DNA of 64,000 bases from an uncultured bacterium (GCA_963845185.1 CAWJRG010000010.1:480001-544000), one strand, 5' to 3'. Counted from the first letter of the stretch, positions 1-64,000 are shown. Translations and numbers: made by a program. The notes: generated by a model not told the origin, from the sequence alone.

Positions 1-409
1 CATTGCCGCCGGCCTTAAAAGGCAGAATCACGCGTGCCCATGTTTCTCCCCTGTCTTTTGAAATATGGAAAGCACCGTTCCTGTCTGTTTCTCTCGTGTA
101 TTTGCCGTTCATCATGTAAACTTTGTCCGGGTCGTTTGCATCCACTGCCATGCTCAATACGCCGTTGTAGTCTGCCTCATCCTTGCCGAACATGTCAGTT
201 ATGCATAACCACCCGCCTTTTTTGGCGTTATAGCGGTACGCCCCGCCCATGTCTGTGCGCAAATATATAAGGCCGGGCTCACCTGGGTGGAATATAATGC
301 CGGGTATGAACCCCCCGCCTCCGGTTATAACACTTTTCCATGTATATGAAGTTTTTTCAGTATGTTTTTTTATTGTTTTTGCTTTGGTTGTCCTGGATTT
401 GACGCTCAT
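1..409 (-). CDS. GH74 xyloglucanase-like protein, 5' part (runs off the left edge; not in ORF track)
   Basis: Manual translation from ATG 409: MSVKSRTTKAKTIKKHTEKTSYTWKSVITGGGGFIPGIIFHPGEPGLIYLRTDMGGAYRY...SKDRGETW...LPFKAGGN. This has the GH74 N-terminal signature (GGGGF..G..FHP, RTD.GGAY with a catalytic Asp) and an Asp-box. Confidence 0.9.
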   Translation of the reverse strand, partial: MSVKSRTTKAKTIKKHTEKTSYTWKSVITGGGGFIPGIIFHPGEPGLIYLRTDMGGAYRYNAKKGGWLCITDMFGKDEADYNGVLSMAVDANDPDKVYMMNGKYTRETDRNGAFHISKDRGETWARVILPFKAGGN

Positions 410-432
410 TAGATACCTTTGAATTTATATTT

Positions 433-461
433 GTAGAGACGACCCGCCGGGCCGTCTCTAC
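433..461. repeat. GTAG-type REP-like palindrome
   Basis: GTAGAGACG-ACCCGCCGGGC-CGTCTCTAC; related copies at 17966, 37289 and 43902. Confidence 0.75.
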
Positions 462-473
462 TGTCTAAAGATT

Positions 474-1781
474 TTATTTTTTCCCGCTGAAATACTCGTC
501 GTTTATTTCCTTTGTTATTTTTTTCAGGGCTTTCTCTGCCGTGTCTTCGTCGTTCCACACCCTGTCAAGCGCCGGGCTTATATATTTGATTCCTATTTCC
601 TCCCACTCTTTTATAAGCGGCGTGAAATGGATGTATTTAACTGCGTCAAGCATGATTTTCTTGTTTTTCGGCTTTTGGTCGTCCATAAACTGCTTTGACT
701 CCGCGAGTTTTATTATGGCAGGCTGCAGGCCGCCTTCGCTCGACAAATCTATCTGGCCCTTTTCGCCCGCGAACCTTTTTAAGACCTGCCATGCCAGTTC
801 CTTATTTTTGCACTGGCTCGTTATGGCATAGCCTGAACCGCCTGAAGGAAATCCTCTTTTGCCTTTCGGGCCCTTGGGAAACATAACTACATCCCAGTCG
901 AAATCTTTTATGTCCCTGAAATACCCCGCTTTCCAGTAACCTGTATAAAACATGGCTATCTTGCCCTCCGTGAATTTGGAAGCCGTGCCGTACCATCCCA
1001 TGGTAGTGGAATTGATTACCACAGGCGGGGGTGTTACCTTGTATTTGTTCGCCAGGTCTGCCCTGAACTGGATTCCCGCTATTGCCTCAGGCGAATCAAG
1101 CACTATTTTTGTCGGGTGCTTAATATCGTCCACTATGGCGCCGCCGTTTGAGTAAACCCACGCTTCCCATATTGTCCACTCGTCGAGGAACCCGTACTGC
1201 GTTACATTTCCTTTGGCGTCCCTTTTTGTCAGTTTTTGCGCTTTTTCAAGCAAATCCTTCCATGTCCAGTCGTCTTTCGGGTACGCTACACCTGCCTCGT
1301 CGAACAGCTTTTTGTTGTAATAAACAACGCATATGGGCGCTATGTCCCTGGGTATCACGTATAATTTCTTGTCAACCGTGAACCTGTCCACAATCTCCGG
1401 GTAATAATCCTTTATATTGAAATCCTTGTCCTTGTCGTTTTCGATATAAGGCGTGAGGTCCACGAGCAGGCCGCTGTCTTGCAGGTACTTAAAATTACCT
1501 TCCTCGACAAAAAGTATGTCGGGCAAATTTCCTCCTGCTGCCTCGGTCATGACTTTTTCCATGTACGGGCTTCCCGATGGCGCGCGTTCCTGCGTCACTG
1601 TAATGCCTTTTGTCAATTTAATGTCTTTTATGATTTTTTCGACGTTTTTCATTTCTATTATGTCGCCCCAGTGCATGACCCGGATTTTGTCGGTTTTTTG
1701 GCCGCCGCCGCAGGCACCAAAAATTAGGGCTAATAAAATAAAAGCAAAAAATAAATATAAAAATATTCTAATTTTTTTCAT
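474..1781 (-). CDS. Sugar ABC transporter substrate-binding lipoprotein (SBP_bac_1/8 type)
   Basis: Lipobox IFGAC; motifs LPDILF, LVDLTPY, VYYNKKLFDEAGVAYP..DWTW, FTEGKIAM; GGAGG RBS. Confidence 0.92.
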   Translation of the reverse strand: MKKIRIFLYLFFAFILLALIFGACGGGQKTDKIRVMHWGDIIEMKNVEKIIKDIKLTKGITVTQERAPSGSPYMEKVMTEAAGGNLPDILFVEEGNFKYLQDSGLLVDLTPYIENDKDKDFNIKDYYPEIVDRFTVDKKLYVIPRDIAPICVVYYNKKLFDEAGVAYPKDDWTWKDLLEKAQKLTKRDAKGNVTQYGFLDEWTIWEAWVYSNGGAIVDDIKHPTKIVLDSPEAIAGIQFRADLANKYKVTPPPVVINSTTMGWYGTASKFTEGKIAMFYTGYWKAGYFRDIKDFDWDVVMFPKGPKGKRGFPSGGSGYAITSQCKNKELAWQVLKRFAGEKGQIDLSSEGGLQPAIIKLAESKQFMDDQKPKNKKIMLDAVKYIHFTPLIKEWEEIGIKYISPALDRVWNDEDTAEKALKKITKEINDEYFSGKK

Positions 1782-1806
1782 TTTAAAACCTCCTTAGAGT
1801 CCGTTC

Positions 1807-1903
1807 ATTTTGCCAAGCGTCAACATGCAGTCAAATAGTCCGGGGTGATTATTTGACGGGTTGTTTCCGTAAATCATTTAATATAAAAACTACCCGGCAA
1901 AAT
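1807..1903. repeat. Three-stem palindromic element, copy 1
   Basis: ATTTTGCC...GTCAAATAGTC-CGGGGT-GATTATTTGAC-GGGTTGTTT...AAACTACCC-GGCAAAAT; homologous core at 41514-41579. Confidence 0.6.
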
Positions 1904-1929
1904 CTTACAAAATCTTGTACCCACTCCAG

Positions 1930-2178
1930 TTTAAGGCCGCAAGGCCGAAAACCCCCAATCTCAGCCAGCATCTTCTTAAAATCCTCTGTTTCGTTTGAAA
2001 GAGCTCCTCTAAATCTGACTTAACCTTCTTTTGTCACCGCTGTAACATAACACATGTTCTTGTACACATCAACACCGAAATACAATATACGGCACCTCCT
2101 ATGTTTTTAATGTTGTGGGTGCTAACGCACGCCGCGTTACCATTATACCTGGGGGGTGCCTTCTTTTCATATTACATC
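1930..2178 (-). mobile_element. Degenerate IS110-family relic (non-coding left end plus transposase N-terminus)
   Basis: After AGGAGG, the frame from 2088 reads ILYFGVDVYKNMCYVTAVTKEG*VRFRGALSNETEDFKKMLAEIG. This resembles the RuvC-like DEDD start (Y.G.D..K) of IS110 transposases; internal stop at 2022-2020, truncated. Boundaries approximate. Confidence 0.65.
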
Positions 2179-2241
2179 TCCCTAAATAGGGAAAGGGGCG
2201 GGGGTGCGGGTGCATTCATGGTGATGCATTATTATTTCACT

Positions 2242-5200
2242 TTATTGCACCGCAAGATAGTCCAGATTGACACACCCGTCGCCTTTGTCCTTTTGAAGCG
2301 TTATTATATTGTCGCCTTTTTTCAGCATAAGAATGATGGCTACGTTGTCCCATGTGTCCCAGTCTTCAAGGGCCTTGAATTTCAATTTCCTCTTGAATTT
2401 CCCGTTCACATAAAGGCTTAATGTCTGTTCGCTTCCCATGGCATTGGCGTAACGGATTAAAATATGGTATTTCCCGGCGGTGGAAACCGTTACCGTAAAG
2501 GCCGTCTTTTGCCCGAAGCCCTGGTAATAACCTGCTACGAATCCTTTGCCCGAATAATCGTCATGATCCGTAGCTACACCGGCACCGCCGGATAAGGACG
2601 CATCCTCAGCCTCATAAACCGCGCCTGCAGGCTTCGGAACCGGATTGGGCTTCCCTGTAGCAGCAACCTGCTGTATTTCATCGGCCGATCGGTCCAATTC
2701 CAGAGCGACAATTGTTTCTTTGGCTTCGCTATTTTCAGTATCAAGAAAAACTTCAATTTTGCGCTTTGTCTGGAGGAAGCCGGCATGTCCGCCGGTCAGT
2801 ACGGCCGCATACACGACCCTGGCCGGAATACCGGGAAGAATAAGTTTATTTTCCCGCCATTGGCTGAGATGTATATAAATCGTTTTGTTCTTATGTGTCG
2901 AGTATCCGTAATCGCCCGGCAGGAAAGGGCCAGGTTGTCCATCCGCAACCGGTTTGCTTTCCGGAATCGCCTTTCCGTTTGCCGGCGGCGAAAAAAACCA
3001 GGAACCGGCCTGGGAAAAAGCCGCTGCTCCTTCTCCTCCCGAGTATATCCGGTGACGGCTGGCCGATTTTTCCAAAAGTACGCTTGTTTTTTCAGGAGAT
3101 TTGCCCTGCTCATCAAACACGGCAAGGATATTCTCACCGGCTTTCATCCAGCATGATGGCAGCCAGATACCGGGGCATCCCTTCAGTATTTCAGGGTAAC
3201 GGCCAAGGTTATGGCCGTTGAGCCAGATGCTGCCTGCGGAAAGCCCGTCCGTGGCAAAGCGGTAAACGCAGCCTGCTTCCGGAATTTTAGAAAGGTTAAA
3301 AGCCGTCCTGTAATAGGCGGGCATCCCGCCGGTCGCGGCCGGAGCCGACCATTTCAGGCCGGAATCGTCAGGGTTCACGCCTCCCTTCATTTTCCATCCG
3401 GCCAATGTCACGGAGCTGTCTTGCGAAACTACCGGGCCGGCCAGCCCCTTCCATGCGTCCAGGAAAGTTAAGCTGCCTGTAACAGCGTAAAATTTGCTTC
3501 TTCCGGCATGCGCTGTAAAAACAGACAGTTCATGGTTCCCGGCTGTCATGGTGATGGGGACTTCAAACGCATTCACCATTATTTTCGCATCATAATATGA
3601 GGCCAATTTTCCATCCACGAAAAAGGAAGCCCTGTCGCCGATATGCTTGAACTTAAATATGTTGACCGTGTTTATGCTGGAAACCCGGGTAAAGTACCAG
3701 GCGTAAGCAGAAGTATCCCCATCCTGGCCCATTGCCGGCGGATTTCCGTCCGGCAGGGAGAACCATGCCATGGAATCCTGATGGGGAGGAATCTCCAAAG
3801 CCATATTCCACCCGGCTAAATGAATTATTTCAGGTGAAGCAGCATCGGCCGCCGGTAATTTGGCTTTCTGGCTGCCTTTCCCGCTGTAAATAACAAGTTC
3901 GGAGGCCGCGGGAACTCCAAAAGGATAATCTACGGAATATTGCGGATTGCCTGAAGCGTCCAGATTGAATTCATTGAGATAGGAAGCGCCGACGACGATC
4001 TGGCGGCCGGCAGCAGTATCAACGAACCATGTCCTGTCAACAGTTTCCTTGTTCATAACCAGTAGCCGGATTTTAGCCGTACTAAAATCGAGCAGTTCTT
4101 CGCCCACACCCTTTGACGGAAAAACAAAAGAAAGAGTGGTGGTGGATCCGGGCTTGAGCTGGAACCCCGCGTTTTGAACGGTCACCCCGGTTCCGGCTTT
4201 CACGCTTTCAAATTTGACTTTTCCGGATTCCCCTGTCCCGCCGAAGCAAACCATGGTCGTAATGTCTCCTTGTGAGACAATGCCCAAAAGACGGCTGTCT
4301 GCCCGGGCCAGAGTAACTCCCGGAGCAACAGGAACATTGACGGCTATTCCTGTGATTTCGCCCGGAGCCAGCTTAATCCTGGTTCCATCTTTTAAGATTG
4401 CCGTGGCCCCGGTGGTTCCTTGGTTGTCCAGGAACACCAGGGTTCCATCCGGACCGGTCCGGGCCGTTATTGAGACGCCCTGTGCGAAACCCTGGAACTG
4501 TTCTGTGGCATCATTGCTGCAGGCGAGAATTCCTGAAAAGGTGCCGGCAAAATAGGCCAGCCGTTTGAGCCTGAAATAAAGCTCACGCGTCTCTCCTCCC
4601 TGCCCTATGAGCGTCCCGAAATCATAGCTGGACGCCACCTCGTCGTTATTGAAATAACCGAAATTTGTGCCGCCATGACACATATAGAGATTGAAACCGT
4701 TGCCGCCGTGCGCTAAAACACGCCATGGATGCCGCTCGCCGTTCCTTAAATCCTCTTTGCTGTTTCCGAAGCGGTCAAACCAGGTTGTCCACAGTTCGGT
4801 GCACATCCATGGGTTTTTCCGCATGGAGGTGTCAATGGGCGTTTCCGGAGCCGGGTCGCTGCCGTGGTGAAGGCCGCTGAAATACATCGGCACTTCCAGC
4901 CCATTCCGGCGCGCCAGACCGAGCAGGTACTCAAAATAACCGTTGTCCATGTCCAGTCCCCAGTGCCGGCCATTGTCTGTGGCCTGCTCGTTTTCCAATT
5001 GGATTAGGATGACGTTGCCACCCTTATGAATCTGGCGTTTGGCGATGATCGGGAGCATCTTGTCAAACCAGGCATCCACGCATTTTAGGAAAGGCTTGTT
5101 ATCTTTGCGGACTTCCACGCCATCCTTGAAGTAAAGCCATGTGGGGAACCCGCCATTTTCCCACTCGGAACAGATGTATGGACCTACCCGGACAATGGCC

Positions 5201-5589
5201 CAAAGGCCGACTTTCTTGGCAATATCAAGGAATTCGCCTATGTCACGGCTTTCTGTAGTGAAATCAAACTGCCCTTCTTTCATTTCGTGGTAGTTCCAGA
5301 AAATATATGTCTCGACCGTGTTGAACCCGGCGCGTTTGAGCTTGAGCAGTATATCGTACCAGTTTTCCCTCGGCACCCTCGCGTAATGCACACTGCCCGA
5401 AACTATGAAGACGCGCTTGCCGTTGATGACGAACCCGTGGTTGTCGAAATTGACGGCCCTGACCGCCCCGGTCGCAGGAGGCAGGATGTCGTCGTTTGGC
5501 TGGTAATTCCATATGCCGGCCCGTCCTGCTGCCGGCAGGAAAGCGGTTAAACCCAGCAGCATAAAAAATTTTTCAAACAGTTTTTTCAT
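2242..5589 (-). CDS. GH35 beta-galactosidase with fucosidase-type C-terminal beta-domain and CBM35-like module
   Basis: Signal peptide; SGSVHYARVP, GFNTVETYIFWNYHE, RVGPYICSEW, IQLENE, MCTELW, YMCHGGTNFG; C-terminal YEAE...YSGKGFV...NLDYL. Confidence 0.92.
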   Translation of the reverse strand: MKKLFEKFFMLLGLTAFLPAAGRAGIWNYQPNDDILPPATGAVRAVNFDNHGFVINGKRVFIVSGSVHYARVPRENWYDILLKLKRAGFNTVETYIFWNYHEMKEGQFDFTTESRDIGEFLDIAKKVGLWAIVRVGPYICSEWENGGFPTWLYFKDGVEVRKDNKPFLKCVDAWFDKMLPIIAKRQIHKGGNVILIQLENEQATDNGRHWGLDMDNGYFEYLLGLARRNGLEVPMYFSGLHHGSDPAPETPIDTSMRKNPWMCTELWTTWFDRFGNSKEDLRNGERHPWRVLAHGGNGFNLYMCHGGTNFGYFNNDEVASSYDFGTLIGQGGETRELYFRLKRLAYFAGTFSGILACSNDATEQFQGFAQGVSITARTGPDGTLVFLDNQGTTGATAILKDGTRIKLAPGEITGIAVNVPVAPGVTLARADSRLLGIVSQGDITTMVCFGGTGESGKVKFESVKAGTGVTVQNAGFQLKPGSTTTLSFVFPSKGVGEELLDFSTAKIRLLVMNKETVDRTWFVDTAAGRQIVVGASYLNEFNLDASGNPQYSVDYPFGVPAASELVIYSGKGSQKAKLPAADAASPEIIHLAGWNMALEIPPHQDSMAWFSLPDGNPPAMGQDGDTSAYAWYFTRVSSINTVNIFKFKHIGDRASFFVDGKLASYYDAKIMVNAFEVPITMTAGNHELSVFTAHAGRSKFYAVTGSLTFLDAWKGLAGPVVSQDSSVTLAGWKMKGGVNPDDSGLKWSAPAATGGMPAYYRTAFNLSKIPEAGCVYRFATDGLSAGSIWLNGHNLGRYPEILKGCPGIWLPSCWMKAGENILAVFDEQGKSPEKTSVLLEKSASRHRIYSGGEGAAAFSQAGSWFFSPPANGKAIPESKPVADGQPGPFLPGDYGYSTHKNKTIYIHLSQWRENKLILPGIPARVVYAAVLTGGHAGFLQTKRKIEVFLDTENSEAKETIVALELDRSADEIQQVAATGKPNPVPKPAGAVYEAEDASLSGGAGVATDHDDYSGKGFVAGYYQGFGQKTAFTVTVSTAGKYHILIRYANAMGSEQTLSLYVNGKFKRKLKFKALEDWDTWDNVAIILMLKKGDNIITLQKDKGDGCVNLDYLAVQ

Positions 5590-5624
5590 CCGGTTTTTTC
5601 TCGCTCAATAGTTTTTAAACCCGG

Positions 5625-7799
5625 TTACTGTATCGCCAGATAATCAAGGTTGACGCATCCGTCACCTTTTTCCTTCTGGAGGGCTATGGTGTTATCGCCT
5701 TTTGTCAAATCCAGCTCAAAATCCAGGTTAGCCCAGGTTTCCCAATCCGGGGTAGTTTCAAACTCCAGCTTCTGCGTAAACTTTCCGTTGACGTACATGC
5801 TCAGGGCCTGCACGCTTCCCGTTCCGTTTGAATACCTTATAACAGCTTTGTGTTTCCCGCCTTCTTCAATCTTCACCTTGAATTCCGTTTTTTGGCCCAT
5901 GCCCATGTAATATCCGGCAACAAACCCCTTGCCTGAATAGCCGTCGTGATCATTTGCTATATATGCTCCGCCTGATAAAACAGCATTCTCGGCATTATAT
6001 GCTGTTCCATTCGGTTTTGGGACGGTCCAGTCATGCTCAGGGTAAGGCGGTTCCTGGAACGGCACCGGTTCCAGATCCGTTCCCGAAACTTTCAGGGTGG
6101 CGGTGTAGTCTGAAACGTGCCGGTCCGGAAGCGTGACTAAAAGGCCATCCTTGTCCTGTTTCCAGTCCAGCTTGCCTTGATATCCCAATAAGCTCACGTT
6201 TTGAATTATGTTTTGTTTTTTGCCCTCCACAGAAGCCAAAGACTTTACGAGTACTTTGCTGTCCTGCGGCAAGCCCATTATTATGGCGTAGAGTATATCC
6301 CCTTTGACAGTAAAGCGGATATCAGCCGGCTTGTAATGCATAACTCTCTCGCTGACCGCTCCCCCGCGGGCCTTAATGGGGCCCTCGCCGAAAACCTTCC
6401 ATGGACGTGTGCCAAAAATGCATTCCTGGTTGACAGCCATCCAGTCAGCCATGCCCTTCAGGAATGCCAGCTCGTCAGGGTCAAGCGTGCCGTCGCCCTT
6501 TACCGGGATGGAAAGCAGCAAATTCCCGTTCTTGGAAACAATGTCGCAGAGCATGTGCACGACCTGGTCTACGGTCTTATATCCATGGCGCTTATAAATG
6601 CCGGCGTCATAGTGCCAGTTGCCAATGCAGGAGCAGGTTTGCCAGTGCAGAGGCTCGATGCCGGCTGCGCCGCCGCGCTCATAATCTTCTACTACTGCAG
6701 AAAGGTGTTCTGGTTTCAGCTTCTTAGCCGTAACAACAGCCTCAAGCTTGCCGTTATGGAAGGCCATGTTGGAGTTATAAAAGTCCGTGACGAGGTCCAG
6801 GCCTGTCTGGCCGAAGGGAAGCTCGGTGTCATCAAAATATACCAGGTCCGGGTGGTATTTTTCCACGAGTTCCTGGGTACGCAAATACCATTTGTCAACG
6901 TAGTAAGGATTATTTGGAGGCCCGGTCTCAAACCACTCATCGTCGTTCTTCGTGTACCAGTCCTGCATATCCTGCCATGTTTTAATGCCGTCCGGAACCA
7001 CAATGGCCGGTCCGGCGTATAATTCCTGTGGGTCAAGCCCTTCCCACCACTTGCCTTTCCCGTCCTCCCTGGTCATCCAGCCGTCATAGCGGACACCGGC
7101 TTTCGGGCCTTCAGGGTCATAACCGTACGCGGTCTGGAACCAGTGCCAGGCATGAGAGGAATGGTTGGAAACGCCAAAGTACAACCCTGCGGCAAGCGCC
7201 GCCTTTTGCCATATGCCTACTATATCCTTATGCGGCCCGATGCGCACGGAATTCCATTCCTGGTATGTTGAATCGTAGCAGTCGAAGTTATCGTGGTGAT
7301 TGGCAAGAGCCACGAAATATTTGGCTCCTGCGGCCTTGTATAAAGCCATGAGTTTCTCAGGATCCCAGTTCTCGGCGTGCCAGATGTTGTCAATATCCTT
7401 GAACCCGTATTCTGTAGGGTGCCCGTAGTTTTTCAAATGGTCGTCGTACTGGTCGTTGTTGTTGACGTGGAGATACATCTGGCGGGCGTACCAGTCCCCG
7501 CATTCAGGCTGGCACTGGCCGCTCCAATGCGCCCAGATGCCGAACTTGGCGTCCTGGAACCACTCAGGGCATTTATAATTTTTAGCCAGCGACTTCCAGT
7601 TCGGCTTGAAAGGACCCTTGGCGACAGTGCGCTTCGGCAAAGTCTTATGCGGCAAAGCCGGCAATTTCCGGCCATTAACGTCTGAAATCTTGTTATCCAT
7701 TCCCATGGAAATACCATATGACGTCATAATGACAACCAATCCTAAATGAAGCTGGAATGCCCATTTAAATATTTTTTTCATACAATAAATTCCTTTCAT
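5625..7799 (-). CDS. GH29 alpha-L-fucosidase with C-terminal CBM35-like module (start may be 7781)
   Basis: WFQDAKFGIWAHW, AGAKYFVALANHHDNF, VYFDD, DIVSKNGNLLL, IFGTRPW; hydrophobic N-terminus. Confidence 0.92.
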   Translation of the reverse strand: MKGIYCMKKIFKWAFQLHLGLVVIMTSYGISMGMDNKISDVNGRKLPALPHKTLPKRTVAKGPFKPNWKSLAKNYKCPEWFQDAKFGIWAHWSGQCQPECGDWYARQMYLHVNNNDQYDDHLKNYGHPTEYGFKDIDNIWHAENWDPEKLMALYKAAGAKYFVALANHHDNFDCYDSTYQEWNSVRIGPHKDIVGIWQKAALAAGLYFGVSNHSSHAWHWFQTAYGYDPEGPKAGVRYDGWMTREDGKGKWWEGLDPQELYAGPAIVVPDGIKTWQDMQDWYTKNDDEWFETGPPNNPYYVDKWYLRTQELVEKYHPDLVYFDDTELPFGQTGLDLVTDFYNSNMAFHNGKLEAVVTAKKLKPEHLSAVVEDYERGGAAGIEPLHWQTCSCIGNWHYDAGIYKRHGYKTVDQVVHMLCDIVSKNGNLLLSIPVKGDGTLDPDELAFLKGMADWMAVNQECIFGTRPWKVFGEGPIKARGGAVSERVMHYKPADIRFTVKGDILYAIIMGLPQDSKVLVKSLASVEGKKQNIIQNVSLLGYQGKLDWKQDKDGLLVTLPDRHVSDYTATLKVSGTDLEPVPFQEPPYPEHDWTVPKPNGTAYNAENAVLSGGAYIANDHDGYSGKGFVAGYYMGMGQKTEFKVKIEEGGKHKAVIRYSNGTGSVQALSMYVNGKFTQKLEFETTPDWETWANLDFELDLTKGDNTIALQKEKGDGCVNLDYLAIQ

Positions 7800-7899
7800 G
7801 ATTCTTCCCGGGATAGTGTTTAAGCTCCGGGAGTTATTTTCTCTCGGTGATGGAACTGATTTTTATGGGGTTTTCAATACACTCTGCCACAAAAATGAA

Positions 7900-10473
7900 T
7901 CACTGCGCGACTACCAATACAGCTGAAAAAGCCGGAACAAGGATTTTAAGTTTCGCACCCGATGTTTTTTGAATCCCCGAAACCACAAGCCGTTTGCCGG
8001 AATCTTCGGTGAAAAAGTAGGTATTGTATGAAGTGGCGCGGGCCGGAAGGGCAATGGTGGTGTCAAAGGCCGTATCATGATTCTTGTTTACCAGGACCAC
8101 GAAAGTCTTGGTGGCGTCCCTGGCGCCGAAGGAATAAAGGTCCGGTGAGGAACTGGTGGCGCTCACAGTCTTCCCATTCACTTTGGACCCCTTGCCGTCG
8201 TAATTGCCGTAAAGCCGGTGGGCTAAAAACAGGTAATTGTCGGGTTGTGCCCCGCTCCAATCGCAGGCCATGTCCAGCCCTTCCCGCATGAAGATGCCGA
8301 GTTTGACGGTTTCAATCAGTCCTCCATGGTAATAGTGCGGGCCGGCGGGATAATATTCGGTTATGGAATACTTGGTGCCGGGATAATTCTCCGCGATGAT
8401 CTTTTTCATCTTGGGGATCATCCCCACAAAGGGATCCCATAAGTACGGTTTGTTGGCGGAATTTGCGCACCAGCTTGCCGGGTCCTCAAAGGTCGGATCC
8501 CACCAAACCCTCAGGGCCTCAAACTGTTTGGGCGTGACCACTGGATCGTAGGGATAGTCCCCATTCATGCTGATCGTGTTGCCCTTACTATCAGTGTCCC
8601 AAACATCCGGGCAGCCGTGGTTGTCCAGGTAGTCGATGAGCCGTATGCCTGCCTTTTCCGAGAGCTTCTTCATTTGCCTCAGGTAATACACCACCTGCGG
8701 AAGATTTCCATGTGCCTTGCGGTCGGTCCACATTTCATGGCTCTTTTTCTTGCTGTCCTCCACGTCAAATTCATTGATACCGCCTGGATTATAGTCCCAG
8801 TTCGAGCCTGCCAGTTCCATGACACCCCAGCCGCTCCAGCCGATCACTTTAGCGCTGGGATCAGCTTCTTTCACTGCCTGGGCGTACTTGGCGTTCAGGT
8901 CCACGAGTTGGTCATAGCTTATGCCCTTGGGCCAAACGTCACGATGGTTGGCTATCCAGCACCCGGGCTCATTGTCCATCTGGTAGAACTTCACCCCGCC
9001 TTTGGAAGCTGTCCCGAATAGCTTCACAATGGTTTTGACCCATTCCTTCTGATATTCCGGGTCGGACGGCACATAGTTGTAGTTTGGGTCGTTGTCACGG
9101 ATGTTTTTGCCCCCGGGCAATATGCCGTTTCCCGCGCCCTGCCCGTCAGTGGACGTTTGGTCGGGATATTTGGATGTCGGAAAGGAACAAAGTCTCGGCC
9201 CGTCTTTAGACACTGACTTGGCTACCCATCCGGTGGTTGGAATGGTGATGATGGACTGGCAGCCTGCTGAAAAACTATCGGTGATGAACTTGGCATAATC
9301 CTTGTCCTTTTCCTGGCCGCTTTCCGGTGGGCTGCCGGAGTTCAGGAAAAACCAGTCTCCGCCCCGGTTGGTCGAGTTCTCTTTCCAGTTATAGTTGGAA
9401 GTAGCGTTTCCTCCCCAGCGGTTCACGGTTCCGCCCAATTGTTTCAGCTTATCACTATCCTGGTAGTTGTATCCCCAGAGGTAGGGTGAGATGGGACGAC
9501 CGGGCTTGGATAAGAGCGATATTGAGGCTGACTTTATAGAAGCAGACTCAGCGGTCACCGTAACAGTTTCGTAAGATGAGGTTTCTTTCTCATTTTGCGC
9601 CGCCACGGCCACGAGGTGCGGGCTCCCTGCAGACAGCAAGCCGGACTCGATCTTCACCTGCCGTTTGTCAGCTCCCTTTACCTGGGCCGTATCCTTCCCG
9701 TCTATAGTCACTATGTACTGCTGGATGCCTTCGTCGCTGGCCTTGTCCCAGATGAGCATCACGCCTCCCGGCACCCGGTACCACCCGAGGTTTTCCACCG
9801 GCGTGACCAGCGCGGTGTCGGTCACGTAAATTTTGTCGAAATGCACGTAAACCGGCTTGTTCTCGGGAAAATCACCCGTTAAATTGATATTAAGGGTTTT
9901 CATGTTGGTTGAGCTCATTTTGGAAAAATTCGGGAACGAAGCAAAAGGGATGACCACCCGCGTCCAGGTTTCGCCGATTTTCTTGCCTTCGGCGTAATTG
10001 CTTAGTTTGACCGAACCGGAATCTACGTCGCCGCTAAGAGCAGCCTCGAAATCCACCCCCGGGGAATTGGTCCTCACGTACATTACGAGGTTTTTTGCCT
10101 TGGAAAAATCCTGGCCCGACCATGATCCGTTGAAAGCCACACCGCCGCCCGCCCACTTCTTATCCCAATGCTTGTTGTCGCCCTGGGTGACCCATGTGAA
10201 CTCAAACGAAAGGCAGTTGCCGTCGTTGTTATCGCTGTCGAAAATGACCCAGCTCGCGTTATTGTTTGTGATCCTGGATTCTATTTTCTGGTTGCAGGGG
10301 TCGGACCGCAAAATAAATTTATGCTGGTCTCCCATGCTGACAATGCTTACGCCCCCTTTCCCGTCCTTTCCGGACGAATCTGCCCAGCAAGGGCCGTAAA
10401 AGGTGACGTCCTCGTCGCTCCATGCGATTGCAGAGATCAAAACAAAAGAAACGATCAAAAAAAGTTTCCGCAT
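7900..10473 (-). CDS. GH44 endoglucanase/xyloglucanase with N-terminal CBM-like and Fn3-like domains
   Basis: NRWGGNATSNYNW, YQMDNEP..W...HRDV, SITEY, YGNYDGKGS. Best start is ATG 10473 (AAGGAG RBS; signal peptide MRKLFLIVSFVLISAIAWS); an alternative start lies at 10590. The ORF-track start at 10635 falls within a GH62 relic. Confidence 0.87.
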   Translation of the reverse strand: MRKLFLIVSFVLISAIAWSDEDVTFYGPCWADSSGKDGKGGVSIVSMGDQHKFILRSDPCNQKIESRITNNNASWVIFDSDNNDGNCLSFEFTWVTQGDNKHWDKKWAGGGVAFNGSWSGQDFSKAKNLVMYVRTNSPGVDFEAALSGDVDSGSVKLSNYAEGKKIGETWTRVVIPFASFPNFSKMSSTNMKTLNINLTGDFPENKPVYVHFDKIYVTDTALVTPVENLGWYRVPGGVMLIWDKASDEGIQQYIVTIDGKDTAQVKGADKRQVKIESGLLSAGSPHLVAVAAQNEKETSSYETVTVTAESASIKSASISLLSKPGRPISPYLWGYNYQDSDKLKQLGGTVNRWGGNATSNYNWKENSTNRGGDWFFLNSGSPPESGQEKDKDYAKFITDSFSAGCQSIITIPTTGWVAKSVSKDGPRLCSFPTSKYPDQTSTDGQGAGNGILPGGKNIRDNDPNYNYVPSDPEYQKEWVKTIVKLFGTASKGGVKFYQMDNEPGCWIANHRDVWPKGISYDQLVDLNAKYAQAVKEADPSAKVIGWSGWGVMELAGSNWDYNPGGINEFDVEDSKKKSHEMWTDRKAHGNLPQVVYYLRQMKKLSEKAGIRLIDYLDNHGCPDVWDTDSKGNTISMNGDYPYDPVVTPKQFEALRVWWDPTFEDPASWCANSANKPYLWDPFVGMIPKMKKIIAENYPGTKYSITEYYPAGPHYYHGGLIETVKLGIFMREGLDMACDWSGAQPDNYLFLAHRLYGNYDGKGSKVNGKTVSATSSSPDLYSFGARDATKTFVVLVNKNHDTAFDTTIALPARATSYNTYFFTEDSGKRLVVSGIQKTSGAKLKILVPAFSAVLVVAQ

Positions 10474-10617
10474 AAATTCTCCTTTGATTTTTTTCAGGCC
10501 GGTTTTTTCAACAAAAGTTTTTCGCAGAGATACAAGAACTATAAATAAAGCTAAAACAAAAATCAAAACAGTCATAAAGAAATTATTCATTTTCAAACCT
10601 CCAAAAGATAATTGCAT

Positions 10618-10746
10618 TTTATAATTATAAAACACAACGGATGGGTCCTTTGCCGAAACAACGTCGCAGCCCTTTTCAGGCTAAGGAAGTATGACAGGCT
10701 CGCCTGTTGTGCAAGCAAACCTTGTTTTTTCGTTGAACTCCTTCAT
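10618..10746 (-). pseudogene. Degenerate duplicate of the GH62 5' end
   Basis: MKEFNEKTRFACTTGEPVILP*PEKGCDVVSAKDPSVVFYNYK versus GH62 MKEFNEKTRFKWVSSGPIILPQPEKGREIVCSKDPSVVFYNDK; CAG>TAG at codon 22. Confidence 0.85.
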
Positions 10747-10750
10747 ATTT

Positions 10751-11719
10751 TTACTTTTTGTGAACTGCCTTTAAGAGCCCAATCTTGTACGGCAGCAGGT
10801 GATATTCCATGCCGTTGCTATCTGGGTCGTGGCCCTGGAAAAGCATCTGCAAATTTTCAGGGTCTATGGTGAGGGTCTCATCATAACTGTCCCTTATAAG
10901 CTCTCCGTGGCTTATGTCTAATGTCCACGGCTTTACACCCTGCTCGAATGTCACATTGCTTAAGCCGGCAAAAGGCTCGTCCCATGTGGCTGCCTGCTCT
11001 TTCCATTCTCCGTTCAGCGAATCCGCGACAAAGCTCTTATAATACCTTTCCCAGTCAGGAAGCTTGCTCGCCTCAATTATCGTAAGGTATTTTTTTTGGC
11101 CCTTTATGCGGTAGGTGCAGCTTCCTTCAAATAATTCGTTCCTTTCCTTATTACATAGGACCACTTCGGGCTCGCTCATAGCGTTCGGGAAGTCCTCAAT
11201 CCTTGTCCTGCTGCGGTAAAAGCGGCCGTTATTGCCGGAAAAGAAAAGATAAACGTGTTTGTCGTCGCATATTATCCAGTGATCAAGCCATGACCCGTCC
11301 ACAACGCTTTTCGGTACCCCATCGAAAAAGTCATGGGGAGCGGTCCATCCATCAGGGTTGTCTATATTGTCGTTTGTCGAGTACTGCGGTTGATTACCTT
11401 GGAATATCATGTACCATTTTTTTTGCGGCGTAAAATAAAAAACTTCCGGAGCGCAGTGGTAGCCGAGCAGATTTGGGTTGTTGTCCTTGGGGTATGCCTT
11501 TGCGGACTTCGCGTCAGCCCAGTCCTTAAAGCTGATAAACTGCATGCTCCAGTAATGTGCCCTGTCGCATGTGGTATAAAACACGTACCATTTGTCATTA
11601 TAAAAAACAACTGACGGGTCCTTTGAGCAAACAATTTCGCGGCCTTTTTCAGGCTGCGGCAGTATAATAGGCCCGCTTGAGACCCATTTAAACCTGGTTT
11701 TTTCGTTAAATTCTTTCAT
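10751..11719 (-). CDS. GH62 alpha-L-arabinofuranosidase (no signal peptide)
   Basis: SKDPSVV, CAPEVFYFTPQKKWY, LDHWIICD, LFEGSCTY, WTLDISHGELIR, LTIDPENLQMLFQG. Confidence 0.92.
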   Translation of the reverse strand: MKEFNEKTRFKWVSSGPIILPQPEKGREIVCSKDPSVVFYNDKWYVFYTTCDRAHYWSMQFISFKDWADAKSAKAYPKDNNPNLLGYHCAPEVFYFTPQKKWYMIFQGNQPQYSTNDNIDNPDGWTAPHDFFDGVPKSVVDGSWLDHWIICDDKHVYLFFSGNNGRFYRSRTRIEDFPNAMSEPEVVLCNKERNELFEGSCTYRIKGQKKYLTIIEASKLPDWERYYKSFVADSLNGEWKEQAATWDEPFAGLSNVTFEQGVKPWTLDISHGELIRDSYDETLTIDPENLQMLFQGHDPDSNGMEYHLLPYKIGLLKAVHKK

Positions 11720-11743
11720 TTTAAATCCTTCGCTTGCATTTGT

Positions 11744-11766
11744 AAAAAACAGGATTTCAACCCTGT
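11744..11766 (-). terminator. Putative intrinsic terminator between the SBP relic and GH62
   Basis: Minus strand ACAGGGTT-GA-AATCCTGT followed by a T run. Confidence 0.45.
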
Positions 11767-11767
11767 C

Positions 11768-12112
11768 TCAATATTTTTTGTTTTGCTGCTCTGTATCTTT
11801 GAGACTTTCTGCCAGATCCTTGAAATTCCTAACCTCGACAAAAAGCACGTCAGGCAAGGCGCCTGCCGCTGCCTCGGTCATGACTTTTTCCATGTACGGG
11901 CTTCCCGAAGGCGCGCGTTCCTGGGTCACTGTAATGCTTTTTGTTTTTTTCAGGTCTTTTATGATTTTCTCCACGTTCTTCATCTCTATTACGTCACCCC
12001 AGTGCATGACGCGGATCCTGTTTTTGTCCTGTGTCCCTCCACACGAGTAAAAAAATAGCCGTGGTTAGTAGTAAGGCAACAAATAAGCATAAAAATATTT
12101 TAACTTTTTCAT
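11768..12112 (-). pseudogene. Truncated, frameshifted paralogue of the SBP at 474-1781
   Basis: Near-identical MHWGD.IEMKNVEKIIKD...ITVTQERAPSGSPYMEKVMTEAA.G.LPD.LFVE, then it stops. The signal-peptide region from ATG 12112 has two compensating homopolymer frameshifts. Confidence 0.85.
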
Positions 12113-12182
12113 TTTGCGCCTATGTAAATTGAATTTTCAATACATTTTCAGAAACAAGCTATAACATACATCGGCAAAAATT

Positions 12183-12797
12183 TTAGTTTGCAGTGACATC
12201 ATCAATATAAATGTTGCCGGACCACGCATTCGTGCCGTCGCTGACTATTTGAATCCCGATCTTCGTGACATCACTGTAATTAGACGACGACATCAGGTAA
12301 GTTATCTGGCTCCAGGTATTTGGTGTGAGATGCCCTGATATTGGCGTTGTCCCGCTCCAATAACTGCCGGCGCTGTAAAAAATATACAATTGGTATGAAT
12401 ATGTCGTGGGGAAATTACTTGGTAAAAATACGTTTATTGTCAATGTTTTTCCCTGAAGGTTCGACGGGCTGGGATTGCCTATTTCAAACTCTCCGCTTTT
12501 GGCCGTGGCTGGGAAAGAACATGTAAGCTGCACACAATAACTTCCGGATACTACGGTTCCGCCGGGTACCGAGCTCGCCGGCACATCTGTAGCGCCGGTG
12601 ATTCCAGGATCCCCGCCAATGTTCCAGCCGTCAAGGCTGCCCTCAAAGTCATAACAAAGGTAAGGTGCCGGTGTTGCCGTGGGGGTCGGCGGCAGAGGCG
12701 GCGGCATGGGCCCGTCCTGCTGCTTTCTGCAGCTTGAAATGAAAATCAGGCACATAACTACAGAAATTGCGATAATTACAGGTAATATTTTTTTCAT
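12183..12797 (-). CDS. Lipoprotein with Pro/Thr linker and CBM-like (galactose-binding-like) beta-sandwich
   Basis: Lipobox FISSC; PPPLPPTPTATP linker; YDFEGSLDGW...W.QI...KIGIQ...IYIDDV pattern. Confidence 0.7.
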   Translation of the reverse strand: MKKILPVIIAISVVMCLIFISSCRKQQDGPMPPPLPPTPTATPAPYLCYDFEGSLDGWNIGGDPGITGATDVPASSVPGGTVVSGSYCVQLTCSFPATAKSGEFEIGNPSPSNLQGKTLTINVFLPSNFPTTYSYQLYIFYSAGSYWSGTTPISGHLTPNTWSQITYLMSSSNYSDVTKIGIQIVSDGTNAWSGNIYIDDVTAN

Positions 12798-12855
12798 GTC
12801 AAAACCTCCTCGTGATAGTGTTTATTTTTGCAAGCAAGCATAAAACGCCCTGTCA

Positions 12856-12904
12856 TCCCCCTTTAACAAAGGGGGAAACTGATCCCTCCCCCTTAACAAG
12901 GGAG
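12856..12904. repeat. Two CCCCCTT-n-AAGGG palindromes (small intergenic repeat)
   Basis: TCCCCCTTTAACAAAGGGGGA and CTCCCCCTTAACAAGGGAG. Confidence 0.5.
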
Positions 12905-13007
12905 TTAAATATCCCTGTGGGATATGTAACGGGTAGAAGTCATATTGATATTCTAAAATATTACTTTTCTACCCAACAGGAGGGGGGTGCCCTTCCTATT
13001 GTTTTTA

Positions 13008-15113
13008 TTAAAACTTCATTGTCATTTTCGCGTCTATTTCCTGCGCGTTAAAGCTGTTCGAATCGTTTTTGTTGTCTTTTATGATTGTATTTGTATAAGA
13101 CATGCCTATTGTTGCTGCGCTGATAAACTGGTAATCAATTCCTGCTCCGTAGCTCGCTATGTTTTCGTCGTATTCCTGCCTGTTCTGGTATCCCCATCTG
13201 GTTCCGGTTATGTAAGTATACGGATATTCAGACCCTTTAAATGCAATATCTTTATATCCCGCTGCAAGCACCCATTTTTTGTCAGGGCTGTATTCAATGC
13301 CCATGTCTGTTATCCCCGACCTCAAATCCACGTCGTTGCCGACAGGCGCATCATTGAACGTGTATTCGTTTTTATATCCGCCCGAAAGCATAAAATCCCA
13401 TAATTTTAATTTTGCGCCCGCTTCCAGGGTGTTGAATGTCCTGGCATAATACGCCGAATCCCCGGGAAGGTACGAAATGATTTCCTCCAGGTCCGAGTAT
13501 TTTATGTAAGGCATTAAAATGCCGTCAAAATATTTCCCCGAAAGCTTGAATATCAACCCCTGCCTGTCCGGCGTTGCGTCGCCGTAAGGCATAGAGTTGT
13601 TTTCATAAAAAACATAAGGCATCAGGTTCGATCCGGGCTGAAAATACGAAGCCACAATCGCAGGATTATACCTTGTAAAAGGATAGATAAAGCCGCTAAC
13701 CGAGTACGGCGTACATGTAAGCGATGCGCTCCATGTATTGTTTTGCGTTACATAAGGAAAATTATTTTGGGCGTCATACATCCTGGTCTGGGCCGCGTAT
13801 GCGGTAAAAGAGTTGCCGTTTACAAAAAATGCCGCTTCAATTTTTGTATCGTTGTATTCTGTCTCTGCCGCAATTCTAAAAGCAGTGTCGCTTATATATT
13901 TGTTCTGCCAGCTCTGTCCGGCGTCACTGCCCGAGTAATAATCCGACGCGGCAAACTCACCTTCTACTTTCGCCATGCCCATTATATTGATTTCTCCGTT
14001 AACCGAGCCGACATAGTTGTCAAGTACCGGGTTGCCGTTTACGCTGCCCGTGTCCCGCGCGTCCTTTATTTCCACGAAATTCACGCCGAGTTTTAATATA
14101 TCCTTTAGTATTTCTGAGGATATCCTGCCCGCGCCCATGTACTGGTCGTGAGTGTACGGAATTATGATGGTGCCTGACTGGCTGAGGCCGGGTATTACCG
14201 AGTAATTTGTAAAATTTGCCGCAGCAATCCTGGCAGCCATTATATCAAATGAAACATCCGGCCCGAACAAATTTATCGTTGTGCTTGCCTTGCCGCCTGT
14301 AACGGGCCAGGAGTTATCGCCAAGGTAAAGTTCCGCTTTGTTCATGTCCCTTTTATCGGAAAAAACCTTTGATTCATCCGGCCTTTCATCGTCCACCGCC
14401 CATATTGTATACGGAGTGAGTTTTGCCTGAAAATCTCCAATTGAAAATTTTATCCGGTAATCTCCGTATATGGAAATCCTCTTTGTGACCACAATACTCT
14501 GGGATCCCCAGAACCCGCCGAACACTTCCTCCAGCCTTAAAACCGCGTCCATGGATAATCCTTTCAAAGCTATCAGGTTAAAATCAAGGTCAACATATTC
14601 GGTAATAGGCCTGAACCTTTTGGGCGCGGCGCCGGCGTATGTACTGTTATTGCCGTAAAGCAGCAGGTCGGTCATATACGCGCCTGCATCTCCGTTTATG
14701 CGCAGCCCGGTTTTGGAAAGCAGCTTGTCCTGTTTTTCCTTAAGCTGCTGTTCCTTGTTCTGCTCTTCCTTTAATTTAAGGTCTATGAGCGTCTGCTCAA
14801 TAGTGCTCAGCTTCTGGCCTGCTTCCAGCATGTCGGTCTGGAACTCTTTTACCAGGTCAAAGACTTTGTCTATGTTTTCATTTGTAGCCAGGTCGCCTGT
14901 CGCGTCGCCGAGCAGGTTGGTTACGGCGTTATTGATGTATGCCACTACATCCTGGCGTGAGAGCTGCTCCTTATCAAGCGGGGTCGTTATAACCTTCGCA
15001 TCCGCCAGGGACTTTATTGCATGGAAAGTGTCGCTGTCTATTGCCTCCTCTGCCGCAATAATCAAAGCCGGCACGAGTAAAACCGCTAAAACATATAATG
15101 TCTTTTTCAACAT
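13008..15113 (-). CDS. Putative outer-membrane beta-barrel with N-terminal SLH-like and coiled-coil region
   Basis: Signal peptide; FHAIKSLADAKVI...LSRQDVVAYINNA (SLH-like); Q/K/E-rich coil; alternating beta-strands; C-terminal Phe (KMTMKF). Confidence 0.7.
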   Translation of the reverse strand: MLKKTLYVLAVLLVPALIIAAEEAIDSDTFHAIKSLADAKVITTPLDKEQLSRQDVVAYINNAVTNLLGDATGDLATNENIDKVFDLVKEFQTDMLEAGQKLSTIEQTLIDLKLKEEQNKEQQLKEKQDKLLSKTGLRINGDAGAYMTDLLLYGNNSTYAGAAPKRFRPITEYVDLDFNLIALKGLSMDAVLRLEEVFGGFWGSQSIVVTKRISIYGDYRIKFSIGDFQAKLTPYTIWAVDDERPDESKVFSDKRDMNKAELYLGDNSWPVTGGKASTTINLFGPDVSFDIMAARIAAANFTNYSVIPGLSQSGTIIIPYTHDQYMGAGRISSEILKDILKLGVNFVEIKDARDTGSVNGNPVLDNYVGSVNGEINIMGMAKVEGEFAASDYYSGSDAGQSWQNKYISDTAFRIAAETEYNDTKIEAAFFVNGNSFTAYAAQTRMYDAQNNFPYVTQNNTWSASLTCTPYSVSGFIYPFTRYNPAIVASYFQPGSNLMPYVFYENNSMPYGDATPDRQGLIFKLSGKYFDGILMPYIKYSDLEEIISYLPGDSAYYARTFNTLEAGAKLKLWDFMLSGGYKNEYTFNDAPVGNDVDLRSGITDMGIEYSPDKKWVLAAGYKDIAFKGSEYPYTYITGTRWGYQNRQEYDENIASYGAGIDYQFISAATIGMSYTNTIIKDNKNDSNSFNAQEIDAKMTMKF

Positions 15114-15195
15114 TTAATTACCTCCGTGTATCACAATTTTCAATTCTCAATAAAAATGTTTTCATTGAATATTGATAATTCTTAATTGTCAATTA

Positions 15196-17673
15196 TTAAA
15201 AATAGTCCTTTACTTCCGCGTATACTTCCCAGCCGTTGAAATTATTTGCCGGAACCTCGCTGTCCTTGTGCGTAAATTCCTTCAGCCTTAAATATAGCGA
15301 TGCCCTTGAGCCGAAATCATAGTCAAACCCTGTTCCGTACGCTGTGTCAAGGTAATCAATCCCGTAAGGAATTACATTGTTCGACGCCCATCTTTCCACT
15401 GCGTAAAAACCGATTAAATTAACGCTGTTTATTATATTATACGCGAGGCACCCTGAAGTTATGTTCTGGCATAAAAGCCTGTTGGGGTTATAATCCACCA
15501 TTAAGCTGGCGTCATTGTTTAACGTGGTCAATTCGCTGTAAACCATGAGTAAAACATCCCTGTTGTATTTTATCAGCTTGTTGAGTTCATACCTGAAATC
15601 AAGCGTCAGATTGTTATAAAACTTATCGGTATTGCCGGTTACCGCGCTTGAAACCATGTATTCGGTGTTTGATTCCCATATAGCAGTCGCCAGTCCTCCC
15701 TTATTAAAATGAATAATCTGGTTTGTTAAGAGAGTATTGTCGGCAGTAGGCGCTATTCCGTACCTGTTTTTGTTATAATTTAAAAACGGCTGGTAAATAT
15801 TGCTCCCCAGCCATCCGTAATTGCTTCCAAGGAAGTTAAAATATACGGCTCCATCCCTGACATCCCCGTTTAAAAAGTGCGTTGAAAAGAACATGTTGCC
15901 CGTATCTTTGAGCTGGCTCGATACCCCGTAATTCAGCATGAACATGCCGTTTGGTATATTCACTTTCACGGTTGCCTCAATCTTATTTTCATTGTTTGAC
16001 ATTGTCGTAGGATCCTGGGCAGAAGTAATGTTTTTTATGTCTACCTGGTTTGTCGTATGATTTATCTCTTCATAAGTCGTATTATTGACGCCTGAGCCAG
16101 CCGAAAAATAATCAGAGTCTATCCTTGTGTATCTTAATTCAAGTTCCATGTTTTTTACCGGCAGCGCGGGAAACGCGTCTATAAAAAGAGCGCTCCCTGT
16201 CTGTGTAAAAGGCTTTACCGGGACAGCATTCCAGTTGTCATAAAAATCGGGATCGTTCGCGCATTTTCCGTAATTATTCGCTATTGCGAATTCTACGTTT
16301 GTTTTCATTAACTTTATCACATTGGTTTTTACGCTTGCGCCTGCCACGGTGTTGGCTATAGTAGAGTCAGTCGGCTGCCCGCTTGGCGCCCCGGCGTATA
16401 TCTCACTTTTTTCATTTGATTGATTGTAAAAATTAAGCGACCAATCCGTGTCATAAAGTCCGGGCAGGTTTTGCCTGCGGGTCAACTGGCCGGCGTATTC
16501 ATAAAGAAAATTCTGGTTATAAGTTACTTTGCCGGCCATCAGCTTGAGCTGGCCGAGCCCGAAGAAATTGCTGTTTAAAACATCCGCTCCCATCCACGGG
16601 TGCATGGACCATCTATCATCCAGATGTATAGAGTAATTGTGTATAAGGTTCTCGAAATGATCCTTTGTTTTTTCCTCACCGGCATAGATGTCCCTGTCAA
16701 AAATTATAGGCCTCAATGTTATGCCGGACGAAACGGTAAATAAACTTACGTTATCCCAGAACATTCCTGCAGTTATTTTCCAGTTGTACAAAGTAAGAGA
16801 TACGGTGGAAGTGTTGTAATTTCCATTGGCACGCGGGTCTGAAGTTCCGCCTTCTCCTACATTATATCCAAGAGATAATTCAACATTATCCATGGGCGTA
16901 CTGTCTATGGTCATGCCAAGGATGGTGCTGAGAGCCGATATGCGCATATTGCTCGCGCCGGATGATTCCATGTCCGTCCACCTTGATGTTAAATTGCCTG
17001 TTATCTTTAACGGCGGCTGGTCTGAGAAAACCGTATTTTTAAAATCATTTTCTATGTCTCCGATTTCCGCAAGCAGCGCTTCCACGCTTTCGCTGAACTT
17101 GTCTGTTTCCGGCTGGTTAATATATTTTTCCGTATCCGGCAGCTCGCTGAGTTCATTCGCGAACCTGCCGGCGTAAGCTGTAAGCGTGTCGCTGTACTCT
17201 GCCCCTGCCTGCCGGCTTACGGCTTGAGCCGTACCCGGTGTGGCTGCACGGGAAGAATTTTTGACTGCTTCCGATATATACACGGCAGCTTCTTTATTTG
17301 TTATGGCGTTGAGCTTGAAATATTTCGAATCTTCGGATTTTATCAGGCCGTCATTTGCCATATTGGAAAAGTCCGTATAAATCCTGTCTGATTGCGGGAT
17401 TATTAATTCATTTTTAGGCAAAACCGCAATTGTTGCAGCCGGTACCGGGGTTATTGCAATCACCGGGGTTGGCGGCGCTGTTGGTGTTTCTATCATTGTG
17501 TGCGCGGGCTTTATCCGCGCCTTTCTGTGTTTCTGCTTTACCACAGTTACCGGAGTTTGAATTGTTATGATGGTTGGGGTTGTTGCGGGTGTTGGATTTT
17601 TTTTCTTCGAACATGCAGTCGTAAATAAAATACCTATAAGAATTATTACGGCAACCGTAAACAATTTTTTCAT
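15196..17673 (-). CDS. Putative lipidated outer-membrane beta-barrel with Pro/Thr linker and SLH-like/coiled-coil region
   Basis: Lipobox FTTAC; IYTDFSNMANDGLI...ITNKEAAVYISEA; beta-strand C-terminus ending WEVYAEVKDYF. Confidence 0.68.
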   Translation of the reverse strand: MKKLFTVAVIILIGILFTTACSKKKNPTPATTPTIITIQTPVTVVKQKHRKARIKPAHTMIETPTAPPTPVIAITPVPAATIAVLPKNELIIPQSDRIYTDFSNMANDGLIKSEDSKYFKLNAITNKEAAVYISEAVKNSSRAATPGTAQAVSRQAGAEYSDTLTAYAGRFANELSELPDTEKYINQPETDKFSESVEALLAEIGDIENDFKNTVFSDQPPLKITGNLTSRWTDMESSGASNMRISALSTILGMTIDSTPMDNVELSLGYNVGEGGTSDPRANGNYNTSTVSLTLYNWKITAGMFWDNVSLFTVSSGITLRPIIFDRDIYAGEEKTKDHFENLIHNYSIHLDDRWSMHPWMGADVLNSNFFGLGQLKLMAGKVTYNQNFLYEYAGQLTRRQNLPGLYDTDWSLNFYNQSNEKSEIYAGAPSGQPTDSTIANTVAGASVKTNVIKLMKTNVEFAIANNYGKCANDPDFYDNWNAVPVKPFTQTGSALFIDAFPALPVKNMELELRYTRIDSDYFSAGSGVNNTTYEEINHTTNQVDIKNITSAQDPTTMSNNENKIEATVKVNIPNGMFMLNYGVSSQLKDTGNMFFSTHFLNGDVRDGAVYFNFLGSNYGWLGSNIYQPFLNYNKNRYGIAPTADNTLLTNQIIHFNKGGLATAIWESNTEYMVSSAVTGNTDKFYNNLTLDFRYELNKLIKYNRDVLLMVYSELTTLNNDASLMVDYNPNRLLCQNITSGCLAYNIINSVNLIGFYAVERWASNNVIPYGIDYLDTAYGTGFDYDFGSRASLYLRLKEFTHKDSEVPANNFNGWEVYAEVKDYF

Positions 17674-17854
17674 TTATAATAACTCCTGTTCAAATCAGTC
17701 ATAAAAAAAAGGATTTTATGCTTTATTTTAATCCCTTAATTTTTTAAATTATAAACCCAAGCCGTTGATACAGGTATGTCTTCTTTCTTCATTAATCCCT
17801 TTCCCTGTATTTTAAGCCGGTTAAATTCTTTAAATTAGAACCACATTCCCTGTA

Positions 17855-17882
17855 ATTATAAATGATATTATATTTATGTCAA
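17855..17882 (-). promoter_or_regulatory. sigma70-type promoter for the leftward glycan operon
   Basis: TTGACA-16 nt-TATAAT on the minus strand. Confidence 0.6.
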
Positions 17883-17965
17883 TAAAATTTATCGGAAAAT
17901 TGCCAAAATTTAGCTTGACTGAATCAGCAAATCATTATAGCTTGTTTAAAAAAAATAAACAAATT

Positions 17966-18036
17966 GTAGGGACGATTCGCGAATCGCCCAAAAACAAAGA
18001 AAATAAAAACCAGGGTAATTCATGAATTACCCCTGC
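17966..18036. repeat. Inverted doublet of GTAG-type REP-like palindromes
   Basis: GTAGGGACGATTCGCGAATCGCCC and, inverted, GCAGGGGTAATTCATGAATTACCC. Confidence 0.65.
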
Positions 18037-18059
18037 AAAAATTAAACGAGGAGGCAGTT

Positions 18060-19718
18060 ATGAAATTTAATAGCAGGGATTTAATTTTTAAAACCATTTT
18101 TTTATTTGTTTTATTCTTTGCATTTTCAATCACAGGTTTTTGCGCTGTGGCTGACATCAGCATAAACGCTGACAAGGCAATACGTGTGTTGCCAAACGAG
18201 CTTTTCGGTCAGAATATGGCGGTATGGGAAAAAACAGGCGACGGTTCAGACCCGGGTTATATAGACGCGGTCAAGGCTATGCAGTGCGCCATTGTCAGGT
18301 TCCCTGGCGGCAGTTACGCTGATATTGTTGACTGGGAGAACATACCCCAGTGCAAACTGTCATGGGTGCCGGTGACAATGCAAAAAGGCATTGCCTTTGC
18401 CAGGGCCTGCGGCATACAAATGCAGATAATAGTTAATTACGCCGGCAACTGGTGCGACAAGGACCAGGGCCATGACGCAGCCGTGAAAAAAGCCGCGGAC
18501 TGGGTGAAATACATGAACGTTACCAACGGCGGCGCTTATCCCGTGAAATACTGGGAAATAGGCAACGAGACTTTCGGCAGCGGTGAAAGCGGATTCTGGA
18601 GCGACGACGAGGAGGGCGGCACGCGCTACGGCAACTATTTCGTGGACTTTTATAAAGCCATGAAAAAAGTGGACCCGAAAATACAGATAGGCGCCCAGTG
18701 CCAGTTTGACCATGCAGGTTTCACCAAAGGCGAGCTCGAGGCCCTGAAAGCCAAAAAAGTCGTCCCTGACTTTTTTATAATCCATGTTTACACCATCTGG
18801 CTGACTGACAGGTTAAAGGGAATGTCTTGGGACTCTACCCTTTACGCGTCAAACCCTGTGCTGGACGCCAGGATAATGGACAATGTAGCTCAGGGTATTT
18901 CAATCACCACCCAGACTGACCAGCTTGTGGAAAAATACTTCGGCAAAAAATACGTTGGAAAAATACCGTACTGGTGCACTGAGTGGCGTTCAATACTGGA
19001 TTACAAGTTTGACGAGTTTGTGGACACTATGTTCTCCGCACAGTTTCTGCTCGAGATGGGCAGGCTTGGCTGGCAGGGCGCAAATATATGGGATTTAAAA
19101 AACGGATTTGACGTGAAAAAGGGATGTGACTTTGGCCTGCTCCGCACAGGCGTGAACAAGGACGTTGCGGACGACAATCCAATAGACAGCCCGCGCCCTA
19201 CATATTATATATTCCCTTACCTGTCACGCGTGTTCGGCAGGCAGATGGTCGAGTGTACAGCGCCTGCATACGTGCCGAACGCAGTTCCCGGAAAATACCC
19301 GGTTGACTGGAACCTGAACACAGTTACAGGCAACAGGATCCGAGCGTGGGCTTCAAAGGATGCATCCGGTAACCTGACTATCTTTGTGGCAAATAATGAT
19401 TCCAATAATAGCGCGACCGCAAACATCACGATAAACGGATTTAACGCGGACAAGCAGGGGAAAATATGGCTTTTTGAGCCCTCGGGAAACACTTATTACG
19501 GCAGCGACAAGCCTGTCCTGCAGCGCACGCATTTGAAAATAAACGGCAGCGAAGACCCGTCCATCAGTTCCCTGCCCGGTGACGGCAAGACCATAGATAC
19601 CGGGAATGTTTTCAAGGTTGATTTGCCTGCTGCTTCAATGGCGCTTATAAAGGTCCCGGCTGCCCCTGTTCCCACACCGGCTTCCGCGCCAGAATCAGTA
19701 ACCAAACCAGCGAAATAA
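18060..19718 (+). CDS. Secreted clan GH-A glycoside hydrolase (GH51-like)
   Basis: Signal peptide; IVRFPGGSYAD, VKYWEIGNE (acid/base), WCTEW (nucleophile); C-terminal beta-sandwich (LPAASMALIKV). Family uncertain. Confidence 0.75.
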   Translation: MKFNSRDLIFKTIFLFVLFFAFSITGFCAVADISINADKAIRVLPNELFGQNMAVWEKTGDGSDPGYIDAVKAMQCAIVRFPGGSYADIVDWENIPQCKLSWVPVTMQKGIAFARACGIQMQIIVNYAGNWCDKDQGHDAAVKKAADWVKYMNVTNGGAYPVKYWEIGNETFGSGESGFWSDDEEGGTRYGNYFVDFYKAMKKVDPKIQIGAQCQFDHAGFTKGELEALKAKKVVPDFFIIHVYTIWLTDRLKGMSWDSTLYASNPVLDARIMDNVAQGISITTQTDQLVEKYFGKKYVGKIPYWCTEWRSILDYKFDEFVDTMFSAQFLLEMGRLGWQGANIWDLKNGFDVKKGCDFGLLRTGVNKDVADDNPIDSPRPTYYIFPYLSRVFGRQMVECTAPAYVPNAVPGKYPVDWNLNTVTGNRIRAWASKDASGNLTIFVANNDSNNSATANITINGFNADKQGKIWLFEPSGNTYYGSDKPVLQRTHLKINGSEDPSISSLPGDGKTIDTGNVFKVDLPAASMALIKVPAAPVPTPASAPESVTKPAK

Positions 19719-19747
19719 TCTTATAAAATAAAAAGAGACGGGACCAG

Positions 19748-21361
19748 GAGTCTGTCTCAAAACTCTTTTAAACGCCTTGCATTGCCTACACTTATCGCGT
19801 TTTTTAGCCCCTATCTTTATTATTTCTCTTCTTTTCGATTTGTGGTTCTTTTCTTGTCAGGTTGCGAACCTTAATTTAACCTTACCTTCCCTCCACAAGG
19901 CATACATTGTCTTTATGTTATGGGCGGCGCATATAAAAGACCATTGTGTTTTTACGCTTTCGATTCCTCTAACACTAAATCTTGTAAAACCAAGTACGTT
20001 TTTTATACGTCCCAATAATGGCTCAACTATTGTTTTTCTCTTTCGAAGCTGTTCTTTCCAGTTATTGACCCTAGCTTCTTCTCTGTATATTGACACTATC
20101 TCCTCATACTCATGCTTATTTGCTTCTATTATCCTTCCGGATTTTACCTTGCTGCATTCGTATTTATAAATACAATCCCTATGATCCCCGCATCGGTATA
20201 TCATTGTCTCTTTTCCGTTTTTCTTCTTCCTTATACTGGTATATTCAAGCCTGCCATTTTTAGGACATACATATTCGTTTTTTTCTTTGTCGTATTTAAA
20301 ATGCGCTTTGCCATACGGCCTATCGCTGTCATCCTCCGGCAAGTTAACAATTATATTCCTTTTTTCTTCTTTGGCTTTTGCCAGTTCTTCCGGTGAATAA
20401 TACCCTCCATCCGCAAGCGTTACTCCTGATTTTTGTCCGGTATTCGACTCTGCTTTTTCTATCATATCATTCAGCATGTGAGCATCCGATTCCTTGTTTG
20501 TCACATTCTCTGCCACAATTATCTGTTTCTTTGCGTCCACAACAACCTGTGAGTTATATGCCTGTTGCAGTCCTTTACCTCTTGTCATCATGAACCGGCT
20601 GTCTCTATCTGTGGGGTTTTCAGTTGTTTTTCCTTCACTTTTCATACGTTCTATATGTTCTCTTATTACCTGACGCAGTTTCTCCTTTTCCTGCAATTCT
20701 TTTGGCATTCCGCACTTACTTTTGCCCTCTTCATCGTCTTGTTCGTCATTTTTCTCAATTTCCACCATTATTTTGTCTATTTCTCTGTCTAATTCTTGTA
20801 TTTTTTTATTCATGTCTTTTATTGTTTTGGTCTTTTCCTTATTTACATCTGCCTGTATTTTTGTGCCGTCCACGGCTTGAATTTCAAAACCAACCAAATT
20901 GTTGTTTGTTGCCACACGCACCGTCTCCTTCAGTAAAACCCTTATCTGCTCTTTATTTCCTTTAAAAAATCTCCATAGCGTATTATGGTCGGGATGATTA
21001 TTCCCGGTTATCCATATCATCCCCATTGAATCGTAAGTCATTTTTTCAACTTTTCTGCTGCTCTTTTTTCCTTCCAGTATGCCGTACATCCATGCCCCAA
21101 GTAAAAGATCTACAAAATATCCCGGTCTTCCGGTTTCTTCTTCCATTTTAAAACCCATCTCTTCAAGCGGTAATTCTTCTACGAATTCTACGACAAATCG
21201 AGCTAAATGATCTTTTGAAACCCAATCTTCTATTGCCGGTGGCAGTAGATACATTTGATTTCTATCGGCTCTTATCGTTGGCATTTGGTTTCTCCTTCGC
21301 TAAATTTTGAAACCATTATACCATTTATGTCAAAGAATTAAGAGGCTTTTGAGACAGACTC
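19748..21361 (-). mobile_element. IS1182-family insertion sequence
   Basis: Terminal IRs GAGTCTGTCTCAAAA / TTTTGAGACAGACTC; 4-bp direct repeat CCAG at 19744-19747 and 21362-21365; intact transposase. Confidence 0.92.
19857..21284 (-). CDS. IS1182-family DDE transposase
   Basis: LLPPAIEDWV...H, SSRKVE, PDHNTLWRF, AVDGTKI, TDRDSRFM, AYNSQ, LADGGY, RKTIVEP..G.IK. Confidence 0.93.
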   Translation of the reverse strand: MPTIRADRNQMYLLPPAIEDWVSKDHLARFVVEFVEELPLEEMGFKMEEETGRPGYFVDLLLGAWMYGILEGKKSSRKVEKMTYDSMGMIWITGNNHPDHNTLWRFFKGNKEQIRVLLKETVRVATNNNLVGFEIQAVDGTKIQADVNKEKTKTIKDMNKKIQELDREIDKIMVEIEKNDEQDDEEGKSKCGMPKELQEKEKLRQVIREHIERMKSEGKTTENPTDRDSRFMMTRGKGLQQAYNSQVVVDAKKQIIVAENVTNKESDAHMLNDMIEKAESNTGQKSGVTLADGGYYSPEELAKAKEEKRNIIVNLPEDDSDRPYGKAHFKYDKEKNEYVCPKNGRLEYTSIRKKKNGKETMIYRCGDHRDCIYKYECSKVKSGRIIEANKHEYEEIVSIYREEARVNNWKEQLRKRKTIVEPLLGRIKNVLGFTRFSVRGIESVKTQWSFICAAHNIKTMYALWREGKVKLRFAT

Positions 21362-21498
21362 CCAGTGCCGTCTCTTTTTTTATATCAACTATTTATTTAA
21401 AGATAAAGAACCGTCGTAGTAATATCTTGTTGTTATGTCTTCCCACACTGTTATGCGTCTCCTTATGTAATTCAGCAAGATATGATATTTTATTGCAA

Positions 21499-24400
21499 CT
21501 ATTTAAATATTATTATGCACTTTATTTTTGAACGGGCTTTTCTGCCGTTCACGCCTGATGCTTCTATATAATAATAGCACGAACTGCTCGCGAAGCTGTT
21601 AAACTGGCTTACGTCTTCAGGTTTTATTTTTAATCCTGCAGTATCATAACCGCTCAGCTGTATCCTCTTTACAAGCCTGTAAGATTGGGTATATATCATC
21701 ATGTATGCGTCGTTTACATCCTGTGTTAAATAATATGACACCATAAAATTCCCGCCTCTTTGCACTAAAATCGGGTTCGGATAAACCTTCTGGTCATTTA
21801 CCTCAAAAGAAGATTGCGTGGCTGCAGTTGTCGGCGTAACTGTCACAACAATGCTTTGTGTTGCCGAAGGTACTGTGCCAGTTGCCGTCTGTGTCTCAGA
21901 AGGGGTCAAAGTCAGTGTCATAGTCGCTGTATAAGAATATGTTCCGGTCATGGTCTGTGAAATTGTAGCAGTATAAGAATATGTTTCCGTAATAGTCGCA
22001 GTTCCGGTAAATGAACTTGTCGGGGTGGAACTGTATGTCTGCGTATATGTCGGCGTGATTGTAAAGGTTCCCGTCGGCGTCATGGAAGACGTGCGTGTCA
22101 TAATAAACGTCTTTGTCATTGTCTCGGTCATTGTCACCGTATAAGTATCTGTCGGCGTCGAAGTATTTGTTCCTGTTGCCGTGCTTGTGTCAGTCGCTGT
22201 GGGAGTGCCTGTAAGTGTTATTGTCCATGTCGGCGTCTCTGTATAGGTTGGCGTCTCGGACACGATTGGGCTTTCCGTGCTTGTCGGCGATATTGTGAAT
22301 GTGTCAGTCGGGCTGCAGACCTCTGTTTCCGTCGGCGTCGGCGTCTCTGTATAGGTAGGCGTCTCGGACACGATCGGGCTTTCCGTGCTTGTCGGCGATA
22401 TTGTGAATGTATAAGTCGGGCTGCAGACTTCTGTTTCTGTAACAGTCAAAGTATAGGTAGGCGTCTCGGACACAATTGGGCTTTCCGTGCTTGTCGGCGA
22501 TATTGTGAATGTACCAGTCGGGCTGCAGACCTCTGTTTCTGTTGACGTCGGCGTCTCCGTATAGGTCGGCGTCTCGGACACAACCGGGCTTTCTGTTTCC
22601 GTCTGGGTCTCTGTCGCCGTATATGTTGGGCTGTCAAACTCGGTTTCAGTTGCAGTCGGCGTATATGTATAGGTTGGCGTTTCTGATAAAACCGGGCTCT
22701 CTGTTTCCGTCTGGGTCGCCGTCGGCGTATATGTGGGGCTGCAAACCCCGGTTTCGGTTACCGTCAAGGTTTCTGTCGCTGTATATGTTTCTGTGGGAGG
22801 CGGAGTACTCGTCACTGTTCCTGTGTTTGTGGCTGTTGCCGTCGGCACTATTACAGATATGTCGTCCACATACCATCCGCGGAAATCATTTGCGTAACCG
22901 TCCACCGAATCAAATTCAAACCTGAACATGACATCCTGCCCGGCATAGGCGCTTAGCGGTATGGCAACCTGGTACCATACGTCTTCTGTGCCGTAAAGGT
23001 TGTCTATTTTTACCCAGCTTGCGCCCATGTCCGTGGAAATATAAATGTTCCTTAAGTCATAATCCGGCGAATCCTCGGTTTCTTCCCAGCTTAAGAAAGT
23101 CAGGTATGACCCGGCCTGTATATTGTAATAAGCCTGGGTTATCATGCTGCCGTATGTCCTGTCCCCTGTGTCGTAAGTAAGGGTTGAATCAATGCCGTAG
23201 TACCATACCAGCGGGCTCGTGGACGGGTCTCCCCCGGGCGCCTCGCTGTCCGGCACCTGGTGCCACAGCCCTAAAATTATCACGGTTGACGTGCATGTCG
23301 GGGTGTACGTGGGCGTGCTGGACATCGTGCTTGTAATGCTTGGCGTAAATGTCGGCGTCCATGTAAGTGTGCTGGACATTGTGCCTGTAACGCTCGGCGT
23401 TATTGAAGAAGTCAATGTGCGCGTATTTGTGGCCGAAACATATACCGTACTGGTGCTGGTGCCGGTAAATGTGCCTGTCGGCGTAATGGTCGGCGTCGGG
23501 CCTGCCAGTGTAATGTCGTCCAGGTACCATCCGCGGTAATCGTTTGCATAGGCGTCCACCGTGTCAAACGTAAATTTAAACCTGACGTTCTGGCCAACGT
23601 ATGCGGACAGGTCTATGGTCACCTGGTGCCAGACATTTTCAATGCCGAAAAGGTTGTATATCTGCGCCCAGGTTGTGCCACCGTCAGTTGAAATATAAAC
23701 ATTCCTCGTGTCATAATACGGCGAATTTTCAGTCTGTTCCCAGCTTAAAAAAGTCAGGCTTGAGCCCGGTGCGATGTTGTAATAAACCGGCCCTATAAGG
23801 TCGCCCGTGTTTCTCGCTCCTGTGTCATAGGTCAGGGTTGAATCCAGGCCGTAATACCACGAATCCGGGCTTGGAGATGTCCTGCCCGGCGGTGTCTGGC
23901 TGTCCGGCACCTGGTGCCACAGTCCTGTTGCTGTATAGCTTCCGCCTATGGGAGTTATTGTAAATGTCGGCGATATTGTGCTCGTACGGGTGATTGTCAT
24001 TGTCGGCGTATTTGAATATGTAACCGTCATGGTGTACTGGGAATATGATACCTTGTCTATCCAGCCGCAGTCGCTGCCAGCATCACCGGAAGCGTCCTTG
24101 GTATACATCCACCTTATAACATGGTCGCCCGCCCCAAGCGTATATGTCTGTAAAGTCCACCCGGCTTCGCCTGAAATAGAGCTGGTCAGCACGCCGTCTA
24201 TGAAAAGCTCCAGGTAATCGCTGTTCAGTTGCGAGGAAACCTTCCAGTAAAAGCTCAGGTTTCCCGGCCCTGCATAGTCTGTCTCCACATAGCTGTACTG
24301 GCTTGCCGTAACATGGCCGCTCTGCCCGGCTGAGCCGCCGTAGTAATAAGTGGACGCCTCTCCAAACCACGCGGCTGCGCCGTAGCTTGAAAAAACCGTG

Positions 24401-27400
24401 CCCGGGCAGTCCACTGCCGTCGCGAAATCAATTGTTGCCGTTGCCGTTGGCGTGATGGTCTGCGTGCCGGTTGATGTCAGTGCCGGCGTATTTGTCGGCG
24501 TCATGTAAGTAAATACAACCTCGTCTACCCATCCTGCATCTGAGCCGGCCGGGCTTGAGCTGTCCTTGGAATATTCCCATGTCAGCGTGTGGACACCGTC
24601 CGGTACTAAATATGAGAACTGCTGCCAGTCAACATTCCCGCTTATCTCCTGTATCTTGGTGTTGTCTATGTAAAAATCCAGGAGGCCGGAAGCCGGCTGG
24701 CTCGATACTTTCCAGTAAAAGCTTATCATGCCCGGCCCGGTTGTCGTGGTCTGCAGATACGTCTGCATGTTGCTGCCTATCGCGCCGCTCTGCGCAGCGC
24801 CTCCGTTGTAATAATAAACCGAGCCCTCGCCTGCCCACTGGGAATTGCCCATTGTGGTAAAGGTGAGCGAGTAATTGTCAAGCGCCTGGTTTAAGGACAT
24901 GGTTGGCGTTAATGTAACTGTCGGCGTTGCTATGATTGTCTGGGTTGCGGTCTTTGTGATTGTAAAAGTCGGCGTCGCGCTCACAGCCGGGGTGATGGTG
25001 GATGTCGGCGTCGACAGTATGACCACTGAAAGCGAAAGCGTGTATTCCGGTATGGTCTGCGGCATCCCGTAATATTTATATACTGATACTACCTCGGCGT
25101 AATATGTGCCCGGTTGCAGCGTAGTCGATATCAGTGACCATACTCCCATGCCGCCGCTGTCGTCGTCATATAACAAGTATGTGCCCGTTGCAGCTCCCGC
25201 TGCCGTGTAAAGGTATAGTCCCGTGTCGCCTGACTGGCCCGGCCCGATTGATGAAATAACAATATCAGACGGGTATGTTAAAGTAAACTTTACCCAGTCC
25301 ACGTCTCCCACAGGGTATATTGAGTGTATCTGCGGCACGCCGTTGTAAATATAATTCGCGTGCAGATAATCCCCGTCGTATTCGTAGCTGTCAAGCTCTC
25401 CCTGCGGCGTGCTTGTCGGCGTGACTGTGTAAGTGACTGTTATTGTGGCTGTAAACTGTGAAACATTCAGCGTTATCGTGTACTGCGGTATGACTGCGTT
25501 CTGCCCTGTCTCCTGCACTTCCGCGTAATATGTCCCCGGGCCAAGCATGCGCGTGATGCCGGCAAATCCGGACTGCTCGATGTCGCTGGCTATCGGCGTG
25601 ACCGGCACTCCTGACGAGCTATAAAGCCACATGGATGTCGCGCCTGAAGCTCCTGATGTCGTGATGTTGACCGTGCCCTGCGAGCCTATGGTAAATTTTA
25701 CCCAGTCAGTGTCTGCAGGATTGTCAATGCTGTGCGTCTGCGGCGTGCCTGTGTATATCCAAGACGCGCTGGTGTATACATTGTCGGGCTCGTATATGTC
25801 CGGAGGGACCGGTGTCTGCGTGGATGTCGGCGTAACCGCCAAAACATTGAGGTCCAGATTATAGCTGTCAATCGTCTGGTTCTTGCCTTTTTCGTTTACT
25901 TCCGCGTAGTAAATCCCGGGCGGCAGGGTCATTGTTATGGATGAGCAGAACCCGCCTCCGCTGTTGTCGTCGTACGCAAGGTATGTCGTTGGCACTCCAA
26001 CGTCGTTATACAAATACATTTCAGTATCGCCCAAAGTATTGGATGTCCATATGTGTATCATCGACTCCTGCGTGAGGGTGAATTTCACCCAGTCAACGTC
26101 GGTTGGCACGTGTATGCTGTGCGTCTGAGTGACGCCCGGCACTATAACCTTCGCGTTCTCGAAAGTGTCGTCGTTTTCATACATGTCGCCCACTACAGGC
26201 GTTTGCGTGCATGTCGGCGTTATCGGGTTGATATTCACGGCAAGGTAGTACGACGGGATGATTGCGTTCTGACCGTTTTGCATTACCTCCACGTAGTAAG
26301 TGCCCGGCCCTAAAGTCTCAGTCAGGCCGGAGAAAAATCCCAGGCCGTCGTCGTTGTTCATTGCCAGGTATGTATTCGGCACCCCGGTTGCGTTGTAAAG
26401 GTAAATAACCGTGTCGCCTGAAACTCCCGAAGTGTTGATTGTCACAACCGAGTTTACCGCGACGGTGAATTTCACCCAGTCAACGTCCGTGGGCGTGTTT
26501 ATGGAGTGTTCCTGCTGGACTCCGCTTAGTATTGTTTTTGCCTGTAAATATGTATTGTCCGGTTCGTACATGTCCGGCAGCACCGCGGTTGATGTGGGCG
26601 TCGGTGTAATGGGCGTCATGTTCAGGCTTAAATTATAATACGGTATGATTTCGCTCTGGCTGTATTGCTGTATGCGTATGTAATATGTGCCCTGCGTTAA
26701 GTTCCCTGTTATTTCCGAGAAATAGTCGTACCCGAGGCCCTTTCCGTCTATGTCGTCGTTGTACAGTAAGTATGTGTTCGGCACGCCCGCGGATGTGTAC
26801 AGCCACATTACTGTGTCGCCTGTGTCTTCGTCGCTCACGCCGCTTGTTTTAATATCGACGTATGACGGCGTTGTTACGTCAAATTTTATCCAGTCAACAT
26901 CTGTCATCGGGAATATGCTGCGTATCTGCGTCTCCCCGTTTTGTATGTATTTGGCCTGCGTGTATGTATTGTCCGGCTCATACGCGTCGGGCCCGGCTAT
27001 TGTCATTGTAACAAAATAATCAGGTATTATTGTTTCATTATCATAGCTCTGGATTTTTACATAATAAGTGCCTGCAGGCAGTACCTCTTCTATCTTTGAG
27101 CACGCGCCGATACCACCGTCGTCGTCATAGGCAAGATATGTGCCTGCGGCAACGCCTGACGAATCATAAAGCCACATTTCAGTATCTATAGCGTCGCCCC
27201 ATGTCTCCACTATGACATCCGATGAAGCTGACAGCGTGAAACTCAGCCAGTCAACGTCGGTCGCAGGCACTATATTGTGCTCCTGACGCTGCCACGGGTA
27301 AATCGGTTTCGCGTGCTCGTAGTCGCCGTCGTATTCATACGCGTCCAGCGGTATCTGGGTAAGCGTAATTGTGGGTGTTGGCGTTGCTGTTGTAGTGACT

Positions 27401-30400
27401 GTAGGAGTATTGGTAAATGTAAACGTCAGGTATATTGTGCTGGTCAATGTGGGGCTCGCTGTCAAAGTGGCCGTGCTGGTCTCGGTTTCTGAATAAGTGG
27501 CTGTCTGCGTCATTGACGGGCTGGCTGTTAAGGTTTCTGTCTGGGTAGTGGTTGGCGTCGCCGTGGCTGTAAAAGGCTCTGTTTCCGTGAATGTCATTGT
27601 CGGAGTAAATGTCTGTGTTATTGTCTGCGTTATGGTCTGCGTGACTGTGGGCGAGTCTGTTGGTGTAGCGGTAAAAGTCTGCGTAGCTGTCGCCGTGGGT
27701 GTTTCTGTAAAAGTCTGCGTTTGAGTATATGTGGGCGAGTCTGTAGGCGTAAAAGTCGCAGTGCCCGTGAATGTCTGCGTGCCTGTTGCCGTTGATGTCC
27801 CGGTAGCTGAAGGAGTTTCGGTCCCGGTCCATGTGCCTGTTGCGGTAAGCGTCGGCGTAAAAGTCGCGGTCCCTGTCGCTGTCTGCGTGGCTGTTGGAGT
27901 ATATGTGTAAGTGGATGTTGCCGTCTTTGTCGGCGTGACGGTCAGGGTCGGCGTAGGCGGCTCAATGACAAGTATATTAGGGCTTGTCCCTGTGACGGAC
28001 ATGTCGGTTGTCTGCTTTACTGTTATTGTAAATATGCCGTCTGTATTCAGCGTTGCGGTAAATGCAACCACCCCGGCATCCGCCAATGCAAATTTATAAT
28101 CCGCCGGCAGCGAAGCTGCTGCGTCCGTTGAGAAAAAAGTTACCGTATTGTTATAGGTATCTACTGTCGCTCCGTACGCGTCCTTTGCCCTGACGTTTAT
28201 TGTAAACGGCTGTCCCTTATATACCGATGCCGGCGCGGACACCGCGAACGATACAACAGGCACTGTTGTTATTATTCCCGATGTTTCAGTGTCGTCCGGG
28301 TTTGTCATTTTCACGGTCACTACATGCTGTACCCCTGAAAGTATGGACAGCTGCAGGAGCGCGGTCGCTTTGCCTGATGAGTCAGTGGAGGTTTCAAGCG
28401 GGCTTATTGAGCCGTTGTTCGTCGAGAAATCAATGAGCACTCCCTGCATGCCTATGGTATTGCCGTTCTGGTCCACTACCTGGGCTGTTATTGTGACAAA
28501 AGAGCCTGCGGCTGCAGTAGTGTTTGATGACGGCGACACCATGATAAAATATCCGGTCACCACCGTGAGCGTGTCTGTGCCGTCTGTGATATGCCCGTCG
28601 TGCGCTGTAAGGGTGTAGGTGCCTGTATAATGGCTTTTTACGTAAACCGTGGCAGCGCCGCTGGAATCAAGAGCGGCTATTACTGTTGTGCCCCAGTTAA
28701 TTTTATCAAGTGAAAAAAGCACATTGGCCGAATTTGCCGTGAGTGTCACGTAATCAGGCGAGACAGTCGCCGGAGAATCGTAACCGTTCGCGTCTTTCGC
28801 GTTTATATAAAGCGTGCCAATTTTGTCTGCGCCCTGCGACATTGGAGCCGGCAAAAACGCAAGGTGTGTCGCTGCCGCGGATGCGGATATTGTTATTGTC
28901 GTGCCAAGCAGGCCGGGCGAATCTATCACGCAGTAATCCATGCTTCCTGTCGCGTCCGTGCTTACTTTGAAAAAGATTGTAATCTGGCCGCTCGCGTTTG
29001 TCGTGTTTGACAGCGACGCTATTGCCGCGTTTTGCGTTTTCCCTGTCTGTACCATGGCTGTGCCTGTTACCCACTGCCCGACTATCGGGTTGCCGTATAA
29101 ATCCGTGACCTGCGCTGTTATTGTGACCCACTGCCCCGCGGGTACCGAGTATTTGTTTGATGTCGCGCTTAAAATAGCCGCCTGGCCGGCAACAATTGTC
29201 GCGTATGCCTTTCCGTCAGTAAGCGCGCCGGCGCTGTCGTGCGCAGTAATTGTTTTACTGTTTCCGACAATGGTATCCATATAATACAGGTTCGCACTGC
29301 CGTTATTTAACGTTACGTTCAGCGACTGGCTCCATGTGGTCTGGTCAACGGAAAATTTCATTGTTGACGAAACTGACGAAACCTGCACGACGCTGTTTGA
29401 GAACGCGTTGTTGCCTGACGAGTCTTTTGCCTGTAATGCTATCGCGTACGGATTGCCAGCTGCGGAAGTGCTTGTGACAGGATGTATAACAAGGTATGAA
29501 GCCTGTGAGTTATTTACATAAATCACCGAAGAGCCGGATAAAACCCCTGATGCTGACGCGGTTACCGTGACAGTTTCCGGCGCTGAATCCCTGACAAGAA
29601 GGCTTTTAATTGCAGTCCCCTGAAACACGGCCGACGGCGACCATGTCGACCCGTTGTCAGTTGAAAACTGGAATGTGCCTGAACCCGAGTTTACTGTAAT
29701 ATTCCTTGTGTCTGAAACAAAATTTCCAAACTGATCGGTGATGTCGGCGTAAAGCGTGCTTGTCATTCCCGTCTGCATGGACAGCGTGCCGGGGCTTAAG
29801 CTGACTTTTGACGCGGGCCCTGCAATAAAATTCACCGTGATTATCTTTGATATGTGCGCGCCGCGAACGGTAATGTTTGCCTGTCCTGCTTTTGTGGACG
29901 ACACGCGGGCAAACGCGTTCCCGCTCCAGTCGGTTATTGCCTTTGTATTAAGGCTCACCGCTACCGGCGCTATGATGTCCTCAGGCCTGCTGGACGTAAA
30001 ATCAAAAATTGCGTATCCTATCGCGGTATTGTCGGGCGCGTACATGTGCGCGGTTATCGTGCACGAGCTTGCCCCGTCCGCGGTTATATTCCCTGCCGGC
30101 GACTGCGCCAGGCTGTAATCCTTTACGACCCAGATATAATTGTTAATCGGAGCCGGCGTGCTTATGCCTCCGTTTCCCTGGTTGGCGGCTAAATTGCCGT
30201 CAACCATTACGGTGTTGTTAAACGGTATGGTGTTGAAGTTTGAAAAGAAATTTTTCACAACGTTGCCGCTCGAATCCTTGAACTGTATGTTGTCAAAGAC
30301 CGCGTTGAATGTGCCTGCTTTGTTTGACGGCGCGCCGTTGTAACCGATGTTGCCCGTGTCCTGTGAAAGCTCGGCCTGGTTATAAGTGGCTCCTCCGAGG

Positions 30401-33102
30401 GCCGATATGTTGAATTTCCTGTGGTACCAGGTTCCGTCAGCGTAAGCGCCAAGGTCCATGGAAGGATGGCACCTTACCCCGTTCTGGTCTATTATATAAG
30501 TTTGTGAAGCCTGGCCATAGTCCCTCATGTCGCCGAAAGAACCTGCGAACTCGGTCCCTGTGTAAAAATCCGCGCTCGATGACGGTACGAAAACGTCGTA
30601 TTCGAGGTAATTGTTGTTTGCTATCGCGGTGTTTGCCGGCTGCGATATGTAAATATAGACAAACTCGTATGTGTTTGCCGCTGTTAAATATGATGTCAAA
30701 AGCAGCGGCTGTCCGTATGAGGTGGCCGGTGTGATTACGTTTATATTGTTGCTGGTGCCTGATATTGACCCTGAAATTATGTCGGTAGCTGTTATTGTCT
30801 GTATTCCGTTTGTAATGAGTGTGGATGAGAAAATTCTGCTGCCCGAGTCTGAAAGCTGGAAACTGTAATCAGCAGGCAGTATTCCCGACCCGTCGGTTGA
30901 GGAAAAATGCACGGTACCCGTGTAATTGGTTATGACGTTTCCGTAAGCGTCCTGGGCTGTTACGACAAAATTAAACGCAACCCCGGAGTCGGCGGAAGAC
31001 GGTGCTGTCACAAGGAATTTTGCCAGTGCCCCGGCTATGACATTTATGTCGTTGCTTGTGCCGTTGATTGAAGCGTCGGTGATGTCCTGGCAGTGTATCC
31101 TCTGTATGCCGGTCGTCTTCATTGTAACTGCTAATATTTTTACCCCGTTATCCGCTGCCGTAAACTGGGTATCCCCCGGGGAAACCCAGTTTGAGTCTGT
31201 GGATGAAAAGCTTACTGTCCCTGTATAGCCGGTTGCCACGTCTCCATACGCGTCTTTTGCAGTGACCGTGATATAAAATACCTGCCCTGCTGTCACGGAT
31301 GACGGCGCGTTTATAATAAATCCAATTGCGTCTCCTGTTGTGACAAGTATGCTTGCCGTGCCTGTCATGCCCGTATCCACTGTGTCATTGCCCGTTATCG
31401 TTTGTGTCCCGGGTGTCATAAGCACAACCTGGAATATATGCGAACCTGCATCAGTCGCCGGCACGTATGCATAGTCATCCGGAAGCGTAAACACTGCCGC
31501 GCTTGTGGAAAGGTGCAGTGTCCCGGCATAATTGTCCGCCACTTCGTTTCCGTATATGGCGCTTGTCATTGCTGTGACTGTTATGTAAAAAGGCTGTCCC
31601 GCTTTCACCGTGGCAGGCGCTGTGATTATATAATGATCGTGGTCCTTTGTCGGTGTGGGAGTTACCGTGCAGGTTATTGTGTCTGTAAATGAAGGTGTAT
31701 ATGTTGGCGACATTGTGGAAGTTTGGCTATCAGTATATGTAAAAGTAGGGCTTGAAGTAATGGTATATGTGAATGTCCCTGTTACTGTAGCTGAAAAAGA
31801 AGGTGAAGCGCTGGGAGTGATTGTCGGCGTGGCAGTGTAAGTTCCTGTTATAGTGAATGTGCCTGTAAATGTTTCTGTGCAGGTAAAAGTCGGCGTACAG
31901 GTAAAAGTCAGGCTGGGCGTCTGGGTATATGTGAATGTTTCTGTAAAAGTCGCGGATATTGAATAAGTCGGCGTAAAGGAAGGCGTATATGTCGGTGTTT
32001 CTGAAAACGTCGGCGTTGCCGTAAGTGTAACCGTTAATGTGGGTGTGTCCGTAAAAGTGTAGGTGGGCGTATCTGTCTGCGTGACTGTATAAGTCGCCTG
32101 AAAAAGGTCTGTTTCATTTGACGATGTTTCTGTTATCCCGTCGGCTGAGCCGTACGCCACATTTGCAAGCTGTCCTGTAAACGGCTGGGTGACGACCGCC
32201 TGGAAACAGACCTGCAGCGGAGTTCCCCTGTCAATCTGGCTGTAATTCCATACAATTTCGTTGCCTACTACCGTACCGCCGTTTAAACTCCCGGTAACAG
32301 GCGCAAGCTGGGGCGGCAGCGGGTCACGTAAAACGAAATTATTCATGGTCGCGACTGCCTGGCCTAGTATCTGAAGGAAAACGTCCCAGCCGCTGGCAGG
32401 TGTGCTGTAATCAAGCCAGATTCCTCCGGCGAGCGGCGGCAGGTATATAGGATTGCATTTTTCGTAAAGGTCGCCTGTCCCGTACCTTGATGGGTTAAAA
32501 GTAATGGCGTGTATTATTACGCCCTGGGAATAAAGGTCGGTCGCCGTCAGGCTCAAAGACAGCGGGTCACCGTCGGCCTCGGAACAGGGTATGGCCTCGT
32601 CTGTAATCAGTATCATTGTCTTTGACGCATTCTGCCGCCACGGGAATGTATTCGCCACATACAGGGCCTCGAGGTCCTGTTCTATGCCGCCTGCACACGG
32701 TATTCCAGCCAGCCAGCTTTCAAATTTACTGTCGGTTTCTGCGAAACCGTAGGAATCGTAATTGCCGTCGACAAAAGTCTCTAGCCCGTTCCTGTAGTCA
32801 ATGTGCCTGCCTGAGAGCTCCTGGGTAAAATAATCAAGGTTTGCTATGATGTTATTTATGCCATAATTCATTGACCCGCTGCGGTCTATTACCCATATAA
32901 TATCCGCCTGTGGTGTAACATACTGGGGGTTTACTGTAATGCAGTAATTAACAGTGTCTCCTACTGAAACAACATCTTTATCCTGGCTTTTCACAAGCGT
33001 GAGCACGCCTGAATAAAGGCTGCCTGTTATCCCCAAAAAAACGGATAAAAAGCACAAAACTATAAAAAACTTCTTGGTTTTTTGAGTGTTAATGAATTTC
33101 AA
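21499..33102 (-). CDS. Giant (3867 aa) modular surface protein/adhesin: DUF11-like Ig with inserted vWA, T-rich repeats, Ig-like repeats, 6 PPC-like domains, 2+2 jelly-roll domains, T9SS-like CTD
   Basis: TTG start and signal peptide; MIDAS DRSGS; six D.YE.D...DVDW.KF...PGTYY-type repeats; duplicated AAQSG...SFYWKVSS and GLWHQVPDS...RGWY.DDI domains; C-terminal VYPNP. Confidence 0.85.
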   Translation of the reverse strand: MKFINTQKTKKFFIVLCFLSVFLGITGSLYSGVLTLVKSQDKDVVSVGDTVNYCITVNPQYVTPQADIIWVIDRSGSMNYGINNIIANLDYFTQELSGRHIDYRNGLETFVDGNYDSYGFAETDSKFESWLAGIPCAGGIEQDLEALYVANTFPWRQNASKTMILITDEAIPCSEADGDPLSLSLTATDLYSQGVIIHAITFNPSRYGTGDLYEKCNPIYLPPLAGGIWLDYSTPASGWDVFLQILGQAVATMNNFVLRDPLPPQLAPVTGSLNGGTVVGNEIVWNYSQIDRGTPLQVCFQAVVTQPFTGQLANVAYGSADGITETSSNETDLFQATYTVTQTDTPTYTFTDTPTLTVTLTATPTFSETPTYTPSFTPTYSISATFTETFTYTQTPSLTFTCTPTFTCTETFTGTFTITGTYTATPTITPSASPSFSATVTGTFTYTITSSPTFTYTDSQTSTMSPTYTPSFTDTITCTVTPTPTKDHDHYIITAPATVKAGQPFYITVTAMTSAIYGNEVADNYAGTLHLSTSAAVFTLPDDYAYVPATDAGSHIFQVVLMTPGTQTITGNDTVDTGMTGTASILVTTGDAIGFIINAPSSVTAGQVFYITVTAKDAYGDVATGYTGTVSFSSTDSNWVSPGDTQFTAADNGVKILAVTMKTTGIQRIHCQDITDASINGTSNDINVIAGALAKFLVTAPSSADSGVAFNFVVTAQDAYGNVITNYTGTVHFSSTDGSGILPADYSFQLSDSGSRIFSSTLITNGIQTITATDIISGSISGTSNNINVITPATSYGQPLLLTSYLTAANTYEFVYIYISQPANTAIANNNYLEYDVFVPSSSADFYTGTEFAGSFGDMRDYGQASQTYIIDQNGVRCHPSMDLGAYADGTWYHRKFNISALGGATYNQAELSQDTGNIGYNGAPSNKAGTFNAVFDNIQFKDSSGNVVKNFFSNFNTIPFNNTVMVDGNLAANQGNGGISTPAPINNYIWVVKDYSLAQSPAGNITADGASSCTITAHMYAPDNTAIGYAIFDFTSSRPEDIIAPVAVSLNTKAITDWSGNAFARVSSTKAGQANITVRGAHISKIITVNFIAGPASKVSLSPGTLSMQTGMTSTLYADITDQFGNFVSDTRNITVNSGSGTFQFSTDNGSTWSPSAVFQGTAIKSLLVRDSAPETVTVTASASGVLSGSSVIYVNNSQASYLVIHPVTSTSAAGNPYAIALQAKDSSGNNAFSNSVVQVSSVSSTMKFSVDQTTWSQSLNVTLNNGSANLYYMDTIVGNSKTITAHDSAGALTDGKAYATIVAGQAAILSATSNKYSVPAGQWVTITAQVTDLYGNPIVGQWVTGTAMVQTGKTQNAAIASLSNTTNASGQITIFFKVSTDATGSMDYCVIDSPGLLGTTITISASAAATHLAFLPAPMSQGADKIGTLYINAKDANGYDSPATVSPDYVTLTANSANVLFSLDKINWGTTVIAALDSSGAATVYVKSHYTGTYTLTAHDGHITDGTDTLTVVTGYFIMVSPSSNTTAAAGSFVTITAQVVDQNGNTIGMQGVLIDFSTNNGSISPLETSTDSSGKATALLQLSILSGVQHVVTVKMTNPDDTETSGIITTVPVVSFAVSAPASVYKGQPFTINVRAKDAYGATVDTYNNTVTFFSTDAAASLPADYKFALADAGVVAFTATLNTDGIFTITVKQTTDMSVTGTSPNILVIEPPTPTLTVTPTKTATSTYTYTPTATQTATGTATFTPTLTATGTWTGTETPSATGTSTATGTQTFTGTATFTPTDSPTYTQTQTFTETPTATATQTFTATPTDSPTVTQTITQTITQTFTPTMTFTETEPFTATATPTTTQTETLTASPSMTQTATYSETETSTATLTASPTLTSTIYLTFTFTNTPTVTTTATPTPTITLTQIPLDAYEYDGDYEHAKPIYPWQRQEHNIVPATDVDWLSFTLSASSDVIVETWGDAIDTEMWLYDSSGVAAGTYLAYDDDGGIGACSKIEEVLPAGTYYVKIQSYDNETIIPDYFVTMTIAGPDAYEPDNTYTQAKYIQNGETQIRSIFPMTDVDWIKFDVTTPSYVDIKTSGVSDEDTGDTVMWLYTSAGVPNTYLLYNDDIDGKGLGYDYFSEITGNLTQGTYYIRIQQYSQSEIIPYYNLSLNMTPITPTPTSTAVLPDMYEPDNTYLQAKTILSGVQQEHSINTPTDVDWVKFTVAVNSVVTINTSGVSGDTVIYLYNATGVPNTYLAMNNDDGLGFFSGLTETLGPGTYYVEVMQNGQNAIIPSYYLAVNINPITPTCTQTPVVGDMYENDDTFENAKVIVPGVTQTHSIHVPTDVDWVKFTLTQESMIHIWTSNTLGDTEMYLYNDVGVPTTYLAYDDNSGGGFCSSITMTLPPGIYYAEVNEKGKNQTIDSYNLDLNVLAVTPTSTQTPVPPDIYEPDNVYTSASWIYTGTPQTHSIDNPADTDWVKFTIGSQGTVNITTSGASGATSMWLYSSSGVPVTPIASDIEQSGFAGITRMLGPGTYYAEVQETGQNAVIPQYTITLNVSQFTATITVTYTVTPTSTPQGELDSYEYDGDYLHANYIYNGVPQIHSIYPVGDVDWVKFTLTYPSDIVISSIGPGQSGDTGLYLYTAAGAATGTYLLYDDDSGGMGVWSLISTTLQPGTYYAEVVSVYKYYGMPQTIPEYTLSLSVVILSTPTSTITPAVSATPTFTITKTATQTIIATPTVTLTPTMSLNQALDNYSLTFTTMGNSQWAGEGSVYYYNGGAAQSGAIGSNMQTYLQTTTTGPGMISFYWKVSSQPASGLLDFYIDNTKIQEISGNVDWQQFSYLVPDGVHTLTWEYSKDSSSPAGSDAGWVDEVVFTYMTPTNTPALTSTGTQTITPTATATIDFATAVDCPGTVFSSYGAAAWFGEASTYYYGGSAGQSGHVTASQYSYVETDYAGPGNLSFYWKVSSQLNSDYLELFIDGVLTSSISGEAGWTLQTYTLGAGDHVIRWMYTKDASGDAGSDCGWIDKVSYSQYTMTVTYSNTPTMTITRTSTISPTFTITPIGGSYTATGLWHQVPDSQTPPGRTSPSPDSWYYGLDSTLTYDTGARNTGDLIGPVYYNIAPGSSLTFLSWEQTENSPYYDTRNVYISTDGGTTWAQIYNLFGIENVWHQVTIDLSAYVGQNVRFKFTFDTVDAYANDYRGWYLDDITLAGPTPTITPTGTFTGTSTSTVYVSATNTRTLTSSITPSVTGTMSSTLTWTPTFTPSITSTMSSTPTYTPTCTSTVIILGLWHQVPDSEAPGGDPSTSPLVWYYGIDSTLTYDTGDRTYGSMITQAYYNIQAGSYLTFLSWEETEDSPDYDLRNIYISTDMGASWVKIDNLYGTEDVWYQVAIPLSAYAGQDVMFRFEFDSVDGYANDFRGWYVDDISVIVPTATATNTGTVTSTPPPTETYTATETLTVTETGVCSPTYTPTATQTETESPVLSETPTYTYTPTATETEFDSPTYTATETQTETESPVVSETPTYTETPTSTETEVCSPTGTFTISPTSTESPIVSETPTYTLTVTETEVCSPTYTFTISPTSTESPIVSETPTYTETPTPTETEVCSPTDTFTISPTSTESPIVSETPTYTETPTWTITLTGTPTATDTSTATGTNTSTPTDTYTVTMTETMTKTFIMTRTSSMTPTGTFTITPTYTQTYSSTPTSSFTGTATITETYSYTATISQTMTGTYSYTATMTLTLTPSETQTATGTVPSATQSIVVTVTPTTAATQSSFEVNDQKVYPNPILVQRGGNFMVSYYLTQDVNDAYMMIYTQSYRLVKRIQLSGYDTAGLKIKPEDVSQFNSFASSSCYYYIEASGVNGRKARSKIKCIIIFK
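22215..22770 (-). repeat. ~110-120 bp imperfect tandem repeats encoding TETEVCSPT.TFTISPTSTESPIVSETPTYT
   Basis: GGGCTTTCCGTGCTTGTCGGCGATATTGTGAATGT recurs at ~22268, ~22376 and ~22478; further degenerate units follow. Confidence 0.85.
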
Positions 33103-33308
33103 TTAATTATCCCTTTGTTCCAGTGGAATCCCGCCGACTGAAGTTGGGGGATTTCTTTCTGGATTTAATCGTTTTTAATTCATTACATCTTTATAAGTTT
33201 ACATAATAATTAACGCAAAATCAAGTTATAATTTGAAGTGCTATTTTGTTGGGTTATATTAAGAAAAACTGCATTTTAAGCAGTTTAAGAACCTGTCAAT
33301 GCTTAGTA

Positions 33309-33809
33309 CTATAACCAGTATTCAAACCCTGCTTTTATGGTGATGTATGATGGTATTACAATGTCCAGGCCTTCGTCTTTTTCAGCTTTATCTGTGATTG
33401 TTTTATAAAACCACATATAACCTAACTCTGCAAAAATAGAAAGCCTGTCTCCCAGTCCTATATGCACGCCGGCCTGGGGTTCGGCAAATGATAACATGAT
33501 TGCGTGGTCACGGTCTGCATCCATATCTGCTGCGATAAATGTATTGCCCAAACCAGCATAATACAAATCCGTTATGTTGTAATGCAAATCCACTGAAGCT
33601 TCTGTTAGCCACGCCGGTGTTAAGAGGCGACCTCCGGCATCCACGGATATAGTCAATCGTCTGTTGAATACGAGATGGTTATATCCCAACAACCAAACGT
33701 TATATCCTGGAAATTCCGCCTGCACGAAAATCGAGTGGTCGTAAGCAATGCATTTAGCCGCCACGGCAATCAAGAAAAAAATCAGCATAATTTTTGTTTT
33801 CTTTCCCAT
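33309..33809 (-). CDS. Small exported protein, possibly an 8-stranded outer-membrane barrel
   Basis: Signal peptide, amphipathic strands, aromatic C-terminus AGFEYWL. Confidence 0.5.
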   Translation of the reverse strand: MGKKTKIMLIFFLIAVAAKCIAYDHSIFVQAEFPGYNVWLLGYNHLVFNRRLTISVDAGGRLLTPAWLTEASVDLHYNITDLYYAGLGNTFIAADMDADRDHAIMLSFAEPQAGVHIGLGDRLSIFAELGYMWFYKTITDKAEKDEGLDIVIPSYITIKAGFEYWL

Positions 33810-33811
33810 AG

Positions 33812-34045
33812 TTATTCGCCGTTATTTCCTATTGAGGTACTCGGGCAGGATTCCATTGCCTCCGCGCACAGCTTTTCCTCCTGCGCATTTTCCGGCTGTT
33901 CATAAACATATGCGTGCGTATCGTCCCCGCTCATTTTAAAATTCGCCTGAGCTGTAACTACGCACAGTTCGCAGGCAATACACTGGTCGTCCACGTAATA
34001 TTTTCCTTTCACGTTGTCCGGTAATTTTGAATTTACGTTTGGCAT
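33812..34045 (-). CDS. Ferredoxin (single cluster)
   Basis: YYVDDQCIACELC...ESCP motif. Confidence 0.9.
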   Translation of the reverse strand: MPNVNSKLPDNVKGKYYVDDQCIACELCVVTAQANFKMSGDDTHAYVYEQPENAQEEKLCAEAMESCPSTSIGNNGE

Positions 34046-34117
34046 CTTTCTTTCTCCTGTTTAAATTTGTTTTAAGCCGTTGCTTGCTTGTTGCCAGTAA
34101 TTTTTTTCAGTAAATAT

Positions 34118-34969
34118 TTACTGAAACTTCACGAGTTGTATGCTGATGTCCCAGAGTCTTTTCGCGATTTCCTGATTCATTGATTCTTTTGAAGGCTTTG
34201 CTTCTTTACAATTAACGAAATATTTCCCCGTAACACCCTCAACTTCCGGTGACGAAGCCAGATATATTGATGTCCGCGCTCCCTTTTCCGGCGATACCAT
34301 GGCAAACGCGAAGGCCCTGTAAAAAAAACTTATTAAAGCTCCGCCGCCGCTGCCAAAATTCGTGGCCACTACCCCGGGATGCAGGCAGTTTGAAGTCACT
34401 TGCGTGCCTTGTAATCTTTTTGCCAACTCAGATGTAAAAAGCACGTTTGCGAGTTTTGACATGCCATACGCGCCCATCATACTGTATCTTTTTTCTGACT
34501 GAAGGTCGTCAAAATTTATATGACCTGATAAATGCGCCATTGAAGAAACCGTAACCACGCGCGAAGGCGCGCTTGATTTTAAAAGCGGTAGCAGCATGTT
34601 TGTGAGTAAAAACGGCGCGAGGTGGTTTACCCCAAAAGTGGTCTCAAAACCGTCCTTTGTAAGCGTACGCTTTCCAACCACGCCGCCTGCGTTGTTAACA
34701 AGCACATGGAGCTCCCTGTATTTAGCCAGTATTTCATTTGCCGCGGTTCTAACAGACTCAAGAGACGAAAAATCCACAATAATAAGCTTTATATTTTCAT
34801 TACCGCTTCTTTTTTTTATAGTTCCCATGGCTTCAAGCCCTTTTTGCTCGTTCCTGCACATCATAATAATTTCAGCGCCTTTTCCAGCGAGCCCAACGTA
34901 TGTCTCAAATCCTATGCCCGAGTTGGCGCCTGTGACTATTACTGTCTTTTCTTTCATTTCATCTGTCAT
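34118..34969 (-). CDS. SDR oxidoreductase (retinol dehydrogenase-like)
   Basis: TGANSGIG, NNAG, GVNHLAPF, YGMSK, LHPGVVAT. Confidence 0.92.
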   Translation of the reverse strand: MTDEMKEKTVIVTGANSGIGFETYVGLAGKGAEIIMMCRNEQKGLEAMGTIKKRSGNENIKLIIVDFSSLESVRTAANEILAKYRELHVLVNNAGGVVGKRTLTKDGFETTFGVNHLAPFLLTNMLLPLLKSSAPSRVVTVSSMAHLSGHINFDDLQSEKRYSMMGAYGMSKLANVLFTSELAKRLQGTQVTSNCLHPGVVATNFGSGGGALISFFYRAFAFAMVSPEKGARTSIYLASSPEVEGVTGKYFVNCKEAKPSKESMNQEIAKRLWDISIQLVKFQ

Positions 34970-35289
34970 ATTTTCTCCTTTGTTAAAGCTTATTTAGCAA
35001 GCCGTAAAAAGGCGAAGCTAAATATTGCTTTTTGCTTGCTTCCATTCAAGTATAAAACTTGCAATGGACATATTATTTATACGTAATAAACTTATATATT
35101 GAAGGGTTTAAAATTTCAATCTTAAGATTCTGCTTTTTATTGACTTTTTTACGGAATTATTTTTATACGGACAGGCGTATTAAGACACAGCCTATAAACA
35201 AGAGCTGCTTGCGTGAAAGCGTTAATAATGGAATTTTGGGGAATATGCACAATTAAGGAAGCGTTTTTCCGGTTTTGGATATAATCCGT

Positions 35290-35811
35290 CTAATTTAAAA
35301 AATTTTTTAATAAAAGCTGTAAAGCTTTCTCCTTCATTGTTGAAAGGAAATTTTTTGCAAGTTGTTCTTCGAGTTTACCTTTTGAAACGCACACCAGGTT
35401 CATGCTTGTTGCCAGTATAGCCATGGTATCGGAAAGTTCAGGCACAATATCAGCCCTGATATTTATTTCATTATCGGTTACCCCCAGGACAAAAGTCACT
35501 TTTACCTTGGTTCCTTCGTTTTTTATTACAGGCATGCCCATGGCAGTGCCGCAGTCACAGCTTTCGGGCCCAAGGTTCATTTCAACAGGAACTGTTGTGA
35601 GCGTCCCTGCCTGCTCGTCACTGCTGTCTATTTTATAGCCAAGCATCGGCAGTATTTTTTGTGTGGCTTTCATTAACATCACCGCATTTCCCGGCACTGA
35701 CTGCCTGTAAAGCGTGACCGGGATTGTAGGCTTGATATAAGCTGATGAACAGGAACCCAGAATAAAAAACGCCGTAATTAAACCGGTAAACACTATAATT
35801 TTTCTTTTCAC
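35290..35811 (-). CDS. Hypothetical lipoprotein
   Basis: Lipobox ILGSC; CDCG motif; overlaps the stop of the upstream gene. Confidence 0.65.
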   Translation of the reverse strand: MKRKIIVFTGLITAFFILGSCSSAYIKPTIPVTLYRQSVPGNAVMLMKATQKILPMLGYKIDSSDEQAGTLTTVPVEMNLGPESCDCGTAMGMPVIKNEGTKVKVTFVLGVTDNEINIRADIVPELSDTMAILATSMNLVCVSKGKLEEQLAKNFLSTMKEKALQLLLKNFLN

Positions 35812-37259
35812 TTTTGCCTCCCTATAGTAATTTCAGTCGCCGCTGCAAACCCGTTGTTTGCAGCGATCGCCTCAAGCCTAACATATCGCCCTGCTACAGG
35901 GCCGAATGTTGCAACTTTCATGCTTGAATCAGCAGCCCATTTGCCTGATGCTGCCTTGATAAATTTTGAGCCATCCCCGCTTACATATATTACATAAGAC
36001 GTTATTGCTCCTTCTGATGTGGGCGTGGCGTTTACTATATATTTCGGCACATAACAAAGCATGCCGATGTCCGGGTATACCTGGCCAAGGTCAAGCGTTA
36101 TTGACTGCGGCAATTTCTTGTCCGATTCCCATGCCGTATAATAACCAGCGTCGTTTATGCCGTCAATGGCCAAAGCTGCATCGCCGCTTGTGGCTTCAGC
36201 GCTCTGCACTGCAATAGGAAATTCGTTTTGTAGCGGCTGTTTAGGCAAAGGCTTGCGTTTAAGGTTTGGTTTCCATTTCTTTCCTACTTCAGCAAGCCTG
36301 TCCACTATTTTGGAATCAAGCAGACCCTGCCTGTTCGGCGGGCAGTTTAAAATAAAAACGGTATAACGTTCCTCCAGCGGTTTTAAATGCTTTTCAACAA
36401 TGTCGTCAAGGCTCATTGGGTTTTCTTTTTCTGTTTGTTCGCCCCAAAACCAGTCATTGCCGCTGATAATTTTATTATCCTGCGCTGCCGCAAGCTTGTT
36501 GCCTGCTGGCGAGAAAACCCCTTTTGGCTCCTCAAATACAAAAATATCGTTGTCCCACTGGCACTGCAGATGAGTGTGGTCTATTATAAGGCAGTCGGGC
36601 TGAAGCGATTTTATATATGCCCTTATCTCCGCGTAAGGCATTGCCTTGTGCCCCATTTTCCACGACCAGCCGTCTAATATCAGGACAGGTATAGGCCCGT
36701 AATTTGTAAGCAGTTCTCTTAGCTGGGCTTTTACATAGTCAATGTCATCCCGGGTTATCGGTTTGTTGCCTATGCCTTTTGTGTTATCCCATATGGAATA
36801 GTAAAGCCCTGGCAGCAGGCCTTTTGCCCTGAAAGCTTCCACATATTCTCGTACAACGTCGCCTTTACCGTTTTTCCACGGTATGCTTTTAACGCTAAAA
36901 TCGCTTGTCTCTGTCTGCCACAGCGCGAAACCGTCGTGGTGCTTTGTCGTGAGCACGCCGAAAGTCATGCCTGCTGATTTTGCCGCGTCTGCCCACTGGC
37001 CCGGGTTTAATTTTTCCGGATTGAATTTTGTAATATCCAGGTTTCTCTGCGACCATACGCCTGTGTAAGTCAATATGCCGAAATGAATGAACATGCCAAA
37101 ACGTAAATCAACAAAATCCCTCTGTAATTCCTCAAGGCTTTTTCCCGAAGATTTAATTTTTGTGTCTGCTTTTGTTTCCTGTTTCACAACCTCGCCTCCT
37201 GCGCATAATAATAAACCAAGAAGAAAAATTATAACTGTTATTGAAATAGCTTTTTTCAT
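35808..37259 (-). CDS. GH29 alpha-L-fucosidase with F5/8 type C (CBM32) domain
   Basis: FGMFIHFG, TTKHHDGFALW, GLYYSIWD, LILDGW; C-terminal AIDG...WES...LDLG...RYVRLEA. Confidence 0.9.
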   Translation of the reverse strand: MKKAISITVIIFLLGLLLCAGGEVVKQETKADTKIKSSGKSLEELQRDFVDLRFGMFIHFGILTYTGVWSQRNLDITKFNPEKLNPGQWADAAKSAGMTFGVLTTKHHDGFALWQTETSDFSVKSIPWKNGKGDVVREYVEAFRAKGLLPGLYYSIWDNTKGIGNKPITRDDIDYVKAQLRELLTNYGPIPVLILDGWSWKMGHKAMPYAEIRAYIKSLQPDCLIIDHTHLQCQWDNDIFVFEEPKGVFSPAGNKLAAAQDNKIISGNDWFWGEQTEKENPMSLDDIVEKHLKPLEERYTVFILNCPPNRQGLLDSKIVDRLAEVGKKWKPNLKRKPLPKQPLQNEFPIAVQSAEATSGDAALAIDGINDAGYYTAWESDKKLPQSITLDLGQVYPDIGMLCYVPKYIVNATPTSEGAITSYVIYVSGDGSKFIKAASGKWAADSSMKVATFGPVAGRYVRLEAIAANNGFAAATEITIGRQK

Positions 37260-37288
37260 GTCCTCTTCTCCCTGCTGTATTTTTTAAC

Positions 37289-37317
37289 GTAGAGATGCAG
37301 CAACGCTGCGTCTCTAC
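37289..37317. repeat. GTAG-type REP-like palindrome
   Basis: GTAGAGATGCAGCAACGCTGCGTCTCTAC. Confidence 0.75.
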
Positions 37318-37340
37318 AAATATAAATTCATTATAAAATT

Positions 37341-38054
37341 CTATAACTGCCCTGCAATATTACTCATTATTTTGTTCATAATTCTGTTTATTTCCTCAAA
37401 TCTTGCTTTTTGACTTAAAATTTCCTTTTCGTCCTGAACAAACTTGTTTTTAATAAGCTTTTTTGGCCTGATTTTAAAATTTTCCGTTATATAATTTAAC
37501 GAATATTCAAAATGAAACTGCACTCCCGCGGCTTTTTCTCCGTAGGTAAACGCCTGATTACTGCATGCTTTGCTAAAAGCAAGATTTTTGCATCCTTTTG
37601 GTATTTCAAAAGTATCGCCGTGCCAGTGAAATAGATTTAATTTTGTGGCAAGGCCTTTAAACAGCCATGATTTTTTCCCCGCTTTTTTAAGCCAGACCGG
37701 GTAAAACCCTATTTCTATATGCTTATTTTTCTTTACTTTTGCGCCCAAGCAGTCTGCCATTAATTGCCCGCCGAGGCAGATGCCCAGTATGGCTTTGTCC
37801 GCTTTGATCGATTTTTTAATAAATTCTTTTTCCCTTTTCAGCCACGGGTACTTGCCCTCTTCATTAACACCCATGGACCCGCCCATTATGATGAGCCAGT
37901 CAAATTCATTCAGTCCCGGCAGATTCTGGTTTTTGTATAAAAGGGTTTTGGTTATTTTGTATTTTCTTTTCTTAAGCCATCCTTCTATATTGCCGAGGTT
38001 TTCGCTTTTCACATGTTGCAGATAGTGGACTCTAATATTTTTCGAGTGCTTCAT
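37341..38054 (-). CDS. Type 1 glutamine amidotransferase
   Basis: LIIMGG, LGICLGGQL, FHWHGDTF, GVQFHFE. Confidence 0.9.
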   Translation of the reverse strand: MKHSKNIRVHYLQHVKSENLGNIEGWLKKRKYKITKTLLYKNQNLPGLNEFDWLIIMGGSMGVNEEGKYPWLKREKEFIKKSIKADKAILGICLGGQLMADCLGAKVKKNKHIEIGFYPVWLKKAGKKSWLFKGLATKLNLFHWHGDTFEIPKGCKNLAFSKACSNQAFTYGEKAAGVQFHFEYSLNYITENFKIRPKKLIKNKFVQDEKEILSQKARFEEINRIMNKIMSNIAGQL

Positions 38055-38077
38055 TAAAGCATTGCTTCGGTTAAAAT

Positions 38078-38740
38078 CTATATATGAAGCGGGTCTTTCA
38101 ATCCCGCTTCTTTAAATCCTTTTGCCCTTAATTTGCACGCGGCACATTTTCCGCATCCCGGCCTTTTGCCTTTATAGCAGGTATGTGTGTATTTTATGTA
38201 TTCCAGTATTTTTAATTTTGCAGCCAGCTGGACAATTTGTTTTTTTGACTTTTTAACCAGCGGGGTATGGATTTTTATTTTATATTCCATGCCGAGTGAA
38301 AGCGATTTTGCCATTGATTTTATGAATTCAGCCCTGCAGTCCGGATAGCCGGAATAATCCACCTGTGATACGCCTATGACAATATCATGCATTTTTTTTG
38401 TATAAGCGAGTGCCGCCGCTGTTGTGAGAAACAATATGTTCCTTCCGGGGACAAAAGAAGCAGGAAGGTTTTTGTTTATTTTGTCTTTTTTATTTAAATT
38501 TATTTTTTTATCCATAAGGGCGCTGTTTTTTATATATTTATATTCACATATGTTAATTATGTGGTGTTTTATTCCCGCAATACCTGCTATTTTTTTCGCG
38601 CTTTTAAGCTCTATTTTGTGCTTTTGCCCGTAATCAAAACTTACTGCTTCAACCTTTTTAAATTTCTTTTTTGCCCAGAATAAAGCCGTGGTTGAATCCT
38701 GACCGCCGCTGAGCAAAACAATCGCCGGAATATTTTTCAT
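38078..38740 (-). CDS. queC: 7-cyano-7-deazaguanine synthase
   Basis: SGGQDST, FDYGQKH, VPGRN, YPDCR, TCY...CGKCAAC..R. Confidence 0.95.
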   Translation of the reverse strand: MKNIPAIVLLSGGQDSTTALFWAKKKFKKVEAVSFDYGQKHKIELKSAKKIAGIAGIKHHIINICEYKYIKNSALMDKKINLNKKDKINKNLPASFVPGRNILFLTTAAALAYTKKMHDIVIGVSQVDYSGYPDCRAEFIKSMAKSLSLGMEYKIKIHTPLVKKSKKQIVQLAAKLKILEYIKYTHTCYKGKRPGCGKCAACKLRAKGFKEAGLKDPLHI

Positions 38741-38765
38741 TCTTCACCTCGCATCTTGCGCATAT

Positions 38766-39461
38766 TCATACAGCCCTTGCAATCGTAATTGCCCTTACTT
38801 CCTTGGCTCCTGCCTTGATAAGTACTTTCGCTATCTCGTTTATCGTGCTCCCGGTGGTGTAAACATCGTCCACGATAACAATATTTTTGCCTTCAACTGC
38901 GCTGATAAATCCGTCTTTTATGCTGAAAGCGCCTTTTAGGTTTCCAAGCCTTTTTTCCCGCTCAAGCGAACTCTGGCGCTCTGTTTCCCTTGTCTTAACT
39001 ACAATGTTATTTGCCGGAATTTTTAGCTTAAAAGATATATGTCTTGCTAATAATTCGGTCTGGTTGTATTCTCTTTCTGCCAGCGATTTTTTGCTTAAAG
39101 GCGCCGGCACTATCAAATCAATGCCGTTAAAAATATTCTTGTCGATTTTATCAAGCAGAGTTTCGGAAAGCAGCTTAAAAAGCTTCTTTTTCTTGTTGAA
39201 TTTAAAAAAATGTATCATTTCCTTTAAAGCGCCTTCATATGTTCCCGCAGCCCTTGTATAAGAAAAATAATTTTTGCGTTCAAAACATTCGCGGCATATT
39301 GCCGTGGCGTCAGTATCAAGCGGCTTTTCGCATATTCTGCAATGTGGTTTAGGCAGGCTTTTTATCTCGTTGTAACATTTCTCGCATACATATAAATAAG
39401 TGAAATCCTTGATATACCTTTTGCACGACGGGCATGCGCACGGGAAAAGCAGGCTTAACAA
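38766..39461 (-). CDS. comF: ComF family protein (zinc ribbon plus PRTase)
   Basis: Four CxxC pairs; R.YNQ; IVDDVYTTGST. Confidence 0.9.
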   Translation of the reverse strand: MLSLLFPCACPSCKRYIKDFTYLYVCEKCYNEIKSLPKPHCRICEKPLDTDATAICRECFERKNYFSYTRAAGTYEGALKEMIHFFKFNKKKKLFKLLSETLLDKIDKNIFNGIDLIVPAPLSKKSLAEREYNQTELLARHISFKLKIPANNIVVKTRETERQSSLEREKRLGNLKGAFSIKDGFISAVEGKNIVIVDDVYTTGSTINEIAKVLIKAGAKEVRAITIARAV

Positions 39462-39534
39462 TCCGTTCTTTAGTATTTTCCGGCAGGCATTAAAGCAATC
39501 CCCGGCTGCTTCCGCACCCCTGTAAAGATGTATA

Positions 39535-40560
39535 TTAAATGTCTTTAAAAAGCTTTTTATGGTCTTTCACCCATTCATAAAGCAGTTTTACGCCTTCCTG
39601 CGGCGAAATTTTCGGTTCCCAGCCCAACATTTCTTTTGCTTTATCTATATTGCATATAAAAACCGGCTGGTCTCCCGGCCTCCACTCCGAGTACACAAGG
39701 GGTATTTTCTTGCCGAAAAACTGTTCAAGGAAAGCAATAAGTTCCAAAAGCGACATTGTGTTTTTTGGCCCCCCGCCTATATTGAATGCCTGGCCTTTTA
39801 CTTTATCAATATTTTTTATTGCTGACTCGTAAGCGTCAACAAGGTCTTCTATGAAAAGCACGTCCCTTACCTGCTTGCCGTCGCCGTATATAGTAAGCTT
39901 CTTGTCCATCATGGTTGCTATGGTAAACCACGCCACCCATCCCTGGTCTTCTATGCCAAACTGCCTGTAGCCGTATATGCACGACTGCCTGAAAACAACC
40001 GTGCGTAAGCCGTAAATCCTGGAATAATCTATCATGTACTGGTCTGCCGTGCCTTTTGAGCAGCCGTAAGGCGAATGGAAATCAAGCAACCGGCCCTCGC
40101 TTATTCCGCCTGGCAGGTCTGCATATTCATACCTGTTGTTGTTCTCGACGATTTTGATATCTGTCATTCCGCCGTAGACTTTATTTGTTGAAGAAAAAAG
40201 TATTACCGGGTTTGCCTTATTTTCCCTTATTGCCTCAAGCACATTAAAAGCGCCCAGCGCGTTTATTTCAAAATCTTCCCTTGGATTTGTGACCGACGTG
40301 GTAACAGCCACCTGTGCCGCAAAATGAAAGACTGCGTCAAAATCTTTTTCCTTTTTAAACAGATTGTATAAATCCTTGTACTTTCTCACGTCCCCCTTGA
40401 TAAAGACCATGTTGTTGTGCCTTTTAAGCCATTTTAAGTTCCATTCCGTTCCCCTGCGCGAAAGATTGTCAAAAATATAAACCCTGTCCCCTCTTTTTAA
40501 AAATCTGTCAGCCACATTTGCGCCAATAAAACCTGCTCCGCCTGTCGCAAGAATTTTCAT
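39535..40560 (-). CDS. NDP-sugar epimerase, CDP-paratose 2-epimerase-like
   Basis: TGGAGFIG, DNLSRRG, AAQVAVTTS, STNKVYG, SPYGCSK, EDQGWVAWF, WRPGDQ. Confidence 0.88.
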   Translation of the reverse strand: MKILATGGAGFIGANVADRFLKRGDRVYIFDNLSRRGTEWNLKWLKRHNNMVFIKGDVRKYKDLYNLFKKEKDFDAVFHFAAQVAVTTSVTNPREDFEINALGAFNVLEAIRENKANPVILFSSTNKVYGGMTDIKIVENNNRYEYADLPGGISEGRLLDFHSPYGCSKGTADQYMIDYSRIYGLRTVVFRQSCIYGYRQFGIEDQGWVAWFTIATMMDKKLTIYGDGKQVRDVLFIEDLVDAYESAIKNIDKVKGQAFNIGGGPKNTMSLLELIAFLEQFFGKKIPLVYSEWRPGDQPVFICNIDKAKEMLGWEPKISPQEGVKLLYEWVKDHKKLFKDI

Positions 40561-40566
40561 TGGAAT

Positions 40567-41416
40567 TTAACTCCTTTTAAACTTGTATTTTATATATCTT
40601 CTGATGGCGTCCCTCCAGCCCGGCATTTCATCGCAGTCCATCAGGTGCAGGTGATAATTAAGCAGTGCTGAAAAAACAGGCCTCTTGGCCGGCCTTTTCC
40701 ACTGGCTCTGGTTCATGACTTTAACCGTTGTCTGCTTTTTCATTATCTTGAAAATTTCCTCAATCATCTCTACGCGTGACGCGTAGCCTTTGTTTACCAT
40801 GTGAAATATTCCCGTCTGGTTCAGTGTCATGAGTTTCTTTATTCCGTTTGCCATGTCAAACGAATACGTTGGCGAGGATACCATGTCTTTTACGGCCACA
40901 ATCTCGTCATTTTTTAAAATGCCGTTCACGACGTAATCTACAAAATGTGCCCTCTTTTCGCCGAACATCCACGCCGTCCTTATTATAAGAAAATCGTTCA
41001 GTATCGTCTGTACAAACTCCTCGCCGGCAAGCTTTGACATGCCGTAGACATCTATCGGGTTTGGCTTGTCAAATTCCGTATATGGCGCTCCCTTGGTCCC
41101 GTCAAAAACATAGTCGGTGCTTATATGTATCATTTTAACTTTATTGTCGCGGCATGCTATTGCGATATTTTTCAGGTCCTATGGCGTTTACGAGGTATGA
41201 AACATCCTGCTCGGTCTCGCATTTATCCACATCGGTTAGCGCGGCTGCGTTTATTACAACATCCGGCGCGTAATCTGTTATGGCCCTGTGGACATCTCTG
41301 AAATTTGTTATATTAATATCGTTTATGTCGGTAGCTTTTATTTCGTATTCACCATCACAGACTTTTATAAGATCTGACCCGAGCAGCCCTGTCGAACCAA
41401 AAATAAATATTTTCAT
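40567..41416 (-). pseudogene. rfbD: dTDP-4-dehydrorhamnose reductase split by a +1 frameshift (real or sequencing error)
   Basis: ORFs 41141-41416 (GSTGLLG, INAAALTDVDKCE) and 40567-41133 (HISTDYVFDG, YGMSK) join as GPENIAIACRDNKVKMIH if one A of the A5 run at 41168-41172 is removed. Confidence 0.88.
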
Positions 41417-41499
41417 TGTGTCTCCTTAGTCGATGTTTTTGAGACAAACCCGAAGGGTGCAGTCGAAAATCACATTGACTTACACCCGGTCAAGTCCGA

Positions 41500-41586
41500 G
41501 GCTTCAGCCGAGAGTTAAAAAGTCCTGCGGACTTTTTAACGGGTAGTTTCCATAAGTTATTATAATATAAAAGCTACCCTGAAGCC
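41500..41586. repeat. Three-stem palindromic element, copy 2
   Basis: GGCTTCAG...GTTAAAAAGTCC-TGC-GGACTTTTTAAC-GGGTAGTTT...AAGCTACC-CTGAAGCC. Confidence 0.6.
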
Positions 41587-41601
41587 GTATTATATTAGTA
41601 G

Positions 41602-42597
41602 TTATTTTCCATACCAGTTTTTATAATAGCTGTTAAAAGCCTTGCCTTTTAGTTTTATCCACCATTCTTTATTGTCTTTATACCAGTCTATCGTCTTTTT
41701 CAGTGCTTGGTTAAAATTGTACTTTGGTTTCCAGCCCATTTTTTTTATTTTTGCCGAATCAAGAGCGTATCGCCTGTCGTGGGCAGGCCTGTCTTTCACC
41801 GGTTTTATCAAAGTACCTGGTTTATGCAGTATTCTTGTTATTTCCTTTGCGACTTCTATATTCGGAACCTCGACATTGCCGCCTATATTGTATACTTCGC
41901 CATTCCTGCCTTTGCGTAACACATAGTCAATGCCTCTGCAATTGTCCCCGACATATATCCAGTTCCTTACATTTTTTCCGTCGCCGTACAAAGGAAGATC
42001 CTTGTCTTCAAGAGCGTTTGTTATAAATAGTGGTATAAATTTCTCGGGATGCTGGTAAGGACCGAAGTTATTCGAGCTCCTTGTAATTACCACAGGCACA
42101 TTAAAAGTTTTGTAGTAAGAAAGTGCTATTAAATCCGCAGCTGCCTTTGACGCCGAATAAGGGCTTGTGGGGTCAATCTGGTCGCCTTCCTTTGATTTCC
42201 CTGATTTTATGCTGCCATAAACCTCGTCTGTCGATATCTGAATAAATTTTTTCACCCTGTATTTTTTCGCTGCTTCAAGAAGGTTGTTTGTGCCTTTTAC
42301 GTTTGTCTCGACAAATATATCCGGGTTGATTATTGACCTGTCAACATGGGTTTCCGCGGCAAAATTGATTACAGCATCGGCGTTTTTGACAGCTTTATCC
42401 ACTTCCTTTATGTCCCTTATATCGCCTTTTATAAATTTAAAATTTTTATATTCGCCGAACCTTTTTATTGTATCCGGATTTGAAGCATAAGTTAAAAGGT
42501 CAAAAACCTCCAGTTTAAGGTTCTTGTATTTTTTCAGCATGTATTCCGTAAAATTAGAGCCTATGAACCCCGCCCCGCCTGTTATCAGTATTCTCAA
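41602..42597 (-). CDS. rfbB: dTDP-glucose 4,6-dehydratase
   Basis: TGGAGFIGSN, AAETHVDRSI, STDEVYG, SPYSASK, DRPAHDRRY; TTG start with GGAGG. Confidence 0.95.
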   Translation of the reverse strand: MRILITGGAGFIGSNFTEYMLKKYKNLKLEVFDLLTYASNPDTIKRFGEYKNFKFIKGDIRDIKEVDKAVKNADAVINFAAETHVDRSIINPDIFVETNVKGTNNLLEAAKKYRVKKFIQISTDEVYGSIKSGKSKEGDQIDPTSPYSASKAAADLIALSYYKTFNVPVVITRSSNNFGPYQHPEKFIPLFITNALEDKDLPLYGDGKNVRNWIYVGDNCRGIDYVLRKGRNGEVYNIGGNVEVPNIEVAKEITRILHKPGTLIKPVKDRPAHDRRYALDSAKIKKMGWKPKYNFNQALKKTIDWYKDNKEWWIKLKGKAFNSYYKNWYGK

Positions 42598-42608
42598 ACC
42601 TGCCTCCT

Positions 42609-43064
42609 TTATCTGTCTTTCCTTGCCCAGTCATACGGTATCTCGCCGTTGTGGGCTTCAACCCTGAATTCGTCCGGTTTCTTGCTGTTATATGGCTCGG
42701 TGCATGTGTTTATTATTATCGCTTCCTCTTCTGATATTCCTTTAAAGCCGTGATGAACATAAGGCGGTACCTGTACCAGCATGGTGTTGTGCTTCCCTAA
42801 AAAAAACTCGTTTATCTCGCCTTTTGTTTTTGATTTTTCCCGCCAGTCATATAACACAAGCTTTATCATGCCCTGTACCACAAAAAAATTGTCATATTGT
42901 TTTTTATGGTAATGCCATCCTTTCACCACACCCGGATACACTGTAGTCATATATACCTGCCCAAATTTAACAAACAGATCGTCGTCGTTCCTTAATATCT
43001 CCACCAGTCTTCCGCGTTCATCAGGAATTACTTTTAAATTTTTTACCCTAACTCCTTGTATCAT
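42609..43064 (-). CDS. rfbC: dTDP-4-dehydrorhamnose 3,5-epimerase
   Basis: DERG, PGVVKGWHYH, HHGF; start ATG 43064 after GGAGG. Confidence 0.88.
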   Translation of the reverse strand: MIQGVRVKNLKVIPDERGRLVEILRNDDDLFVKFGQVYMTTVYPGVVKGWHYHKKQYDNFFVVQGMIKLVLYDWREKSKTKGEINEFFLGKHNTMLVQVPPYVHHGFKGISEEEAIIINTCTEPYNSKKPDEFRVEAHNGEIPYDWARKDR

Positions 43065-43080
43065 TGTAAAACCTCCGCTC

Positions 43081-43148
43081 AATGTTTAATGTTGAAAGTT
43101 TAATGTTAGAGTCTTAAACCTTGAACATTTAACTTTAAACCTTAAACT
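43081..43148. repeat. Inverted arrays of degenerate heptamer repeats
   Basis: (AATGTTT/AATGTTG/AAAGTTT) units followed by (TAAACCT/TGAACAT/TTAACTT) units. Confidence 0.5.
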
Positions 43149-43153
43149 GGTTT

Positions 43154-43885
43154 TTATATATGGTTCGCTCCATGCTTTGCCACAAATATATTTGCCTCTA
43201 AAAGCGCATCTTTTGATTCGCCGCAGTCTTTCCACCAGCCGTCAAGTATATTGCAGGACAATTCATTTCTTTTTAAGTAAGCGTTATTGACATCGGTAAT
43301 CTCAAGCTCGCCTCTCTTTGAAGGTTTCAGTTTTTCTGTTATTTCAAAAACGTCAGGTGAGTAAAAATAAATGCCTATTACGGCAAAATTTGTCTTAGGC
43401 TTTCTTGGCTTTTCCACTATTTTTTTTATTTTTTTGCCTTTAAACTCGGCAACTCCGTATTCGCGCGGATTTTTCACCTCTTTTAGAATAACTTTTGCGC
43501 CGGATTTTTGCTTCCTGAATTCCTGCGCGAATTTTTTAATGTTTTTTTCGATAATATTATCCCCCAACGCCACTATCATCTTGTGATCGCCAACAAACTC
43601 CTGGGCCAGCTTCAACGCATCTGCTATCCCGCCTTCGCCTTCCTGATAGGCGTAATGAATATGGCTCAAACCGAATTCTTTTCCGTTGCCAAGTAACCGT
43701 AAAAAATCCCCGGAATTATTTCCGCCGGTCACTATCATGATATCGTCTATACCGGCCTTTACAAGCATTTCAATCGGGTAATATATCATGGGTTTGTCAT
43801 AAACAGGCAGTAAATGCTTGTTTGTTATGCGGGTCAGGGGATGTAATCTTGTTCCCAAACCTCCAGCCAGAATTATTCCTTTCAT
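43154..43885 (-). CDS. rfbA: Glucose-1-phosphate thymidylyltransferase (short form)
   Basis: GIILAGGLGTRL.PLT...KHLLPVYDKPMIYY, VEKP, RGELEITD. Confidence 0.92.
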   Translation of the reverse strand: MKGIILAGGLGTRLHPLTRITNKHLLPVYDKPMIYYPIEMLVKAGIDDIMIVTGGNNSGDFLRLLGNGKEFGLSHIHYAYQEGEGGIADALKLAQEFVGDHKMIVALGDNIIEKNIKKFAQEFRKQKSGAKVILKEVKNPREYGVAEFKGKKIKKIVEKPRKPKTNFAVIGIYFYSPDVFEITEKLKPSKRGELEITDVNNAYLKRNELSCNILDGWWKDCGESKDALLEANIFVAKHGANHI

Positions 43886-43901
43886 TTTTCACCATTTATT
43901 T

Positions 43902-43929
43902 GTAGAGACGTTATGCATAACGTCTCTAC
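43902..43929. repeat. GTAG-type REP-like palindrome
   Basis: GTAGAGACGTTATGCATAACGTCTCTAC, a perfect palindrome. Confidence 0.78.
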
Positions 43930-43951
43930 TTTTGATTAAAAACTTACGCTA

Positions 43952-43980
43952 ATTATATAAAATAATGCTTGTTTTATCAA
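43952..43980 (-). promoter_or_regulatory. sigma70-type promoter of the rfb operon
   Basis: TTGATA-17 nt-TATAAT. Confidence 0.55.
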
Positions 43981-44231
43981 TAGTTATTGCTTTAAAACAC
44001 GGAGGGCTAAAGGGGCCTGAAACGCTGTATGAATATGGATTTGCTTTCAGGCTCGTGGATGGCGCGGGTAAAGGCCTCGTTTATCCGCAGAAGTTTTTAC
44101 GAAGGCGAAAATGCAGGAAAAATTTCTGGTGTATCTTTAGAGAAAGTGTAAACTTCAGCGCAGCCGGATTGAAATTAAAGAGCTTTTCTTTACACGTACG
44201 TACGAATCAAGGTCTCGCAGTAGATTTTTCC

Positions 44232-45821
44232 CTATCTATTAATTAAAAATATCTTTCCCGTGAAAACCTGGCCATTTGAATTATTAGCGATAATATAATA
44301 ATAAATACCAGAAGAAATATAGTTGCCGTAGCTATTTTTCCCGTTCCATATCACCATACCGCCCGCATGGCTGATTGTTATAACTAATTCTGCTGAAATG
44401 GTGTATATGAACACGGTCGATTCAGGGTACAGGTTCGCGAATTTTAATGTTCCTTTATGGGGATTGTAAGGGTTCGGATAGATAAGCAGGTCTCCAACAG
44501 GCCACGGCGTCATAGTCGGTGTAATTGTGGCTGTCCGGGTGATGGTCAGCGTGATTGTGAATGTATGGGTGACGGTAAAAGTTGGCGTTATTGTGGATGT
44601 TTGTGTGATTGTATTTGTGATGGTAAAAGTCGGCGTTATGGTGAAAATTTTCGTCATAATAAATGTCGGAGTATCGGTATAAGTCCGGGTGCATGAATAT
44701 GTCGCTATAATGGTCAAAGTTGTAGTTTCTGTATTAGTCGCTGTCATTGTCGGTATACATGTTGAAGTCAATGTAATCACCGGCGTGGCGCTTATTGTCG
44801 GCGTTTCGGTTATAATCAATGTTGCGGTCGCCAAGTTTGACGGTGTTGCACTTGGTGTGGCGGTAAATGTGTCCGTATAAGTATTTGTAACTGTTATAAT
44901 CAGGCTTGGTGTAAATGTATTGGTTGGCGTCAGCGTATATGTGTAGGTATCTGTTAGGGTAATCGTGGCCGTGCCTGTATATGTCCATGTGCATGTGTAT
45001 GTTGCGGTTATGGTATCGGTTATTGTGCTGGTTGGAGTAAATGTTGGGCTGAAGCAAGCGTCATCAGAAATAAGCTCAAAATCCGCAGTTATTAAACCCG
45101 ACCCTGAGCTATTTGAGTTTATTACATACGTGAAGCCCGGAGCATAATTGCCCGGAGCATTAGTTATTTGGTCGTAACTCAGTAAAGACCTGTCCGTATT
45201 GTTGCATTCTACAAACAATCGTATATTCAATGAGCTGTCTGTCGTTACGGTAACCGGATCGCCCCTGATTGCGAGTACCCCTGTTACCAGGCTGTTTGCT
45301 GTTGTCGTGGTAATAGTTGTTGAAAAATATGTCGTGCGTGAAACACTATTATAGGATAATGTTATTTGGCTGACCGACATTGCTCCGATTGTGCAGACAT
45401 TATAGTAACTAACCGCATCCATTATGGCGAAATCTGATGCAGAAAGAGTAATGCTTATGGGAAAATTGCCAGCCGGAGGTTTTGCCAGGGCATAAATTTC
45501 CATAGCAAACGGTTCAATAGTATCCGCAATCAAGTCTACGAAATTCATAGGAATATTGTCGTACGACATTGCGCTGACTGTCGGCGTAATTAATGTTCCT
45601 AAAGGTACACTATACACGGGTATTTCGTGCACATACACAAGAAGCATCCCGTCCGGGCCGCATGTATTTATTTTTGCGGACAGGTTGCTTGTTGTATTTT
45701 CATCGTCAGCAGATGCGCTGTCGCAGTAGGTAACCGGCGCCGCATGTAGGCCGTCAAAAAAAGCAATGCTAAAAATTAAAACCTGAAGGGCAACAGTAGT
45801 TTTAATTATTTGAATTTTTAT
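44232..45821 (-). CDS. Secreted T-rich repeat protein with T9SS-like CTD; probable non-canonical ATA/ATT start
   Basis: The frame is open for 58 codons upstream of ATG 45647 and encodes a signal peptide (IKIQIIKTTVALQVLIFSIAFFDGLHA) after GGAGG. C-terminus IYPNPYNP...WNGKN...SSGIYYY...GKIFLINR. Confidence 0.75.
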   Translation of the reverse strand: MKIQIIKTTVALQVLIFSIAFFDGLHAAPVTYCDSASADDENTTSNLSAKINTCGPDGMLLVYVHEIPVYSVPLGTLITPTVSAMSYDNIPMNFVDLIADTIEPFAMEIYALAKPPAGNFPISITLSASDFAIMDAVSYYNVCTIGAMSVSQITLSYNSVSRTTYFSTTITTTTANSLVTGVLAIRGDPVTVTTDSSLNIRLFVECNNTDRSLLSYDQITNAPGNYAPGFTYVINSNSSGSGLITADFELISDDACFSPTFTPTSTITDTITATYTCTWTYTGTATITLTDTYTYTLTPTNTFTPSLIITVTNTYTDTFTATPSATPSNLATATLIITETPTISATPVITLTSTCIPTMTATNTETTTLTIIATYSCTRTYTDTPTFIMTKIFTITPTFTITNTITQTSTITPTFTVTHTFTITLTITRTATITPTMTPWPVGDLLIYPNPYNPHKGTLKFANLYPESTVFIYTISAELVITISHAGGMVIWNGKNSYGNYISSGIYYYIIANNSNGQVFTGKIFLINR

Positions 45822-45895
45822 ATATCCTCCATTTTGTTAAATACAGTCTCTTGGTTTTAAAACTTAGAGACAAGGAAACTAAGAGACCAGGATAT

Positions 45896-46735
45896 TTATT
45901 TCCCAAAAATATCATTTAAAAGCTTTGCCAGCCTGATGCCTGCCTTTTTAAACTGCTCCTCAACTATCGGCCGCATACTTGAGTAATAATCTTTATCCAA
46001 TCTTACATCGTATTTTGTTGGGCCCGGATACGGAAAATCTTTGTATATTTTGGACTTTGCGACCCAGTAGCTCTCGAGCGCCCAGTCCTCAATTGACCCG
46101 TATTCCCATTTATTCCTGTCGGTTTTTGTAATTGATTTTTCAAGGTAAGCGGCAAAATCTTTCGGGTTTTCGACCGGCTCATATTCAATCAGGCAGTCCC
46201 AGAGCGCATGCAGGCTTATAGTGTTTCCATAGCTGTCTTCAGCAGGTATATAAAGCCTCACAACTTTTTTGTTTCCGCCACTGTCCGAATCGTTTGCACA
46301 GTGCAAAGGCATATGTATATCGCCGATAAAATGCACAAGGAATTTCAAATCTTCGTATCGCGTCTTTTTATCCATATTTTTGTTTTTTAGTTCGGATATT
46401 TCCTTATTTATCTGCGAAACAATGCAGTTGTTATAATAACAATATCTCATGACAACATTTTTGGTTATGTCTTTTCTTATCGGAAGGTTGATAAAATGCC
46501 AGAAGCCTGTTTCAGAATATTCAGGTTGGTTTCTTGCGTCATCCGCCCAAGTAGAAATATACGCAAGGTTCCTGTCGCCGTTTTCAGCGAGAATGTTATC
46601 GATTTTTTGTCTGGTTTTAGCGGTCAAATGGTCTTCAGCTATATAGGCTATTGCCCTGTGTCCGATAGCTCCCCAGCTAAAGCCCCATACAGGCAGGCTC
46701 AAAGCTAAAACAACAAGAATAAATCTTTTTCGTAT
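45896..46735 (-). CDS. S1/P1 nuclease (start probably upstream of the ORF-track TTG 46702)
   Basis: WG..GH, WADD, WHFIN, LVHFIGDIH.PLH, LHALWD; upstream in-frame IRKRFILVVLA completes a signal peptide. Confidence 0.88.
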   Translation of the reverse strand: MRKRFILVVLALSLPVWGFSWGAIGHRAIAYIAEDHLTAKTRQKIDNILAENGDRNLAYISTWADDARNQPEYSETGFWHFINLPIRKDITKNVVMRYCYYNNCIVSQINKEISELKNKNMDKKTRYEDLKFLVHFIGDIHMPLHCANDSDSGGNKKVVRLYIPAEDSYGNTISLHALWDCLIEYEPVENPKDFAAYLEKSITKTDRNKWEYGSIEDWALESYWVAKSKIYKDFPYPGPTKYDVRLDKDYYSSMRPIVEEQFKKAGIRLAKLLNDIFGK

Positions 46736-46764
46736 GCTATTAAAAAATTTAATAGTTTGAATTG

Positions 46765-47712
46765 TTATAATTCCGCTATTATTTTCTCAGCCGCAGCATA
46801 ATTATTCTCAATTTCCTTATCACCCGGCTTATAATCTGCAAATTTAACTATATCGCAATCCTTTAAAAAATCAGTGAGTTCTCTTAGTTTTGCCTTGGTT
46901 ATTTTTTTAGAGTCAAGCCTTGTTAATATTTCGAGTGTTGTAAGTTCGGCAAAGGATTCCTTGAAATTTTTGGATAAAAATTCCCTCACTGTTTCGTATA
47001 TTTCGTAATAAAAGGCCTTGCTGTCCCCTTCTTTGATGAGATTTTTTGCCTTTTTAAGCCTTTTTAATGCGTTCTCCCTGAAATCTGTATCTTCAACAAC
47101 AACCGGCTTTTCCTCGGGTTTTTTAAATATGTACCTGTATGCTACAATAACCGCTGTTATAAATATTGCAATCAATATTAAATACGGCGGGTAATCACCA
47201 AGCCTAAACTCAAGGTTTAATTTTATTTCCTTGATATCGCTGTATGCCTGCTGGGTAATTATTGCCGTAGGGGTTTCCTGCTGGCCTGTGTAAACTTTTT
47301 TCCCGCTCGTGACATGAATGGTTATAGGTTTTGTTTGTATTACATCGTATTGCTTTGTCACAGGGTTAAGTACCTGTATTTTTGCCGGTTTAATTATAAT
47401 GTCACCCTGCTTAATTGCCATAAGTTCAAAATCCTGCTGGTTTGTAATGTTGGCGCTTGAGTTAATAATGCTTATACTGCTCTGGGAGGATGTCCCCATT
47501 ACCCTGAATCCGGCAAAATCCGGAGCCTGGACAGCAGGCGACTGCTGGTTATTGCCCTGCCTTTTAATCACAAGGCTGTACCTTACTACATCGCCAAGCT
47601 TGACGTTTGTTTTGTCAACCGTCGCCTCTGCCTGCACAAGATTTTGTGCAAACAAAACGCTGCACAAAAAAATAAAAAAAGTACTTGCCAAAATTATCTT
47701 TCCTGCTTTCAT
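46765..47712 (-). CDS. BatD-like protein (Ig domain, TM helix, helical C-terminal domain)
   Basis: ATVDKTNVKLGD, PDFAGFRV..TSSQSSISIIN, TM segment, LTT.EIL...CDIVKFA. Confidence 0.75.
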   Translation of the reverse strand: MKAGKIILASTFFIFLCSVLFAQNLVQAEATVDKTNVKLGDVVRYSLVIKRQGNNQQSPAVQAPDFAGFRVMGTSSQSSISIINSSANITNQQDFELMAIKQGDIIIKPAKIQVLNPVTKQYDVIQTKPITIHVTSGKKVYTGQQETPTAIITQQAYSDIKEIKLNLEFRLGDYPPYLILIAIFITAVIVAYRYIFKKPEEKPVVVEDTDFRENALKRLKKAKNLIKEGDSKAFYYEIYETVREFLSKNFKESFAELTTLEILTRLDSKKITKAKLRELTDFLKDCDIVKFADYKPGDKEIENNYAAAEKIIAEL

Positions 47713-47754
47713 TTTCGAAAAATTCCTTTCTTCGTTTTTTTATAAATTCATTAT

Positions 47755-48597
47755 TTAAGCCGATGCCCTTATTACAAGCTCAGGCTTAAAAAGTATTTTT
47801 TTAGGCTCTTTTAAAATTTCTTTCTTGTCAAAAACAGCAGTTTCGTAAGCCTTAATCGCCATTTGTTCAATTGGCTGTTTTATCGTGGTAAGCGGGGGTT
47901 TCGCAGTTTTTGCTGCGTCTACATCGTCATATCCTATTAAGGCAATATCTTCAGGCACTCTGATTTTATAATCCCTAATACTTTTTAGAATACCCAGCGC
48001 GCACATATCCCCGGCCGCGCAGAAAATGGCGTCAATATCTTTTTTTTCGTTTTTAAATTTTTCAAAGGCTTCCGTACCTTCATTATATGCATAACTAATT
48101 ACCTCTATTAGATTGCCTTCATTAAATCCAATACTGCTGTCATCCAGTGCTCTTTTAAAGCCGTTAAAACGCATTTGAGCATTGTACCCGCCCTGAATTT
48201 TCATTCTGCCCGAGACAATGGCTATTTTTTTTCTGCCGGTTTTGATAAGGTACATAGCAGCTATGTGACCTCCTGCAAAATTATCGGTTGTAATTGTCGT
48301 ATGCCCCTCGACTTCCTCATCTATTAAAACAACTGGCACTCCTGAAATCCTGTATTCGTCAAGTATATCTTTGTCCGGCTTGACACACACGCCGATTAAC
48401 GCAATTGGTTTTTCCCTCTCAAGCACCCTTTTGAGCTTTTCCTTTTCGGGTTCCGCCAGCCCCGAAGTTGAAACCTGATAAAGTGCATATTCCGGGTCCA
48501 GCCTTGCTTCGACGCTTTTTAGTATTTGCGCCGGGAATACGTGCGAAAAATTCGCTGCCGCTATCGCTATAACAGGTTTAATTTTTTCTTCAGCCAT
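47755..48597 (-). CDS. Stand-alone LacI/GalR-type effector-binding domain without HTH
   Basis: VPVVLID, TDNFAGG..A..YL..GRKKIA, RFNGF, DAIFCAAGD, VPEDIALIGYDD, PPLTTIKQP, ELVIRAS; no N-terminal HTH or signal peptide. Confidence 0.88.
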   Translation of the reverse strand: MAEEKIKPVIAIAAANFSHVFPAQILKSVEARLDPEYALYQVSTSGLAEPEKEKLKRVLEREKPIALIGVCVKPDKDILDEYRISGVPVVLIDEEVEGHTTITTDNFAGGHIAAMYLIKTGRKKIAIVSGRMKIQGGYNAQMRFNGFKRALDDSSIGFNEGNLIEVISYAYNEGTEAFEKFKNEKKDIDAIFCAAGDMCALGILKSIRDYKIRVPEDIALIGYDDVDAAKTAKPPLTTIKQPIEQMAIKAYETAVFDKKEILKEPKKILFKPELVIRASA

Positions 48598-48611
48598 TAT
48601 GAACCCTCAAT

Positions 48612-49049
48612 TCAGAATGTCTTATAAATCTGCAAGCTGTTTTGTTGGAACGCATCCTGGGCAACTTCGATTTTTTCAACTTTTCTTCCGTTTAAAATAA
48701 CTCCCACCACGTCAAAACGAATGAAATAATTAGATATATTATTTTTAACCATATATTCCTGCGCTGCCAGTATTATTTTTTTTTGCTTGTTCAAATCAAC
48801 GGCTTCAAAAGGATGCATGCCCGTGCTTTTTTCCCTTGCCTTTACTTCCACAAAAGTAATTAACTTGTTTTTTTCATCCTCTGCAATTATATCGATTTCG
48901 CCGTATTTTGAGTAAAAATTCCTCTTTATTATATTGTAACCTCTTTTTTTAAGGTAATTTACTACTTCCCCTTCATAAAAATTTCCCTTTTCTCTTCTGC
49001 TGATTTCGCCGTTATACATATTTATCACATCCTTTAGCGTATTTGACAA
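48612..49049 (-). CDS. yraN: YraN family protein (UPF0102); start possibly 49019
   Basis: G...E...YL...GY.I..RN....GEIDIIA, FVEVKAR, RFDVV. Confidence 0.9.
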   Translation of the reverse strand: MSNTLKDVINMYNGEISRREKGNFYEGEVVNYLKKRGYNIIKRNFYSKYGEIDIIAEDEKNKLITFVEVKAREKSTGMHPFEAVDLNKQKKIILAAQEYMVKNNISNYFIRFDVVGVILNGRKVEKIEVAQDAFQQNSLQIYKTF

Positions 49050-49066
49050 TCGGTTTCCTTCACGTT

Positions 49067-49690
49067 TTATCGTATATCCATCACATTTTTCACAGGTTTA
49101 TATGATTTCCTGTGTATTTCGCATACACCATATTTGCGTAAAGCTTTTAGGTGCGCCGATGTGCCATATCCCTTGTGCCTTGAAAACCCGTATTGAGGAT
49201 AAATTTTATCCTGTTCCCTCATTATTTTGTCTCTGTGCACCTTTGCAATAACTGACGCCGCGGCAATTGACATACTTTTGGCGTCTCCGTCCTCTATCGT
49301 TTTAATATTCAAATTTTTTACACCCGGGTTATTCCTGCCGTCAACAAGCACAATGTCGGGCGCGGGGCTTAATTTGCCTATTGCCTTCCTCATGGCCAAA
49401 AGGCTTGCTTGTAATATGTTGATTTCGTCAATTACCGTGCTGTTGATTTCCTCGATTGCGTAAGAAATACATGCTGAAATAATTATGTCAAACAATTTTT
49501 CGCGTTTTTTTTCCGCTATCTTTTTTGAATCGTCCACATCGCCGAGCGTGAATAACCTATTTTTATCAAGTATAACGGCAGCCGCGACAACAGGGCCTGC
49601 CCACGGCCCGACCCCGACTTCATCCACGCCCGCAATAACGCCCTGGTATTTCGAATCAAAATCGCAAAGGTTTTGGTAATTTTTTGACAT
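49067..49690 (-). CDS. rnhB: Ribonuclease HII
   Basis: AGVDEVG.GPWAGPV, DSKK, LVDG, GDAKS.SIAAAS..AKV.RD, HKGYGT, HRKSY. Confidence 0.95.
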   Translation of the reverse strand: MSKNYQNLCDFDSKYQGVIAGVDEVGVGPWAGPVVAAAVILDKNRLFTLGDVDDSKKIAEKKREKLFDIIISACISYAIEEINSTVIDEINILQASLLAMRKAIGKLSPAPDIVLVDGRNNPGVKNLNIKTIEDGDAKSMSIAAASVIAKVHRDKIMREQDKIYPQYGFSRHKGYGTSAHLKALRKYGVCEIHRKSYKPVKNVMDIR

Positions 49691-49753
49691 TTTTATCCAA
49701 CCTTAATTAATTCTGTTTGCTTTTAAAAGGTAACAACGGATGCCGAAAAAAAA

Positions 49754-49993
49754 TTAATGCATTTTCCCCTTTTTCGGTTCTGCTATACGGACATCCGCCC
49801 TGGCCTGGTTTAAATTATATTCTTCGTATGGTTTGTCGTAAACCGCAATTTCGTTCTTTATTTCTTCAGTTTCCAGTTTTTCAATGATTGCTTCCTCTAT
49901 AAAATCTTTTATATCAATTTCCCTCGAATTGCAAAATTCCTCCATTATTTTAACAAGCCTTGCGTTTAATTTGAAAGCTGTCCTTTTGTCCAT
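49754..49993 (-). CDS. Small hypothetical protein, ribbon-helix-helix-like N-terminus
   Basis: RTAFKLN..L...MEEFC.....IKDFIEEAIIEKL pattern. Confidence 0.55.
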   Translation of the reverse strand: MDKRTAFKLNARLVKIMEEFCNSREIDIKDFIEEAIIEKLETEEIKNEIAVYDKPYEEYNLNQARADVRIAEPKKGKMH

Positions 49994-49995
49994 TT

Positions 49996-50367
49996 TTATT
50001 TCCTCTTCGTTTTGCCCTTTGCAAGTATTTTTTCCACATTTTCTTCATGTTCGCCCCATAATTTTTCGAGCGAATAAAAGTTCCTCAGTTCGGGATCAAA
50101 AATATGTATCAGTACTTCCCCAAAATCCATGACAATCCACGACCTGTCAATGCTTCTGTCTTTATAAAGCAGCTCATAACCTTTCTTTCTCATTTCGCTT
50201 CCAAGGTAATCATGCAGTACATTGATATGGACATTCGACGTGCCGTTGCAAAGCAAAAAATAGTCCCATATGTCTGACGCCTTTTTCACGTTAAACACTT
50301 TTATATCTTCGCCCTTTTTTTCGTTAATAAGCATTATCGCATCAATCAATTTCTGCTTTGCCGTCAT
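49996..50367 (-). CDS. rsfS: Ribosome silencing factor
   Basis: KKGEDI, DYFLLCNG.S..H, WIVMDFGEVLIHIF...R.FYSLEKLW. Confidence 0.93.
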   Translation of the reverse strand: MTAKQKLIDAIMLINEKKGEDIKVFNVKKASDIWDYFLLCNGTSNVHINVLHDYLGSEMRKKGYELLYKDRSIDRSWIVMDFGEVLIHIFDPELRNFYSLEKLWGEHEENVEKILAKGKTKRK

Positions 50368-51065
50368 TTTTGCGCGCCGAATTTAAAAAGTAATATGCCC
50401 GCCTGCTCTTCCCTTTTGGCATCTTCCGGCAGTGGATCGAATTGAAGCTTTCTTATCTGGGAAAGCGCCATTTTGTCAAGTTCCGGATACCCGGACGTCC
50501 TTATTAATTTGACACTGCTTATTATTCCGTTTGGCTGGACAACCACTTCTATTGCAAGTTCTGTTTCTTCAGGAAGCTTTTTGGGAAACTGCCAGTCTAT
50601 TTTCTTGTATTTGCGTGTCGCAAGGTCTCCGGTAACGGTTGGAGCCCCTCCTGCCACAACCTCGCCTCCCTGTTCATAAGCTTGTTCATCTGTTGTTTCA
50701 ACTGCTTCCTGCGAGGCTTCTTTAAGGTTGTCCCTCGATATGCCGACATCCTCAAGCATTGCTTTTTGTTTTTGTATTTTTTTCAGGAGTTCTTTTGCGC
50801 TTGTGACTTTCACTTCCGTTTTCTTTTGTGTCTTTTCCTTTATGGCTTCCGGAATTTTTTTCTGTGTCTGTTCAAGGCCTATAACTTTCTCCTCCTGGCC
50901 TTTCTTTCCCATAAAATCTTTGGCGTCAATTAAAGTTACGTCTGTTATGAGCGCCACCTGGCGCGGATTTGATTTTATGAGTATATTCGTTAAAGCCAGT
51001 ATCAGCAGCGCGTGTATCCCGGCTGACAGGGCAAATGAAATAATATCGGTTTTATCTCGGTTCAT
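50364..51065 (-). CDS. TonB/TolA-family energy transducer
   Basis: Start MNRDK at 51065; TM with S...H motif (SAGIH); K/E-rich linker; TonB_C-like (GIISSV...SG...LDK.A). Confidence 0.82.
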   Translation of the reverse strand: MNRDKTDIISFALSAGIHALLILALTNILIKSNPRQVALITDVTLIDAKDFMGKKGQEEKVIGLEQTQKKIPEAIKEKTQKKTEVKVTSAKELLKKIQKQKAMLEDVGISRDNLKEASQEAVETTDEQAYEQGGEVVAGGAPTVTGDLATRKYKKIDWQFPKKLPEETELAIEVVVQPNGIISSVKLIRTSGYPELDKMALSQIRKLQFDPLPEDAKREEQAGILLFKFGAQK

Positions 51066-51495
51066 TCTGGATCTGTTCCTGCTTTTGTTCTTCCGGTATT
51101 GTTGAAATTGCAAGTTTTTCAGCGCCAGCTGCCTTGGCCATGCCCATAATTGCAACAACCCTCCCGTGCAAAGCCATTTTATCCCCTTCAATTATTACGG
51201 TCTTGTCCTGCGCTGCGCTTAAAAGCTGTGTTAGCTGCGCGGACAATTCATCATCTGTCGCTACTTCCTTTGAGTTTAAAAAAGTCTTTCCGTCCTCGGT
51301 TATGCCTATTATTATATCTTTTTTCAGCATATTTTCAGACTGCGCATTTGCCGACGGCAGGTTTATTTTGATATTTCCCTGTATTATAAATGGGGTCGTA
51401 ACCATGAAAATAACCAGAAGTACAAGCATTACGTCGGTTAAAGGTGTGATATTAATCGCGAATATTAATTTTTCTCTTTGTATTTTTTTCAGCAT
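51052..51495 (-). CDS. exbD: ExbD/TolR family protein
   Basis: INITPLTDVMLVLLVIFMVT, LPSA, GD....G.V..IM. Confidence 0.9.
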   Translation of the reverse strand: MLKKIQREKLIFAINITPLTDVMLVLLVIFMVTTPFIIQGNIKINLPSANAQSENMLKKDIIIGITEDGKTFLNSKEVATDDELSAQLTQLLSAAQDKTVIIEGDKMALHGRVVAIMGMAKAAGAEKLAISTIPEEQKQEQIQNEPR

Positions 51496-51501
51496 TTTAC
51501 C

Positions 51502-52122
51502 TTAATCCTCATCAATTATATCCAGCAATTCGGATGACGCGTTTATAGCCTCTGTTTCCACGTTATCTATCGCCCTAACAAAATAGTTGTAAGCTATAAC
51601 AGCCGGCACTGCAACAAATAAGCCTGTTGCCGTAGCTACAAGTGCCTCGGCTATTCCGTTTGCCACAACGCTTGGCCCGCCGCCTGCTGTTGCCGCAAGG
51701 TCGTGAAAAGCCCTTATTATTCCTATAACAGTCCCAAAAAGCCCGATAAAAGGCGCTACGTTTCCTATAGAACCAAGCACCCCAAGGTATCTTTGCATTC
51801 TCTCGACTTCTGAATTCAGAGTCCGCTGCATGGCATTTTCCGCCTTTTCTTTCCCTTCTTTTATATTTTTAATGCCTGTAAGCGTCACGGCGCTCACCGG
51901 ACCCGGTGTTGTCTCGCAAAAAGTTATGGCACCGACCTGATCGTTTTTGTCAAGTAATTTCCTTATTTTGTCGGTAAATTCCTGTGCTTTAATTCTCATT
52001 TGGGAAAACCGTATTGCGCGGTCGATTATAATCCACCACGATATTACCGAAATTATCAAAAGTATTATTACAGTTATTCCGCCTTTCATAAGCATCTGCC
52101 AAAATGAAAGTTCTCCGAACAT
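51502..52122 (-). CDS. exbB: MotA/TolQ/ExbB proton channel protein
   Basis: APFIGLFGTV.GII.AF, GIAEALVATA.GL.VAVPA..AYN. Confidence 0.9.
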   Translation of the reverse strand: MFGELSFWQMLMKGGITVIILLIISVISWWIIIDRAIRFSQMRIKAQEFTDKIRKLLDKNDQVGAITFCETTPGPVSAVTLTGIKNIKEGKEKAENAMQRTLNSEVERMQRYLGVLGSIGNVAPFIGLFGTVIGIIRAFHDLAATAGGGPSVVANGIAEALVATATGLFVAVPAVIAYNYFVRAIDNVETEAINASSELLDIIDED

Positions 52123-52267
52123 ATTTGCCTCCTGAAACTATTTTTTTTAATACCACAACTTGCTTTGTTTTTGAAAACTGTTAATGCCTGCGACCCGCAG
52201 GGTAAACTGATTAAACCATTGATTATGATATTTGTTGATTTTTTCTTTTAACATAGAAAATTTAAAA

Positions 52268-53971
52268 TCAGAAATTAAATATTACGCCAATGCCTAAATT
52301 TAACCCTTTTTCATTATAATAATATAACATATAATAATTATTATTCAATAAATTATTTATATAGCCTGAAACCGTCAGGATATCGTTGATTTTTCTCGAA
52401 ACGGAAAAATCAATTACGCAATACGCAGGAATAATGGCATTAAGCGTCCCGTATTGCGCCGTAAAGCCGTTGCAGGCAAGCGTAAAATTCCATTCTGATT
52501 TTTCAAGAATTATTTTGGCATCAGCTTTGTTTTCGGGAAAATATGTTTCTCTTGGCGTATCAATAGCCAGAATATTCCTGTGCTCGTAATCTGCTGATAT
52601 GCTTAAATTCATAATTTTTAAGGTTTCCAAGGAAACTCCAAACGCATTGTAGTCCAAATCATTGTTAAATAAAGAAAAAACATGGGGCATTGTTGGCATT
52701 TCATTTATATAAATATTGTCGCTTATGCTTTCGTATATGTAATACAGGTCGAAAAACAGGCTGAAAAAATTCAAATTAAAACCCGCTTTTACGCTTGTAT
52801 TTTCAACTGGCATTATCAAATTTTTATTTGGCGCTATAAATGGCGTGTCTCCAAGTATGTTTATGTAATCCACCGTCTTCATCTCGGGTTTAAAATCAAT
52901 ATATGCACTGATTGCCGGTGTTAGGTCATAATCAATGTTTAAATACGGGCTTACCCTGTAATAATTTTCAATCAAATTATAATCCTGAAATTTTATCCCG
53001 CCCTGGAATATTATCGGTTCAAAATGGAATATGCCTTTAAAAAATGCTGAAATGTTGAAAATATTTGTATGGGTTCCGTCTGTAAAACAAGGATCACCTA
53101 TGTAATAGTCTATTGAAAGCATTGTTTTTACCTTTCTTTCATTGCCTACTACAAAATCCTTTTCAAGCCCTATATTATTTGTAAACCTGTTTTCTTTATA
53201 AAAAATGTTGTTTGCATCATTGCTCTGTGCAAAATAATCGTACTGAAACAGGGCGTTTGTCTTTATTTCTTGTATGTTGGTCTCCACGTTGAATCCTGCT
53301 GTGACATTATTCGTTGAAAGATTGTTTTTAAACAGATTGTCTGCGTATGGATTGTCATAATCATTTAATTTAAGTTTCAGGTTATATAATACATCCAGAA
53401 AATCATATCGTGTATTATAATAACAGCTTGCCCTGTTTAAATTATCAACCACCACCCTGTCATTTGTATTATTGTAATAATTCTCGTGCCAAAGCCTTAA
53501 TATAAGCTTGTTGTCTTCATCGAATACTTTGCCCAGTATCGCATCTCCAAGCAAATCATTATATGTGCCGGCCGATAGCTTAATCTTGCCTACGAAATCA
53601 CGGGTAGACATAAGTTCCATCGCCTGCGGGGAAAGTTCCTCCTCGCTTTTTAAATAATAGTCTGGAACATTTATATTATCTTTCTCATATAAAATTTCTT
53701 TAATATTCTGGATGTCTTCAAAAGACTTCATTTCCCTTGTAACAAGAATATTTGTATCTATTTCCCCTGTTATCCTTATCTCCGGAACCTTAAAATCCAA
53801 ACCCTCTTCTTTTTTCACCGTCGGTGTAGTACCTTCGTAATCGGAAGTATAGGTTCCTTTTTCATATACCTGTTTTTCTTTTATGTCTGTTATTGCCTCT
53901 TTGTCCGCTTCTGCTGCAAAAATTGCGGCTGTAAGCAAAAAACAGGTGAAAAAGCACGAAACTTTTTTCAT
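52268..53971 (-). CDS. Putative outer-membrane beta-barrel, TonB-dependent-receptor-like C-terminus
   Basis: Signal peptide; N/Y/F-rich strands; INNLLNNNY...GLNLGIGVIFNF C-terminus. Confidence 0.65.
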   Translation of the reverse strand: MKKVSCFFTCFLLTAAIFAAEADKEAITDIKEKQVYEKGTYTSDYEGTTPTVKKEEGLDFKVPEIRITGEIDTNILVTREMKSFEDIQNIKEILYEKDNINVPDYYLKSEEELSPQAMELMSTRDFVGKIKLSAGTYNDLLGDAILGKVFDEDNKLILRLWHENYYNNTNDRVVVDNLNRASCYYNTRYDFLDVLYNLKLKLNDYDNPYADNLFKNNLSTNNVTAGFNVETNIQEIKTNALFQYDYFAQSNDANNIFYKENRFTNNIGLEKDFVVGNERKVKTMLSIDYYIGDPCFTDGTHTNIFNISAFFKGIFHFEPIIFQGGIKFQDYNLIENYYRVSPYLNIDYDLTPAISAYIDFKPEMKTVDYINILGDTPFIAPNKNLIMPVENTSVKAGFNLNFFSLFFDLYYIYESISDNIYINEMPTMPHVFSLFNNDLDYNAFGVSLETLKIMNLSISADYEHRNILAIDTPRETYFPENKADAKIILEKSEWNFTLACNGFTAQYGTLNAIIPAYCVIDFSVSRKINDILTVSGYINNLLNNNYYMLYYYNEKGLNLGIGVIFNF

Positions 53972-56958
53972 CTTTTTTTCCTTTTAACCGTTTTGTTTTT
54001 CTGGACCGGGTTTGATATTTTATATTCCTCGTCTAAAAGCTCCATTCGTTTTTTCGTTGTCTCCAGCCATTTCTGGTTTTTTGTTGCGCCTAGTATTTTT
54101 TTATAAACATTCATAGCTTTTTTTATTTCCCCGTTTTTTTCATAAAGTTTCCCAGCGTCGCTCAAAGCGGTAATTGCCCACATTTCTTCGCTGGGGAATT
54201 TTTTATATACATTAATATATTCTTTCACTGCCGTTTCCGTGTCGCCTTTTAAATTATAGGAATCAGCTATCCAGTACTGGGCCTCTGCGCCTGTTGAAGG
54301 CTGTTTGCCCGAATCAACTACTTGGCTGAAAAGTTCTATTGCCTTATCATAATTTTTCTCATCCTGGTAAATATATCCGAGATTCATATAAGCGTTCAGG
54401 AGTAATTCTGAATTTTTATATTCGTCAATAAGTTTCTGGTACCATTTTTTTGCCTCGTCTACATTGCTTAGGCGTTTGTATGACATGGCTATATTAAAAT
54501 AAGCGTCGGCTATATATTCGGAATCCTTGTGTGCGTCAATAAGTTGCTTGTAATAATCAATGGCGTTCTGGTATTCATGCAACTTATAGTATGAGTTGGC
54601 TGTTTTAAAAAGCGCTTTATCTGCAAAAGGGGTGGATGGATAATTTTTTATTAGAATCTTCATCGTATTGATTGATTCGCTGAATTTATTAATATTAAAA
54701 TAAGACATTCCCAGCCAGTAATATGCGTTATCCATAAGCTCGTGTTTCGGATATTTTTCTATAAATCTGTTAAATTCATCAACGGCTGTTTCATATTTTT
54801 TTATATTATAATAATGTTCCGCTATTCTGTATTGTATTTCCGGGGTAAAACTGCTTTCTGGATACTTATCAACAAATTTTTTTGATAACTCGATTGCCTT
54901 ATCGTAATCACCGAGTTGGTAATAAGACCACTGTATGCCGTATAATGCTTCCCCCACCCTGTAATGTGTCGGAAATTTATCCACTATTTCCTTATAATAC
55001 TGTATGGCCGTATTATAATCGTGTTTATTGTAATAGCTGTCGCCTGTTTTCAATATGGCTTCTTGGTAAAGATGTGTATTTTGAAATGTCTCGATAATAA
55101 CTTTGAATTCGTTTATTGCCTGATCAAAGTCATTTTTTCTGAAATAAGCCCAGCCTATCCGATATTGTGCTTCTGCTTTTTTTACTGAATCTTTTATAAT
55201 GTCGCGGTATCTTTTCCATAGATTTATTGCCGTATCAAAATTTTCCTTTCTGTAAAAGCACCACGCTGCATAAAACATTGACTCGTCCCTTATGTCCTGT
55301 GGGGTTTCCTTGCCGTTCATTATATCCGAATATATATTCAGTGCCTCGTCAAATTTATATATGGAATAAAGTGTGTTGGCTTTCATAAATTTTGCTTTAA
55401 ATCTTATATCGTTGTCTTTTGCCGTGCTATTTGACTTTGAGAATATTTTCAAAGCGTCTTCAAATTGACTATTCTTATATAAAATCCATGCTTTGCCGTA
55501 ATAAGCTTCTGCTGAAATATCCGGATAATTCATGTACTTGGCCGTTATTTCATCATAATATTTATTAGCTTCATCAAAATTGTTTAATTCAAAATAATTA
55601 TCTCCTATCTTTAAAGTGCTTTTGATTTTCAGGTCTTCCGGAGCGCTTTCAGAGGAAATAATATTATTATAAATTGTTATCGCATCGTTGTATTCTCCTT
55701 CCTTATAGAGAGACCATGCCTTTAAATACTCGGCGATAAAGTAATCCCCTTTGTACTTTTGCTCTATTTGGCCGTACATTTCCTCGGCTTTTTTAAATTC
55801 GTTCACAAGGGTATATATATCGGCGGTCATAAAATAAGCTGCTCTTGTTATTTCTTCTACATTGTATTCGTCGACAACCTTTTGGTATTCACGAAGCGCC
55901 GTATAATAATCGCCTGTCTTATAGTAATAATATGCTATTGCATATTGCGCATATGCGGATGGAATTGTATTTGGAAATTTATTTATTACTTTATTGTATT
56001 GTTCCATTGCTTTTTCTTTATTTGATAGAGCTTCATAGCAAAGCCCTTTTTTATATTCGGACCATATGCTTAATATTTCCCCTTCGTAATTTTTTATTAT
56101 ATCATCATATATTCCTTTAGCTTTATTATATTCACCAAGCATGTAATAATTCCATGCCTTGAAATAATCAAGAAGTACCTTAAATTTCCCATCTTTTTCA
56201 TTTTCCAGTATATTGTTTATTATGCTTATGGCCTTGTTGTAATCGCCCTGTGAATAATAAACATTGGCTTTCCAGTATTCGGAATGCGAAAGTATTTTGC
56301 TTCCCGGAAATTCCTCTTTTACCCTGTTAAAAAATTTTATTGCTTCATTCGAGTTTTTTTCTTTGTCATTGGAAGTCAACGATTTTTCATAATAAATTCT
56401 GCCTGTCAGATAATAAACATAATCAAAATGCTCGTAACTGCTGTATTTTTCTAGTTTTGCCGTCGTATTTAAAGCTTCGTCGTATTCCCCATTTAAGAAT
56501 AAATTTTCTCCTAATAACAAATATGCATCTTTCGAAAGATATGATTCCGGATAATCCGTAAGCAGCAATTGCAGGTATTGTATGCTTTTTTGATAGTCCT
56601 TAACTTGATAATAACATTCGGCTATTCTGTAATAAATTTCCTTTTTATATTTATTTTTTATCCTCGGGTATTTTTCTATTATGTCGAGGTAGGAATAAAG
56701 TGCGTCTTTAAAATGACGGTTATTGTACCGGCTCTCGGCTATCATAAATCCTGAATTCCCTGCTAATGCTGCTTCAGGAAACTCTGCTTCAAACTGTTTA
56801 AAAAGATTCTCCGCAAGATTAAAATTGTTGTTTAAATAAAGCACATAAGCAAAATCATATTGGTCTTTTTCAGAGGTTTCGTAGGAGCCGTAAGCTTTAA
56901 AAGGCATGAAAATAAATAAAACTGCGATAGTTATGCAAAATACGTTTTTGTAATTCAT
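53968..56958 (-). CDS. Large exported TPR protein (BamD/CpoB-like repeats)
   Basis: Signal peptide; more than 20 TPR units with YP.S...A.Y..A..YY patterns. Confidence 0.85.
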   Translation of the reverse strand: MNYKNVFCITIAVLFIFMPFKAYGSYETSEKDQYDFAYVLYLNNNFNLAENLFKQFEAEFPEAALAGNSGFMIAESRYNNRHFKDALYSYLDIIEKYPRIKNKYKKEIYYRIAECYYQVKDYQKSIQYLQLLLTDYPESYLSKDAYLLLGENLFLNGEYDEALNTTAKLEKYSSYEHFDYVYYLTGRIYYEKSLTSNDKEKNSNEAIKFFNRVKEEFPGSKILSHSEYWKANVYYSQGDYNKAISIINNILENEKDGKFKVLLDYFKAWNYYMLGEYNKAKGIYDDIIKNYEGEILSIWSEYKKGLCYEALSNKEKAMEQYNKVINKFPNTIPSAYAQYAIAYYYYKTGDYYTALREYQKVVDEYNVEEITRAAYFMTADIYTLVNEFKKAEEMYGQIEQKYKGDYFIAEYLKAWSLYKEGEYNDAITIYNNIISSESAPEDLKIKSTLKIGDNYFELNNFDEANKYYDEITAKYMNYPDISAEAYYGKAWILYKNSQFEDALKIFSKSNSTAKDNDIRFKAKFMKANTLYSIYKFDEALNIYSDIMNGKETPQDIRDESMFYAAWCFYRKENFDTAINLWKRYRDIIKDSVKKAEAQYRIGWAYFRKNDFDQAINEFKVIIETFQNTHLYQEAILKTGDSYYNKHDYNTAIQYYKEIVDKFPTHYRVGEALYGIQWSYYQLGDYDKAIELSKKFVDKYPESSFTPEIQYRIAEHYYNIKKYETAVDEFNRFIEKYPKHELMDNAYYWLGMSYFNINKFSESINTMKILIKNYPSTPFADKALFKTANSYYKLHEYQNAIDYYKQLIDAHKDSEYIADAYFNIAMSYKRLSNVDEAKKWYQKLIDEYKNSELLLNAYMNLGYIYQDEKNYDKAIELFSQVVDSGKQPSTGAEAQYWIADSYNLKGDTETAVKEYINVYKKFPSEEMWAITALSDAGKLYEKNGEIKKAMNVYKKILGATKNQKWLETTKKRMELLDEEYKISNPVQKNKTVKRKKR

Positions 56959-56974
56959 AATATCCCTATAAAGA

Positions 56975-57012
56975 AAAAAGCCCCTGACTTTTGGGAAGTA
57001 CAGGGGCTTTTC
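56975..57012. terminator. Intrinsic terminator after the LysM gene
   Basis: AAAAGCCCCTG...CAGGGGCTTTT inverted repeat with A/T runs on both sides. Confidence 0.7.
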
Positions 57013-57033
57013 ACTATGAATAAAAATTTATTT

Positions 57034-57756
57034 CTAATATTTAATTGGTAATTTTTTTCTTGGTTTTGAATGTGGTTCATAGCCTGGCGTTTCTTTTGCT
57101 TTATTAACAGCGTCGTCTATTTCTTCTTGGGTAAAACTGCGGCTTATTTTCAACAGCTGCCTTGGATAAATTAAATCCGGGTCATCAATATTTGCTCTGT
57201 TTGCTTTAAATATCAATGGCCATTTGAAATGGTCGCTGTATATGTCATCCACGCCGGATATCTTCCACAGTGTATCGCCCTTCTTTATTGAGTATTTTTT
57301 AAGTGATCCCTTAAGATTCGCTTCTTCCTGTGCAGGTTGTTCCGCAGCAGGTGGTGCTGCTGCTTCTCCTTCTGCTGGTGGTGGCGGTAATGTGCCTTCC
57401 TCTCCTCCTGCTGGTGCTGCTGCTTCTCCTTCTGCTGGTGGTGGCGGTAATGTGCCTTCCTCTCCTCCTGCTGGTGCTGCTGCCGCTTCTCCTTCTGCTG
57501 GTGGAGGCGGCAATGCGCCTTGATCTCCTCCTGCTGGTGCAGCAGCCGCTTCTCCTCCTGCTGGCGGAGGCGGCAATGCATCACTGTTGGGCGCTGCTGA
57601 TGTATTATCGCCCGGTGGTGGGGGTACCAGATCTTCATTTGCATCAGGTGGGGGAGGTAATGCTACATCATCCGCAGCTTTGACTACCGCAGGAACTAAA
57701 ATAAAACCAATTGCAAAAAAACACGCAAAAACAAAAAACCAAAACTTTTTACTCAT
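57034..57756 (-). CDS. LysM protein with Pro/Ala/Glu tandem repeats
   Basis: Start MSKK at 57756 (GGAGG); signal peptide; YSIKKGDTLWKIS...WPLIFKAN...IDDPDLIYP. Confidence 0.88.
   Translation of the reverse strand: MSKKFWFFVFACFFAIGFILVPAVVKAADDVALPPPPDANEDLVPPPPGDNTSAAPNSDALPPPPAGGEAAAAPAGGDQGALPPPPAEGEAAAAPAGGEEGTLPPPPAEGEAAAPAGGEEGTLPPPPAEGEAAAPPAAEQPAQEEANLKGSLKKYSIKKGDTLWKISGVDDIYSDHFKWPLIFKANRANIDDPDLIYPRQLLKISRSFTQEEIDDAVNKAKETPGYEPHSKPRKKLPIKY
57350..57580 (-). repeat. 60-63 bp tandem repeats (LPPPPAEGEAAAPAGGEEGT)
   Basis: Two almost identical 60-mers plus two diverged units. Confidence 0.85.
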
Positions 57757-57800
57757 ACACACCCTCCTTCTAATTTTAATAAATATCTTACTCTTCATCT

Positions 57801-57875
57801 TGGAGCGGGAAACGGGGCTTGAACCCGCGGCCTTCTCCTTGGCAAGGAGACGCTCTACCGCTGAGCTATTCCCGC
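57801..57875 (-). tRNA. tRNA-Gly(GCC)
   Basis: GCGGGAATAGCTCAGCGGTAGAGCGTCTCCTTGCCAAGGAGAAGGCCGCGGGTTCAAGCCCCGTTTCCCGCTCCA folds as a cloverleaf, anticodon GCC, encoded CCA. Confidence 0.97.
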
Positions 57876-57911
57876 CGCTTTTTGAAAACGAATTACAATA
57901 ATGTAGGCAGT

Positions 57912-57940
57912 ATTATAATAACTTTCATAATCATTGTCAA
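57912..57940 (-). promoter_or_regulatory. Consensus sigma70 promoter of tRNA-Gly
   Basis: TTGACA-17 nt-TATAAT. Confidence 0.8.
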
Positions 57941-58154
57941 TGTAAAATTTAATCACTTTTATTATTTCTTATTGTAAAATTCAATTTTATTTACAAGTTA
58001 TTATCACACTTTACCATCCAATATTTTCGAAGACCGGTTAACCGCAAAAACGCAATTCCTCTTGTTCTTTTGCTATCTAGCAAAATTGAGCTTATTATTA
58101 TCTTTAGCTAGTATTTTTACTAGTCCTTGCAGATTTATAAGAAACAAACGGAAA

Positions 58155-59006
58155 TTATTGACTTTTTTCCCTGTTACTGATATTTTTTTGAAGAAAATTC
58201 TTTATTTTGCTCGATACCGATTTTTTTTCTTTAATGGTATTTATTATATTATCAATTTCCCCATCCACTATTTCAACACCTTTTGATATGATCTCTTCTT
58301 TTTTGCTAATATCAAAAGGATTATAATTTTTTATATCCGGCATTAGCATTATATCCGCAGATTTATAATCATTGCTATATCCTTTTAACGCGGTATTTCC
58401 CTGCATCATAAGTTGAAGGCTTTTCCATAATATATCAAAAATATCGTTTTTGCCCTGGTCGGCGACAATGGCTTTTGCTGTAACGTCAACGCCTATCACA
58501 AAATCCGCGCCCATTTCTTTTGCGATTTTTGCCGGTACATTGTCCAAAATTCCTCCGTCAACAAATATGCTATTTTCTATTTTTGCAGGTGTAAAAATAC
58601 CCGGGAGACTGCAACTTGCTCTTATTGCTTTGGCAAGCGATCCTTTATAAAAAGCTTTTTCAGACCCTGTTGAAAGGTTTGTCGCGATAGCGGCAAATTT
58701 TATCTTTGTATCCTCGACATTTTTTACAGCCGCATATTCTTCCACAAAATTTTCCAGTTTTTCCAATGAAATAAGCCCGTCTTTCGGCAGTATGGGTTTG
58801 AGTACTCCAAGCCATTTAAAATTAATGGCGATCTCTTCTACTTTTTCTATCGGAACTCCCGAGGCATATATACCGCCTATTAGCGCACCGACACTTGTTC
58901 CCGCTATTATATCGGGTTTTATTTTAAATTTTTCTAATGCTTTTATTACGCCTATATGCGCAAATCCGTACGCAACTCCGCCTCCTAATGCAAGCCCTAT
59001 TTTCAT
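58155..59006 (-). CDS. Patatin-like phospholipase
   Basis: LALGGG...GFAHIG, GTSVG, ASCSLPG, DGG. Confidence 0.93.
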   Translation of the reverse strand: MKIGLALGGGVAYGFAHIGVIKALEKFKIKPDIIAGTSVGALIGGIYASGVPIEKVEEIAINFKWLGVLKPILPKDGLISLEKLENFVEEYAAVKNVEDTKIKFAAIATNLSTGSEKAFYKGSLAKAIRASCSLPGIFTPAKIENSIFVDGGILDNVPAKIAKEMGADFVIGVDVTAKAIVADQGKNDIFDILWKSLQLMMQGNTALKGYSNDYKSADIMLMPDIKNYNPFDISKKEEIISKGVEIVDGEIDNIINTIKEKKSVSSKIKNFLQKNISNREKSQ

Positions 59007-59017
59007 ATCATAGCACC

Positions 59018-59836
59018 TTACCTGCTGAAATTCATATCTTCAGCAACATTTTTTACTATCTCAACATTAACCATTTCCTTTTTCATTAAAAATGCCTCAA
59101 GCAGGCAGTTATCACAAATTGTATTTATTACTCTCGGTGTCCCTTTTGAATAAGCGTAAATTGCTTCCAGCGAGGCAAGCGTAAAAAGTTCTTTTGATGT
59201 TCCCGCTATCTTTAGCCTATGTTTTATATAATTAATGGTTGCTTCTTTATCAAGCGCTTTCAGTTTAAATTTTATAGCTACCCTTTGCTGGAGTGGAGGA
59301 TCCAGTGCGATATTCGTCTCCAGTTCCGACAGTCCGATTAGTACTATCGATATGAGTTTTCTGCCCGGTATTTCAAGGTTTAAAAGCCCCCGTAATTCCT
59401 CAAATATTTCTTTTGTCTTTAGCATGTTGGCTTCATCAATTAGTACAACTGCATTTTTCCCGCTTTCATAAATTTCCATGAGTCGCTTAAAAAACTGTGG
59501 TAAAAGGATTTCCTTTGAATCAGCCGGATTTTCTATTCCTATCTGAACGGCTATCCTTTTTAACAGCCATGCTGCGCTTATTTCGGAATGTACTATAACA
59601 AGAAGTGATTCCACATATTTTTCATCTTCTTCAAGTTTTTCAAGTACTTTCCTGGCAAGAAGTGTTTTCCCCGTGCCTATGTCTCCCAGCATAACAACAA
59701 GCCCTTTCATTGTTTCCAAAGCATGCATTATCTTTAACATGGCTTCTTGGTGTTGCTCACTTTCGTAATAAAATCTGCTGTCAGGCGCATTTGAAAACGG
59801 CTGTTCTGCAAGACCAAAAAACTGTTCGTAGCTCAC
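59018..59836 (-). CDS. ExeA/GspA-family AAA ATPase
   Basis: YEQFFGL..QPFS..PD, GDIGTGKT, LIDEA, L.QR, S.G.PR.IN..CD. Confidence 0.9.
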   Translation of the reverse strand: MSYEQFFGLAEQPFSNAPDSRFYYESEQHQEAMLKIMHALETMKGLVVMLGDIGTGKTLLARKVLEKLEEDEKYVESLLVIVHSEISAAWLLKRIAVQIGIENPADSKEILLPQFFKRLMEIYESGKNAVVLIDEANMLKTKEIFEELRGLLNLEIPGRKLISIVLIGLSELETNIALDPPLQQRVAIKFKLKALDKEATINYIKHRLKIAGTSKELFTLASLEAIYAYSKGTPRVINTICDNCLLEAFLMKKEMVNVEIVKNVAEDMNFSR

Positions 59837-60220
59837 TTTTTTGTTTCCTCCGCGAGTTAAAAATAATAACGCCGGTTAGATACTGCTGGAAAAACCCATT
59901 ATAACTTGATCGCTTATGTGTTTCTCGCAAACAGATTTTCCGATAGTATTCAGTACCGGCATATAATATCAATTTTTGCTTTTACTGGCAACATTTCTTT
60001 TAGTCTTACGGCCTCTGATTCTGGTTTTTTAGTCTATAATTTTAATCTGCCAGCCAGTCCCTGAAATATTATTGATGTAATTACGGGAATTAAAAAATGA
60101 AGCGGATTAGTAAAGGATTAATTTTTTTTATATTTTTAATAATGAAAATATGTCTCAATGTTAAACCAATCTCGCAAATTCCACCCCAAATAGTTTTCCA
60201 GCAATTTCTGAGTAGTAAAA

Positions 60221-62542
60221 TTATATATATGATACCTTGCTTTGCTTTCCTTTTTTCCCCTGATCGTCGTCTTTATCTGGTTTTTTCTCTTCAGTTTCAG
60301 CTGATTTATCGTCTTGATCTTTTATCTTTTTGAGTTCTTCGAGCTTCATTCTTGCTTCAAGGTTGTTCATGTCTTTATTAACTATTTTGTTTAAAATTTT
60401 TTCAGCCTCGCTTAATAATCCCTGTTTCATGAATATCTCAGCCGTCGTAACGGTAATAAAATCATTGCCTATATCATCATTATCAATAATTTCTTCCGTT
60501 TTATCTGCTTTCATTGTTTTTGCTTTATCAGCTTCTTTTTTCTTTCGTTCTTCGTCCTCTTTCTTTTTCTTTTCTTCCTCAACTTTTTTCTTTTGTTCCT
60601 CTTCTTTCTTTCTGTGCTCATCGGCCTCTTTCTTTTTCTTTTCTTCATCGGCTTTTTTCTTTTGTTCCTCTTCTTTCTTTCTGCGCTCCTCGTCTTCTTT
60701 CTTTTTCTTTTCTTCCTCGGTTTTTTTCTTGTATTCCTCGGCCTCTTTCTTTTTATTATCCTCCTCGGATTTTTTCTTTGCGTTTATATCCACAGGTGGC
60801 AAACCGGCGTATTTTGAATAAACAAAATTAAGTTTGTTCTTTATGTCCTGATTCCCCGGATCAAGCGATGCAGCCTGCTGGTACATTTCTATTGCCTCGT
60901 CAAAAGACCCTCCAGCCACGTAACTGTCTGCCATGGCTATTAATGCAGGAACATCTTCCGCGCTTGCTTTTACAGGCGTAACAGTATCAAATACTGTCTC
61001 TGGTATTTCTTCAATTTTCTTTAATTGCTCTTCTTTGCTTATTGCTGGGGATTTAAAAAAATCCTCCTGCATAACCGGTTCAAATTTATTCACAGGTTCT
61101 TGTTTTAACAGCTCCGGTTCTGGCGAAGTCTCAGTCCGCCTAAACGACTGGATAATTGGTTCAATAATTATTTCCTTAGCCGGCGGTTTCTCAGCTGCCG
61201 GAAAAGCCGCAGGGGGGGTAGATTGTGTAATCGGTGCCGAACCACCCATCTTTTTTGACTTATCGATTAATTTTTGATGTGCCGGATTCATTTCTTCGGC
61301 TAACTTGTAATACTCTGTTTCCTTGTCGGGTATATTTTCCTTTTTATAAATCTCGGCTATTTTTATATAAACATTTGCCGCATCATTTTTCTTTATATCC
61401 TGTGACGCATATAAATCCCCAAGTTTTTGCAGGACTTCAATATTTTCCGGATCGTGTTTTAAAACATTATTTAAAACCTCCTCGGCTTTTGCCTGCTCGT
61501 GCTTTTTTATATATATATTTGCAACCATAATGTATTTGGCAACAGCTTCCTTTTTTAATCCTTTCTGCATCTGTAATTCCGCTATCATTTCATGTGCATG
61601 GGTATTATCTTCTTCAATCTTGATAACTTTATTAAAGGTCGAAATCGCATCGTCAATCTGCCCGCTACTCTTATAAATTTCGCCCATGACTAAAATTGCA
61701 CCCACGTGATTTGCCTTGAATTTAAGCAACATTTCCAGCTCTTTTTTTGCTTCGCCGTATTCTTTCCTTTCAAACATGGCTACGCCCTTGAAATAATGGG
61801 CTTCAATACTTTTGAAATCTATCGCTTTCTGGCTGTAAAAATCTGTCTTTTCAATGTTTTTTTGTTTCCAGAAATATTCGGCGAGAAAAAGATATTCTCT
61901 TTTTGCGTCGGATTCGTTGTTTTCCTTTTCAAAAATTTCAGCAATTCGTTCATGAAGCGATATGTCATCCGGTTGCAATTCAATCATCTTCTGGAAAATC
62001 GGCAGGGCTTTTTTAAAAATACGGTTCTTAAAATAAACATCGACTATTCTTTTATAATAATTTATTGCTTCTGTTTTATTTCCAACTTTGGTATAAAGAT
62101 CCCCCAATTTCTGGTAACTTTCAAAATCGTCAGGGTTTACTTTCAAAAGTTTGAGATATGTATCTATTGCCTTATCTATTTGTTTTTCTTCCAGGAATTT
62201 TTCTGCTTCAGAATGTGTTTTAATAACTATTTGCTTTTTTCTGTCAGTTTCATTTAATTTATCTGAATCTAGTTTGGCTATTTTTTTATATATAACGGCC
62301 GCCTTGTCTGCCAGTCCTTGTTTTATATAGGCTTCAGCGGCAATAAGGTATTCCTGGTAAGCATTGCTGTCGTCTTTTTTTTTCATGTAAATGTCGCCGA
62401 GCATATTATGGACATTATAATCTGTCGGATCAAGAGTCAGTAGTTTTTTATACTCCTGTATAGCCTTATCCCATTTTCCTTCCTGGGTAAAATTATAAGC
62501 GCTCTTTACAATGTCTTTTTTGCTTTCTGCACACATAAACAC
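60221..62542 (-). CDS. Cytoplasmic TPR protein with E/K-rich helical tail
   Basis: About 12 TPRs, Pro-rich linker, E/K block repeats, terminal TVTTAEIFMKQG TPR. Confidence 0.8.
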   Translation of the reverse strand: MFMCAESKKDIVKSAYNFTQEGKWDKAIQEYKKLLTLDPTDYNVHNMLGDIYMKKKDDSNAYQEYLIAAEAYIKQGLADKAAVIYKKIAKLDSDKLNETDRKKQIVIKTHSEAEKFLEEKQIDKAIDTYLKLLKVNPDDFESYQKLGDLYTKVGNKTEAINYYKRIVDVYFKNRIFKKALPIFQKMIELQPDDISLHERIAEIFEKENNESDAKREYLFLAEYFWKQKNIEKTDFYSQKAIDFKSIEAHYFKGVAMFERKEYGEAKKELEMLLKFKANHVGAILVMGEIYKSSGQIDDAISTFNKVIKIEEDNTHAHEMIAELQMQKGLKKEAVAKYIMVANIYIKKHEQAKAEEVLNNVLKHDPENIEVLQKLGDLYASQDIKKNDAANVYIKIAEIYKKENIPDKETEYYKLAEEMNPAHQKLIDKSKKMGGSAPITQSTPPAAFPAAEKPPAKEIIIEPIIQSFRRTETSPEPELLKQEPVNKFEPVMQEDFFKSPAISKEEQLKKIEEIPETVFDTVTPVKASAEDVPALIAMADSYVAGGSFDEAIEMYQQAASLDPGNQDIKNKLNFVYSKYAGLPPVDINAKKKSEEDNKKKEAEEYKKKTEEEKKKKEDEERRKKEEEQKKKADEEKKKKEADEHRKKEEEQKKKVEEEKKKKEDEERKKKEADKAKTMKADKTEEIIDNDDIGNDFITVTTAEIFMKQGLLSEAEKILNKIVNKDMNNLEARMKLEELKKIKDQDDKSAETEEKKPDKDDDQGKKGKQSKVSYI

Positions 62543-62639
62543 AAGCCTCTTTTTTTGTTTATTCGTATCTAAAACAGCTCTTTAAACTTTTTGCCCAAAT
62601 ATTTGTATCAAAATATTACAAAAAATATCTCTTAATAAA

Positions 62640-62668
62640 ATTATAATATAATAAAATTGAATTGTCAA
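62640..62668 (-). promoter_or_regulatory. sigma70 promoter of the TPR gene
   Basis: TTGACA-17 nt-TATAAT. Confidence 0.65.
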
Positions 62669-62810
62669 ACTTTATAAAATTATAGTGGAAATTTCCCCTT
62701 TGCTTTAAATTAATTAAAATTCAATAAAAAAAAATTATAAAAATTAACCTCAATCAATAGAAGTGAACAGTTATTGTACCTCACCCGGAGTTGTTGGATT
62801 TCTTTTTAGA

Positions 62811-63872
62811 TTATTTGTTTCTGTTTAATGCAACCATAAGCCCTTTGAAAATTCCGAGAACACCCTGTTTCCATGCAACTCTGTGGGTTATACCCGAAGC
62901 GCCCTGAACTTCAGCTTTGTGCTGCATATACCAGTTATATGCCCTGGTCAGAGCCTGAGCCTCGGTAAATTTTGGTATCCACCCCAATTTTTTTTCTGCC
63001 TTTTCAATGGAAACAAATGAATCCTTGTGCGCTGTACCGTAAACCCATTTATATAAAGGTGATATCCTTAATGCCCAGAAAATTTCAAGAAAAAAAATCA
63101 AAAGCCCTGCCGGCGTTGTCATAACCTTTGATTTTGCGCCTACAGCGTTGAAAAATTCTGTCAAATATTCCTTTATCGGCTTGGTATCTTTGGCACCTAC
63201 GTTAAAGGTATCGTTTGCCACATCTGCAGGCTTTGTGAGCATCAGGTAAATGGAATCAACCAGGTCCTCGACTTCAAGCAGTTCGTAACGGTTTTTGCCG
63301 TTGCCTATTACAGGTATTAGCGCTCCGCTTTCCACCCAGTCGTACAGTATCTGAAACACGCCTAGCCGTCCTGTGCCTATGAATGTTTTTGGCCTAACTA
63401 CAGGTACTATCATTCCCTGCTTTCTGTAATCCTCGCATAATTTTTCCGCAAGTATTTTTGTCTCACCGTACGGTCCTACTCCTACCAGCGGGTCAGTTTC
63501 ATATAGCGGATGTTTTTCAGGGACACCGTATACCGCTGTCGACGAAACATAAACTACCCTTTTGATACTGTATTTTTTTGCTGTTTCAAGCACATTTTTT
63601 GTGCCGGCAACATTGACCGAATAAATATCTTTTTTCTTCCACAAAGGAAGCGCGGCAGCACCGTGTATGACATAATCAACATTTTTTAATGCTTCTTCCA
63701 GTTTAGGCAAATCCCTTATGTCCACTTTTTTATAAATAGCATTTTTCGGATATTCCGCCGGGTTAAAATCATCAATATCTATAACAATAATTTGTTCATA
63801 TTTATCCGCAAGCTGGTTGCAGATATGGTAACCTAAAAAACCGCATCCGCCTGTAACCGCAAGTCGCGCCAT
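62811..63872 (-). CDS. NAD-dependent epimerase/dehydratase (extended SDR)
   Basis: TGGCGFLG, VSSTAVYG, YGETK. Confidence 0.88.
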   Translation of the reverse strand: MARLAVTGGCGFLGYHICNQLADKYEQIIVIDIDDFNPAEYPKNAIYKKVDIRDLPKLEEALKNVDYVIHGAAALPLWKKKDIYSVNVAGTKNVLETAKKYSIKRVVYVSSTAVYGVPEKHPLYETDPLVGVGPYGETKILAEKLCEDYRKQGMIVPVVRPKTFIGTGRLGVFQILYDWVESGALIPVIGNGKNRYELLEVEDLVDSIYLMLTKPADVANDTFNVGAKDTKPIKEYLTEFFNAVGAKSKVMTTPAGLLIFFLEIFWALRISPLYKWVYGTAHKDSFVSIEKAEKKLGWIPKFTEAQALTRAYNWYMQHKAEVQGASGITHRVAWKQGVLGIFKGLMVALNRNK

Positions 63873-63904
63873 GTCAAATTACCTCCGATTTTGAAATTTT
63901 CGTA

Positions 63905-63933
63905 ATTATATATTGTTTATTTCTTAGTGTCAA
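63905..63933 (-). promoter_or_regulatory. sigma70 promoter
   Basis: TTGACA-17 nt-TATAAT upstream of the GGAGG RBS of the gene at 63872. Confidence 0.7.
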
Positions 63934-64000
63934 ATAGTATTGCAAACCGGAAAACCGCTTTCAAAAAGATTGGGCGCTGAAGGTTTAGGTTGCGAAAGGG

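Follow-up and report, generated by a model that had tools for sequence, protein, structure and literature searches.

Outer-membrane proteins that combine a signal peptide, an SLH-type domain, a helical stalk, and a C-terminal barrel are represented by SlpA of Deinococcus radiodurans and, in diderm Firmicutes, by OmpM, such as OmpM1 of Veillonella parvula (8BYM; stalk, 8BZ2). One account describes OmpM as serving in nutrient uptake as well as tethering and gives a range of 16 to 30 strands for OmpM-like barrels (PMC10628300); a preprint from 2021 reports that Gracilicutes have no OmpM (10.1101/2021.05.31.446380). In the SusC/SusD PULs of Bacteroidota, a barrel gene lies beside genes for one or more surface glycan-binding lipoproteins and for glycoside hydrolases (GHs) directed at a single substrate. 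The atypical cellulose PUL of Cytophaga hutchinsonii spans chu_1276 to chu_1280; its products are a pair of outer-membrane proteins, two glycan binders of beta-sandwich fold, and an endoglucanase, and for CHU_1276 a barrel with matches to TonB receptors is predicted (PMC12016534). How fragments of cellulose and hemicellulose pass the outer membrane in cellulose specialists outside Bacteroidota is largely unknown. For Goldbacteria, cellulose binding has been shown and active cellulases are encoded (PMC7031533); the portion of that paper available to us is free of the terms "outer membrane," "porin," "SLH," "operon," and "uptake" and mentions transport only twice.

The locus studied here lies at positions 12183 to 17673 of the window, by which we mean the whole 64,000-nt stretch of DNA that was analyzed. 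The source organism is a cellulose degrader of a candidate phylum. Three minus-strand ORFs, all of them real genes, encode P0001, the larger barrel protein (825 aa, A2 family; 15196..17673), P0002, the smaller barrel protein (701 aa, A1 family; 13008..15113), and P0003, a CBM-like lipoprotein of 204 aa (12183..12797); the first two were assigned from translation, AlphaFold2 (AF2) models, and alignment and the third from Pfam and its lipobox. They head a string of genes on the same strand, identified by Pfam, for a 322-aa GH62-family protein without a recognizable signal peptide (10751..11719), a 911-aa GH44-family protein (7900..10635), a 724-aa GH29 alpha-L-fucosidase with a CBM6/35 domain (5625..7799), a 1115-aa GH35 beta-galactosidase with a CBM35 domain (2242..5589), and a 435-aa ABC-type solute-binding lipoprotein, SBP_bac_8/SBP_bac_1, with its lipobox at Cys24 (474..1781). 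No ABC permease gene was found near this SBP_bac_8 protein. The preliminary description spoke of a CAZyme operon: CAZyme genes do follow on the same strand, but the GH62 gene is preceded by a 463-nt gap and terminator-like hairpins are located at 12892-12872 and at 11865-11851, which cautions against calling the string a single operon. A minus-strand promoter-like site, TTGACA-16-TATAAT (17855..17882), precedes the start of P0001 by ~180 nt and is the sole 12/12 match within positions 1 to 19000, where the total number of such sites is not above that in shuffled sequence (27 versus 24.8).

Both barrel proteins probably belong to the OmpM/SlpA architectural type. Their AF2 models (pLDDT 77.0 and pTM 0.69 for P0002; 79.6 and 0.70 for P0001) run from N-terminal helices through a long helix into a large beta-barrel, and the family profiles find their best PDB sequence match, aligned residue by residue, in the OmpM1 stalk 8bz2_A (E = 4e-4 with A2, the family of P0001, and 0.11 with A1, that of P0002), which supports the SLH-like/stalk/barrel layout proposed earlier. 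P0001 begins with a lipobox-containing signal peptide (residues 1-21; 17611-17673) and a disordered Pro/Thr linker of about 60 aa that is peculiar to the window copy (22-89; 17407-17610), followed by SLH-like helices (90-145; 17239-17406), the stalk (146-215, with predicted helices at 151-176 and 193-212), and the barrel (222-825; 15199-17010). P0002 consists of a signal peptide (1-20), an SLH-like domain (21-100; 14814-15053), a long stalk helix (101-135; 14709-14813; predicted at 102-134 and, at 33 residues, short for a stalk of this type), and the barrel (137-701; 13011-14705). In both models the first strand comes directly after the stalk, and both barrels end in Phe, as had been noticed before. 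Pfam SlpA_C gives a match, weaker than its cutoff, in 3 of the 30 A2 members. Each barrel has ~22 strands and no plug, a count taken from the DSSP strings of the models and not from coordinates. The best VIA-align matches are 22-strand TonB-receptor barrels, the SusC-like 5t3r_D for P0001 (Z 15.0, 393 residues, rmsd 4.0) and FyuA 4epa_A for P0002 (Z 14.9, 382 residues, rmsd 4.3); OmpM1 8bym_A is among the matches of both (Z 13.0 for P0002 and 11.3 for P0001). The structure comparison suggested earlier gives a predicted barrel with matches that are generic for large barrels: TonB receptors, ushers, porins, and OmpM all fall in a narrow band, with Z going from 15 down to 11, and no Foldseek TM-score exceeds 0.38.

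P0001 and P0002 had been taken for unrelated proteins, which is wrong: their family profiles align with an hhalign probability of 98.1% (E = 1e-13) over 627 columns, and by this comparison the two are distant paralogs. A Cys lipobox follows the signal peptide of P0001, as reported, and also that of P0003. In P0001 it is no family trait: in the alignment of 30 rows, P0049 (76% identical) and 27 further members carry plain signal peptides, and the only other member with a lipobox-like sequence ("FGAC") is the distant P0063. A word search with P0002 gave 46 matches, the named ones all Goldbacteria or MAG labels; with P0001, an exhaustive search by phmmer yielded 66, of which 20 were looked up, the named ones being Chitinispirillales, Firestonebacteria, and a MAG. 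The named Atlas clusters nearest P0002 are SLH-plus-porin proteins (0.93-0.96).

The two genes are inherited together. Across 22 loci of Goldbacteria/FCPU426 genomes, the A1 gene is immediately preceded by the A2 gene in all 18 that hold upstream DNA, and a small secreted protein is the first gene downstream of the pair in 18 of 19 loci. These partners are CBM-like in 16 cases (CBM9_1 in 13, CBM_11 in 2, and Mann_GBD in 1) and have no Pfam family in 2. P0003 itself carries a lipobox at Cys23, a Pro-rich linker, and a galactose-binding-domain-like or CBM-like beta-sandwich matching Pfam Mann_GBD_bact right on its cutoff (E = 6e-6, 27 bits), and a 41%-identical homolog occupies the equivalent position in another locus (L010). 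A GH catalytic domain was recognized by Pfam in the flanks of 12 of 19 loci, so that the proposed association with CAZymes and CBMs is borne out; flank content alone is nevertheless weak evidence, because these genomes are CAZyme rich (20 CBM_11 matches in this one) and the loci are also kin by descent. The loci are of two kinds, a cellulose type with GH9 or GH8 and a xyloglucan type with a binding protein, BNR/Sortilin, and GH29, GH31, or GH2. SBP_bac_8 lies within two genes of the pair in all six xyloglucan-type loci, and it is for this type that the gene neighborhood supports the suggested coupling to an ABC binding protein. The two kinds match two clades of the barrel tree: among its 18 complete A1 proteins, rooted against 2 outgroup rows, a single change parts the 7 rows of xyloglucan type from the 11 of cellulose type (branch support of 89/89, agreement in 100% of bootstrap trees, and 0 of 500 shuffles as low). 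Both types occur together in five genomes. The organism studied here has two such sets, the second pair being on contig C5 in the order GH9+CelD_N, 854-aa protein, 751-aa protein, CBM9-like protein, 305-aa protein, and CBM11-like protein, a pattern that recurs in 13 cellulose-type loci. The genome has only 4 CBM9_1 and 8 GH9 matches, and one of each kind is found beside this pair.

A survey of 99 genomes of the phylum, whose members are kin and not independent, found A1 with GH9 in 54, A1 only in 9, GH9 only in 10, and neither in 26. The pair is present in 23 of the 24 genomes of its own order, and four families within the phylum, comprising 27 genomes, have no such barrels at all. Relatives from distant clades within this GTDB phylum occur as triples; among 11 loci sampled, three (L031, L040, and L041) have the triple amid housekeeping genes (tRNA methyltransferase, LepA, and signal peptidase) with no CAZyme gene. 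Together with the nine barrel-bearing genomes that lack GH9, these triples point to a general ancestral role.

Set against OmpM and SlpA, the present proteins differ in several respects. The barrels, at ~22 strands, stand between those of OmpM1 (16) and SlpA (30); two diverged paralogs, and elsewhere three, take the place of a homotrimer; and the genes are set in CAZyme/CBM loci. The SLH-like domain goes unrecognized by Pfam SLH (PF00395), which had no match in P0001, P0002, their N-terminal pieces, 30 plus 38 family members, or 28 distant relatives, nor anywhere in the genome. P0001 and P0002 may be anchored to peptidoglycan or the wall. For proteins of the OmpM/SlpA type, the wall ligand is polyaminated peptidoglycan or a CsaB-dependent, pyruvylated secondary cell-wall polymer, and the hosts are diderms (Terrabacteria) without Pal/OmpA-type tethers; in contrast, the 99.4%-complete genome has no match to the CsaB-type pyruvyl transferase (PF04230) and has 10 matches to OmpA-type domains. 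The N-terminal domains of P0001 and P0002 are predicted to associate, which would be a point of likeness to OmpM and SlpA. For two copies of P0002 (residues 21-140) with one P0001 (85-225), the complex score was 0.77 against 0.02 for the best control. In a calibration unlike this job of three chains with their own alignments, the same mark was attained by 116 out of 157 solved complexes and by 2 out of 215 mismatched pairs; at least 90% of contacts agreed between runs, with partner pLDDT of at least 66. Since the OmpM stalk trimer and SlpA have already been solved, this result may simply mirror likeness to them, and the prediction favors N-terminal binding of P0001 and P0002 rather than demonstrating it.

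Like the SusC/SusD loci, this one joins barrel genes to a glycan-binding-type lipoprotein and GHs, and in geometry its barrels come nearest to the 22-strand ones of SusC and TonB receptors; in contrast to those loci, it has no plug, TonB box, or SusD, and its barrels carry an SLH-like stalk at the periplasmic end. The claim that these elements are missing stands: Plug, TonB-receptor, and SusD families are absent from the 13 ORFs scanned by Pfam (474-37259), and SusD (PF07980) has no match in the genome, whereas the Bacteroides thetaiotaomicron control was positive. The genome does encode BamA, TonB/ExbB, and 6 Plug proteins. P0001 and P0002 lack a plug, TonB box, and SusD; therefore, transport through them would be passive. 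With the sugar porins LamB, CymA, and ChiP, all of them among the fold matches, the pair would share its proposed mode of action, in which inward loops and aromatic residues guide oligosaccharides through a barrel independent of TonB. Those porins have 14 to 18 strands, are built without a periplasmic stalk, and do not come as paralog pairs, and no sequence relationship to them was found.

The loops of P0002, whose topology was read from the DSSP string of the AF2 model, are conserved very unequally. Mean column conservation is 0.80 in L3 (residues 231-268, beginning KLTPYTIWAVDDERP...; 14310..14423, minus strand), the best-conserved loop, 0.79 in L2 (196-206, "FGGFWG"), and 0.69 in L7, compared with 0.60 overall and 0.32 to 0.48 in six other loops. 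L7 (433-516; 13566..13817, minus strand), an insert of 84 aa that is conserved and poor in beta-strand, holds "PYGDATPDRQG"; 17 of its 84 residues are aromatic, and its modeled position is unsure, as pLDDT falls below 50 at residues 459 to 478. In the model, L3 and L2 are candidates for a pore-constriction element and L7 is a candidate sugar-binding or plug-like element.

Our preferred reading, held with moderate confidence, is that the pair is an OmpM/SlpA-like hetero-oligomeric outer-membrane channel specialized for glycan uptake. The pair and its sugar-binding-like partner probably form an undescribed, TonB-independent route for glycan fragments. In such a route, the co-inherited paralogs would most likely join through their N-terminal domains, possibly as one P0001 with two P0002, in a substrate-selective channel admitting oligosaccharides released at the surface, here putatively xyloglucan-type fragments. 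Constriction and sugar contacts would come from the conserved, inward-folding loops L2, L3, and L7, the P0003 lipoprotein would capture glycan at the surface, and the solute-binding lipoprotein would receive it in the periplasm. The surface location of the CBM9-like partners of cellulose-type loci is left unexplained, because none of them is a lipoprotein (0 of 14, all with plain signal peptides).

The main rival is a housekeeping equivalent of OmpM/SlpA, a general porin and outer-membrane-to-wall tether whose CAZyme neighbors reflect lifestyle. We consider it unlikely, though it draws on the architecture itself, which in OmpM both tethers and takes up nutrients (PMC10628300), on near-universality in the order, as expected of a major porin or tether, on the housekeeping triples and the nine genomes with barrels and no GH9, and on the mere two sets in this genome. 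It does not readily fit two anciently split paralog lineages that each keep their own substrate-specific gene set, a CBM-like gene directly after the pair in nearly all loci, or the four families that do without the barrels, and in this genome the 10 OmpA-type wall-binding domains could do the tethering, and CsaB and a recognizable Pfam SLH are lacking. Uptake by threading is a comparably doubtful proposal: the pair, or elsewhere the triple, would be a hetero-trimeric translocon with plug-less barrels of 22 strands on a stalk of SLH origin, and with its CBM partners it would pass cellulose or xyloglucan, as long chains or as large oligosaccharides, through the outer membrane without TonB energy. 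Export or surface display, in which the barrels would carry or hold the CBM-like proteins or GHs in the manner of LptD-LptE, MtrB-MtrA/C, ushers, or Slam-type systems, seems less probable still. The top Foldseek match of P0002 is the MtrB sheath 6r2q_B (E = 4e-11, TM 0.35), with PapC, FimD, and LptD also ranking high, but these matches do not surpass the ones to TonB receptors and porins. A plug-less 22-strand barrel requires a filler, and the unlipidated CBM9-like partners would need a route to the surface if they act on insoluble cellulose; Por_Secre_tail (T9SS-type) on neighbors in L014, L017, and L040 suggests a different export route, however, the conserved aromatic-rich loops suit sugar contact, and the binding protein of xyloglucan-type loci indicates import.

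The proposed true homology to CHU_1276 and CHU_1277 seems very improbable. The motifs quoted in the preliminary description are present in both translations, on conserved family columns, and that description presumes them to resemble the two Cytophaga proteins. The P0001 barrel lies nearest Fibrobacterota clusters of the Atlas (0.96), and one weak C-terminal match came from a cellulolytic Chitinispirillales bacterium, but no named Cytophaga or Bacteroidota protein appeared among the 46 P0002 word-search matches or the 20 of 66 P0001 phmmer matches looked up. The logic of the chu_1276-1280 cluster is alike, with two outer-membrane proteins, beta-sandwich proteins, and an endoglucanase on one strand and no SusD, as at C5; the available portion of its description reports no SLH-like stalk for the CHU proteins, and the likeness is one of cluster organization alone (PMC12016534). 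To degenerate TonB-dependent, SusC-like transporters that have lost the plug we give scarcely any credence. TonB-receptor barrels of 22 strands, including that of the SusC-like BT1762, do give the best structural alignments, but no Plug (PF07715), TonB_dep_Rec (PF00593), or TonB-box region was detected in the window proteins, 68 family members (E <= 0.1), or 28 distant relatives (E <= 0.01), an SLH-like stalk stands at the N terminus instead, and the genuine TonB receptors of the same genome, its 6 Plug proteins, were readily recognized.

A glycan-uptake channel of the kind we favor would make this module a concrete candidate for the glycan-passage step in these cellulose specialists, with a conserved pair and substrate-linked paralogs that are amenable to expression, reconstitution, and structure determination. 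For the evolution of the cell envelope, it suggests that an OmpM-like SLH-stalk-barrel family diverged into hetero-oligomer subunits alongside OmpA domains and TonB systems. If the translocon reading is true, it would add a third design of outer-membrane glycan import besides SusCD and the small sugar porins, and it would place an OmpM-type architecture outside its supposed confines, in a lineage with OmpA-type tethers and TonB receptors.

The glycan locus of the window begins, on the minus strand, with open reading frames for the larger barrel protein P0001 (825 aa; 15196-17673), the smaller barrel protein P0002 (701 aa; 13008-15113) and the CBM-like protein P0003 (204 aa; 12183-12797). Downstream of P0003 on the same strand, a Pfam scan found GH62, GH44, GH29 with CBM6/35, GH35 with CBM35 and an SBP_bac_8 solute-binding protein. 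Judging by the families involved, the GH62/GH44/GH29/GH35 set suits a fucosylated, galactosylated xyloglucan or a similar hemicellulose. P0003 matches Pfam Mann_GBD_bact exactly at the cut-off (E 6e-6), and both it and the solute-binding protein are lipoproteins by sequence. The latter (474-1781, minus strand) is an orphan: no ABC permease was found near it, and the nearest BPD_transp_1 permease genes lie about 200 kb away on the same contig (C10:682905-684345). GH62 arabinofuranosidases are usually secreted; the GH62-family protein encoded here (10751-11719, minus strand) has no recognisable signal peptide, which would be in keeping with a cytoplasmic role in trimming oligosaccharides after import. 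Some 180 nt ahead of P0001 (17882-17855, minus strand) there is a perfect sigma-70-like pair of hexamers, and weak terminator-like hairpins occupy the P0002/P0003 and P0003/GH62 gaps. Neither the promoter scan nor the hairpin scan was enriched over shuffles, and since hairpins numbered 32 against 24.7, we set aside a terminator or attenuator reading of them. Beyond the locus lie a divergently transcribed gene for a secreted protein of 552 aa (18060-19718, plus strand), which fits no Pfam family and is matched by NCBIfam ArfA (arabinofuranosidase) only weakly, far under the cut-off (E 3e-7), a DDE transposase gene (DDE_Tnp_1_6, DUF772; 19857-21284, minus strand), and a giant 3867-aa open reading frame with PPC, Big_1, BNR, MAM-like and weak VWA domains (21499-33102, minus strand), over which GC is 0.51-0.53 compared with 0.42-0.46 in the glycan locus.

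Neither P0001 nor P0002 matched a Pfam or NCBIfam family, the sole weak match being PorV/PorQ over the final P0002 strands (E 9e-6; 25.5 bits, where the cut-off is 90), and phmmer searches of PDB sequences with each protein singly returned nothing meaningful. AlphaFold2 models built from the family alignments were judged usable. In that of P0002 (pLDDT 77.0, pTM 0.69), a signal peptide is followed by helices at 27-38, 53-69 and 78-97, a long helix at 102-134 and strands from 137 to 700; in that of P0001 (pLDDT 79.6, pTM 0.70), a signal peptide and a disordered stretch (17-89) precede helices at 97-142, 151-176 and 193-212 and strands from 222 to 824. Each barrel probably has 22 strands, a count read from the DSSP strings rather than from coordinates by taking the turns on the periplasmic side as short and the loops outside as long. 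VIA-align comparison with 48,161 chains placed 22-strand TonB-receptor barrels first for both proteins (P0001 with the SusC-like 5t3r_D, Z 15.0, 393 residues, rmsd 4.0; P0002 with FyuA 4epa_A, Z 14.9, 382 residues, rmsd 4.3), with scores dropping only gently through ushers, porins, AlgE, LptD and OmpM1 (8bym_A, Z 13.0 and 11.3). Foldseek gave only generic barrel matches (TM at most 0.38), led by MtrB in the case of P0002 and by PirA and FimD in that of P0001; the Deinococcus SlpA complex was a further match. From these matches we conclude that the fold is a large barrel of TonB-receptor size without a plug, which bears out the barrels proposed in the preliminary description and, through the absent plug, rules out an ordinary TonB receptor. 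The language-model Atlas leads DUF6029, Alginate_exp and Wzi were not borne out, as 0 of 68 family members matched them at E ≤0.1. Conservation among the outer loops of P0002 is concentrated in L2 ('FGGFWG', 0.79), L3 ('KLTPYTIWAVDDERP...', with a helix, 0.80) and L7 (0.69), compared with 0.32-0.48 in six others; L7, which contains 'PYGDATPDRQG', has 84 residues, 17 of them aromatic. This is the pattern that pore-folding loops would give, and something, whether loops of this kind or a partner protein, must constrict a plug-less 22-strand barrel.

The N-terminal domains point to a known architecture. Pfam SLH had zero matches in P0001, P0002, their N-terminal pieces, 68 family members, 28 distant relatives and the whole genome. 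The best PDB sequence match of both family profiles is nevertheless 8bz2_A, which the P0001 family matches over residues 15-82 at E 4e-4 and the P0002 family at E 0.11, so that the earlier label 'degenerate SLH-like' is reasonable though Pfam is silent. According to the available text of its description, 8BZ2 is a crystal structure of the stalk of Veillonella OmpM1, made up of the SLH domain and the coiled-coil region (PMC10628300). Weaker support comes from the Atlas, where P0002 adjoins clusters of 635-870-aa SLH (+porin) proteins (0.93-0.96), and from Pfam SlpA_C, touched below cut-off by 3 of 30 P0001-family members. As read from the sequences, the architecture of P0001 and P0002 is of the OmpM/SlpA type.

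The two large proteins had been called unrelated, which is wrong: an alignment of their family profiles runs the whole length, over 627 columns at 17% identity, with a probability of 98.1% and E 1e-13. The lipobox reported for P0001 is present in this copy; as a family trait it fails, because the N-terminal alignment shows it and a 60-residue Pro/Thr linker to be private to P0001, and we therefore discarded a lipidated barrel as a property of the family. Nearly all other members, including the 76% identical P0049, pass from a plain signal peptide straight into 'IIPQsD..Y.D...MA..GLIKS'. Even in P0001 lipidation is uncertain, because 'TTA|C' is a site that signal peptidase I could use as well. 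Residues 1-89 (17407-17673, minus strand), which hold the lipobox and linker, have no counterpart in any homolog, P0049 included. This N-terminus reflects either a recent signal-peptide replacement or a rearrangement near the transposase-bearing region.

A word-index search returned 46 relatives of P0002, the named ones carrying Goldbacteria or MAG labels, and an exhaustive search returned 66 matches to P0001; among 20 matches that were looked up, Chitinispirillales and Firestonebacteria were the only organism names. A word-index search with the P0001-family profile, whose candidate list was saturated and which therefore does not bear on distant relatives, gave 4 proteins, all of them known already. 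The organism's own genome holds exactly two pairs. On contig C5 the order is GH9+CelD_N, an 854-aa and a 751-aa protein, a CBM9-like protein, a 305-aa protein and a CBM11-like protein, then FadL-like and CarboxypepD_reg proteins. The region downstream of this second pair (L007 3097-9226) encodes barrels of 301 and 470 aa, both matching FadL/Toluene_X weakly, and two proteins with CarboxypepD_reg repeats, of which one also has a FlgD_ig domain; upstream are 1905-aa and 2436-aa open reading frames with several CBM_11 repeats. We surveyed 22 loci, taking one genome per species. In all 18 loci with upstream DNA, the gene immediately before the P0002-family gene, on the same strand, belongs to the P0001 family (whole in 15, cut by the contig end in 3); the other 4 start at the P0002-family gene. 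The CAZyme association proposed in the preliminary description held in this survey: a Pfam glycoside-hydrolase domain flanks 12 of 19 loci, and in 18 of the 19 with downstream DNA the next gene encodes a small secreted, mostly CBM-like protein (CBM9_1 in 13, CBM_11 in 2, Mann_GBD in 1 and a lipoprotein without a Pfam family in 2), the remaining locus, L026, having a BNR/Sortilin protein instead. The own-genome background is low for CBM9_1 (4 matches) and GH9 (8 matches), one of each standing beside the C5 pair; CBM_11 is common (20 matches). Neighbours at L014 51-887, L017 132-3185 and L040 2268-5096 carry Por_Secre_tail (T9SS-type C-terminal sorting) and FlgD_ig domains, which hints at a T9SS-like display route in the phylum. 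Ten loci (L011, L012, L014, L015, L017, L021, L022, L024, L025 and L027) are labelled in public records as, for example, 'Spirochaetia bacterium' or 'Candidatus Methylomirabilis sp.', probably not their true lineage because they share synteny and 39-47% identity with Goldbacteria/FCPU426 loci.

Neighbour content distinguishes two kinds of locus. Cellulose-type loci have GH9 or GH8, a CBM9-like protein and CBM11/CIA30-like proteins; xyloglucan-type loci have a CBM lipoprotein, BNR/Sortilin proteins (presumably GH74-like), GH29, GH31, GH2, GH36 and galactose kinase/transferase, with SBP_bac_8 in 6 of 6. The small partner is a lipoprotein in all 7 of the xyloglucan-type loci and in none of the 14 of cellulose type. 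These labels were assigned independently of a maximum-likelihood tree of 18 complete P0002-family proteins and two distant outgroups, from which six loci with partial genes were excluded. The 7 xyloglucan-type and 11 cellulose-type sequences part by a single change in the tree, the split having branch support of 89/89 and appearing in 100% of 200 bootstrap trees, while 0 of 500 label shuffles were as low. Both types occur together in five genomes (the organism's own and the MAGs behind L009/L023, L010/L013, L012/L021 and L026/L029); given this and the clean split, the duplication is ancient, and each copy has kept to its own enzymes. A substrate-specialised component would behave in this way, whereas a housekeeping porin would not be expected to.

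Across the GTDB phylum, the P0002-family profile matched 63 of 99 genomes: 23 of the 24 in the organism's own order strongly, 27 of 31 in one large family weakly, and none in four families (27 genomes). Counted with GH9, both were found in 54 genomes, barrels only in 9, GH9 only in 10 and neither in 26, a descriptive tally because kin are not independent. At 11 sampled loci of distant clades, all of which keep the SLH-like motif, the relatives occur as pairs or, in six, as triples, in which a gene of about 257 aa precedes one P0001-like gene and two P0002-like ones. Some have glycan-related contexts: GH44 at L033 and L034, CBM11/CIA30/CBM9 at L039, GH42 with a LacI regulator at L037 and a CBM30-like protein at L032. 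Others, in a distant family of the phylum, are triples with no CAZyme (L031 5287-12516, L040 6308-14277 and L041 6812-14226), set in a conserved housekeeping neighbourhood of TRAM/tRNA methyltransferase, LepA, signal peptidase and HemN.

By analogy with these 1+2 triples, we predicted a complex of two P0002 (21-140) chains and one P0001 (85-225) chain. It scored 0.77, against 0.02 for the best control, a mark that 116 of 157 solved complexes attained, as did 2 of 215 mismatched pairs, although a three-chain job with its own alignments differs from the calibration of the score. The runs agree in at least 90% of contacts, with partner pLDDT of at least 66, and place P0001 90-95 and 118-128 against P0002 86-103. 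The prediction supports binding between the two N-terminal domains; the pass may instead reflect likeness to OmpM stalk trimers and SlpA, which are already solved.

The own genome, 99.4% complete, encodes BamA, 6 Plug-domain receptors and 10 OmpA-type domains. It has no CsaB and, extending to the whole genome an absence first noted in the locus, no SusD. The window also carries a row of genes for TonB (TonB_C), ExbB, a 567-aa TonB-receptor-like barrel and a 996-aa TPR protein (50364-56958, minus strand); thus the organism has a TonB system, yet has placed no TonB receptor in its glycan loci. We lean, by a little, towards a mechanism in which surface enzymes and CBM proteins would hold and cut the polysaccharide, hetero-oligomeric P0001/P0002 barrels would admit the fragments passively via a loop-lined pore, and a binding lipoprotein in the periplasm, with exo-enzymes there or in the cytoplasm (GH29, GH35 and GH62, which lacks a signal peptide), would complete the process. 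That the pair is instead a general porin and tether is unlikely: the housekeeping triples would suit it, the fidelity of each lineage to its enzymes would not, and, with CsaB absent and OmpA-type domains present, any putative wall anchoring by the SLH-like domain could not go by way of CsaB. Quite improbable is an export or display device for CBM proteins or hydrolases; the solute-binding proteins that recur in the xyloglucan-type loci favour import instead. We give very little weight to true homology with CHU_1276/CHU_1277, the Cytophaga hutchinsonii cellulose-utilisation proteins to which the pair had been likened, and hardly any to a degenerate TonB receptor, which the barrel size recalls and the SLH-like N-terminus does not. 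The chu_1276-1280 cluster, as presented in the available text of two papers, resembles this module in organisation only (PMC12016534, PMC5553014).

The closest known kind is OmpM/SlpA, from which P0001 and P0002 differ in an SLH domain beyond Pfam recognition, in barrels of about 22 strands, in coming, like their relatives, as paralog hetero-sets, in their setting in CAZyme loci and in coexisting with OmpA domains and TonB receptors. OmpM is reported absent from Gracilicutes in the available text of a 2021 preprint (10.1101/2021.05.31.446380). The available text of the Goldbacteria cellulose paper does not discuss envelope proteins (PMC7031533). Our search of article texts found no description of this module, nothing linking Goldbacteria with outer-membrane proteins of this kind, nothing pertinent on OmpM in Elusimicrobia, and nothing combining SLH, coiled-coil, beta-barrel, polysaccharide utilization and TonB-independent. 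We infer a general hetero-oligomeric outer-membrane protein of OmpM-like form as the ancestor, from which the pairs of the Goldbacteria order descend, having been recruited into glycan loci.
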